Shown: positions 1 through 61,874, counted from the stretch's first letter. The stretch: 61,874 bases of DNA from Catajapyx aquilonaris (GCA_000934665.2 KZ538561.1:1-61874); one strand, 5' to 3'. Numbers and translations: made by a program. Notes: generated by a model not told the origin, from the letters alone.

Positions 1-1478
1 AAAAATATAAAATTCCCTCAAAAATGCACCAACAGTATTTTTACTAATGCGCCCCCTTAACCTTAACGTGGTGGTGGGCCTTGAGTTCTCCAGCGACATC
101 ATAGCTGCCTGCTGGCACAGTCATCCAGGCCAGATTGGCCATTTTGGGGTTGGGGAATGACTAAGAGAGGTGCCAGTCTTTCAATGCTATTCTACATTTA
201 CTTCAAAACCTTCCATTTTTCATGACATACTTTTGCTGGATTTTTAAGGCGTATTGTGTACTCTCTCTTACAATCTGACATCCGCAGTTTGGTGTTTGGA
301 CTTCATGCACAGTCATGCAATATGCTCCATGTAACAGGTATGCCAACATTGTATAGCCATAATTATTTCAAAGGTTACTACCAAATCAATGACCTTCATG
401 GAAAAGTCTTTCATAACCCGAGCAACGCCGGGTATCCTGCTAGTCGGGAATAAAGCTTACAGATATGTTCTAGTTAAAGCTGGATTTGTGAGCAACCCAC
501 TGAAGCATATGGTCTGCTGTACTACACTCCAGGATGCGGAGGGCAGCGACAAACCTTGACCAGCAATTACACGGCTATCTGATAAGTGTGTCGCTCCTCT
601 TTGCAGCACCGTCCATTAGTGCTCAATATTAATTATTGCCATAACTTGCAGCTTCTTGGCTGACAACATGATGATGTGACTTATTAAGAGTGCACACACT
701 GGTGAACTTGACCTGGAAACGGGTACATTGCATCTATTCGGTGTGTGTCCCCTTGTCCTTTAATTTCTGCGCAGTTGGAAACTTGCGTATCTGCGATTCT
801 TTGAGGCAAACACGATCAGTGATTTTGTCATTTTTGTAGTCACAATGATGACTGTAATTTCGTCAGCAGTCAGCCTATAAATAGCAATATTGCAAAGCCC
901 TTCGTTGCTCCTCTTGTTTGTTCGCAATTAACGGAACATTCAGCAACGTGTCGCTAATATAATTGTGCTATTGCCGAATTAAATAATGTATGAATAATGA
1001 ATCACACTTGGCTATGCCCAGCAGCAGTGATGTTGAGTAACGATACGAATGATCTGGTCCTGAACAGATTTCATCAACGACAGGGGTTTTGCGACACATT
1101 TCTGCATATTTTCTGAAGCGAATTCGCTTTGTCGCATGTAATTTGCAAAACCATTACTTGCGAATATAGGACATAGCGCAGATAATTTTATCTCGCATTA
1201 TAATATCATTATTAGCCGTTACATGCCAAGCTATGTACATGCATTACTTGTCTTGATAATGACCAAACGGCATACAGCAAAGTACGCCCAATGAATGCAA
1301 ATGCAATCATATGAAATGATATTAATGCATGCGCCAAATAAAAAGTATCAAATCAACGAATATGCATTGTAAAATACTAAGATTTTGCACATTTCCTGGA
1401 ATGTTGATGATAATCACATTGTGTCGCTCTCTTTTACAACAATGTAAATAAAAACGTGAGTAACAATGGCAGTCGCAC

Positions 1479-2745
1479 TTTATTCTCCTGGTTCTTTCGT
1501 ACAAGGAAGCAGGTTCAAAAAACAGGTTACAACATTGTCTTAATAACAAGGACAGGGAAGGAGGGAGGGAGAGGAGGTCAAAAGGTCAACAGAAATAACA
1601 ACAAGTATTATTTTGTAGCTGGATGGCAGACGATCCGCGGACCGGAGAGGACCCGAATCTCAGGAAGGGCTCAGAATCCCGAGAGTGGACCAAAATCTCT
1701 GGTCCGAGGACCGAACTTATGCGTGCAGCTGCTGCCCCGGATTTTTCAGGTGTAAATCTCCCCGGTTATATTATAATCAATAAAGCGCCAAAAACCACTG
1801 GCTTTTTTTTTTTTGCTTGTGCGTCGTCTGGTCACCGTCAATTTAACTGAAAGTGTCAACATGTAGCATTAATTTTGAGGGTATATTATCCGGCATGTAG
1901 AGTTCAAGACATTTTCTATGTAATCCACTGGGACACATGTCTGGAACTTTATGTCCCCGACAGTACCTTTGTTGTGCAAATGTTGGTTTGCCTGATGGCA
2001 CTTCCTGTGTTACTATTTATTAATTTTTTTCTTCAAATGATCCTACGTACGTATAGCACTCTTCCAGCATACTAAAATGGGGGGAGATGGGGGCTGATGA
2101 TCCCGACTTTTAACGAAAAATGTAACAATTATGTCACGAATATAAATAAAATGATGTTGGAAGGACAGCAAGGTTCCTCGGAAGTACCATTTCTAAGAAA
2201 GCAGAACACGTACAAAAAAATTGACGTCACAACGAAAAACACACTCTCGCGCCCTTTTTTGGTTCAGAATTATTATTTTTTTTGACTGTTGCTATTTTTT
2301 TAACACCATTTTTTTTGTTTGTTTGAATGAGTGTCAGTCACTCTTTGGAAAGTAGGAAATGGGAGGGGGGGGAGGTCAACGTGGCACTGCGATGGGGATG
2401 TTTAATATAGGACATGGAAAAATAAAAGAAAAAGTGGGGCCGAAGATAACAGTGTAAAACTATTATTTTTTTGGCTTGCACAGCACAGTTTTGTGAAGAG
2501 TGTTGAGCATAGTGAGATGTGCACATATGTATGTTGTGTTTGTGTCATTTCAAGAATAATGTTATGTGTGGAAGAAAGCGTGTTGGGTGTGTGTTGGGGG
2601 GGTTCATTGAGGTTCTGGGTTGAGGGGAGGGGGGGGGGGCGAGGAAGAATATTACAGGCGAGAAAAATAAAGCTCCCAGCACAACACCACTTGTGTATGT
2701 GTATTGTGTAGTGTGTATAATGTATGTATGTATGTGTGTCTCTTC
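1479..2745 (-). other. Probable 3' UTR of GABA-B-R2 with candidate poly(A) signals
   Basis: Follows the stop codon. Minus-strand AATAAA at 2016-2021 and 1479-1484; the latter is followed by a U/GU-rich tract. The true end is unknown. Confidence 0.4.
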
Positions 2746-3209
2746 TCACAAGTACTCGACGATATCACACTTGATGGAGATATTGGGACAGGAAGCGATG
2801 GAGAAATGTGAGCTGTCCGACACGTTATGGTTCTTGTGCCTCTCTCGAAGCAGTTTCTGGAAGATGGGCAGGATGGCCATGTCCAGGTCAGTCTCGGAGG
2901 TGGCCACTCCCGCCCCGGGTCCGCTCCCGGGTCCGCCCCTGGGATGGCCCCTCCCGCCCACGCCGCCTCGTCCGGCAGCCACGTCCGGGGTGCTCTGAAC
3001 CAGCCCCGGGGCGGGACTGCCCAGGGGCCTGGGCCTGCCCGCCGCGGACAACCGGACGCTCTGGCTCTGCCTCGGGGGCGGACCCCCGCAGTCTACCCCG
3101 GGGCCAACACTGTCCGACACTCTCACCCGGGGCCGACCCCGCTCCGACCCCGCCCTTGCCTTACTGGACGGTGCCTCCGATGACGCCGACGACGGCGCCC
3201 CCGACGGTT
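2746..3209 (-). CDS. GABA-B-R2: GABA-B-R2 last coding exon, ending ...[17 protein letters not shown]...[15 protein letters not shown]
   Basis: Strong acceptor CTCTCTTTTTTTCCAG|AA (phase 1), in frame with ORF 2746-3126; TGA stop at 2746-2748; C-terminal motif typical of arthropod GABA-B-R2. Confidence 0.92.
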
Positions 3210-6200
3210 CTGGAAAAAAAGAGAGATGACCCTAGATTAGATTACCGCAAGGTCAGCTAGTAAATAGACCTCCGGTTGACCTCTGACCTGAGGGCATGTG
3301 GGCGTGGGGGGCTCTGGGGCTGCTGGCTTGGGCGTCGGCAGAGCAGGTACTGCCTGAAGCGGAGAGGGATCCGTTGAGCAAAGGTGCTGATGAAGACGCT
3401 GCCGGCGTCAGAAAGGACGCCGTGGTGACCTGGGTCGGGGGGTCGGGAGGATGCAACGGTGCCGTCGAGGTAGTAGTAGTAGTAGAAGCGGATGATGTGG
3501 CGGTGGTGGCGCTCTGGGTCGTCGTCGGAGGCGTCGTCGTCGTCGCCAGCGTCGCGGGCTCAGTGGGCGGCGACGGAGACTCGTCGTCGTCGTCGTCGTC
3601 ATCGTCACCGTCGGTCGGAGGGGAGCAGCGGGCCATCATCAACATCCCTTCCTCGTCCGACGGCGACGCTCCCAGGAACGGCTGCGACGCCGACACGCTC
3701 AGCACCTCACCTCCACCGGCGCCTAAAAGCAGGAGAGGCGCCGTCGGGCGTCGCTCGCGGAGCTCGCCTGTGTTCGACAACATCAATTGCATTCACAACA
3801 ACACCCAACACGACACAAGTTGCACTATTGTTACTGAGGTCAAAGGTCACCCACATGCACATAGACGCACTAGAGCGCCTCGAGGGAGAGAGTCGCAAAC
3901 TGCTGACGTCACCGTCGTCGACTCTCTCCCTAGAGCCTCTCTAGCGCACACTGAAGACACTACTAACCCATGAGTGAGAGCAGAGGTTGTGCGAACTCCG
4001 CCTTCCTCCTGAGGACGCTCTCGCAGCTGCGTCCGGGCATCAGGAGGCGTCGAGAGAGGAGGGGGACCGCCTCGACGCTGCCTCTCTCGTAGATGGAGTC
4101 CTCAGGAGCAGAGTCCATCAGGGGGATTGAACCGTCGCTGTCCGACCTGGGGCTTAAGGGGCTTAAGGGCATGTCCTGCCCTGGGGTCAGCACCAGGCAG
4201 CACTCGGACACCGAGCCGACCTCCACTGGGCACGGGGACGCCGCTTCCGACGTCTCCCAGTTGGCGCTCCCTGTCGGCGACGGACCGTCGTCTTCCTCTC
4301 CGTCGCCCTCCTCCCTCTCTTCGTCCTCGTCGCCCTCCACGCCTCCGTCGACAACGTCGTCCCCGATCCTCTGCACCACCTGCACCACCTCGTCGTCGTC
4401 GTCGTCCCCTCCCCCAGGCGTCACCAGCGTCACCTCCACCAGCGGCTCGCAGTGGACCATGGCGCTGTCCAGACGAACCTCGACGCCTGACGTGTTGTTC
4501 AGGTTCATGTTCTCCTTCGACGACGACGAGATCGTCGGAAGCTTGGCGAACGTCGTCCGCTTCCTTTTTTTTTATTGAAGTTGACCAAGTTGGGAGTAAC
4601 AATGAAGGCTTGTCATTACATGGTGTTCTAATATATGGCGGGCCTGTCGATGTCGATTGAGCTGGGTTCACGCGGCCGTCTAATTACTCCACCAGCTGCA
4701 TACGTATAGCCTACCTAATCCGCTTATTCTCTCTGTCCACAAGTTTGTCTGTTTCGACTCATTAGCAGTTACCATAGTTTTCATTTTTCCCGTTCAACAA
4801 TGAAAGGGCATAGCGGTCAGAGAGGGTGGGACCCACTTCAACGGAGGCGTGCTGGTGACATCACCCTGCTGGGCTTTGTCCGCGCTGTGACTCATCACCA
4901 ACGTGCATGCAGTACTACTATCCCCCTTGTTGAATGGCAATTACGGATAAAATACAGGCCAATTACAATCAAGTGCTTCATTTACTAAATTATTCCCGGA
5001 CGTTCATCCCTGCTCCAGAAGCCATTACATGGCATGTCTTAACCCAGTTCCGCAGTTCTGGCCTCCGAAGCACCCAAATGGTGGGCAAATCTTGATATAG
5101 TTCCGCTAATAACCTCGGGTTTTTTTGTGTGTGGAAATCTCCTTTCTAACGAACCCCGAGTTTAATTACTTACTCCAACGTGCATTGCCTTTACATAACG
5201 AGAGCCAGCAGCCCTGTGTTAAGTTAGGAACGAGTTTAAGCTGCGATGCCTGTAACCCATCACGGACCGAAAATCATCTGATGCTGGGATGATAATGGGA
5301 CGGGGCAGTCTCCATTACTGAAGGGTAATTGGAATTGGAAGCCCGGTTTAATTAGCCCTTTTAGTCCAATTGAAGCAGGGGGTCCTGGAACCGCAGGTAC
5401 AATGTTAAGCCCTGACCCTATATGTATATCGGCCATTAAAGAGATTACGAGCCAGGCTGACTTGGATCCTTGTTACTTGTAACGTCGGATGGGTGTGTGT
5501 CACCCAAATTCTCCGCCAAACGCCATGGAAAATTTCGGAGGGGATAACTAACTGACACCCATGCTATATATGCTAATGTACATTAGCATTCATGGGAGGC
5601 TTTCAGTAATTTTTTGCGAGCACTATTGGCTCTAAAATAGGCGAATATGCACATACTGTACTATTAGCTAAAAATTGTACTGAAAAATCGACAATAACAT
5701 TGCAAGATTGAATCAAGTACATTTAGAGAGGAAAAATATCAAATTAATAATTATCTCGTTGCGAGACGATCATTTTCTGCAACTAATATTAGCAGGGGGC
5801 AAAAACTCGTCGTGTGTTTCTAGTTGCTATTTGAAACAATGACGAGTTGAAAGTAATTCAGTGGCAGCCAGCACGCATCAACTAAACACACAAGGATTGG
5901 TTTTTAGTCCTTCTAGCAAAGGTTGTCTAACTGAACAATAATTTTGAAAGAATGTAACAATGATCGACAATTGCTTTAAAATAACTGTCAGTCATGCAAC
6001 AGCTACTACAGTAATATAGTAGTCATAATTTCGCCGAGAAAAACAATTAGTGCTTCTACTAATAAATTGACTAAAAACCAACCATTGTGTCTATTTTGCA
6101 ACAATGCTGAGATTGCGCATAAGTCAACATCTGGCAGCCAGTACGAATAAAATTAAATATATACAAGGGCGGGGCTATCATTCCTTCTGATCAGTCAGTA

Positions 6201-9200
6201 GCAGTCACTAACAAAAAGTAGCGATCATTAGCAGCTGCTACTAACTTTAGCAAAAAGGAATGAAAACCCCGCCCGAGGTAAGAGGCACCCATGGCGTCAT
6301 AATAACCCAACATAACCCAACACCGCATTCTCTTTCAATATTTTGCGAAAAAAAGCGCATGGAAAACTCATCATGCTAGGATGAGCGGAACTAAATATTT
6401 GGCCATGCTGAAACTAGGAGGGTAACATTCACACTCTCAAGAGTAAACTGGGCCTGGTCTAAACCCGGTTTACCACGTGGTTGGCAGGCACAACTTTACC
6501 AATCAAGAGACTTGATCAGTGCTTATCAACATGGAGAATTTTTAGCCACTCTCCAGTACTTCAGTTAAGTGCCAAAATTGCTCCAAATTGATATTTTTAT
6601 TGGCTAAAGCCAGTTCCGCCCTAAACTGTCATGACAGCCAAAGATATTGTCCTGAAATGAAACGGAAAAGCTTCATATATTTTGAATGCTCATCCTGCAG
6701 ATGCGAGAGCTGCAAACATGATATGAAATTATCGAATTGTTCCCATATTAATTTTGGTGCGTAACTACAGTAGGTTTGGTAAATATTATGCTGGATAATG
6801 TTTGGGAACATCTATTCGGTGCAATCTCTTGGTAGTTCACATTTTGTGGTAATTAGAGTTTGCGTCTCTGGATTGGTAATTATTATGTCCTGAAAGCGAC
6901 CATGCAGCGGACCTAATGTAGACCAAGTCTTGACAGTCTGCTCGTTGCCAGTGCAAACGAACCCTGACGATCCGAGAGGGGGTTTTGCAAACCGGACAAC
7001 ATGAGGCGATGGGAGCTCCACCTTGCCTTGTCTTACTGTACCTCTGCGACGGCGTCTCGACGCCTGGCGCCGCCGCCTGCTGCTGGAGCTGCTGCTGGAC
7101 GTAGTCGCCATCCTGCGACGACGTCAGTGAGCACAAGGAACTCACGTCAGTCGTCTCAGTCCCCGACGGAGCTGCAACAACAACAATTCGCTCGATCAGT
7201 GAGTCCGAATGACGTCAGAGGGCCATGGACCACCGGCTAATTAGCTGGCGCCTTGCTAATTATGCGGCCAAATTAAATGATAAGGGAAGGGGAAAGGAGG
7301 AGAGGGAATAATGGTGGGAAGGTTGAAGCTCCCAAGAAGGCCTGCGTTTATCACCAAAACCCATTCCTTCGGGGAGGGGGGACAACCACCCCACCCACCC
7401 TTATACCTACCCGCAGCAAAACCCCTCTCAACAGTCTCCTATTTTAATGAAAATCGATGCAACTCCTCCGAGGAGGGAATTCCCGAAGCAAAAGGTCATT
7501 CTCAGCCCCTGCGCTATAATTACGGTACAAAACCTGTCTGACTGGCAATTTAGTAGAGGGTGTTTGGTTGGGTTGAAATGGGTGGGTGGGTGGGTGGGTG
7601 TTGATTTTGCGGATCAGGACAAGCCAATTGGGCCAGCAAGTTGTGGCCGGATGAAAAGCCACTGAATCCGCACCTACTATTTGCTCCACTGCCCTTTACT
7701 AAACAATCATTGCCCCTACTCTCACTTCACGCTCATTTGCATAAAGTGACACAACCAACAAAAAAAACACACTGCATCATTTACAAACTTCTCCAAATGC
7801 ACCGCGTAATATGAGTAATTACCCCGCGGAGTTAATTATCTGCAATACACACTATAGATGAAGATGGTGCAGCACACAGTACCTTCTTTCCGGATGATGT
7901 CAGCTCTGGGGACTGTCAGAAGCTTGTCGGACATCATCATCTCTGCCAAGATGTCCCTCGCATCTGACCCCAGCTTATCAGCCAGGATCTGCCAATCAAT
8001 TGGAAGGAAATCATGAATAACTAACAACGAAGAAACTGCAAGAAAACAGTTTCATCCTGTCATGATGCAACCCAACAAACACGCTTTCGTCATTTTGCAA
8101 TCAACTTTTGCAGCTTCTCATTTTGTGTTTAATGGTTGGACTGCTAATCGCGTGTGTCAAATCGCTGGGCTTAGAAGCAACAATGGCTGGCATATTTAGG
8201 GGGACCATGCAAAGGTGATTGTTCGAAACAGTGAGTGTGCACCAAATGAGTGGTTCGAAGGGAATTCCCCTCCCAGTTTTCCAAATGGGATTACACTAAG
8301 TCCTTTTCAACCAAATCCCCTTTCCACTTTGTACTAGTGTCGGAGCCCGAGGTTTGTCGATTCAGACCTAACCAACACCAAAAAAAAAAAAGTTAAAAAA
8401 AGTTTCCTCCGCTCACAAATGAAGCTTAACGGATCGATTCAGGGCGACAAACGAAAAATTGACGTGTCGACAAGTTAATGCTGGATTTTTTTTTATTTAC
8501 TCGGTGCCGGGTAGAGAACCCTCAATAAAATGTTGAAGATTTTTTTTTGCCCCCTTATCCCGCGACACCCGGTGACAGGGCTTGACAGGGACTTGTCGTT
8601 GCATATCGGACGAAAAAAAAGAGACGCAGAAAAATTTGCAGATGTAGAGTTTCAAGTGAATAACCTCCAGCTGTGCCACCAGCTGCGTCACATCATGTGA
8701 GCTCCAAATTACCTTAATTTAGACACTGAAGGATTTCAAATCATTTTCAGTGGACGTCTAATTATTGCTTCTCTAATCAGGATTGTCTGTACATTTTTTT
8801 TGTCAAAAATATTTTGCGAATGTTGTCCTGACCTCTATTTCCGAGTCTGCGACCTTGATCTGCTTCTTGTACTTTTGGTTGAGTGCTTTTGCCGTCTTCA
8901 TGTTTTCGTCCATAAGAGAACTGGTAGAGTCGCGGCGACCTTTCGTCGGAGGCTTCAGAGTCGCTCTCAACGCACGCTTTTCCATCTGCCCTTGAGGATT
9001 CCGCTTCAGTTCCACCATCTGCAAAAACCACAAAAATCGACAAAATTTCAAAAATGGGAAAACAAACATGGCCAGTATGACTGCTCAGCATAAGCGCGAT
9101 TAATGCAACTGCAATAATGATAATAGGCTTATATTTTGGAGCTGGCAACGGGGGGGTCCGCGGCAGTTGGTTAATTACATATTACAAGCTCGGGCTTGAA

Positions 9201-12200
9201 TAAACAACATGTGTCATATTTTAGTTCAAAATAATTGGCACAACGAGTCGGTTATGAAATCACGGCTTAACGTGAGTGCCACATATTAACACTCTAAACT
9301 CATCACGCTCCGTGATTAACTTATGCACTGTTTCTGCGATAAGTGGGTACAGGTGGAAGTAATCTCAGTTAATCACGCCGCCAATAATTAATTGCGTGAA
9401 AAATACATATATTTTAAAGCACACGATTCTACTTCACGTATGTTAGAGCAACGAGCATACATTGTTTCTGTATTGTACAGCATAGTCAGAACATTCAGTA
9501 AACAACATAAATTACTGTATAATTTGGGCATTAATTTGTGCGGAAATTTCTACTGGTTTTAATGTTTGTACAAAAACATTGTCAGTAAGTTATTGTAATG
9601 TACAATTATGCAATTTTAAACTCTATTTTGAAAAAATAAATTTTAATGCATTTAACCGCATCACTTCTGTACCAACCAGAAACTCAGTTCTTTCTTTACA
9701 ATGAAGTCAGGCACTTGTTGCCCACACGAATGACTTTCCTTTCATTAGAATACAGTAATCGCTGTTCATTTTGCAGATCATTTTCCTGCTGTTTGAAGAC
9801 GACTCTCTCTGAGACATAAAAAAGCGTGTCGAAATTCCTCATTGATTTCTTGTGCTCAAACCAGTGCAGTGTTTCATCTCTTCCGCCTTCATTTATTTTT
9901 TGTTGTCTTCTTCTTCTTCTTTTTTTTCCTCTTCGGGAGGTCCCAAAAGCGGCGGCGTTGTGGGCAAAAGCTAATGAAGCCTGAGCTTCCTTTGGGTCCA
10001 GCCTGAGATGGAAAAGGAGGAAAGGAGAAGGAAGAGAGAGCAAGTTGTAATGAAGTCGATTGGTGGTGGGGGGGTGGAGGGAAAGGGAAAGGAAAGAATG
10101 GTTTCTTTTTCTGATGGGGGAAAAAAGGTCCTTGTGTTTGTAGGCGGCGGGCAGTGCTGACGAGGCTTGTTCAGAAAAAGGCCAAACGTCGGAGAGGCCA
10201 ACCACATCCATTACTCGACAGGCTCGGGGAAGAGATGACCACTTTTCTTTGTTTTATAATCACAGAAGGAAGCTGGGCTTACATCCATCATAATTACCAA
10301 GCACGCATTTCCAACTGACATCTGCAGATCATAAAAAGGTCAGATTTTTTTAAATTTAGCTCCAGCGAAATGCGTCTTTTGTAGGTTATAGAGTATGTAC
10401 CTGAGGCGTCCATTTTCCGCCATAAATAATGACCACGTGAGATTGTGGCGACCCGTTGCAGCACTAATTAATTATGATGATGATTGAGGAGACTTGTGGG
10501 CCTCAGCTTTACTTTTACACCGGTCCGTTTTTGTGCAGGAAACGACTCCCAGGCGACTAAAAAGGGTAATTTAGTGTTTCCAAAGGCCCGGCTTTAAGGA
10601 GGGGCAATAAATTCATGAGCTCGATTCACTACTCCGGAGGATTGTCCTCTGTACATGTACATTGTACCAAAAAAAATGCACCCATTGCAAGGGTATGTCG
10701 GGCCACCCGGTTTTAATTCATGGAGAGAGGCTTATGAGGCTGTCGGTTCCATCCCTTGCAACCGTGGCCTTATGGAAAGTTGGAGGTTGGGTTTGAGTCA
10801 GCAGCTTCCATGGTAAGTGCTTTCCTTCCGCAAAATCCCATTTTCCAGCTTGGACACTGGTGCGACCGAAGGAAAAGGGGGGGTCGCTTCCAGCCCACCT
10901 CCCAGATTTATAATCCTCCTATTTCATTTGAATTTGGATGGTGCAGAGGCGCAGCTCACTGCAATATTTGGGGAGAAGAGAAACCCAGGGTGGGGAGGCC
11001 ACTTCTTCCAGAGGAAGCATTCACAAGCTTGAAAGCTCCAGCTGAGCCAATGGTTTTTGTATGAGGACGTTTGTACCAAAAAAAGGGGGAGGGACCTTGC
11101 GTCTACGTCACTGTGCCCAAGGTCAGGTTGTTTTCAACCAAAATTCGGGACCATCTCTTGAGCAGAAGTTGTGATGTTATTTAGTGGTTTTGGTGATGAG
11201 CCTGAGAGAAGTTGAATTGCTTCTTAGCCGCGCTCCACTTGTGCTTGTTGCGTTTTTTCGGTCGAGGGCCCCCCAAAAAGGTGGAAAGGAGAGGAGAGGG
11301 CCATTTGGTTGGACTTGCCTCATCACTGACTACCTCCGCTAATTGAACTACTCAGAGAAGGCCCCACAACTTGGCCCATTACGAGCATTGGGCCTAACTT
11401 GTGCCCGCCCTTGGAAATGACTCCATAATTCCCCTGCGGCCACCTCAAATCCTCTTCACCCCCTCAGGCCACGTAATTACAGCACCTGCAAACCCTCCCC
11501 ATGCGTTTAATCGTGCTTGATCTCCTCGTCTCACAAATACTACTCGCGTGTTCTGCGAAACAATTTCCTGTCACTTGGAGAAAAGGTTAACGCACTGGGG
11601 GCCATGCAAACTGATGGAAGAAGGCAGCGATTTGTACAGCGGCCTACTAGTGAACCCCTCGCCAAAATATTGGCAATACTGATCTTTCTTCCAATATGCT
11701 GTTTCTCTCCATCGGATGTTTGTCTGATCTGATAGCACCGCATTGGCGGTCGATTTACCAAGTAGTACTATTCCTCGCGTATAGATGGAGCACCATTCCC
11801 ATGCACACTCCTGCCACTCTCAAGTCGTGCGGGAGATAGTGGTACTATCAGGTCGGACAAACATCAGAAAGAATAAGCGGATCAGAATGCGTTCGTGGTA
11901 GCCGGCGTAAGTGAATCACCCTGTAGTGTGTATATATTCCAGAAAGTCTGGTATTGAAAACCTCTACAGCGTCAAACCCTCCGAGTGTGTCCAAGTTGAG
12001 TGTTGTGTCGTGTCTGACAGCTTCCTTTGAAAAAACCCCAGGTTGGAAGAACTGAATAGTGAATAAAAAGGATGGGGACGTGAGATGGGAAACTCCCACA
12101 CAAAGGCACACATTAGGCGTAATTGAGTATCAGTTTCTTCCTTTTCAAAGCAGATTTTTTTGCAAGAAGGGCGACCCCAGCGCAGTGGTTGCAACTTTCT

Positions 12201-15200
12201 TACCTTTGGTACGAAAACGAGAATGAGCGTTCCGGTGGTGCAGAAGATAATGAAGATGGCGATGATGATGAAGGATGCGTCCTGCTTGTCTGCGATGACG
12301 AAGGACACGGCAGCACCGATGACGCACATTATGACCACGTTGTACACGCTCATTCCGACGTACTTGGAGTCGTTCAGGGCTGGAATGCTCACGTGTCGGG
12401 TCTCCCAGGCCAAAAAACACCCAAAAATCTGATGAAAAAAAAGGGGAGAAAAGTTTTGACGCAAATTTTTTTGGTGAATGACCCCTGCTGGTTACCCGCA
12501 GTGCGACTTGACCTATGACATTAAAACCTCGTGAGCACCCTGTATCACGCTCGCGATCATAATCCGAACAGGCGTTAAAACATGTCGCATTGCTGTTTTG
12601 CCCAATCCTCACTGTGCTGCAAAATGCCCGATTAATTGCAAAGTAATGAGCTTTTCACCAGAAGAAAGCTGCAATTTGCGGCGCTCTGATCGCAAAATCG
12701 CCGCAATTCAAGCCTCGTTTTTTCTCCCCCAAAAAATTTAAAGTGAGTGCAAAAGAGCTGGTGTTGGACTCAAAGGAGCCGAAGAGTCATCAGAATCGAT
12801 TATTATTGGCACCGACAGCGACAGGAGGAGAAGAGCAATTAATTCTTTAATGAATTTTTCATTACTTTTTTTTTGTCGAAGCTGCTGGGCATAATCCGGT
12901 TGGTGTCGAGGCGTCTACACTTAGCTAATCCGCATTATGAGATCCTCATTAGCGTCCGGTGCGCGAACTGTGCGGTCTCCGAACCCAACTGGGGATAATT
13001 GGGTCCGACTCTCCCGCTCAGCATCTGTCAATATTTACCTTTCCCCTGTGATGATTTTGATTCCAGGTTGATGCAATACCAGACTTGGCTGAAATTTCGC
13101 AAACCTGGAGGAATCTGATTGGTGACGAATTTGCGAAACTGGAATTGCTTAAAACCTTGCCTAGGCACTTTTAACATATTTTTTTTAAATGAAAAAAATC
13201 AATTACTTGAAAAATTACACACACAAAAAATTCCCATCGCTTAAGTATTATGCAACAAACGGCTGGACTTACCATGAGCAGTCCTTTGTAGGCGTAGATG
13301 GACCCCACGAAAATGGTCATATGCTCCGACTTGCAGTACTCTATCTCAGGTATGACCTCTATGTCTCCATCGAGCGGATGAGTCTGGCAAATAAAACCAC
13401 ATATTTTATCAGCACTGCTGACAAATCAATTTTTTTGCATATAAAAATTGCAACCTCCATTTGAATAACTCGTACAGCTTTTCGCCCTGCGGAAATACCT
13501 GCCGATTTTTAGAAAAATGACAACCCCACCTTTTTTAAACCTTTTTTTTTTGTGAAACACACAGCCTTGGGTGGTATATAATATATAGTTGAACCGGACA
13601 TTGGGTGAGAGCCAGCTGGCTCCCTCTGCTAACATGCGAAAAAAGGCCCATTGGGCAAACTCGCTCAGAATGCAAATATTCCGCGCGGATTATACCTCTA
13701 TCCTCTGGGGCTAAACTGCTTCCAGGCTTAATTCATCACAATTTTTTTGGGCGTGTCTGTCCGATGCTTATCTCCGGCTGGCCACAGCTATCCTTGGCCT
13801 TTCAACTCCTCTGACCACCTACCCCAACCCCCAGCCTCCCAAATGTAATTGTCCTGTCGTTAACTCCTCCGTGAAATGAATGGGGCCGGATGGATAGGTC
13901 GATTTGTCCCTGATTAAGGAAAGAGCCTTCAAAGTGCTTGCTTTTGCAGGGGGGGAATCATGCTGGAAACACGGGACACAAAATCGACCCAAAAACTCTC
14001 TTGTTGTTACGGACTTGATTGACAATGGTGGCAATTAGCACCTTGGGCGAAATTGGCGAAATTAAGTACCACTTGCTATTAAAGTGGGACAGAAACAATT
14101 GGAAATATTTTGCGTCCAAGGCCAAGTCGCATGAATTTAACTATGGTAATCCTACGTTGTATGACCGAGGCTTCTGATTGACCGCCGTATATTGTTAGAG
14201 CGACGCTTCCTATTGGACCTATTCTGCGGCTGCGCAATGGGGGAGGGGGGGGGAACCATTCAGTTGCTTACATCGCTAGTACAAAATAATATCACCGCGA
14301 ATACAATAGTTCTCTATTATTAATACCCTACTATGATGGAAACTCCTCCTGCACCGTACGGCCTACAACTTTGGAAGTGGTGGCAAAATTTTGCCCATGT
14401 TTTCTATATTTGCAAACCACTTTTGCTTTTTGGAAACGTTGCCGAGGGACTTTGTAAAACTCAAAAAAAGCAAGAAAAACCCGACCGCGGCCGCTCCACG
14501 GAGTTCCCATTTCCGCCGTTCCAGGCACCACCTCCTGGGTGGTTACCCGATTACTTCTGCACTTCACCGTCGGATGTCGCTTCGATGCTGCTGCCTGGTG
14601 TGGGTCTCTCTCTCTCTACTTTCGCAGTTTTTCCTAATTTTTTTCCTAATTTTGGCAAGTTGGTGCCTAGAAATGTGGACTAAACAACAATGGCACAACA
14701 ACAACGACACCAGTGTGAACCCAGCTTAAAGTGCTTTCAACCAACGTTTGGCAGCGATTCAGCCTCCCTCCAAAAAAAAAGGACACACAAAACTCGACGC
14801 AAACAATTTGTTCCAGTCATTTGGCAGGGTTGTGTGGGCCATTACCGACACTATCTCCGTGTCCCCGAGTAGTAGGTCAAAGGTCGGGCTGGCATTTTCG
14901 GGGAGAGGGTCGGAGCAGTAAATCGCAGTCGTAGCAGCTACCATCGGGGGTGTTCCATCTCGCCTCCAGCTCTTCTAATCTTAGTAAGGGAGGAGGGGGT
15001 AGGATCATAAGACGCTTACTCCCAATTTCAACTCTTGCTGACGGCAGATGCCTTTCTTCAGATTCACTCTCCTATAGCAAACCCGACCTATTCCCTCTGA
15101 CGCCTTTTATCCATTCTCATCCCAGAGGCGAGCCAAAACTCTCTCTACTTTTACGCCCCTCAGACACGATTTTATCAACTAACTTTCTCAACGCACACAC

Positions 15201-18200
15201 ACAAACACACACATAAAAGAGAAGTTTTCAGCGGCCAAATAATCGTACAGTACGTTCACCAGCACTCTGTCAAGGTGAACGCTGACGTTTGTGTACATCC
15301 AAATTACGTTTGACATACAGTACGCATCGAGCCGTGACTTTTGACAAGTACACTGTGGTGTAATTATGAACGGTTGAAATCTCCCCTTCAACCGCTCAAG
15401 ACGCAAATGTTTAGAATCGTGATAGATGAATGACATGATTAACAGTCTGCGAGTGTCGGCCTCATTCGCGTGCTAATGTGAATGACGTGCCTTTTTTTGT
15501 TTTGTTTGGGAGGCGTATATAGTGCATCACGGCACACATGTAACGTCCGTGACCCCGGCTTCGGTTGGGGTCGAGACACGAACTGCCAGCTTCTGTTGGC
15601 GGGGTCAAATTGGGCATTTGTAAGCGCCCCCCCCCCCTCCTTCCACTCCCCCACCTCCCTCTTCGGAAGCAATTAGCGGTGTCGCTTAGCATGCGACAGA
15701 CCCTCTTCATTTTTATTCAGTGCGAATTTGCGCCGCCATCAAGGAGGCCAACCAGAGCCTGACGCTGCCATGCCTCTCGATATACTATACCTGCAACGTC
15801 CAAAGTTAAAGCAAGTACAGGGTGAGTCACTAAATACAATCATGCAAATTCCCACGAGCAAAGTATATGCGCAAAATGTGTCCTGATTTTACTTCGAACA
15901 TGTGGCTACCATGGGATTAAACCATGTGTCCGGCCCTTCCCAGGGGTCATTTATAATGTGGCCTTACTAATTATCATCTGCTAATGATGCTTAATCAACG
16001 GCTTAGCCAGAGAGGAGGGCAAGCTGTGGGACTAACCCCACATTATACTGCCCGTGTAACAGTACAGCGCAGTGGATAATGAGGCCGGACTCTTGGCGTC
16101 GTGACAAGATTTTGTACTACGCAGAAAAATAGTTAATGAATATCAGAAATAACTATCTTCATCTTTCTCCTAATAGGCGTAATAATTATCTCCGCGGGAT
16201 GTTTGTCCGACAACTTTACTGCGATGGCCCGCCGATTTACGACGCAGTATGGTTCTTCACGCATAGATGGCGTATACTCCGTCTGCACACTCCTGCCACC
16301 TTCAGGTAGCGTGAGAGATAGCTACTATCTCGCATTACCTGAAGGTGGCAGGAGTGTGCAGACGGAGTATGCGCCATCTATGCGTGAAGAACCATACTAC
16401 GTGGTAAATCGGCGGTTTGCTTGTCACTGTCGTACAGATTATACAGTATGTTTTTGCCAAATTTTGGCAATGGGTTCGCTAGCAGCAAAATAATCCGGTC
16501 GCTGCTTACAGGAAGCGACTGAATCACCCTGTGTGTATATAATGCAGGGCTTGAGAATCCGGATGGTGTCTGGGACAAGTCCAAGCAACAGCCTGTCTCT
16601 AAAGTAATATCGATGCTAATTTCTGAGAGATTTCCTCCTCCTGCTCCAATCCCCTCCCCCTCCCTCTTCCCTTTTCCCTCGATCCTTTCGTCGGCAGCCT
16701 CCACATTTCCTCCGAATTAGCACTCGTCGCCTGAATGCTCTCCTCACAAAGAGACCTGGGCTCGGATTAGCTTGGCTCCCTGGAGAAAGTTTGCCTTTTC
16801 CGCATGCAAACTCAGACAGTACAACCCCAAGCACTTCTTTTGTCACTCGCGGGTAGAAGGACCTCCCCTCCCCCCTCTCCTTTTACAACTCCTTCCCCTC
16901 CTCCATTCCTTTTTCTCTCTCTCTCTTTTTTGGCAAAGGTTCGTATTGAATTGGGTCCCGATAAACCGCTCCAGAAGTCTTTCCTGCCTTCCCGATGCAA
17001 TAAATATTTAAGAGGTCAATTCCTCTCTCTCTTTTTTTTCTTTGTAAACTGCCTGCGAAGACTTAGCGGGGAGATTACGCCACAACGGGTGCAAATTTCG
17101 TGTCTGAAGACGAAATTTGCGAAATGTGCAGCAACGGCCAAGGTAACGGGCGGTTGTTGCCATAAACTGCACATACAGTTTTATTGTTGGACTTGTGCAC
17201 ATTCTAATCAATACTTTATGATTTCACATTGTTCATATAATAAATATTTATGAATTTGCGAATTTTTAGCTCTATGTGTTTCCTGCAGTTTTCCTGAGGC
17301 AACAAATTTAAAAAAAATCAAACATCAAAAACATACCTGCGAGTATGTGGCTACTGCTCATAAAAAGACAAAGTGAGGTTCCTACTGGCTTCCTATCATT
17401 GAGTGTGTCCATTCAGAATCATGAGCACTAATAAAATTATCAACTGCAGTATTGGCTGCAGTATTTCGCTACTAATTTAAGAAGCATATTCCAGAAACAT
17501 GCACCTGGGTAGAAGGAAAATATTACTGACAAAAAAATACATTCACGAAAAATCGGGCAGTTGAAGCGTATCCTGAAATGCAGGCTTTCAACTGCGCAAG
17601 AAAGCCTCATGGGTGTCCCTGCCCAGTCAGGATAAACTTCTTTCCTTGCTTATACAAGCAAGGAAAGAAATTCATACGGTTTCCAAAACCAGCGAGAAAA
17701 CACCCCTCGGTATGTGCATGTGTTACATAACACATGCACATACCGAGGGGTGTTTTCTCGCTGGTTTTGGAAACCGTATGAATTTGAAGTGGGCAATTAC
17801 TACAGTCCATACGGTGTAAATCAGATGTCTCAGGACCTAATCATTTATGCAAGCCTTGTTGGTCATAGCCTGCAGAGAAGCTTTGCCAGAACCTTGCAAA
17901 AAAAATCCAGCAAAAACACGGGGCTGGGAATGAGCAATACTCGCTACAATACAACGCCGGCATTTAATCTCTTCAACCGTGCAGTTTTTACCTGGATCCA
18001 ATGCAAACAAAGCTGCATCGGAAGCCAATTACAGTCCCAGCAGATACAATTCGGGCCCAGGCAGTGAAACAGGATTACACCCCGTGTTAATTACTCGCAA
18101 CCGGCAATAGGAATTAATTTTATACCCTGCACACACCGGCGCATACATTTTGGGCAAGCATGTAGGGGGGAAAAGGACGACCCTTTTGATGAAGACTGTA

Positions 18201-21200
18201 CAAATCAAAGCGAGTCACGTCATTAAGCCAAGCCCCATAATCAGTCCCTCAAGCAGTTGAAGGCCCTCTGCCTCCAGGAGGGGCCACTGGAAAGTGCAGC
18301 GCATACTTAAAATACAGGGCAGGGGTAATAGCGAGGTTGTCACAACGAGTTGGCAACGTGCCTTCCATAAACCTTATACCTCCCCAGGATTAGTCCGGCA
18401 TAAAAAGCCCAAGTTCCCAATTAATAAATTCCCGAGACCGACCGGCGGGCATCGAGAAGCTGAGCCAGGAGGATCCTTATGACACGCCTTCCAATTTCAC
18501 CTTCGACCTTTCGAAAAATCGAGTGCACCCGGACCTTCCTATCAATCAAGTCCCTCCAGAGTTGTAAATGTCCAAGGGAATGTCTCGACGCTTCCAGGGG
18601 GCGTTAGTTCCCCGTCCCTAATTTTCCCCCCTTTATTTTTTTTTTCTCGCCAGCTTCCAGCTCCAGGGTTACAGTAACTCCAGACGTTCGTCCCCCCCAT
18701 ATTCGATTACTTCCCTGGAACTGGAAGAGCCCAACCCCAACTGGCTCCTATATTCTGACAGGTTATACTGCCGTCAGCACCGCGACTCCAAGTCTTCCTT
18801 TTTCTTTGTAACTCTCACTCTTGCAACTTTGGCTCGAGAAAAAACCTTCCGATTGCAACTTTGGCAACGTCTGGAGTTAGGAACCGCAAAAGTTAGATGC
18901 GCAGATCTTGGCGTTTTAGGGCTTCTTCGGTTGGTTTTGGGTAGCACTGACTCGACAGTAGCAGTTCATATGATCTTCTGAAATATAGGCCCTATGAATT
19001 TCCATGGTCTTTGCCCTACTTGTCAGGCTGAATTTTGAATCTACCAACAGTATTATTCAAAATATTATGTCGAGGTTTTGCTTTCTGACGCATTCAATAT
19101 TGTCTCTTTTTCCTCTCCAAGGCAACCAATCCCCGTCTCCAATCTCTCATCCTGTGTCGACCTACATTTGAACCTAGCCCACCTTTTGCAGCGTTGAAAA
19201 GACGTCGCACTTAACCAGATTGGGGGATGGGAAACAACATCCTTTCCAAGTCTATCAAATCCAGGGTGTCAGACTGAATCCGAGATGATTCCAATTTTCA
19301 TTTGGGAGCCAAGAGAGTTCCGCTCCGTTGATTGGCCCCCAACGAAACAACTCATCATCATTCAGAGGTTGTTGAGCTCCTTTAGAGTATAAGAAGACTT
19401 TGGCTGGGTTTAAAAAAAATTATGGCGGCGGCCACCTCGATGCGATTACAGCCCTTCGCACGGGACGTAATCCTGGGAACCGGAGCCTCATAGTTGAAGC
19501 CTCCCTCTCAAGTTTGTTGGCGAAACTTGCGAGATTATCCTCAGGCACGCGATAAGAAGTCCTGGCAACAGGAACACGGAAAATTGATTTTGGATTATAA
19601 GGGGAAAGCCCCCTCCCCCCTCCTTGCCCTCCCCTATAGTTCCAACCACCGGATTTTCTTCACCGGGACTACCTCACACACAAGTATCGCGCAAAGATAT
19701 ATATTTCTACACGCAGAAGTTGCTGCCCTGCGAATAAACAAGGGGATCAGGATTTTGGCCCAAAACTAGCTCCGGATTACCCGAGACCTCTCTCCGTTCT
19801 GTACAAGTTGCAATCTACTGAGCATTTTGGGGGCAACGTACTTATTACAGGCTGGTTCACATCTAAAGCTCACAGTTCAGGAGTAATCAGACAGTTGCTT
19901 TCAACTGGTTGTCTTCCTTTTAACTGATTGCTGGGAAACACAACCAGTGACTTCTCACATTACAGGTACTCACATATGCCTCCAAAGTCTTAGTCTCCCT
20001 GTAGAATGGGTCTATCAGCTGCCAGGTGGTCATAATGGCCACGTCGATGACCAGCAGGATTCCGACTACCATGAAAAGCTGGTAATCCTTGATCACCTGA
20101 AATCAATAAATAAAGCAATAATTAATAACGAATTACTCTCCAACAATCACTTTATGAATATCAAAAATATTAAAATTGTATTTTAATATTAGCTATAGAA
20201 TGGGTCTAAAGCTGGGAAATCCATAGCAACATTCAGCGCCTGAATTGTGATGCTTATTCTACAGCACTCAAACCCAATATCAGCAGCTAATGTACTTGAT
20301 GGTCCCCTATAATAGTACAAAAATATGGCCAACCGAAACGGACATCTAAATTGGGGAAGATATTTCAAATTGCATTTCATGTAAAGTTATGAGCAAACAA
20401 ACTGGAAGGAACGTGCCGGATCGAATCGGACGCAAATTGATGCTTCTGCAAGCACTTTAAAGGCCCAAAGTTGGCAGCGTTTGTAGTAGCTGTTCTGTAA
20501 TCAACATGAGTTGTGAATGTTCCAGTTCGTTCCGTTCAGTTTGCATCGTCCATAGTTTTTTCCTGCTAAAAGCAAGTTCTTCATGTGCAACCAGAATGAA
20601 GAAGGGCGTTCAAACCGTGACGTCATTTTTCATCCGCTGAAGCCAAACAAATGGCATCGTGTTCATGCACTGAATAGTGCGCAACAATGTCGCGAATTGT
20701 CGCTTACAGTACAAATGCGGCGCAGTATCGGTATAGTCGCACAGCCCTATTTGCATAATTCTCCTTAAGAAAAGCTCCAGTTTGCCAGGGGGGACCGTCG
20801 CAATCTGCCAACGAGAATGTTAAGAAACTCATTAAAATTAATTGAAAAATTAATACTTGCGGTAATGCCAGGTGGCCGGACCATATTTCCAGAAAATCCT
20901 TTTAATTTATTATGGACGAAAGTACTGCATCAGTGACTTCACGCACTCGCTCTTATGACATGTTGTACTGTACGTAAATGTACAAAAAGTACAACTAACA
21001 TATGTTTAAAAAATAAAACATGGTACAAAATTTTGCGTTGGAAGTTTACTGGAGCAAGATTTATTTCCAGATTTCACATATTTTTTATCTCCCAAAAAAT
21101 TCCAGCCAATCAGATATTCCACCTGAGATTTTCTCCCTCGCTGAAGTTTGAACAATGCATCTCTCCGAGTAAAATTTATTGTCGTTTTTAGTGGCAACCC

Positions 21201-24200
21201 GAGGACAACAGAGAAAAGAAAGCGCAGGAAATGTATAAATATCAAGTTTGTCCTCAAAAAAATCTCAGGTCACGATCCAGAAATCAAGAAAGAAAGAGAC
21301 GAAGAGCTTCACACAATGCACATATCTTACAAGTGACATTCCCTCAGACAGCTAAAAAAAAAGGTCATATTTTCAAGCCCGTCTGCACATCATCTCAAGT
21401 GTTGGGTCAGGCATGGAACCAACTTCAAGAGGGTGACCTGGCTGTTTGCTTTTTTATATGTATACTTCATCCATGTTCCGTTTCCCCCCTCCCCTATCCA
21501 CTCTTCGTTGGCATAAGAATCGAGTTGCATGAATTGAGTCTGGCGGAACTTGTGCGCGCCAAGCCCAAGAAGGGAAAAAGGAGAGAAAAATAACAAAGTC
21601 TGCTAGGAGTCAAAGTTGCTTTTTTCCCACCGAGTGCTGCTGATGTGATCCCCAAAAAAAACCCTGCCCTGTGTGTTGGCAGCCTGAAAGAGCCCGCGAT
21701 TTGATTATTCCGAGTAGATGGCATCGAGGCCACAAGTGCATTGGATCCTCTCCTAATCAAACCGGAGCACAACGAACAAAAAAAAATTGAAGTCATAACT
21801 TAATTAAAAACTTTGTTGCCTCAACCGAGCACCCAAATTTATCCTCGCTCATCCGGTGGGGGAGGAAAAAAAGAAGCTAAACCTTCCCCATAATTGGTAA
21901 TGGTATAGGCGCAACAAGCGACGTTTAAAGCAGCAATTAGCAGAGCCTCAAATTAGCACCGGCTATTCGCTCTTGTTAGCGGGAAAATATCAACAGGTTC
22001 TGGACGGCTCTCGTGGGAAATGAACCCACCAACGCTCTTGATGGAGATACTCCCCGCAAACTATCTGACACCAACATACACGCTGCGAAATTTGCAAAAA
22101 AAAAGTTGCAATCTGGCAACGATCATGCTTGCAAAAAAAAACAGAGTTCACATACAAGTACTGTTATTAATATCCGGCTTTACCTTCTTGTTGAGCTTGA
22201 CGTTTGTGAAGATGGAGTGGACTCTCCATGTCTTGGAGAACATGGACCCGAAGGCCAAGGTGAATCCGGCCATCAGGACCCAGGCCCTGGCCGTGCAGAT
22301 GTAAGGAAAGGCGTGGACACTGGTCAGCTTAGAGTCCAGTCCCAGGAATATCACGCTCGAGTAGGTCAGGATGCAACCGATTATTATCAGGTTGTTCAGG
22401 TACGGGCTCGACATCTTGATGTACCTGAAACGAACAAGAAAGTTCTAATAATGCAAGTTTTGTAACATTATTCATCGCACATTTTTTTTGGCCGAGAAAT
22501 GCATGCAGCTGATTGGCTCCATACCAAACGGCACCCATTCCCTTCCGAGAAAAAAACGCTGCGAAAAATCGGTCTTCTTCATCTGCGCTTCCATTCAGAA
22601 GCCATCCGACTACGGGAAGACGTTCACGAGCGTAAAATGCTTCAATTATGAGCTTCTTCTTTATCTGGCAGATTGGAAATACCCCCTACCCATCTTCTCC
22701 TTTCCATCGATGGAGCCCCGCGAAACGAAACGCCTTTTTTTTTTCGCGAGCCTATTCTTCTCTTCCTTTTTCGCCAGCTCCAATTTGATTCTTCTTTGAC
22801 AGTCGCTGGTAATTTCCCTTAAACTTTTTTCTTCTTCTTTTCGATCTCTTCTCCCTAGAGCTTTTTTGACTACGAAGCAGCGGCTTCTAGTTCAATTATC
22901 CGATATGAAGGGAATTCATATTTAATTTTGAGCGCCGCCTGGGTAGTGCTAGCTAGCATCATGCGATTGGGGTAGAATCAATAGGGCAAATATTTTTTTT
23001 CCCCGGTCCCCGGTACGGACTCAAATCTTGCTGATACTGGAAGGTGGCTTCCAATTGAATTGATTTCCGGTTTCCACCGGTTCCCCCAGCAGCAGCCAAG
23101 CAGCCAAAAAACAAACGGGGGCCCATGATATTTTGCAGGCGGGCGCCAACAAAGGGAAAAAAAGGAGAGCGGAGGATCTTCAAGTTGAACGCTTAAATGG
23201 CTTTTCTTGACAGTTCCCAGCATGCCGGTAATATGAAGGGAAAAGGGGGGAAGGTGGGGAGAGGAGGGAAAGGAAGCTTCGTCACTCAGGCCGAACATCA
23301 TTTCTCTTCCCGCCCAGACACGAAAAAAAAAGTGGAAGGAAAGGCTTATTTTCACTTTTTTCAACAATGCTTTCCGTGGCAATATTTCCATTTTTTTAAT
23401 GCGTCCCCCAAAAAATAACGATGCCAAAAAATTCCGCATGACGCGACGTAAAACGGATGGGCCGGAAGTGGCTTTGAATTTAATCCCAACCGCTGCAGTT
23501 TTAGGCCTCAATGTATCGAGCTGTTTATCATCATGCCGGATATATAGATTGTAACTAATATGAAATAAATGCAATTATATTCCGCTATTAATAGTAATTA
23601 AATTGGAATAATTCCGCCATTTAAACTTATGCACATAGCATGTGAATATATACAGAGCTCCATTTATGAACATGCTGTTTGTATTGCATGTTGTGCATTA
23701 TTTTTCCATTAGTAGCAGATTCGTTGCCAAATTTTTGCAACACTGCTTGACCCATCCGCAACTTGGACGTGATAGGCCACTACCAGTTGGCTCAGAGGCT
23801 CTGATGAAGGAGATTAATACGTATATATACAGCATTGGGTTGCATCCTGCGACTGACCTCTGGTTCCTGAACCTGATGTTGATTGCGAGGAAGACGCTGC
23901 CCATGACGATCCCCATGGAGGCCAATGTGGCCAGTATGGCGTAGATGGTGATGCTGACCCTGGTCTGCTCTATCATCTGCAGACTCCTGTCCTTCGGGGG
24001 CGACCTGCTGGCCCACCACACGGGCCGCCCTTTGCCCAGATCCAGCTCCTCTGTGATCCCGTTCCATTCCCCGATCTTCAGCTCCTGCCCACCTGTGTCG
24101 AGAGAAGAAGAAAATGGTTTGAAGCAAATCACCCATGCTGCTCTTCCTCCGGGGGTTTTTTTCTTAGTTTTTTTTTACTCAGTGGATATGTGTTCGGTCT

Positions 24201-27200
24201 GAAGGGTTTTACTGGCAGGCAGCCCCAGACGAAATGGGCTCCATTGTGACCCTCCTCCCCGCCCATCAACCTCCTCCCTTGCTCTCTTCCTACCCCCCCT
24301 CTTTGTTTGCGCCGATCTGATAGCTTGGTGGAGATGAATAGGAGGCAAAGTGTTCCGCTGGGACCCGTGAGCGTCTGTGCGTTCATCTGCTGCCGGCACC
24401 ACCGTCTACCAGAGACGACCTCTCTCTCCCCCCATCACCCATCCCAATCCTCCCATCCACACAGGGAGGCTGGGTACAGCATGCAGACGAGCAGAAATCG
24501 ATCCCCCACCCACCACCCACCCTCCAAAAACCAGCCCAGCACACGTCCCTATATACCAGCAGTCTCATAAAAATTTCCGCGTTGCTTCGTTCCACCGCAC
24601 AGGGTGCGCCAACTCTCTGTGACGATGGCACTAATCGTCAATATTATTCTTGCAATGTAACTGCCACATTTCCATATTAGAAATTATGAGTGAAATTATT
24701 TACTCATGAGTTACGTCTACTCCTCATTAATTTTGTAACAAACTAATTCAATTCCTCTGGCTCATGTTGATTAATTTCCCGAGGTTTTTAATCAAAGGAA
24801 ATAATTCAATAGTTTTCAACACAGAGAGTGTAAATAATTTTCAGAGCATGCTACAAGACTGTAGAAATGCAAATAGAGGGAAACAGACACTTTCATTTTG
24901 ATATTTGACAACTGGAGCTATCGACGTGGGAAAACTGAGTTTCACTCGTTGCAAAATACCATTACATATTAGCTATAAACCCCGCACGTCAATCAATCAA
25001 TCAATCATATTTATTTCTCACTCTAGGAGACCGAGTGTTCCATAATATAGAGGGAGTTAATAACGACATATCAAAATAATATAAACACATTTAGGCAAAT
25101 AATGAATCACCAGGACAATCTAAAATGACTGGTTCATAATGATAAATTTCCGCCAACTGCAAATATGCAACCTCAGTTGCAGCCCATTGCACATCTGCCG
25201 CATCCCTGGATATCCAGATAAGAAAATGAATTACACCTTAGGCATTAGACTCTCTGGTTTGCAGCGTGTGAGAGAGGAGTTGTGGGAACATTTTCTTCTC
25301 TTTCCTTCCCCCCCCCCCNCCCCCCGAGCAACAAGCCGTATGTTTGCTCTGCCTCCGCCACAGGGGCCGTGTGAGACGACCGCCAGCCGAAAATCCCAAG
25401 AGCCGGCCCATAAAGTTAATGAACAGTAATTACGTCTACGCAAGCAGCGGAGGAGTGTCAAAACAAATGAAGAATTGAGGACGAACAAATAGGAAACCTG
25501 CTCCCCCCTCAACCTCCTCTCTTCCCACCAGATTACGCGAGTTTTTGTCCCCGGTAACACCCTCATTTGGTCTCATTAAGACCTCCCCCTACCTTCTCTC
25601 TTACGCCATGAATGTGAATGTAAATTAAGCCACCGAGTGAGTCCCAACCCTCATTTTGGGGAGGCCAGACGTACAACTTTCATAAGACTGCATCAGGCCC
25701 ACACGACATGTATATGCCCGAGGAAGAGGCGCCTCTACAACCCTTTTTCGGTCTAATCATCCATGGCAGTTAAATATTCGCCGAACTCTTCAATTGCAAC
25801 CGAGGGGCCATATTCCAGGAGAAACACTATGGTTTGGAAGTGAGTGAGTGGGTTGGTTACCAAGGGAAAAGTTAACTTCCACTTCCAGGCAGCAGCAAAG
25901 GCTCCCGGGCTGGGATTGGCTGGCGACTACCAGCAATTGGGACCCACTTTCTGGAGCCGCGAGACAGTGTTAGCCCAACTCGGGGGGAGAAACGACGACA
26001 CTGCATTTGACGACCTCTCCCCCAATTTCCACCTGACGTCTGAACACTGCGAGCTCCACACATTACTTGAAGAGGAAACGTTATTTCGGGAACCGGTACA
26101 AGTCAGCCCACACAGAGAGAGCTAGAGAGAAATCGATGCCGCAATCATAAAGCGCTTACAGAGTGAATCAATTAACTTCATGGTGGCTTGGGTTTCGAGT
26201 CCAGCACCAGAATAAATGTAACCATGGTCCATAATACGTGGCCCAATTTTGTTTGAAATGGGGGACGGGAGAGAGGTATATGTATATAGGGGAGGCGGAA
26301 ATACAGCCGAGCGGAGCAGGCCTGGTTGCCCAATTATGAAAATTGAATAGTGGCCTTGATCATATCAGGCCAGACTAGTGTACCGCCGCAATTACGAGCC
26401 CGGGAATCAGCCCAAGAAACGGACTCTGCAGGGGGGTACATACACCCGTTGCTTGAAAGCGAATCATAATTACTGGCAGACCGGAATAAATATTTGGTTA
26501 GAAAGAGCTTGGACCAATCTGATGGCCAACTGGTGGCCCCGAAGTGAGCGTTGATGCAGCTTACAGCCATTCAGGCCTTGACTAGGCCCCAGAATGAGCC
26601 AATCATGAACTGGTGACCCCGAAGTGAGCGTTGATGCAGCTTACAGCCATTCAGGCCTTGACTATGCCCCAGAATGAGCCAATCATGAACTGGTGACCCC
26701 GAAGTGAGCGTTATTGCTACAGATTATAACCATTCACGTCTTGACTAGGCCCCAGAATGAGCAAGTAATAGACTGATGGCGCTGAAGTGAGCGTACTTCA
26801 GCTTACAGCCATTCACGCTTTGACTAGGCCCCAGAATGAGCCAATCCTAAACTGATGGCCTCGAAGTGAGCGTTGCTACAGCTTACAGCCATTCACGTCC
26901 TGAACAGGCCCTAGAACGAGCAATCCTAAACTGATGGCCTCGAAGTGAGCGTACTACAATTTACAACCATTCACGCATTGAGTGTGCCCCAGAATGAGCC
27001 AATCTGCTGCAGATTACAGCCATTCACGTCCTGACTAGGCCCCAGAACGAGCCAATCCTAAACTGATGGCCTCGAAGCGAGCGTAGTACAGTTTACAACC
27101 ATTCACGCATTGAGTGTGCCCCAGAATGAGCCAATCATGCCCTGCTTGTGCCCCGGAATGGGCCCGACTTTGTCAAAGCTCCCCTTAAATTGACGTCGAC

Positions 27201-30200
27201 GACTTCTTTCATTGGGCTGCACTTTCAAGTAACCATGCCGCAAAAGATCGGGGCTTCTCAGCACAAAGGGACCTTAACTGGAGCGGCTCGAAATGCTCCC
27301 TTCTCCTCCCCCCCCCCAAAAAAGAGAGTTGGAATTCAACTGGTTGAATAAGATGGAAGGGGAAGCCTTGATGAGCGCTTCGAAAATGGGGGAAGGACCA
27401 ATTAGAGCAGGGTTGTTAATTGCGCACCCGGTCACGGTCGCGCGGGCGATATAAAACTACACCTTGGTTCAGCCCGGTTTTAAGTGACGTCGACTTTGTT
27501 TACCCAACGGTGAATGGTATCACGCGACCGTTCCTTTTTGTTCCCCACAGTACACAGGAAGGGCCTCTGAGCTGGTACGTTCTTACACCCGTTTCCGAGC
27601 TGTCAGGGGAATGAAAAATGCAGTTTTTCCCCCCGTCTCTTCTCTCTCACTCTCTCCAAGGATGAAAGGCTTTACGGTGTCTGATCAGCTTTTGTTTTGT
27701 CCCCCCCTAGCCGTAATAGCATAAACGGATGTCGAAAAGCAAGTAGCCAGAGGTGTTTCCCCGGCGGATGCCAACGTCCGACTACATGTTGATGACAAAT
27801 TGACTGCCTCTTTTCCACTGGATTTGGCTGCCAAAAAAGTGACCCCCTCCAATCAATAGGTCCACTTCATGCACTTGAGGCCATCCGGAGAAATGGTTCC
27901 GATGTCACGCGTCAATCACACTCGGGACTAACGGACGAGAACGAACTGGAACGTGCAGGATCGTTCCAGTCGCGACCTATACATGCGCCGGTTGTTTGCT
28001 TTATTGAATATTTTGTCAGTACCCAAGTAATCATATGGTACCCGAAGAAAATAATTATGATATCATTAGTTACATTGAAATGCGTATAATGTTTTGGAAA
28101 ATATAGTACTGTAAGTTTAAGTACTGAGTAAAAAGGGTGGAAATGAACTGTGTCATGTACAAGCTTTGATGGATTAAATGTTCTGCTGCCATGCGCCGCC
28201 TCTTTGCTTTACTTGGCTTTGATGCTTGGAATTAATTCCTTAATACAAAGGCTACAACGCGTGGGATGTGTACTGGATCGCACTCAGGAAGGCGTGCAAT
28301 GCAACATGTTTTATCCCTCTCATCTGATAAGTACCTTAATGAAAACGTAATTAGCCTAAAACCTGTCTTGTAAGTCGCCTGGGAGCATAATTCATATTCC
28401 GGCTCTTGAATCAGGAGATAAGTAGACATTACCTTGGAACTGCTTCAGCAAGATGCTTCCTTTCCGTCCGTTTTCGTGGAAGCGAACAGGACCCTACAAG
28501 AAAATAGTAAAAAAAATATTTTTTGCAAAGTTCCCGAGTGAAGCCAGTGGTGTACTCACGGTAACTCCTTCGAATGAGGTTCCTCTGAGGGCCTCGATGA
28601 ATAGCGTCTCCCATTTTGGGTCTCGGTACCGGAACTGCGGCACCGAGTAGTTCTGGTACTCCGGACTGTGCCTGATCTCGTGTGCCACTGCCTGCACAGC
28701 CAACGCCATGGCCCAGATGCCGTCGTACGCGTACCCATGGAACCGGGAGTACTCAAACTTGCGCTCAGTGTCGTAATCCCTCTTGTACTCAGACGCAGTC
28801 TGGAAAAAGAACGAGACATGTCAGAAACCATGATGGGACACCGACAACAACAAAAAAAGTCCTGAAAACAAAACCGGGCTATCAAGCCATCGTTTCGAGT
28901 CAATTGTTACAAATAGGGAAAGAAACTGTCGCGAGAGTTTCGAGTTTGTTTGGGTGACCCAAACAGGATAAATCACATTGCATGGCTCCGATAAGGCCTC
29001 TCAAATAACCCTGTTCCCTCCACCGTCAGACACGAGCCGGAAAGAAGTCTCCGGGAATGATGACCGGCTCCCAAAAAGTTGCTCCAGATATACGTTCCCT
29101 TCCTGCGTTATCCCACATATATATCTCTGGAGAGGAGGGGGGGAAAGAGACGGAAAAGTGTCTCCACGTGCTGGGAAGGACCTCTGGTTATTCCCCGCAA
29201 GCCATCCAGATGGGCCATAGAAGGCCTCTCCATCGATACTTGTGGAGATACCACATTGCCCAGCCAGCCTCCCTTTTCTATATAAAAAAAGGAGCCACAC
29301 TGGTTCGACCAATCTCCACAGGCACCCCATAGACAATTGCGGGTTTATGTGTGGAACCTTGAATTTGCGATTTTGGGACCCCACAACCGACAGTCGTAGC
29401 GGGCCCTTCAAGCCAAGCCAGTACAAAATGAGGATAAGGACAGGAGGATGGGACATCACTGAAGAGTGGGTCTTATCTTGCACAAGTTTTTCTTGTGTCC
29501 GACGAGAAGTAGCGGCTTTATCTATGCCTATTTTGTATATACTATGCCCTAAAATGACCAACATAAACTGGTTATCGGACCCCTTCAATATGTCATATCA
29601 GACAGTTAATTTGGACCTTATGTTGTTTTAACTTACATAACAAGGAAACACAATAAATTTGAAAATTACTACCATGGTCGGTGGCCATTGGTTTTAATAA
29701 AATATTTACCAGAACATGTATGAAAAACGTGCAGAATCTGCATTTGTGCATAGCAAAAGTACAATTTATATACAATACCTGCAAATAAAAATAAAAGGCA
29801 TTCCCAGCTTTTAAACAAGAAAAAAAGGAAACAATGTGAAAGGCGCTTTTATTGACTGCACTCGACCGTACAGTACCTCATCTGCATTATTATCCTGCAG
29901 TTGCTACTAGGGCAAATGGTATAAAAACGAATGCAACCTGAATGCATTTTCTGGATAGGCAGCAGGCGACACGTTTGTCTATGGGAAAGACTATCCCAAA
30001 ATCGATAATAATTACGTCGATGAAGTACAAATATTCCTGGAGCGAAAGTAATCCCCGAAGTGTTCCCAAAGCGCGCAACATCGGCCATCACAGGAGTCCG
30101 ATAACCAAGTTTGAGATGTAAAAGTTATCCCCCCAGCAGCAGCACTCCCCCCCATCCAACTCGCCGAGAGTGAATATCGGATGGATGGTGCTGCAAGGGT

Positions 30201-33200
30201 CGGGGACTATATTTGCACTGGGGTCCATATCGATTGTCAATAAGTCCAGGCCACCCGATGGCTCTTCAATGAAAATGTGACACTCATTATGCTCCAGGGT
30301 GGAAAGAACTCTCCCCCCATCACAAAAAAAGAGGGTTCCTTTGTTCCCATCGTCATTCGGGCATACACATGTGTGTAGCGAACCAGCCGTACAGTCAGAT
30401 CCGGCTAAAATGCAACCCTGCGGTTTCTTCCAGATCAATTATTGCAAGCCCTGCTTCCAACTGCAGCAAGAGAACAAAACGTGAAAGGTGCCTGGAGGGG
30501 GGTAGAGAGAGAGTACCGAATTTTCAAAATCGATTTCTCTTTCCCTCTCCCAATTTTTTTTTAACTTTGCAGGGCTGCCGGAACATGTGTGCATATATGG
30601 TGAGTACGTGCAGTCTAGCATGCAATACTGGGTCGAATAAGAATAGTATTAAGAGTCGAGGATGTAGGCTGCCGGCATTAAATCCAATGGCACTTTTTTG
30701 TGGACTAGGCATATAGGCGGAGAAAGATTACTGCAAAAATCCTTCTGATCTAAAAAAAATCATTCCATCCCACCTATAAGGAGCTAATATTTCTGACAAC
30801 CCTTAAAAGTGACTTCTCATTTCTTACTTGACATGTAACAGGAAAAAGGCTCACATCTAGTTGAATCGATGACAGGTAAGTCTTTCCGAGCCAGCCAACC
30901 AGTAAAAGCAAAGGGAAGAAGACCATAATTTGGCTATTTCTGAGATGCTTCATGTTTCATACATGAGGAGGTTTCCAGGCGAATAAAACTATCATAATAA
31001 TTCATAATGGATGTGCAACCTCCTCTTGGTAAATACATGCAAGGACGTTTATCCGGCGGACTAAGTAAGGGAAAACGCTCCTCCTTCCACCCCCTTTATT
31101 TTTGCCAAAAAAAAGGTTTTCTCCCAGGCAATCAGGCCACATCGGTGAAGACGAACAGTGGGGTTGGGGTGCGGTGGAGGTGACGCCGGAAAATTGCCTT
31201 GTCATCTCCCAAGAAACTACTCTTCATTACTCCGGGATTACTCCTCTTCCTCCTCCTACACTTACAACTAGTTTTCTCTCCTCTTCTGCTAAACCAGAGG
31301 TAGAGCGAGAGAGAGAGAGAAAAAAAGAAATGTCAGAAAAAGCGGAGAAAGAGAGAGAGAAACTAAACCTCGAGGCAAAAGATGGCCGGATAACGCGGCG
31401 TAATTGGAACAAGTCAAGTCTGACGAACAGCACGTAACATTTAGTGTGGAGTTGCTGAGAGAAAGAGACAGAGCGAAAAGAAGGGGGAAAAATACAGGGG
31501 GAAAAATACAGGGAGAAAACATATACAGGATGGTAAAGCGACCAAGTCTACACTTCAGAAAAGAGTTATCGAGGAGATGGAAGTGTCACAGGCTGTATCC
31601 GCGACATAGAGGACATTGAATGATCTGGTTGCTACAATATAAATTCATCAATTTTCCAACTTACACCTTCCTATTTAAATCGGGACTCGAGCACTAAACC
31701 ATCCTGTACACACTCACTTGCCAATAACAGGCGAAGAATCAGCTTCCTTTCCTAGTAGTTACTTTGGTACCTCCAGGCCAAAACCGGCTTAAAAATTGGT
31801 GCAGAAAAATATAAGGCACAGAATGTTTACTGGTGGAAGAACGTGCCTGGAGGGATGCAGGGAAAGGAGAAAATAATTTGTACAAGAAAACAAAACAAGA
31901 GGCTTTTTAAAGTGCCACCGGGAAGAAAAGTGGGCGAGTTAGAAAAAAAAGGGACATCTTGCATTATTCAGCCTTTGAACGTAACATGGATTAAGGCAAA
32001 ACGCACTTTGCATATACATGATTTATTCACAGAATGTTGCATATAGTATAGTTCAAGAGTATAGCAACAAGTTTAAAACATTTTGCAAAAAAAAAAATGT
32101 TGGACCTAGCAACTACATTTGACCTTCACCCTATATATATACTGGTGTTTCCCTCTGCATTGCACTGGTATACAAATGATAAGCACGGTGCTGAAGAGGT
32201 GGCCATTGTCATCACGGCCCCCAATACGAGGTTTGATCTCTCAATATCCGGCGCAGATATCGGCCCTCTGAGCACAGATTTTCTGGGAGAGATATATACA
32301 GGGTGCTTTGTAACCAAACACAAACTCTTCCTCCCAACCTCCTCTCGGATGGAAAGTAAGGCATTAAAATGCATTCGCCGGGGCTTGTGAACACTGAGAA
32401 AACACTGAGAGTAGGTAGTCGCATTTTACACGTATAGCCCAAAGCTTTCATCTCCTATCACCCCATCAATTCCATGGCAAAATGGCCTTCACATCTCTCT
32501 GTCCTTCCTTTTATTGCTCCCTTCCTCTTTTCTCTCTACAACTGGGGCTACGTACTAAGGAGGTTGAGCTTGAAATGGTCCTACGTGACCGTCTTGGGCC
32601 CGGAGAAACTTGAAATATTCAATGTCCTCCGACTCAAAAGCCAGAGAGCAGTTATGCACTATTCACTGTGTATGAAGCCCAATTACAAAGTTTGACTTGC
32701 CAGAACTTTCCCATGCGCCGCCATGCACTATTCAGCAGCCAGTCTTCGTCCGGCGCATTGTCGGGGAGATGTATGAATATATTCATCGCCTACCCTTTTA
32801 TGATTTTATCTCCGAAATAAAAAAGTACACCCTGAAAAAGTTTTTTGCACACATATAAAAATGCTAACTGAACAAAGCAGATGGAATTTTACAAACACGC
32901 CCTGACGTTATTGAGAGCTTTCGTCACTGTTTATTCCCAAAGGACAATTTCAGCTTTTCTAAAGTAAAACTAGGAGAAGACTGAGCGGTCACGTGGGTTT
33001 TCAATATTGTACAGTTGCCAGATGGATTTTTTTTCAACGGAGGTATTTGCGTCTGGCGAAGTCTATTGCAAAGTAGACGTTCCAGAAGCAAATGTAAAAA
33101 AAATTCCACCTGACAACTGTACATTTGCTACAGGGAAAACAAGTGGGGTAGTAGCTGGTATAGGGTGGGGGCTGAAAATGAGAGAGAAAAAACTACGTGA

Positions 33201-36200
33201 CCTCACAGCCTTGTCCTGGGTCTACCGTAGCAACTAGTGTACATTCNGGGGGGGATCCCTTCGTTTGCGAAAATGAATCGCGTAAAGAGAGAGGTCCTCG
33301 TCAGCCAGGCCAAGCCAGAGAGAGAGTGTCGGGGCGTAAGATTGGAGCCGAGAATGAGGCAGAAGCTGCGGGAATTTGCAAAAGCGGAAGAGGGGGGCCA
33401 AAACCTTCAATTTTGCCTTCTGCCAACTATCGTCGCTCCGGATTGGCTTCGGGAATCTCTCAGAGTGGAAACCTGGCTCTCAGTTCAGATGGGGGGGAGG
33501 TCTAATTAAGGGACGGGGGGAGGGGCAGGATGTGTGAGCGAATCCCACAGACACTTCAATTAATGATTTAATGCCTTCTGAAGCACTGCAAAACCTCCGC
33601 AGGGACTCCTTTTCACTGGACCTCTCTGCAGGGACAGGGTGGTCCAAATCCTCACTCCAGGAACTGTCCCAGGAAGGAGAGACATGTTAAAGGAAAGTGT
33701 CCTCCTTCTCTTGTGCTGTGGACCACCCTGTAGGCCTTTTCCCCTACCCCGGAACCATGTTTGCTTCCCAATTCCGTCTCCCTAGTCGTATTTGTTCGTT
33801 ATGAAAAAGGCACGCGCGGCTTGCATCAGAACCAGGAAACCTGGGGACGAGCAAACTCATCTTGCTTTTCAGAGGCTGCTTTATTTGCCTCTTTTCCTAC
33901 CACTAAATATTTCCTTTACTCTTTTTAAAAAAATCTGCTAAAATATCAAACCCAGTTATCATGCGGAGGAAAATGTTAATCTGTGATTCAGAACGTTAAT
34001 ATCGCCAGAACACGTGTTATTTTTTTTAACCGGCACATACTGTTACATCATGTGAATAACCCTATAGGGACTCGAACAGCATTAAAAAGTTGAAGGTGTG
34101 GTAGTGTATTAATGTGACGGGGAATGAGGAAGCAAAACGCTGTGCTGCCTGGTCGAGTCCCTTTCTGCCTGTACACACAGTTATGCGACAATACAATTAC
34201 CCGAGACAAACTAATTACTGGCCACGGCAGCGTAAAATCGATTTACTTTGGCCGTGATTCGGCAGAATGGATGCTTTCGGTTTAATTTTACAGGCGAGCA
34301 GGTGCGGAACAGTCGCCAACCCGCTGAAAGGGAATAGTTAGTTGCAGACATCCGACCCAGAGATGGCGACTCATTCCACCTGACATCTACCGGACGTTAA
34401 GCCAACTAACGCGATTTTTCTAGGCCTGCGGTCAGAGACACACTTGCTTCTCTCTCGTTTTCCTAGAGTTAAAAAAGTATTGTTCTTCCCAGAGTGCTTT
34501 TTAGGAACACCCTGTAGCAACGTCGTGGTTTCCAGGAAGTGAAAGGACACGCCCTCTCAATCCCGCAAGAGTGCAAGGCCCCATTAGACAAAGTCAATGA
34601 TCCCTTGCAAGGGTTGCAGACAACTACTTCCCGGGGAAGCTATTATTTCCTAGAGAGGCAGGCAATTATTCAGCGTCCCTACAACAATAGGAAACTGCGC
34701 AACAATGGCCTGGATCTTGCTAAATGGCCTCAAATTAGCGGCTCAAGCCTCGCCATTTTTTTCTACCATCTTTAATGGTCGAATGTTGGATCAAAATTTG
34801 CTGCAATTTTGCACACAAAAAATTATTAATTCAGTAATGCTGCTGTTGGCATGTTTATGTGTAACATCCTCGGATCTTCCAACGACAAAGTTGCATCACC
34901 ATCTTTGTTCATATGTATACCAGACCGCCACTGGAAACCTTTGCGCAGTTTAGAGCCGCTCGCTCGGGCGGTAGGCACATTTTCTATTGGAATAAGTGAG
35001 TACCTAAGAGTAGTTTAAGTGCGCATAAATAGCAGGGAGATGGGTCATGTTATAATCCCATAAAATGCGCCGCGAAGGAAGAGGATTAGGTGATAATGCG
35101 CTGCCACAGCCTCAAGCAAAGCACCAGAGTGAAGAACGGCTCTTCTTGCAAGGAACCCAAGATGGCTTACTGGTCAATATAAAGGAGAAATACGGGATGC
35201 TCTTTACTTCACCACGCAAACAGGAAGCTTCATGTTACTCTATATATCAATATCTCCGCAATATTGAGGTAATTGGGAGGTGAGGTCAATGTAACACGAC
35301 AGAGTTCAGCAAGGTGGTAAACACCCGATCAAACAAAGCCAAAATTGCGAATTTTGATCCGGGCAAAAAAGGGTAACCCGATACACAGGACGATGCTGTT
35401 TTCTCCCGGAAGAACAACAGGCTTGAGCGATGGCCCGTAATGTATACCGGAGACAAAAAGGGGAAAGCCGCGCACCTTTATTCCCTGGGATGATTACCGA
35501 AAATGACAACAACACCAGCAAGGTTCTGTGTGTGTGTGTTGGAGGGGGAAAAACACTGGTTGGGATGAACCCAATCAGGTGCAGACTAAGCCAGTTGCCA
35601 ATGTGACGCACTGTGAAAATAACGACGAAGGGGCAGGTGGTGTCACAGACGTCAAGCTGTCATTTCCCTCTCGAATTACAGTAATGGAATCGGTTGGGAC
35701 GCACTACCTGATTGTCAACATGCTCTGCAGTGTCAATCTCACCCCAGACGAATCTGCGATGAGAATTTTTTGGGGGAGGGCTATACACAAACATGTCAAT
35801 TTGCTTTAGGAACTTGCAGATTGACATAGGTGACGGGTTGGATGCCTGGAATAATTACAACATGTACGCATGTCAATCACGCTCCTGTGCAAGGTCAAAC
35901 AAAAATACAGGACCATCTCACTTGGGCGGTGATCATCTCTGGAAAATAGCAAGCTGGAGAGTGAATCGGGAGGCTTCAGAGCGAGCGGTCCTTCCAAAAA
36001 TAGCCTGGTCTCCGGAAAAGCTCAGCTGTAAACCGTCCAATCCGGGCCAAGTTGGCTGTCCACCCTTAATCGTGACTGAGTGCTCGCTTCCTGGTACGCA
36101 GTGTCTTATAGATCATAACCACCTCTCATTGGGATTTCTCTCTCACCGCCCCAAGACCTCTCTTTTCTCCTCTCTCTTTGTTCCCAAGCCCAGGAAGAGG

Positions 36201-39200
36201 ACCTCTCAACAATGATTAATAACCTGGCTGCCATCTTCACTACAAGATCCGCATTAATATTTCTGGGGGAAAAAAATCCGGGGCACTGACTCTGGAAAGA
36301 TATCCTGAAATGCAGGCTTCCGACAGCACAAGAAAGGCACATTGGTTGCATTGCTCAGTCAGGATATAAACCCTTTGTTGGACACACATGGCATTTCAGA
36401 CCAAAAATAAATTCTTCGGATGATTGTCCGACTTGATAGTATCGCTATCTCCCGTACAGTGCTGGACACTGTACGACCTGAAGGTGGCAGTACCACCCTG
36501 AGGGAATGTGCGCCATCTATGCTCGAAGAATAGTACTACGCGGTCAATCGGCGGGCCATCTCATTAACATTATTTAATTGTCACTGTCATACTGATTACA
36601 AATTTTGGCAACTGGTTCACTAGTACTTAATAAGCGGAAGATGTGGCCTAGATATCAGATATCTCTGTGGGCACATCCAGATTGTTCCTAGCCGCAAGGA
36701 TTCAGTTTCCGGAACTTCATGTTGGTGACAATCGTGGGTTACAATTTTGGCAATTAAAACTTTTCGCACGTGAGGGTGACAGCAAGTGAGCAACTCAGAG
36801 CCCGCTTTTCCGCCGAAAAGTTTCCTCTTCCTCGGCCGCAATAAGTTCGGGGCAGATGTTACCTCATCAAAAAGTAGGTCCGGATCGAACATCATTTTCT
36901 ACTCGGATAACCCGCACTAAGCCGGTGTCACGAACAGACACTAAATTGCATTAAATCAGTGAAGGGGGTTTCCCCCAGACCCAGGATTATCCGCCCGGAA
37001 AGAGAGAAGGAAATCCCTCAAGGGAAGGATCAGGGCAAGGAATAGAAGAAACGGGAATAATGGAATGCAACCGGGATAAAAAATATATACTGGAGGTAAG
37101 GTTGCCCAATTTGCATAATCAGTCACTAAAATTAGGTTCATGTACGGGGTATAAAGCAGTAAGCTCTGTCATTTGCAGCATGTTAAAAAAACAGCCAACT
37201 CATGTTTATTGGATTTTTCCTTTCTCCTGTCGAAACATCCAAGTACAAAAGAAACGATTATTAATCATTCACACAGCAAATTCCTGCCAAAAATAAAATC
37301 GATTCCGACTCGATATATACCCCAAGAGGTATTTGGCGCCGACAATCATCGCTACTTTTATCAGGCTCAAAAGAATGCTTAATCGCACCATGTATGAAAG
37401 GATACAGAATCAAACATAGCGCCGATTGTGTGCTTGAAGGCAGCTAAGGCGCATTTGCATCAAATCTGCAGATTATTAGCCCTTTGAAAAAAAAAATGCG
37501 AAACGGATTTTCTGGCCTGGGGTTGTTTACACAATCAACGATCGCCGCTTTTATCCAACCTTGTGTAGAATGCAGGGTAGTGCATATTTTTTAAAACTTT
37601 TTTGCACAATGTTTGTGAAAAAATGTAGGGACAGAATGTATAGTACTATTCTTACATAGTAGGAAAATGTAGGACAAAATCTCCGTCGGTATATAAAATC
37701 GCGCAGTTTCATGTGCAGACCATGCAGAGTCACACGCCTTGGGAATGAGCAAGTCCATCTTAAGGTTGACGCGAAAGCCAGACGCGTTCATTCCCGCTTG
37801 GAGTTTGAGTCAGGTTGAATGGAGAAAAAGTGTGTTCACTTCCGGGGCCGTAAATCCAGCCGGTTGCAAAGCAGCAGCAGACTTGGGAGAGCTGAGGCCC
37901 ATACATCAACCAGGGTTGCACTGGTTCAATATGGCGAAAAACCCTGCCTCCCTGACATAAAAACCTTGGGAGAGGAAAAAAAAATAAGAAAGAAGAGCTA
38001 TACACAGTTTCATGGACATCAAACCTTGCCTGACACTTGGTCCGATCAGATGAATTGTTGCGGTCTTATCTGGAGTCTCCCGGATTGTGTACAATGCTGC
38101 TTTATCAGGACACTTTAAGCCAATCAAAAGCCGACTTCCTCCCGAGACGCCCGAGCCGATTCGACGCCATTTGCCATCGCTAATACCCTAAACCGTGATA
38201 TCTACCTTTCCCCCCCTGCAGCCCAAGTGGATCTGTAATGATGATAATTAACCCAAGGAGCTAGGAGCGTACTGGATCGGAAATGTTTTGAAGCAGTCGC
38301 AACAGTTATGACTGTTTGCACTGCACTTTGCTGCTCCACGACTGAAGTTGACTCGTGTAGATACCTAGGAATGATGCATTTCTGAGAGAGAAAGCCCAGC
38401 TGAAGCGCAGGCGAGATAGTAATCGCCTCTGGCTCTAAGTAGGGGTGGAGATAGGCCCAGAAGGGGTAACGAGTGGCCCGGAAGAAAAATGTTCCTTGCT
38501 GACTGTGCCGGTAGAGATTATTCTGTAATTCTGTCTAGACTCGGGCTTTCTGCTCTCTTGATTTACTCCTGGTTTGGGCTCATCCGGTTCCTTGGGAGGT
38601 CATTCGTTTCCAAGCCGCTTTCTCCTATACACGCCAACAAAAAAAGGGGGGATGCTGGTTTCAAGCACTCAAGGTCGGACTTGAAACCGCACAAAAAAGT
38701 CGTTTCCCACTTAAGCAGTGCAAAGCAGAATTTCCATTTTTAGCGAGCCTTCGCGTTTTCAAATTAAATGTTGCATAAATACCACCCACGTGCTTTTGTG
38801 CCGCTTAACTATTTCAACCAAATCCTGTGCAATAAAGCTAGCAATGAAGAAACATATGTCCCAGCACTAAAAGTCAAAAGACCACAACCCCTTTCAGCTT
38901 GATTTCTCTCCCCAACCCCAACCCCCCCAAACCCCAATCGATCCAATTGTTTTCCTCCCTGTCGCAGAGTTTGACATGTAATAATACCATTTATATCTGG
39001 AGTCTACCGCAAATAAAAAATAAAATTCCTATCCCGCCTCAACCTACAAAATACGCGACTCGAAACCTGATCTGGAGGATAAAAATATAGGCAGGGAGTA
39101 AAAAGTGGAGGTGGTTATAAATCCTCCAGATCTCGAGTAAATGCACGGTTGGATAGTGGAAGTGGGCAAGTTGGCCTCAAAAATAAAGAAAGAACAAGAT

Positions 39201-42200
39201 TGGTGAGTTGAACCTCCTTGTATGGGTTTTGGTGGGTAAAAAGAGGGAGAGGGGGGGGGGGGGGNGGGGAGGATTCTCCATCCGCTTTTGTGTTTGGATT
39301 CCGGCTACCCCTCCTCTTCTCTGAAAGTCAATATGCTTCTAGTCCCCGCAAAACCAAGGATGGCAGAAAGAGAGGGGAAACAGAGGGGGTTTAAAAAAAA
39401 CCACGTTTTGACCCAATTTCATCCACTCACCTCACAGACCCTTTTTTTTTTTGAACAACAAAAAAGTCCAGCTGAATCGTGTTATTTTCAACGTCAGGCT
39501 CATAAGCCGATATCATATTTGACTTCGCAAAGTATGATAGCAGAAGCAACGCAGTATTGGCAGGCTCGAAGGTTGGAACGTCAGCGGAAAAAAGTGGATG
39601 GCAATTAAACATGGACAGGGCAAGAGGGAAAATACAGGAGGGGTATGATCATTTGAAATAATAATGACGTTGGTGCCGCAGAAAGTGGTCGTAATCGCAA
39701 TTTGACGCTCATGAAACATTTACTGGCAAAAAAAGAGGCAGAGATGAGGGCGGTATGGCTATTTAAAAGATGACTGACATTACTTCGACAAAGAAAATAA
39801 TTACTCATTGCTGATACTAGAACAGGATGAGAGAATCCAACGGCATCAACCGGTACTGTATATCATTTGAAATATTCCTGTAGGATGGAAACTTTTTCAT
39901 AATCTAGTTCACTTACACGGGTAATTTTTATACTGGCGAAAAAAAAATGTCGAAACTGTGTAGTGCCGGGCTTCCACTCTGCAAAATTTGACAAAAAGCC
40001 TACGCATTTGCAGGCGGCTCATTATTCGATTCCTGCAGTCGGCCTGAGGCTAATTTTTTCCGCGCTTTTTTTTGCAATACTCCCGACAAAACACCCCCGT
40101 TTTTTTGCAAAAAAAAATCAGTTCCGTACAACAAAAAAACACCCTTACTCGGTGCCCGATTGTGCGAAAATCCCGGAAAAGGGATTGGGGCGGGTTTCGC
40201 TCGAAAATTTTCGCCATCGAGAATATTGTGCTGGGTCGGACACAATTTTGCAGATTTTGAACAGTGCTTGCCTCGAGGAAATAGAAAAAAAAGTGTTGGA
40301 AATAAGTGTGGGAAAGTGCAAAGTGTCGGCTATTTCTTGCGCATCGGCTGCGGTGTTGTGTGGTCTCTCTTATATACCAGAAGGATGCTGGAGCGAAAAG
40401 GGGGAATTTATCGGGGTTGCAGCCGGTTCCAGAAGTAAGAGCAACCGGGCCTATATTTCCCTTTTCAATGGCCTCTGATGCCGGAATTGCCATTTTTCGC
40501 AGGGTTCGAGAGGCGGAGCACAAAACTTTTCTCTTGCAGATCTGGTTCCAGTAAAACATAACAATAGCACATGCTCCCTCGCCTTAGAGGTCGATTATTG
40601 GTGGCAACAAGTTTATTCCAGCAGAGTAAACGATTTTGAAGGATAATCCAAATCGAGAGTTTTTTAAAAAAAGGAATGCGTCTGATCGAAAAATTTTCAC
40701 CTTTTGTCTCCTAGGCCAACCTGACTCCTTGCCCTTTCGTTTTCTCGTCGCTTTTTCTCTCTCCTTTTTCTTTTTCTTCTTCTTTTTTTTCTTAATAAAG
40801 GTTGGGGCGAGGCGAGAAAGCTCCCGGCTCTGATGAGACGTCAGCAGAATTGATCCCGAGGCCTCTTTTATTCCCAAAAATTGAAGGATCCCCGGGAGAA
40901 GCGATGCTTACCACTTCAATCAGGAAAGTTTCACGTGTCAGCAGCCGAGGAGCCCCGGATTAACTCGGTCTGAGTTCCAACAAGGCTCAGTCCGGGAATA
41001 AATCACGCCCCCCACCTCGCACCACCCCCTCAGAGCGACATAACTGCAATTCAATTGTGGCTTAGACACCCCTCCATATTTTCCAGAGAAAAAAGGGACC
41101 CATGATAACTGACAAATGGGGCTTCCCTCTTCTCTCTCGTATATTATGATGGACCTGGAAGAGAGCAGTTTGCCTACTCATCTCTTGAAAGCAACTAGTT
41201 AATTCAACTCTCTTCTATCCCTTCCCCCCTCCCCCCTCTTTTCTTCGGTGGAATTGGTTCCACGATGAGGCTTGAGAGCGTTCAAAAATCTCGAGGGGGG
41301 CCCTTTTCTTTCCCCCTTCAATGGCACTCCTGCCATCCAGATTGATTGGATACTTACTCTCTATGTTTTTAAGAGGAATAGAGTGGAGCAAGAGAGGAAT
41401 TTTTACCTCCGAGGTAAAAATCCGGACGGAAGTAAAAATCACTTCTTTTGAGGAGCATAAAAGCAAATGAAGAGAAAATCTCCAATTACGTTATCATATT
41501 CCCATTGTCGTAGCCTATTTGCCCCTATTTGTGTAGACGCAACTATAGAGAGCCTCGAGGAAAAGTCGCCAACTCCTACGTCACGGTCGTCTCTGATTGG
41601 CTGGAGTAATATTATGAACTGTTTACTTGCCGCCATCTTGCATAGCTATGGAAAAAGTGGCCGTCTGTGACGTCACGACCGACTCCGATTGGCTGAAGCC
41701 GGCTGTGACGTCACGGTCGACTCCGATTGGGTGGAGTAGTACAGGCGTTCTTGCTTCAGCCAATCGGAGTCGGTCGTGACGTCAGAGCCGGTCACTTTTT
41801 CCATAGCAACGCAAGATGGCGGCCTCCATAGGACTACGTAAACAGTCCACACTCCAGCAAATCAGAGACGACCGTGATGTAGGAGTTGGCTACTTTCTTC
41901 CTCGAGGCTAATCCTCATTCGAGTCAGATTTACTAGGATGTAAATATGAGCTTGTAAAATTAACTGACATAGTTTCAATAGAATTGTTGCTCTGTAATTG
42001 TCGTACACAATGACTTTATCCACATTAAAATAGCAAAGTAGCATCAAGTGTGTGGGAAGGTGGCGTTAAGATGATTTCAAAGCGAGAGAGGTTGATTAAC
42101 GACGTTAAACCCTGGGCTTTTCTGCAGAAAATTTCGTGCGAGCTTCTTCTTCTCCTCGCCGGAGCGTAGATTATTCATTACGGTCGAAAATCTTAATTGC

Positions 42201-45200
42201 TGCATATACTTTGAGCAGCTTGCTCAGCACTTTCTTCCACGATCTATGTTGGGGCTGGTTGGCTGGTTCGAGCAAGAAAATAAAATTCTCGGAGAGAGAC
42301 ACACCTCTAGCTCTAGTCTTGGTACAAGATGTATGTAGTTGTGTACTCACGCGTCCTGAGACTGTGATGTCATTGTTGGTGCTGAGAGGAAGCATGTCTG
42401 TGAGGATGGAGCCTTCCAGGGCAGTCTCCAGCTCCTGTGTGCTGCAGGGGGGCCTCGCAGTTTCTCCGACCTCAGACTCAGCCACGCTCTCTTTCCGCTT
42501 CCACCACTCGGACCGGTACATACCCATTATCAGCCACTGGTACTTGCGTCCGTACATGCCTAGAAGAAAACAAACATTAGGAGAAGGAGAAAAAATTAGT
42601 GCATAAAATTACAGCATTAAAAAGACTAACAAAAAATATTTTCCCAATTTAATTACAATAACTTAACTCTTGCAAGGCAGGTATATGTATATACTCCATC
42701 AAAACACGACGCATATTTACTTAGCATAAAGTAGCATATGCTCATTTCATGCCCCCATGCACATTACGGAACGGAGAGAATAAATTTTCCAGGTCTTGTT
42801 TACGTAAAACACTCCACCCCCCTCCGGATAATCCAAGACAACTCTACCGAGAGAGAATCTTTATACATCCGGCGTACACATTGCGTAAATCTGCATTGTA
42901 ATCTGCATAATAATTCCTCCAAAAATTATACACAAAAATTACATCCCAAACCTGAGCTAAAGTTCCACAATTAATTTATATACTAGAGGCAGTGGGTGTT
43001 GATTACTAGATTATTCCGCTACAATTAAATATTATGCTCAACAGGACTCCTGAATTGCTCAGCGTGCCTTTAAATTAGCCCTCGCACGATTTCAAATTAA
43101 TACACATTCTATTCATCCTGAGTGGCGGTTTAATAACTGTCCAACAATAGATCCAGTGCAGTGGGTAGCAGTGAATGGACTCGCAATTCTACAAAACCAG
43201 ATTAACCCAACGCAGCAAATGTGAATTGCCACAATTCACCCAACGTGATTCCGGCCAATTGACAGCAAATTGTTGCCAAACCCATTAATTAATTATTGCG
43301 CGCCTCTCTATTGTGCGCAGGGCTGCCATTCAGCTTGAGCGTCAACAGTTATTGCTTCCATTGTAAGGGGCGGCCATGCTTGATAAACAAGGCCTGATGA
43401 TACCAGCTTCCAATTTATTAGCGAACAACAACTTTTGACCTCCCAAATGGCCTGTACTTCACACACACACACACACACAAAAAGCATCACGATCGTTCGA
43501 TTTTTTTTTGGACTGTACATCACTGTACACCTGTCAATTCAACGTCGCATTAAAGCCATTAATTTAGAGATTAAATTGATGCCATATTTACTGCAGGATC
43601 GAGCAAACAAGGCTTAAGAGTGTCACTTGCATTGCCGGAGAGTTTTAAAGAAAAGGAAAGCGCGCGTTTACGACGTTGTAAACTTTTTTATCATAAGCAC
43701 TCCCTGTTATGACCGTATAAAATGCAATTTGGTCCCAGATATTGCGATGAACGTAAAAAAAATTATTTCGCATTCACTCTTTCCTCCGTTAATTTTTCTG
43801 TCCTCAAAAAAAAGCTTTCATCTGCAGACAGTCTGCAGAAGTACACTGCATTCAACATGTACAACTTTCTAACTGTACGTATCAACTCTCTCTGTGTCTG
43901 TCTTTTTTGATTTCCAGCCCGCTGGCTTCCCTGGCAAAATCAGCTGTTGAAAGTACAGAATTTCACTGTAATTCTCTCATGACAATGAAGGTCCTTTGTA
44001 GCAGATAATATAAGCAAAATGCACCACAACTGAATCCCATCCATTACATGCTCCGTAAGTAAACGCAAAATTTAGTTGCTCCCGGGGAAAAAAAATACTT
44101 CCAGGTAAATATTTTTCCAAGAGGTTTTTCCCATAGCTTCGCAAACAAAGTCAGCTACAGGCTATTGTCTGAAAACTTTGCCGTACTTGTAAGTGGGCTC
44201 CTAAAATCTGAATTGAGTACACAAAAGCTAGTCATGAATTCAAACGCTCCCTTTTATTCCGCCTGGCAACCCCAGTCAAAAATCAGGCTAATATGACATA
44301 GTAAAATCTTTCGAAAAATACAAAAGCACAATTAATGTTACAGTACCGATCTGTTCATATTCGTACTGACGTCAGATTGAACTTTCTGAAAATTATTATC
44401 CTGCTTTGAAGTAAAGCCACTTATTATTATTTTTTGACAAATGTAATGTCAACACTGCGGGTCTAAGGGCCTGTTGCGGGCATCAAATCAAGTAAAACAT
44501 GTTTTATTTATCGTATACGTAATCGGAGGTTTTTTTTAGCTTGATTTTCGCTCGCACAGCAGGTCCTGAGAGTGCACTAGGCGGAGTGAAATCCCGCGTT
44601 TATAGAATCGGGGATTGGATATGAAAGTTGTTAAAGTCAAAGTGGCACTCCCCACACTTAAAGTAGACGAACAGGCTCAGGAAGTGTAAATCCAAGCCAA
44701 ATTTTCGACCAGACGTCACAAAATATATTTCTCCCCCCGACTTTTGGCGACTGGGACATCACACACACAGAGAGAGATTTTTCGGAGGAGGAGGAGGAGA
44801 AGAAAACGGTGGAAGCCAAAAAAGCAAATGTAATCGAGTGGAGTCTGTTAAGCAGAAAGTTGGTAGTTGTAAACCTTTCCCAGCAGGCAGGAGGCTGCAT
44901 TTGCATTTGATTTGTGGAACGTTCTCGGGATGCAAATCGATGCCCATTCGTCAAAGGCGAGGCCGGAGTTGAAGGCTTCCAAGAAGAAGAAGAAGAAGCA
45001 GCCTCTTTCCGAGCAAGCACTTACATCGACTGTGGCCTCCGCCAATCAGCGTAAGGGATGCAAACCAACCCCCCCAAAAAACCAAACACAAACTCTATCT
45101 CACCTTCCCTGTAGGCCTCGCAGAATATCCTTCTGGCCCATGTCTCGTTGAAGTTGCCCAGAATGATCCGGACGTCCTTTTCCTTCAGCTTGGCCAGTTG

Positions 45201-48200
45201 GTTGTCCAGCTCGTCCGCAAAACTCTGCGCCTGCGCAACCTCCACCCCTTCCGTATCTAGTGCTGCCACCAGGTGGTTGTGGGCCTGAAACAATGAACGT
45301 ATTTTTTAAAATTTATTTACCAGAGTGAACCACTTGTCAAAAACTTGACAACACTGCCCTGCTTCCCGACTGTGGAGTGCATAGATGACTCACCGCGGAC
45401 AGAGTCACAGATTCAAGCAAATTTAGACAACCACGACAGGGAGCATATACTACATAAGAGGCGCAAACTTCTGTCGGCGCCTTTGATGTTCGCGTCGCTC
45501 TGTTTGAGGCCGTTGCCAAGGCTGGCGGCCATCTTGAAGTGTGGGGAACGCCAACGAGGTATAAATAGGGTACAGGCAAAAATAGGGTCCGCCATCTTTG
45601 ATGGTTTTGGCGGCCATGGCAACTACACGGCAAGAACACGCGCAAATCAAAGATGGCAGACCCTATCTTTGCCTGTACTCTATTTATACCTCGTTGGCGT
45701 TCCCCACACTTCAAGATGGCCGCCAGCCTTGGCAACGGCCTCAAACAGAGAGACGCGGAAATCGAATGTTTGCGCCTCTTATGTAGTATAACATGCTCCC
45801 TGACCACGAGATTTAAAAAAAAATTAAGATTGGAAGGTATAATGTTACAACTCAAAATGTGGCAGTGTATATATGTATACGTATATTGTGTTTTTTTCCG
45901 GTGTGGTCCTTTTTCTCTCGGATGTTTATATGATGAAATTTGTGGCTCCTTCCTGTCCGAGGCAAATTGACTTATCTTTCCACCGTCACCTAACACCAGG
46001 CCCCATCGAAACCAACACCATTTTTTAAACGCAGATTATAATTCAATATCCGCGTTATTAGAGCTGCACTTAAAGCAATGGCTGGCTTCAAAATATAATT
46101 ACATTCATGCGTGACGCAAGTCAGTGATCTGATTAATTAACTGATTTACACCATTTCCTCTATCAGTAATGTAATCAACTAATGTTTTGCAATTATATAG
46201 GGCTGGGAGGGAGTATGGGGGGGGGGACGAGGATTGGCAAACCACGGGAATATTACACATATTTATGCAATCATTGGCTGGGTGGGGTATGGGGGTAAGC
46301 TGGCCAGGGTTTTGCAACCGGCTGGATGGAAACAGGTTGCAAATAATTGGAATATTTTGGCGAAGAAGAGCCAAGTACTCAAACCAAATGTTAATTTGAC
46401 AAATATGGTATAGGACGGCAATGAAATCGATGGCTGGCTAAATATTTAGTTGATTTTGCACTCTTTTGCACACAATGCACTCGGTTTGTTTGAGCGGCAA
46501 CTCTCATTACAAATAGCACCGTGGATGTGTGCAAAGTTAGGCCTGAATGAATACTTTAATTCAATATATTCTAATATTTTGGGTTATATCTAAAACGAAA
46601 AAAATGCTGATACGAACACCAGAGTTAAATGAATGGGCTAAGCTACGGGTTAAATTAATCCGCAAGTTTATGATAATATTACGTAATAACAGCTCATGGT
46701 TTTTAATTAGAGTCACGACTCGATTTTCGTTACTTCCACTACTGCACTGAAAATTTGAAACACTCAAAAAATACTGTATAAACACATGCGCGCAAACCAG
46801 TCACTGTACAGTGTGTACACCTGGAATGTGTAATTATTCACCATTTGGTAATAATTTCAAGCACATGGCACACGATTTATTTATTCACCTGACCACAGTG
46901 GATATCAGCATATTTGCACCTTGTTGGTACAATCGGTGCATTTGTGAGTATGAGTGATAATTACTCATTTTAGTCTGAAATGAAGGACGTTATGCAAAGT
47001 GGCGAATGGAAAGTTAGTAATTAAAAATTTCCTGCCAATTTGGGATATACACATGATGAATTAATGTGATTTCGTATTCAGTTACGTATAAATAGATTCG
47101 TACCATCGTTACAATCCATACCCTATTGCAAATCACTGAAACGTTTAAAATTAGTTACCCACAAGTAAATACGCATTTGTGGGCATTGTGGGCATGCATA
47201 ACATTATTTATGAGTGTCTATTATTTGCCGGACGACTGCATGCACACACATCGAATAATAATGAGTGAATATATTTTTTTCATTGTACTGAATAAAATAG
47301 TTTGGTTTACTTATTTGAAATTTTATGCGCCTGTTACATATTACCGGTATATGTCTCTTTTATAGATTTTGTTTCCAGCGTTTGATTCCAGCCAGATCAG
47401 TGCTTCTAGTGCTTATTTGGCATCGCAATGGAACCAATCAGCAGAGATTTCTTCAAGTCCGGTATATAGACCCCCTTCTCCTTCCTGCTTCCGACTGTCT
47501 TTGCCACACTTTGCACAACACCAGAAACCTCTCTCGTGTGCCAGCCATCCTCCCCCGGACAAATAAACAATCCAAACACCGCAGCCTCTCTTTCTTCAGG
47601 AGAAGAGAGAAAGAGAAGGGAAAAAAGAGGAAAGAAGAAGGAAAGCAGATCGCTTGCATCAAAGCCCACCCTTCGAGAGAGAAAAAAAAAACCCGAAATA
47701 ATACCCCCAAGACATCCATTTCACTCTGGAGTGGTGGATACACCTATTTGTTCTATGCCAATCCTGTACAGTATTGCTCAGCCTCACAGTATTAAAAAAG
47801 GAGACCTATGCTATTGAGCCGTCAGCAGGGACCATCTCGATAATAGAGGTATGTATAGGCCTATCTGACGTATACATTTGTGCGCCGATAATTGACAGTC
47901 GATAAGAAAAGAAAGCCGGGCAGTAGTGTCCTGAAATAATGAGTTTACTGAACCTATTACTAGACACTAATCAAGGATCCATAAAAGAACTGCTTCAAAT
48001 TTTTTTTAAATGAACAAAAATGCAGCTGTTTTATTATTTGTTTACTGGCTTTTGTTAGGCGACCATCATCAGAGGAGTTATCTAAATAATGGATTAACCG
48101 ACAGTTACAGGATGGTTGTTGGAACAGGTCCGAGGAATCCAATTTGACGCGACCTTTAACGGCCGGTTAATAATTCAGTCGTGTGCTTTCACTGCGGACA

Positions 48201-50279
48201 TTTGACCTCGCTCATGACCTTTGCCCTCTAGCAACCGGCTAATGGACGTCATCCGGAGTCTTTTATGCTGCAATTATCTGCCGGTTAATTTAATTGCGAG
48301 CTCATTGTGCCCCAGGTACACACAGCAGGGGGGCAGCAGTTAAGAAATTTTAATGCTTCCTTTTGTACAGTCTACGTATGAAACGCAACAATGCACGTAA
48401 CGTCGCAGCGGGTTGAGCTCCATAAATTACGTAACGCCCCTTTTTTGCCCTTTAAATGGAAGTTAATTCCATGCAGCCGCCAATAGGACGACAGGGCATG
48501 TCGGAAGTTAATTATCATCATTAACCAGAACAGTTTGTTTAGAATCAACATCACATCGACACGCAAACCTACACGTGTACATTGCCCTATACAGGACGCC
48601 ATGAGAGGAATAGTTTAATTCCAAACTTCAGGATTATATAAAACTCATTAATCTGAATTATCTCTGGTTATGTAGACACGGTAGAGGAAGGTAAGGTGAA
48701 TATTGTACTGCATAAATTTCGTTTTCCTCGCTCTAATTGGGTTGCTGCTGGATGTTCCTTGCTGCAGGAGAAACAGAACATTCCGCGGCGCAACATAGAT
48801 TAAGCAGATAAATCCTACTTTTCCCGAGTCACACTTTATTTTGGTTGCCAAAAAGTTGCGAAAAGTTTGATCGGATCAGCCCAACCCCAGCAAAGAAACC
48901 TTCGTCATCATTATTTGCGGACCTAAAATTAAGTCCAGAATCGCCCTACTACTTCAAAGTGACAAAACTTTTCATATTTGTTGGAAACAGCTGTACTTAA
49001 ACCCGGCTAACTGCATAAGAAATGGGCCTGGATAAATATTCAGTCAAGTGAGACGCGAAAGTGTCTCACGGTGTGGGATCTTCTAAAAAGAACATTAAAA
49101 GAAGGTCAGAAGTATCATTGATACGAAAAAAGAAGAAGATCCATTTGGTCCCCCTTTTCCGCTTCCAAAATTATGATTGGCGGAGCTGTGTGGGGGATTT
49201 CGATTCCTGCTCCGCCCAATGAATCCTCTTTCTGTCCTTTTAGCCGCCTGATAGAATTCGAGAGACACGAAAAGGGGAGAACTTTGGGCTCCTTCCGACG
49301 CCAATCCGACGCCTCAGAAAACCACGGAAGATCTAAGCTCTCTCTCACTCAGCCCAACTCGGCAGGATTAGACGCCAATTATTAAACAACAAGGCGTATC
49401 CATTACTATGGAAAACTTGCACAGAATTTAACTATACGCTGTCACATGAACTTACGCACTGCAGTCATATGTTGCCTAATAACGAAACCGATTAAACCTT
49501 CCAGGCACTCTACATTATGTAAGGCGCGCATGTATATTTCATGACTCCGCAGCGTGTTTTAATACATAATAAGACTAATATCATTGTAAGAGTGCAGCAG
49601 CAGCAATGCCCGCAGCCTGCTCCATTAAAGCAGCAGTCAAGTTACATCAGAATATATTATGTGGGCACATGTTGGATCACGAGTGGAGCAAACTTGTATG
49701 ATGTATATTACATTTTATGCAGGCACCTTACCGAGATAATAAGATAAAAAACCATGCTGTGGCATCACCATTCTTTACATAACTTATATGCGTTACTGTG
49801 ATCTCATTACAGGTGTAGCGGAAGGCGATGGAAGCTGCGTTTGTGACACCTCATGTGGCTTTAACTTATGAAAAAAAGATTATTGTCGCAATGGTACTGA
49901 CCAAGGCGTATCTGGGCTCGTTCTGGTACAGGGTCCCTACTCTGGTCCAGTTGAACTTCTGCAGCAGCTGGACCCTGGGTGGGTTGAACTCATTCTCGCT
50001 GGGTACTATCCGGAAGAAGTTTGGGAAGTGCTTCTGGGTGAACATCGGGTGGGTGTCGGCGTACGACAGCTGCAATAAGAGGGGGACAAAACACGGGTAA
50101 TTCTTCATTGTCCAACAATATAGAGCTATAGAGAGACTGACCTGAGCAATATGCCAGTGCTTGGAGGCCTTGGCGATTGGGTCTGTGACCAATGTGCAGG
50201 CGCCGCCGAAGAGCATGACCTTCTTGGGAGGCTGGTGGACCACGTCGAAGAAGGCCTTCATCCCAACAGCAGCGTTGCA
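2746..50279 (-). CDS. GABA-B-R2: Metabotropic GABA-B receptor subunit 2 (class C GPCR); 5'-partial, 17 coding exons in window
   Basis: Joined exons 50142-50279, 49902-50069, 45104-45284, 42351-42559, 28560-28799, 28433-28493, 23858-24092, 22184-22424, 19974-20096, 13273-13383, 12204-12428, 8833-9018, 7883-7988, 7042-7171, 3968-4563, 3288-3767, 2746-3209 total 3894 nt in one open frame with GT-AG introns. Diagnostic motifs: [82 protein letters not shown], and the arthropod R2 C-terminus CDIVEYL. The signal peptide/first exon was not found. Confidence 0.96.
3288..3767 (-). CDS. GABA-B-R2: GABA-B-R2 Ser/Thr/Pro-rich tail exon ([10 protein letters not shown]...poly-D...poly-T...HAHMPS)
   Basis: Acceptor TCGAACACAG|GC, donor TCAG|GTCAGA; 480 nt, phase 1/1; lies within ORF 3253-3792. 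Confidence 0.78.
3968..4563 (-). CDS. GABA-B-R2: GABA-B-R2 acidic low-complexity tail exon ([21 protein letters not shown]...[15 protein letters not shown]...PLLSLM); probably a cassette exon
   Basis: 596 nt, GC-rich, open frame (ORF 3963-4508 extended upstream). Phase-2 acceptor AAAAAAAAG|G is atypical (no pyrimidine tract); phase-1 donor ATGG|GTTAGT. Phases fit the neighbouring exons. Confidence 0.7.
4775..4925 (+). repeat. Dispersed repeat family B, copy 1
   Basis: TTTTCCCGTTCAACAAT..GGTCAGAGA.GGTGGGAC..CTTTGTCCGCGC.GTGACTCATCACCAACGT.CATG..TACTACT, shared with 52918-53045. Confidence 0.7.
7042..7171 (-). CDS. GABA-B-R2: GABA-B-R2 tail exon: [32 protein letters not shown]...TPSQR (alternative donor gives exon end 7037)
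   Basis: Acceptor TTGTTGCAG|CT (phase 1). The TETTD.SSLCSL motif resembles insect R2 tails as I recall them. Two donors 5 nt apart: AG|GTACAG and CA|GTAAGA. Confidence 0.83.
7883..7988 (-). CDS. GABA-B-R2: GABA-B-R2 tail exon: [35 protein letters not shown]
   Basis: Acceptor TTGGCAG|ATC, donor GAAG|GTACTG; 106 nt, phase 0/1. Confidence 0.85.
8833..9018 (-). CDS. GABA-B-R2: GABA-B-R2 exon (proximal tail and coiled coil): [23 protein letters not shown]...[14 protein letters not shown]
   Basis: Acceptor TTTTTGCAG|ATG, donor GAG|GTCAGG; 186 nt, phase 0/0; heptad-like segment consistent with the R1/R2 dimerisation coiled coil. Confidence 0.9.
11646..11925 (-). mobile_element. MITE family A copy (retains a CAGGGTGATTCA end plus TA)
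   Basis: Reverse-oriented core (GATGTTTGTCCGAC...GATAGT...GTGGCAGGAGTGTGCA...CCATCTAT...TTTTGGC...TTCACTAGT) shared with copies at ~16.2, 36.4 and 55.1 kb. Confidence 0.7.
12204..12428 (-). CDS. GABA-B-R2: GABA-B-R2 exon (TM5-TM7): [32 protein letters not shown]...TLILVFVPK
   Basis: Acceptor TTTTCATCAG|ATT, donor AAG|GTAAGA; 225 nt, phase 0/0. Confidence 0.96.
13273..13383 (-). CDS. GABA-B-R2: GABA-B-R2 exon (ECL2-TM5): [37 protein letters not shown]
   Basis: Acceptor TTTGCCAG|ACT, donor ATG|GTAAGT; 111 nt, phase 0/0. Confidence 0.95.
16186..16531 (+). mobile_element. MITE family A copy with an internal 187-bp palindrome (16229-16415)
   Basis: Same core as the other family A copies; ends in TGAATCACCCTG; core duplicated head-to-head around ~16322. 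Confidence 0.75.
17569..17634. repeat. 66-bp dispersed element with TATCCTGA/TCAGGATA ends (copy 1)
   Basis: Homologous 66-bp copy at 36301-36366 (TATCCTGAAATGCAGGCTT...CAAGAAAG...CAGTCAGGATA). Confidence 0.65.
17668..17785. repeat. Perfect inverted repeat: 58-bp arms, 2-nt spacer
   Basis: 17668-17725 is the exact reverse complement of 17728-17785. Confidence 0.92.
19974..20096 (-). CDS. GABA-B-R2: GABA-B-R2 exon (TM4): [41 protein letters not shown]
   Basis: Acceptor TTTCAG|GTG, donor TAT|GTGAGT; 123 nt, phase 0/0. Confidence 0.95.
22184..22424 (-). CDS. GABA-B-R2: GABA-B-R2 exon (TM2-TM3): [21 protein letters not shown]...[17 protein letters not shown]
   Basis: Acceptor TTTCAG|G, donor AAG|GTAAAG; 241 nt, phase 2/0. 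Confidence 0.96.
23858..24092 (-). CDS. GABA-B-R2: GABA-B-R2 exon (end of VFT, stalk, TM1): [10 protein letters not shown]...PPKDRSL...[15 protein letters not shown]
   Basis: Acceptor CGACACAG|GT, donor CAGAG|GTCAGT; 235 nt, phase 1/2. Confidence 0.94.
24989..25060 (-). mobile_element. Probable 3' tail remnant of a non-LTR retrotransposon (L2/CR1-like) or its SINE
   Basis: Minus strand reads a short stem-loop (CTCTA/TAGAG), then AATAAATA, then (TGAT)n; no RT ORF visible. Confidence 0.4.
26528..27139. repeat. Minisatellite, ~80-bp unit, ~7.7 copies
   Basis: Unit AACTGGTGACCCCGAAGTGAGCGTTGATGCAGCTTACAGCCATTCAGGCCTTGACTAGGCCCCAGAATGAGCCAATCATG; units start at 26528, 26608, 26688 and so on; the 7th copy is truncated. 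Confidence 0.93.
28433..28493 (-). CDS. GABA-B-R2: GABA-B-R2 small exon: [20 protein letters not shown]
   Basis: Acceptor CTTGTAG|GGT, donor CAAG|GTAATG; 61 nt, phase 0/1; completes the conserved FEGVTGPVRF motif. Not in the supplied ORF track. Confidence 0.93.
28560..28799 (-). CDS. GABA-B-R2: GABA-B-R2 exon (VFT): [34 protein letters not shown]...[10 protein letters not shown]
   Basis: Acceptor TCTTTTTCCAG|ACT, donor ACC|GTGAGT; 240 nt, phase 0/0. Confidence 0.95.
33010..33121. mobile_element. ~108-bp foldback MITE, TA-flanked, CAGTTG termini
   Basis: TA|CAGTTGCCAGATGGATTTTT...AAAAATTCCACCTGACAACTG|TA, with further internal complementarity (ATTTGC/GCAAAT, TCTGG/CCAGA, GTCTA/TAGAC). Confidence 0.72.
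33635..33730. mobile_element. 96-bp MITE-like element with CAGGGTGGTCCA terminal inverted repeats
   Basis: 12-bp perfect TIR (CAGGGTGGTCCA / TGGACCACCCTG); TA on the right, GA on the left. Confidence 0.65.
36301..36366. repeat. 66-bp dispersed element with TATCCTGA/TCAGGATA ends (copy 2)
   Basis: Homologous to 17569-17634. Confidence 0.65.
36411..36624 (+). mobile_element. MITE family A degenerate copy
   Basis: TTGTCCGAC..GATAGTATCGCTATCTC..CCTGAAGGTGGCAG..GCGCCATCTATGC..TTTTGGCAAC..TTCACTAGT. Confidence 0.65.
41551..41909. mobile_element. ~359-bp foldback/MITE-like element
   Basis: Termini AGCCTCGAGGAA...TTCCTCGAGGCT; imperfect inverted arms across nearly the whole length; no clear TSD. 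Confidence 0.78.
42351..42559 (-). CDS. GABA-B-R2: GABA-B-R2 exon (VFT): [20 protein letters not shown]...[23 protein letters not shown]
   Basis: Acceptor TTTTCTTCTAG|GC, donor CGC|GTGAGT; 209 nt, phase 1/0. Confidence 0.95.
45104..45284 (-). CDS. GABA-B-R2: GABA-B-R2 exon (VFT): [10 protein letters not shown]...[27 protein letters not shown]
   Basis: Acceptor TTGTTTCAG|GCC, donor GAAG|GTGAGA; 181 nt, phase 0/1. Confidence 0.95.
45437..45802. mobile_element. 366-bp foldback/MITE with 7-bp target-site duplication (ACCACGA)
   Basis: Termini CAGGGAGCAT...ATGCTCCCTG; ~160-bp inverted arms with a ~43-bp spacer; ACCACGA direct repeat at 45430-45436 and 45803-45809. Confidence 0.88.
49902..50069 (-). 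CDS. GABA-B-R2: GABA-B-R2 exon (VFT): [56 protein letters not shown]
   Basis: Acceptor CTTATTGCAG|CTG, donor TTG|GTCAGT; 168 nt, phase 0/0. Confidence 0.95.
50142..50279 (-). CDS. GABA-B-R2: GABA-B-R2 exon (Venus-flytrap domain): [46 protein letters not shown]
   Basis: Acceptor TTTCTCAACAG|TGC, donor CAG|GTCAGT; 138 nt, phase 0/0. Confidence 0.95.
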
Positions 50280-51799
50280 CTGTTGAGAAAGAAATGGGAA
50301 AGAACTTATTAATTACTTGAAAAAGAAACTGGAGCAGTTTGAAATGCTGGTAACAACGTCTTCCACACCCCGTTAAAACGTTTCCTTTCCTTTTGTTGCG
50401 AAAAAGTCCCCTGACGTGACGAGGCGTAGCCAACATCGGTTCCAATTAGCCTCCGATACGTCGCGTCCGGGTTGGGCAAATCTGAGGCCATTGTGGGAGG
50501 ATGAGGGTTGGCATATTGTTCCCTGAGCAAGCGATAGACCCGAGTCCCCCATCCTTTATGAATGTATAATAAGGACCGTTAAAAGCTGATCCAAGAAAAT
50601 TTGAAAAGAATCGATTATCCATCCCCCCTCCCTCCCAGCGTTTGGGGCCTGCCTCATTTACCACCGCGGCACTAATTGATACCCTCATCATAGATTCCGT
50701 CTATTAAGGGATGTAATCCGCCGCGTGTGGTGGCCACGCTGCTGGACCACCCGGAACATCGGAGGCGACAAGGCGGACTAACACACTCATAAGCGACAAG
50801 TGACATTTAAAAAAAATATTGCAGAAATAATCAACCAAATCGCCACTAATTAATACAATTCTAAAATGTCCACATGTGACACCAAAATGTTAGCCCATTG
50901 CAAAGTCGTTTCCAGGCGTCTCCAAACTTCCGGACAACAACCAAATTAACAACTTTTTGGTCCTTTCGTCTTTCCGGGTTTCTCAACATTTCCTGTTTTT
51001 ACCCCCCCTCTTTTTTCTGTCCCCCCTCATTTCACTTCCTCCTTTCCCCCTCCATTTTCTTGGGGCTTTTTCTCGGGGGCTTGATCTGGATGGCGCGCGG
51101 CAGCATCGGAAATCAAATTATTGCGGTGGAAAGCAGACGACCCAGCTTTGAAAGTCACACTAACTCGATTACATTCAATCCTTTTCCTTCCTCTACCGAA
51201 GCCTTCAGATCCAGAAGCCCTCCGCAAAATTTCAGAAACCTATACCTTCCCCCTCCCCTTTTCTCCTTCCCATACTTCCAATCAATAACCCTTCAATCTA
51301 CCAAGTGATTGCGCAGACATATTTGGGCAGTGAGTGGGCAAAATCCAGAGTCCTGCAGAAATTTTTTAACAGCAAAGTGCAAATTCGAGGATTTTTTTAT
51401 CGACAATTTTATGAGTTAGACCTTGTGGTTGGATAGCACGAGTCGACGTGCAAGTCTGACTTGACCCCGTCCGTAGTAAAAGGTCACGGGTCTGGACAAA
51501 CTTTCCCCGCGTGTTTTATGGCCCACCCCGTAATTTAGGTGGCTCCTGCACGGGAACAGATAGGTTGGACCCAAGCCAGATGCCCAATTTCGCAAACTTT
51601 TTGGGGCCATTTCTGACGCACATGGCAAACCGTCCTGATCGATAAAAAATATTTTTTTTTTGGAGAAAGTTATATAGGGGGGAGGCCTTTTTTTCTCCTT
51701 CTGGCCCCCCTCTCAATTTGACAGTTACTGATCACATTCCGATGAGGCGTGTTTGACCCCCCTTTGGGAGTGAAAAAAAAGGTGGGAGGTGAAGGAAGT

Positions 51800-51939
51800 C
51801 AAGATTGGCCTATAGGTTAGTCAGGCCAGCACGTGTGATAGATGATCTCTGCACCTCTTAGGACTCTGTCTGTCCCGGATCGGAAACCAGGTCACAACCT
51901 AAGGTCACCGCCTGCTTCTCACTCTGACTGCACAGAAAG
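51800..51939 (+). promoter_or_regulatory. Putative promoter / non-coding first exon of the nested gene
   Basis: Reverse CCAAT (ATTGG ~51804), Inr-like TTAGTC (~51817), E-box CACGTG (51830-51835), AGGTCA half-sites at 51889 and 51902 (a third at 51966 in the intron). Motif-level evidence only. Confidence 0.35.
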
Positions 51940-52007
51940 GTAAGTGCTGGCAGAGCTAACCCTATAGGTCATGTTGGGTCAAATGATGGTACTAATGTTC
52001 TTGTCAG
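51940..52007 (+). other. 68-nt 5'-UTR intron of the nested gene
   Basis: AAG|GTAAGT donor, TACTAAT branch-like motif (51990-51996), TTCTTGTCAG|ATG acceptor. An in-frame TGA (51925-51927) in the upstream exon indicates that exon is non-coding. Confidence 0.75.
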
Positions 52008-52373
52008 ATGCCGTACGCCGTACTGACCCGTCGTTGGCGTCCTGACCTTGGTCCCCATCAGTACCAGTATGTGATCGAAGGAGTGACCGAGTCCGAGTCC
52101 GAGATGTTGGCCCTCCTGCTGTCCCCAAACGCCCAGATAGTGTTCCACAACCTGTTGCGTCTGGAGGTCCTGGCCTCTCCAAACATCGTGTGTCCCACAC
52201 TCGTCCTCAACCATCTAGAGAAAATGGGGTACCGTCTCTACTCGTCCTCGGCAGGACTGGAAGAGTGCGTCGGAAGCTACTCCAACTACTGGACACTCTG
52301 GAAGCCCGAACCGGTGGTCAACCAAATGCCTTCATTCCACTCAAACAGTGGAAACGGATCGAACATGTACTAA
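52008..52373 (+). CDS. Small nested antisense gene, 121 aa, GFRP-like / KCTD C-terminal (H1-like) fold protein
   Basis: Compact ORF with coding-like GC-rich third positions. Starts MPY like GFRP; P.LVLN.LEK.GYR...S.G...W.L.K matches the GFRP pattern P.IVL.KLE..GFR...TG...W.L.K. Preceded by a canonical intron ending at the ATG and followed by ATTAAA at 52465-52470. Confidence 0.8.
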   Translation: MPYAVLTRRWRPDLGPHQYQYVIEGVTESESEMLALLLSPNAQIVFHNLLRLEVLASPNIVCPTLVLNHLEKMGYRLYSSSAGLEECVGSYSNYWTLWKPEPVVNQMPSFHSNSGNGSNMY

Positions 52374-52917
52374 CACTGACCAATTTTATGCATTTTACAA
52401 ATTGTACTGTAGCAGGATTTGACTAAATACACTATAAAAGTACGACCAAATTTCTGTTCAACATATTAAAATGACACCTAAGCATCAACACTACCAGCTT
52501 ACAGATAAGACCTTGAGGTAATGTCGACGGGATGGAAACAGGTGGTCCAGATCAATAAGAGATTATTATCGGCATTTACTTGACTAAACCAGCAGCAGCT
52601 GACTCGGCCACTTTTCCTTTCCATCCCCTTATATACTATATAAAAAAAGAGGAAGCTGCTGACTGGCTGCTGGAAGTTGGCCCATCTCATCAGATGAAGA
52701 GGGGGGGGGGGGGGGGGGNGGGAGGTTATCGGGACTGACTTAATGGAATGGGACTTCACTCCTTATCTTGGCTCGAGCTCGCCTGACAACCACACTCGCG
52801 GCAACAGGGTGCTTCCTTAATTATCATTACGAAACACCTTGTATACGCTTTTCGTGGTTTTTCACACTTCCTTCACATTGACAACATTAGCACATAATAA
52901 TGGGAAGGCCAGTCAAC

Positions 52918-53045
52918 TAGGTTTCCACTTTTTCCCGTTCAACAATTAGAGGACATAGAGGTCAGAGAAGGTGGGACACGTAGCACGCTGGTGGACTTTG
53001 TCCGCGCGGTGACTCATCACCAACGTACATGTCTTACTACTTTCC
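52918..53045 (+). repeat. Dispersed repeat family B, copy 2
   Basis: Collinear similarity to 4775-4925. Confidence 0.7.
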
Positions 53046-54717
53046 CTCAGCAGCTGATTAGTCAATACCCGCCTGCCTTTCCACCATGAGTAGGCTACAC
53101 AAAGTGTGTATAGCATAACGAAATGAGCCTCATCTATTGGAGTCATAATCACCAGAGGCGGCTGAGAGACTCGGTGAAGCGACGAACACAGATCATTATA
53201 CCCTCCCGAGATGGAAGGGGAAAAAAATGGGAGTCCCATAGAGTCAGTATCATCCGGATCCACCCATGCGTACAGGGTGCTCCGGGGAATGCAGTACAGC
53301 AAACCACACGTTTAGGTTTGCACAGGTGTGAAAGAAGGCGGACTGGGAAATGAGAGAGAGAGAGACCTGCTGGGGGGGATGAGAGGGTAGGGGGGGAGGG
53401 GGGATCGATCCCTGGCGCGCATGGTAACCGCAGGATGCCTCAGCCATCGACCACTTTTGGCCCCACAACCTCCACAAGCCCACACGCAACGCACCCAACG
53501 CAAAAGCACGCACCCACACCACCCTCCGGGGATCCGCAGGGGAATAATCATTGCTAATCAACACGCATTATTCATCCGCGGGCTATTAACCGGTGTTATA
53601 GAGCCAGGCCTTGCGCACGGTTGGCTCCACTGCTGGGCTGTGCCTCTGTTTGTCCGCGGTGAGTCATCAGCGCCCACTGCTCCGCCAATGAGAATTGTGG
53701 GTACAGTGCGGTCCATTAAAAATGCTCTTTTGAAACCCCCTACCTTGTATGACTTAACCGGAAAGATCGCAATATTTATAGGACATGCCCCTTTTTTTGA
53801 GAAGGGAGTACTGTAAGTAATTCATTTTAATGTATATCCCTCGACTGAACTTATCCTGCACTGGCTGGTAACACGTGTTAATAGTGCGATTGCTGAATAA
53901 AATGCAGATTAATGCCACACTTATTCCGACCTGATTGTACTGTTCAGTATCATGTACACACACTCTCCGTCCGGGGAGCTTTTTAATTAGGCAAATTGGA
54001 GTGTCCACTCAGAGTTTTTTTTGTAGGAGCGGATTAGTTCTTGCTGGACACGCCATATCTGAGCAGGGTACACTCCCGGATTATAACCACTGTTATAATT
54101 CTATCTTTGTGTCCGTAATATCCCATCTGACCTCTTTTCTAACTGGCCTTTGCACGCTCCACGAAGTTAATGGTAACGTGTGTGTGTAGTTGGTTTTGCG
54201 ACGCGTGAAAGGGGAGGAAGGAAGGATTTTAATTAGAGTTCGGGCTTCCCGATGGGGCTATGGGAAGGATATAGTTTTTGTTCACAAAAAATAATTAAAG
54301 GTAGATTCTAAATTCAGCATCACTTCCAACAAATCCGGTAGAATCTGTGGGTAATCCCTGATGCACACACCTTCCTCTCTTAATTACCATCCCTATAGGT
54401 CTGACATTTTAACCTCCTTGTCTACTATAGTGTTGCTTCCCAACCTGAATGAAACCCATTTTAATCCGGCCCCAAAGTTTTCACTCAGGCCAGGTCAAAC
54501 AAACCACCAAAAATAATCTTCCCTTTACTCCTTGAAAGTGATCCCAGCTCGAGCGATGTAATCTAGGAAGACGATGCCTGGAGTGTAGTTGTACGTTAGG
54601 TGAGGAGACGCTCGTTGAATGGCGCTGGTAAATGGGGCATGTAGGCAGCTGGCGTCTTTAATTTCCAAGCCAACCCAAAAGGGGAAGGAAGGAAGGAAGG
54701 AAAAGGGGGGGGGGGGG

Positions 54718-54846
54718 NNNNNNNNNNNNNNNNNNNNNNNNNNNNNNNNNNNNNNNNNNNNNNNNNNNNNNNNNNNNNNNNNNNNNNNNNNNNNNNNNNN
54801 NNNNNNNNNNNNNNNNNNNNNNNNNNNNNNNNNNNNNNNNNNNNNN
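54718..54846. other. Assembly gap (129 N)
   Basis: N run flanked by a G homopolymer on the left and a C homopolymer on the right. Confidence 0.99.
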
Positions 54847-55140
54847 CCCCCCCCCCCCCCCAACTTGTCATCCATTCAACCTCCCCCCAACCAAACACAA
54901 CAAAGAAAAAAAGAGAGCTCCCAACCCTATTGGGGGCTGCAGTGGGACGCACCGTTCACTCAATGTCCCAGCAAGCCCTATTGGACCACTCATTCTCATT
55001 AGGAGCCAGCAGTATCAGCGACCAGTTCGGCCATGGTTCAATCGCAATTCTGGAGGTCCAACGTTTGTTAACTTATTGCCGACTCCAGAGGTCGATTTAT
55101 ATAGCTAACAATGTCCCCAGCTAATATGACTCAATATAAT

Positions 55141-55358
55141 GCTTATTCTCTCCGTCGGATGTTTGTCCGACCTGATAGTATCGCTATCTCTCGCACGAAC
55201 TGATGGTGGCGGGAGTGTGCAGAGGGAGTATGCGCCATCTATGCCTGAAGAATAATATTACGTGTTAAAACGCTGCGCCAATTGTTTAGACACTGTCGTA
55301 CTGATTATATCTTATCCTAATTCAGGTTTTGCCAAATTTGGACAACGGATTCGCTAGT
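55141..55358 (+). mobile_element. MITE family A degenerate copy
   Basis: GCTTATTCTCTCCGTCGGATGTTTGTCCGACCTGATAGTATCGCTATCTC..GGAGTGTGCAG..GCGCCATCTATGC..TTTTGCCAAATTTGG..TTCGCTAGT. Confidence 0.68.
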
Positions 55359-56857
55359 TCATAATTAATAGCCTACCATATTCGACCTATAGGACCAGGT
55401 TTGTCCATTGGGAGGAGATCAGTTTGAATATCTCCAAAACCTTAAAACAGAAGCGTTGGATCGCACCCCTCCCCACCGTTCATTAGTTTCTAATTACACG
55501 TGATTGCCAGCCATGAACGGATGGAGCTGTCGGCTAACAAAGACTTATTACTACACCACCACCCCCGAAAATTTTTGCCTTCCCCGCTTCGGGGTCCCCG
55601 CAACTTCTCCCATGGTATAATTTATTCATCGACCAGATATTCGTTCGGGAAATCCAATTTGGACTCCTACCCGCCACCTGTAAATGTCCTTCCAGGCAGC
55701 ACAAGGGATGAGGGGGGGGGGGGGGGCTTAAAACCAAAATATAGCCCGCCAACACAGAAGCCTGCCCCAAAATTACACAGCTATACACACGACAAACATA
55801 CGAAAAGTGTTAAGAGCGACAATCAACATTGCTCATGTACAGTTTATGGTCTTTCTGGCAGATTAAACTATTCAGCTGTGTACACCTTTGTTTCCGTCAC
55901 TTTCCATGACTTATTCCTGAATAATTCGCACACTTTGGCTAATACGACATATGGCTCCGAAGCCCTGGGGAACAGTCGTGCTTCCGTCCCCCTTGACAGT
56001 AAAATGAGGGGAGCCTCTTGCTGCTGCTGTAACACGGTGAAAAGGGATTATTACGGTTGGAAAGAGATGGCCGGGAGCGTAATTCAGGTTCTCAGGTTCA
56101 GAAAACGCAAACAAGGCTTCATCATCTGGATCATTACTCAGGGGCTCCAGCCATTACGAAGGGGGAAGGCCTCCTTTAGCCAGCGGAGTAATCAGAGACC
56201 AAGACCAAACATATAAAGGAGACGTTTCAATTAGGGTAGCATTTCCAAGCCAGGATTGAAAATGGACGCGACCCACTGACCCCTTTTCCTTGCGTCAAAT
56301 TCTAAGAGAGAGAAAAAAAAATTCGTATGTATTGCTTCAACACGACATGCTCCTATTGCAAGGAACAGACATCAAAATCTTGATCAATCCGAGCGCTATA
56401 CCAAGCATTCACGACTGTTAGGAGGGTTGCCTGACACCCAGAATTAACATTTCTCTATCTGTCGAATCATCATCATCATCACCACCATCACGACATTTCC
56501 CTATAAGGGGTAGTCAGCGATGACGAATCAATTTGGAAATAACCGAATCGGCAAAATTTTTGCGAAGATTCCCAACTCTCTCATTCCACTAAAATGATGG
56601 TTCAGAAAAGATCAATGATTTCCATTCAACTGCCATCCACTCACTCACATATGGACGACCCAACGCATTTGGAAAGTAAATGGGGCCCACCCACATTATT
56701 TAACAAAGCTTTTGATTCCAAAAAAAAGTGACAGCTTATGACCGTGCAAACAATGGACCGTGACTGCAACCCGACACGGTTGGCCTCGGGGAGCTGTGTT
56801 CCGGTTGCAATGCGATATCTATGGACACAAACGTCATGGAGGCCAGTCATTTCCAAA

Positions 56858-56899
56858 NNNNNNNNNNNNNNNNNNNNNNNNNNNNNNNNNNNNNNNNNN
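56858..56899. other. Assembly gap (42 N)
   Basis: N run followed by a G homopolymer. Confidence 0.99.
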
Positions 56900-59300
56900 G
56901 GGGGGGGAAAGAGACCAGAAATTGATCTGGACATCTCTATTTTTTTTTTTGTAGGCTTCCGATAAAATTCAACGCCAATACCGGGGTGGGTCTGTCGTCT
57001 ATATACCTTCAGGTTCAAGTGAGTGGTATTCATGGGCCAAGTTTGCTCTTGAACTAACTTGGCTCGGTCTGAGTGAAAAGGGGGCCAACGCAAAAGTGAA
57101 TCCGGGCCTGGGTGTAACACACCGCACACTTGTTGCACTCGCATTCATCTGTGCCGGGAAAGTGCAGCAAGTCATGTGAATACAAGTTTATCCCTGCAAA
57201 CACATTTGGACATGAACAGTAATGGAAATATGTGCGGGATATTTTTGTGCACTAATTTCCCAAATCCCATGGCTATTAGAACCCCATTGTTGGACCTCAT
57301 AAGCACCTCCGTCAGCTTTAGGAGTAACTTGGGCGTGCCTTGTAGTGTTGTGGGTTGGCCAGAAATGCAATACGGGCTGGAATTTAATTATGCTCTCGGA
57401 AGAGTGATGCCGGAACACACACACACATCCGATGATCCAGGATTGCCTTTATAGTCGGTGTCGCCGGTTATTAGAAGGTGCCATAGTTGCGTCTATCGGC
57501 GGCACTGAAATGAGGTGCGAGACGGCTCCCCAGCCATGCATGCGTAACATGATTGGCGGTCCTTGCATCCTCTGCTTGCTTGTACAATTCATTTTCCCCG
57601 GGATGCTCCGATATATAAAAAGCAATTGATCTTTTTTTTTTAGGGTGGGGGGGTTTTGCGGGCACAAAAGGGCCGCCTCATAAACTTCCATCTCCATGGG
57701 ATTATGGAAGTCATTAAAACTTTTGGGCCCGCTGACGCCATTGAGATGCTGCCTTTGTGCCCCAATTTGGGAGGCTGGAGGCTGCTGCTGGGGCTGGGTT
57801 CAAGCTTTAATTTGTAGCAGCTCAACGGAGAGGACGCGATTTTATTACGCCGAATGACTGGACCAAAAGGCAGAAAATCGCGGCGTAGATTAAAGCTTTT
57901 GTTGCCTTCCACCCCCCCCCTTTTCCCTATACTCCTGTCCAGTGTCGCCTGTTTATGGCCCGAACACAGCACACACACAAAAAAACACAAACAAACGATG
58001 CCGCCCACTGCCGAGATTACTGGCCCATGAATGTTGCCCGGGGACCAACCCACCCAACCCTCTCAAAATTATCGCCGGAAATTTTGCACCCACAAATCAT
58101 TCCTGGTGACCCGCTTAAACACTGCTCTCAAAATCCCCTTACGTCCAATATTCTGCTGGGCCGCAAAATTTCGGAAATAAAACCAAGAGAACTCGAGGGA
58201 CACAAACTTGGCCAAATGGGACCGCAACCACGGTTTTCGCACGCTATGACCGCATTTTTTTTGCGAGGAGATTTAATGTGTGTCAGCAAACGTCAAACTA
58301 AATGCCCGTAAATTTCGACTGACATGGTTGCCAAGTGGCGTGATCAGCTTTTTTGCAAAAATAAGAATGTTCGCGTGTGGAGGACCACTTCTGCGCCAAT
58401 AATTGGTTGCACAAACATGTCAATTAAATTTCGCTAAATTGAACCCAGTTGTGTTGATGTTTGCTTGTTCAATTAAAAAAAACACTGCTCTGGTATCAAG
58501 TGCGTAACAATATTTACATTCTGCGGCGTAAAAACACTGTCAATTATTCAGAAATATTATGTAATCTCCTCCACATCAAAACTATACTTGCTGAAGCATA
58601 TGCTAACATACACATTGCAGCTATATAGCTCCGGGTAACTTTTGTTCAAAACAGTTGTTGAAACATGCAGTAAGTATAGCTTCTGTAAGCAGAAATTTCA
58701 ATTGTGTTGAAGTTCGACCGAAATCATTATTGCTTCAGTTGGCCGTCTATATCAGAATATATTATAGTCACGTAAGAGGGCATTCAACTACATTAAAATT
58801 CAGCTGAGATCCATTTAAATTGAAGTCTTGGTAAATGTTGCGTTACAGAAAATAATTTTGCAATTCTTCTCATATAACCATGGGAAAGTTTTGAATAATA
58901 TTCTTCAGTGCACCATCATTGAAATCATCAATATTTCTAGCTGCAAAATGTTATAATTCTGCCAACATCACGGCAAACAACAGGTCAGTTGGAGCCTCGA
59001 TAAACTTCATGATTTCAATTAATCCGACAGCGTTGATGGGACGATAACCACTGCAAAGTAATAACAGAGGTTAAGTTGTCCTCACCTGACACATATTGTT
59101 GCAAATATGCCTATCCCTGGGCGTAATAACCACAATAGCTAATTCACTTTGGGTTGCACAATGCTGTGCAATGCAATTTAATGGCACAAATTAGTGCATA
59201 AATTTATTCGTATCCGAAAATGCGTACTGGCGGTTGACGAGTTGTGACACCAAAAAACGTTGTACAATAGTAGCTACTATGCATGTGCACTGTTAGCATG

Positions 59301-59378
59301 TACAGGGTGTTCCAGATTCGTGGGTAACTTTTTGATAAAGTCATCAAAAAGTGACCCACGAATCTGGAACACCCTGTA
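59301..59378. mobile_element. 74-bp hairpin MITE, TA-flanked (Tc1/mariner-superfamily-like ends)
   Basis: TA|CAGGGTGTTCCAGATTCGTGGG...CCCACGAATCTGGAACACCCTG|TA; 34-bp arms with 1 mismatch and a 6-nt loop. Confidence 0.85.
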
Positions 59379-61874
59379 TTTAATACCAGATCGAACCCAG
59401 GGCCTCATTCTATACAAGCTGAATAATTTTACCAGTACGATAGAGGGTATACACATTTCTTCATTATTTTCCTGTGAATTTGGGGCAGTGTACCCTGCCC
59501 TGCTCCGAAATATTCGCAAGAATTGGGGCAATCAAATGACTGTCCTTTTTCATGTTTATTTGTGATCCTATACAAGTTCCAAGTGTTGCACTCGGATCTC
59601 TCAAATAAAAATTTTTAAAAAATGGGTCGGAAGGGTTTGAAGGCACACAAAACTTCCACCCATCCGAGAGAACCCAATTTACGTACATCCTTCTCTCTCT
59701 TCTCCAGAGAAGTTGAAAAATCGGAGCCATTCCGAGCAGGACAAGGTTCGATCCGAGAAGCAGAACAAAAAAAAAGAGAGGGGCAGAATGAATATAAAAA
59801 AAAACTGTGCCAGGGTATTTTTAGGATCGTCGAAGTGGAGGATATCTATCTTTTTTTCGAGACAGAAGGAACCAGTTGATGGAGATGGTCTTCGCCCGAG
59901 TTAAACGCTGTCCTGTCTGGAAAGGAAAAGGAAAAAAGGAAACGACCTTTTTTCCCACTCTATATAACAGTGTAGGCCTCACATCCTCCTCGTTCCTTAA
60001 CTTGAATTCCTTCCTTCAAGTGCTCGCTCCTAATCCCATCAACGTCACGCTGCTAATCTCCAAAATCCAAGCCTTAATACTGTCGATCCAATCTGAGCCC
60101 CCTACTCCTTTTCCTCTCCCCCAAAACTAGGCTAAATTTCCCTTCTCCAGAGCATCCTCTCTCTCTATCATTTCCTAGTATATTGCATCCAATTTAGGAC
60201 TCAGGTATATTGCACGTAACAGCTGTTTTTCATCCTCCGTGTATACCTGGGCCAGGAAATTGAGCTAATTTATCAAAAGCCTGGCTTCAGCAAAATACTG
60301 CGCACAAAAGCTAGAACAACGCACGGAGATAAACTATGTGAAGCAGAAAAATAAACCGAACGAGATGTCATCGGATTATTGGGCTTATCAGAGAGAATAA
60401 TGACGGATTTGTTGCTCTGTGTGTTTCCAAATTCTTCAGTAAATGCATTTGCGTGTGATCCGTAAATTCAGCAGATATATCTTACATTGTTTGATTAATT
60501 AGCCCTGGGGTATGTAACTAATCTAAGTTGTTGACCTCAGTGTATATAAAAAAAATACTTGCAACAATTTCTCTGCCGAACCAAAAACAAGACGGGTTTT
60601 CAACAACAACGCGGCATGTTTTTCATTCCTATCTAATTGATCCCTAATCGATTGCTGCTGCTGAAGTACCGTCGGTATGCTTCTAATAACACGGCCCTGC
60701 AACTGTATATACAACAGAGCAGCAAGTTACATGACAAAAATTCCTATCTCCTGCCCTGACACGCATATGACTCGCCATAAATAACGCGTCATTTGCATTC
60801 GAAAATGTCTCGTCACGTACGTGTTATGAGTCCCATGCGGTCCACCCCACATTGCTATCCGTCCTATGCTCTTTTTTATTATTATTCTAATGTAATGGTC
60901 CGCTCGACAATGGACAACTTCATTCCACTCAGCTCCCTCACATCGGACTGTAATTGGTCGCATAGCACAGCATTTGATTCGCCTTGCAGCGAGGGGGGGG
61001 GGGGNGGGGGGGCATGCACAATTAAATTTTAACCAATTTGCAGCAGCCGGATGTACACTGAGCGATGCTTTCAATGAATTGCTGCTACCCGATGTCTCTT
61101 TCCTCCTGTTTTGATTATGGACATCAAAAATTCATCAGCGTTTTACTTGGAACGTGACTGTTTCTGGTACATTTTGCATCGCCCAAAGTGCATCCCCCCC
61201 GCCTCTCCTACTGCATACTGCAATGCGATTACAATTATTTATGCGGTTCCCGCTCAACCAATATGCTCCAAATATGCTCAAAACGTACCTCGCCTCTTCA
61301 AACGAAATGATTACCATTATGGCTTATACCTGACCTAAAAATGTTTTGGACAAACGGATCATCCAGCAAGGAAAAAAAAATGAATTTTTTTTTTGACACA
61401 CTATGAGGTATGTCAGGTATATTTGACGCGATTTGACATATGTGGTAACAGTGCGTATACGCATGGTGTATGTGCAGCAGTATACAGTAGTACGTACATG
61501 CTCTTATTTCTTGTTGCTACGGGATCGATTCATCAATTTGGGTCACAATGGAACAATGAAACTAAAAATAAACAACTAACTGGATCGCTACCCAGGTATG
61601 ATGACCGCAACTCAATGAAAAGCATCGCCAACATGAATATAGTATGAAAAGGAAAGTTTGTCCGTATGACCCATTTGGGCCCCTCTGCCACTCCAGCCCT
61701 TCCAGCAACAACGGGTTACCATACAGCAACGGGAAACTACTCAGCCATGTTAGGTCATACATGTCGTCACTGTCACGGACTTTTTTTTTTCTCTCCCACC
61801 AGCCATGAACCATGGGCCAAACTGCCAGTGACATGTACCATACACAGAGAGGGTTTGGCCAACTCCTGGACTCG

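Follow-up and report, generated by a model that had tools for sequence, protein, structure and literature searches.

The locus

The window analysed here, that is, the whole stretch of 61,874 nucleotides from Catajapyx aquilonaris, carries an arthropod GABA-B-R2 gene on the minus strand and a small spliced gene on the plus strand. The following features were annotated, from the small gene to its host:

51810..51939, plus strand: exon 1, non-coding 5' UTR, beginning at the start of the contig from run X1 (see below); the transcript may extend further in the 5' direction
51940..52007, plus strand: intron of 68 nt, read from the sequence and omitted from the X1 contig
52008..52373, plus strand: CDS of protein P0001, 121 codons plus TAA, based on the spliced contig, coding statistics, Pfam and Foldseek
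52374..52470, plus strand: 3' UTR with candidate poly(A) signals; the contig ends at 52447
2749..50279, minus strand: host gene, arthropod GABA-B-R2, in 12-13 tblastn blocks
49902..50279, minus strand: two internal GABA-B-R2 coding exons (50279-50143 and 50069-49902) placed by tblastn, with a 73-nt intron between them
50280..61874, minus strand: likely receptor intron holding the small gene on the opposite strand, at least 11.6 kb long and open at the window end

A small spliced gene

The ORF of the small gene runs uninterrupted from its ATG to its TAA. The intron ahead of it starts with GTAAGT, ends in CAG and contains TACTAAT at 51990-51996, and its last base (52007) is the base immediately 5' of the ATG. 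Splicing of this intron is seen in the only public run listed for this stretch, X1, which comprises 85,611 contigs (31.8 Mb), matches 78% of the sampled words of the stretch and is recorded neither as RNA nor as DNA. One contig of this run, 570 nt long and with a word depth of 54, aligns with 51810-51937 and 52006-52447 and shows 0 differing letters. It omits exactly 68 nt, and the GT..AG ends are found at the cut +2, which gives the junction 51939|52008. Across the surrounding 2.9 kb (49800-52690), cover by X1 is limited to the two exons of the small gene. Such exon-only cover looks like that of a transcriptome, without being proof given the unrecorded kind of the run, and a processed DNA copy is a formal alternative source of the spliced contig. 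The receptor exons at 49902-50279, the intron and the flanks have no cover, and X1 is uninformative on receptor expression.

Five codons 5' of the ATG, the spliced mRNA has a stop in frame, so that the N-terminus of the protein cannot be longer in this transcript. Exon 1 has stops in all three frames and contains an ATG at 51842 that is out of frame; the upstream ORF of the spliced mRNA overlaps that of the small gene. When the 570-nt mRNA was shuffled with its dinucleotide composition preserved, an ATG-to-stop ORF of at least 121 codons arose in 11 of 2000 shuffles. The GC fraction at codon positions 1/2/3 is 0.56/0.39/0.70 in the small-gene ORF versus 0.48/0.38/0.77 in the receptor exons, and the flanking DNA has a GC fraction of 0.47-0.50. 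An ORF of 81 codons on the opposite strand (51969-52214) was discarded as a coding frame for having no GC excess at the third position (0.67/0.40/0.57).

At the 3' side, ATTAAA is present at 52465-52470, 92 nt beyond the stop codon. Two other candidate poly(A) signals, AATACA at 52426 and TATAAA at 52433, are found closer to the ORF, and the X1 contig stops behind both of them. Since the end of the contig (52447) precedes ATTAAA, this motif is only a candidate signal and the annotated 3' end is provisional. No tandem repeats were detected in 50300-54000, and a scan for bacterial-type promoters and terminators was set aside as not meaningful for this organism.

The small gene is confirmed as real, spliced and coding, its expression being read from the X1 contig. 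A preliminary description of this DNA had proposed the gene exon by exon, and the model held: the intron, the ATG, the 121-codon ORF and ATTAAA are all present, and the 51939/52008 junction matches the contig.

Position relative to GABA-B-R2

The identity of the host gene is well marked on the minus strand. A 76-residue transmembrane exon matches 789 proteins at E<=0.001; among the best 120 of these, which come from insects, chelicerates and crustaceans and reach up to 88% identity, the named ones are mostly GABA-B receptor subunit 2. With ten full-length arthropod GABA-B-R2 homologues, tblastn against the window gave blocks in colinear order that extend from 50297/50279 to 2749.

The most upstream receptor exon in the window begins at 50279 on the minus strand, follows ...aacag in phase 0 and reads CNAAVGMK. 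An in-frame stop just upstream and the lack of a start codon identify it as an internal exon. In seven of the ten homologues, 30-117 residues precede this block and include, besides a signal peptide, the conserved stretch IAGFFP...GRGV...WNDT; the other three begin at or after the first block. The N-terminal part of the homologues without a match in the window amounts to 57-117 residues, which an upstream host exon would encode. We searched for the exon encoding this N-terminal part with an HMM built from the N-termini of 49 homologues, run with filters off on all stop-to-stop frames of the window, and obtained nothing significant (best E of 4, at 18.8 kb; best E of 7.7 on the minus strand of 50285-61874). 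Likewise, tblastn gave no match of the homologues' N-terminal residues upstream of 50297, and the lone match above this position (57757-57677, E 0.86) involves an internal part, residues 290-327, of a single homologue. The region contains assembly gaps at 54718-54846 (129 N) and 56858-56899 (42 N). As the N-terminal exon is absent from 50285-61874, its place should be either past the end of the window, at a distance of at least 11.6 kb, or in one of these two assembly gaps.

The small gene is 1.5 kb from the nearest receptor exon, on the opposite strand, with no exon overlap. From the sequence, it is likely nested in a long GABA-B-R2 intron whose upstream host exon falls outside what the window shows. 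A first exon of the receptor that is alternative and non-homologous to those of the homologues could also be located between 50285 and 51800. Nesting had been claimed from the start, and one side of that claim stands: host exons run downstream from 50279 and no N-terminal exon was found in 50285-61874. The other side, the host exon upstream of the small gene, was not seen within the window. Elsewhere in the neighbourhood, Pfam gave no family for 11 further ORFs of 50.8-61.9 kb, and Rfam gave none for the whole window. Most simply, the antisense position in a long 5' intron would be that of any nested gene and would carry no functional meaning.

Sequence relatives

Sequence searches with the protein were mostly empty. 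A word-based search of 5.8 billion clusters, at near and at longer lengths, returned no relative; among metagenome loci, 75 pattern matches were obtained and 0 were confirmed; NCBIfam gave no match; and tblastn of the protein against the window found only the gene itself. A phmmer search of 1.84 billion representatives produced three matches to proteins of 646-4125 aa, each in 5-10 stretches, that were judged spurious; the two inspected (646 and 1205 aa) are repeat proteins.

The sole Pfam family at E<=10 was GFRP (PF06399). The whole protein matches this profile with an E-value of 1.1e-3 (19.1 bits), residues 62-99 aligning with positions 51-82 of 83, and residues 1-100 match it slightly better (E 7.6e-4, 19.7 bits), with residues 29-99 colinear on positions 23-82; both scores are below the curated cut-off of 25 bits. 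Residues 1-61 alone gave no Pfam match. We then compared the whole protein, residues 1-100 and residues 60-100 with all PDB sequences by phmmer, and none of the three returned a GFRP at E<=10; the only proteins returned were a galectin, an HNH endonuclease and QCR6 (E 0.56-1.7). The missing pairwise match shows great sequence divergence and would be compatible with remote homology. The KCTD H1 model PF23110 also gave no match at E<=10, in a search whose HMMER filters drop most matches above about 0.1.

The protein is, as far as can be seen, a single domain standing alone. It is 121 aa long, with a stop upstream, and no longer relatives were found. Neither a BTB domain nor any other Pfam family was detected in 126 of the 127 plus-strand ORFs of at least 55 aa between 20 and 52 kb. 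This agrees with the preliminary description of the product as stand-alone and BTB-less, given that the ORF starts at the domain itself.

Language-model neighbours in the ESM Atlas come without alignment or E-value, and a match below 0.9 counts as a lead only. The nearest cluster is an unnamed arthropod one, represented by LOC100869493 of Apis florea (100 aa, 90 members), which scored 0.90 with 205/256 features and 0.91 with 212/256 features. A cluster named GFRP, commonest in Arthropoda and with a 102-aa representative, scored 0.86-0.88 and carries PF06399 on 46% of its members. A third arthropod cluster, with a length of 64 aa and PF23110 on 13% of its members, scored 0.85-0.88. The protein had been considered too long and too divergent to be a GFRP orthologue. 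This argument is weakened by the GFRP-named cluster, whose proteins are about 100 aa long and which has PF06399 on fewer than half of its members.

Predicted fold

AlphaFold2 was run without an alignment. The whole protein was modelled with a pLDDT of 67.6 and residues 1-102 with a pLDDT of 74.2 and a pTM of 0.66, in the element order bbabbabb; in each run only 2-3 of the 5 models were confident. Residues 1-100 are modelled as a GFRP/KCTD-CTD-like domain and residues 101-121 as a low-confidence tail.

Foldseek comparison of the 1-102 model with 350,542 PDB chains placed human or rat GFRP at all of ranks 1-7 (E 1.7e-3 to 2.6e-3, TM 0.57-0.64 by target length, 20-22% identity). Behind them stood trypanosome mt-SAF chains, KCTD1 (7.6e-3) and Q4D6Q6 (9.8e-3), followed by the H1 domains of KCTD8 (1e-2), KCTD12 (4e-2) and KCTD16 (8e-2). 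An aligner independent of Foldseek, run on 48,161 representative chains, ordered the same families differently: only 14 chains reached Z>=5, with Q4D6Q6 at 10.7, the KCTD1 CTD at 7.8, mt-SAF at 7.5, the KCTD16 H1 domain at 6.7 and GFRP at 6.5 (23% identity). By VIA-align, GFRP was aligned over model residues 1..100 and chain residues 1..84 with a Z of 6.0-6.9 and 20-25% identity, the highest identity of any row. The H1 domains reached similar Z scores at 8-12% identity (KCTD8 6.3-7.7, KCTD16 5.7-6.8, KCTD12 5.2-6.8). The whole-protein model recovered the same families at lower Z.

Judged by the geometry of the predicted models, GFRP ties with the KCTD1 CTD and the KCTD8/12/16 H1 domains, at middling scores. 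By sequence, it is GFRP that stands out, with 20-25% identity in the structure alignments, where the others have 8-15%, and with the only HMM match. Both the GFRP/KCTD-CTD fold and GFRP as the nearest family had been recognised by eye. The fold is borne out by the seven leading Foldseek matches and by the KCTD C-terminal domains that also match, with the middling scores of an alignment-free model. GFRP as nearest family by sequence is likewise upheld by the Pfam match, sub-threshold as it is, and by the structure-alignment identities. A complex prediction with four copies of residues 1-102 scored 0.24 against a mark of 0.32 and reads neither way on the oligomer state.

Comparison with known proteins

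Solved GFRPs resemble the protein in being stand-alone, single-domain small proteins with the same fold from end to end, and theirs is the only Pfam family matched. They differ in size, the solved chains having 83-86 residues against about 100 structured residues and a 21-residue tail here. They also differ in sequence, to the extent that the Pfam score stays under the gathering cut-off and phmmer gives no match to them at E<=10. GFRP is described as a pentamer that sits on the GCH1 decamer and whose effectors are phenylalanine and BH4 (PMC7750480). A clear orthologue is described in C. elegans, and the same source reports GFRP as absent from Drosophila (PMC4423366).

The C-terminal domain of KCTD1 (9foi, 6s4l; Z 5.9-7.8) and the H1 domains of KCTD8/12/16 (6g57, 6qzl, 6m8s, 6qb7; PF23110; Z 5.2-7.7) belong to the same fold class. 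Unlike these KCTD proteins, the protein described here has no BTB/T1 domain and no PF23110 match, and its identity to them in the structure alignments is 8-15%. The KCTD1 CTD and GFRP are described as having a common fold and pentameric assembly with no discernible sequence similarity, and a common origin of the group has been raised there (PMC7618933).

The best geometry was obtained with Q4D6Q6/Q586B2 of kinetoplastids (6xyb, 6xyd), which align over 81-90 residues and model positions 1..100 with a Z of 8.4-10.8. Q4D6Q6 is described as comparable in size (about 106 aa) and identical in its bbabbabb order, and its family as kinetoplastid-specific and tetrameric (PMC10899635). However, the identity is only 12-14%, with no match at the sequence level, and there is no reason to infer a common function. 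The Apis florea LOC100869493 cluster shares its size and phylum with the protein and has no Pfam family in common with it.

Interpretation

We lean towards reading the protein as a very divergent arthropod member of the GFRP family, which we consider somewhat probable. Homology in the strict sense, the oligomer state and the GCH1 partner are here extrapolated from GFRP. By this analogy, the protein would form a homo-oligomeric ring that docks on the decamer of GTP cyclohydrolase I and adjusts tetrahydrobiopterin synthesis according to small-molecule effectors. The place of the gene inside GABA-B-R2 would be incidental. Counting against the GFRP reading, Q4D6Q6 (Z 10.7-10.8), the KCTD1 CTD (7.6-7.8) and the KCTD8 H1 domain (7.7) score as high as GFRP or higher when geometry alone is considered.

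As main rival we consider a sister family of GFRP-like proteins: a separate, uncharacterised arthropod family of GFRP-fold proteins of about 100 aa, represented by the LOC100869493 cluster and acting on a partner other than GTP cyclohydrolase I. Since the cluster nearest in the Atlas is unnamed rather than GFRP, the protein may belong to such a family. The LOC100869493 cluster was the best both times (0.90-0.91 versus 0.86-0.88 for the GFRP cluster), the GFRP HMM match is sub-threshold and pairwise similarity to the solved GFRPs was not found. The reported absence of GFRP from Drosophila further suggests that not all arthropods possess the GFRP system (PMC4423366). However, the Atlas scores are just 0.02-0.05 apart, with values below 0.9 serving as leads only, and the members of the LOC100869493 cluster may in turn be divergent orthologues of GFRP. 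We regard the sister family as possible, though rather doubtful.

The preliminary description went further and proposed that a BTB-less protein of GFRP/KCTD-H1 fold acts as an invertebrate modulator of GABA-B and G-beta-gamma, co-regulated with its host gene GABA-B-R2. We think this improbable in the extreme, even when it is taken together with a milder version in which a second arthropod GFRP-like family has moved from GTP cyclohydrolase I control to another oligomeric target. In its specific form, a KCTD-H1-like pentamer without BTB domain would bind G-beta-gamma and modulate the receptor within whose gene it is encoded. The location itself would fit, as would the fold match to the KCTD8/12/16 H1 domains (Z 5.2-7.7), which extends to the KCTD12 H1/G-beta-gamma entry 6m8s (Z 5.2-6.2), and the Atlas neighbour with PF23110 on 13% of its members. 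H1 domains are described as acting in desensitisation via G-beta-gamma (PMC5508304, PMC13361646). However, PF23110 itself has no match at E<=10, and identity to H1 domains in the structure alignments is 8-12% versus 20-25% for GFRP. KCTD16 is described as holding the GABA-B2 tail through its BTB domain (PMC13361646), which is absent here. Where the H1 cluster led the named Atlas matches, only two of the ten best named ones shared that family, which graded the lead as 'probably wrong'. Nesting alone has no predictive value for function. The grounds for a GABA-B/G-beta-gamma role come down to the location and a KCTD H1-like fold, and we hold the specific form to be even less likely than the wider proposal. 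Of the preliminary interpretation, the gene and the fold are borne out, and the function is without support.

A last alternative is that the receptor locus yields a non-coding antisense RNA and that the ORF and the fold resemblance arose by chance. This could be argued from the shortness of the gene, the overlapping upstream ORF, the lack of homologues in the sequence searches and a run X1 not recorded as RNA, but we judge it highly unlikely: an ORF of this length arose in just 11 of 2000 shuffles, its codon-position GC resembles that of the receptor exons, a chance ORF is not expected to match one Pfam family (E ~1e-3) and also to be modelled in the fold of that family with GFRP at all seven leading Foldseek ranks, and no receptor exon is overlapped, the nearest being 1.5 kb away.

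In mammals, the control of tetrahydrobiopterin synthesis by GFRP has been studied well. Our literature search found nothing relevant about GFRP of arthropods or about genes nested in GABA-B-R2. The nested position of the gene described here matters only if it is conserved. If the reading as a divergent GFRP-family protein is confirmed, the GFRP/KCTD-CTD fold group would gain a stand-alone member, and the gene, as a divergent arthropod GFRP-like one, would help to map where in the phylum the GFRP system survives and where it diverges.

Receptor gene structure

3253-3792, minus strand: long open frame between GABA-B-R2 tblastn blocks
50070-50142, minus strand: very short receptor intron, read from the sequence

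In the GABA-B-R2 gene, the long open frame carries Asp runs and is rich in Thr, Ser and Pro. When GABA-B-R2 homologues were searched with tblastn, matches near this frame were confined to the regions of 2749-2904 and 7005-7226. The frame appears to be a low-complexity part of the receptor's C-terminal tail that is specific to this lineage. Further upstream in the gene, the two most upstream receptor exons of the window are separated by an intron of only 73 nt, while the adjoining introns measure several kb to >11 kb.

Inverted repeats and assembly uncertainties

45482-45602 and 45646-45766: arms of an inverted repeat within a GABA-B-R2 intron
59290-59336 and 59343-59389: arms of a hairpin-like inverted repeat in the long GABA-B-R2 intron
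25319, 33247, 39265, 52719 and 61005: single N letters within long G or C homopolymer runs
54718-54846 and 56858-56899: two longer N gaps

The first repeat has arms of 121 nt that are 94% complementary and separated by 43 nt. It accounts for the look-alike ORFs on both strands at this place, and probably represents a small foldback or transposon remnant. The hairpin-like repeat (arms of 47 nt, 87% complementary, 6 nt apart) shares the long receptor intron with the small GFRP-like gene. The single N letters and both gaps are assembly uncertainties; a short exon might, in principle, lie concealed in either gap.

Upstream ORF of the small gene

51842-51939 joined to 52008-52026, plus strand: upstream ORF in the spliced small-gene mRNA sequence

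Exon 1 of the small gene contains an upstream ATG at 51842 whose context is weak, with T at -3. From this ATG an ORF of 38 codons, in a different frame from the main ORF, extends through the splice junction and overlaps the main ATG. This upstream ORF could lower the rate at which the main ORF is translated.
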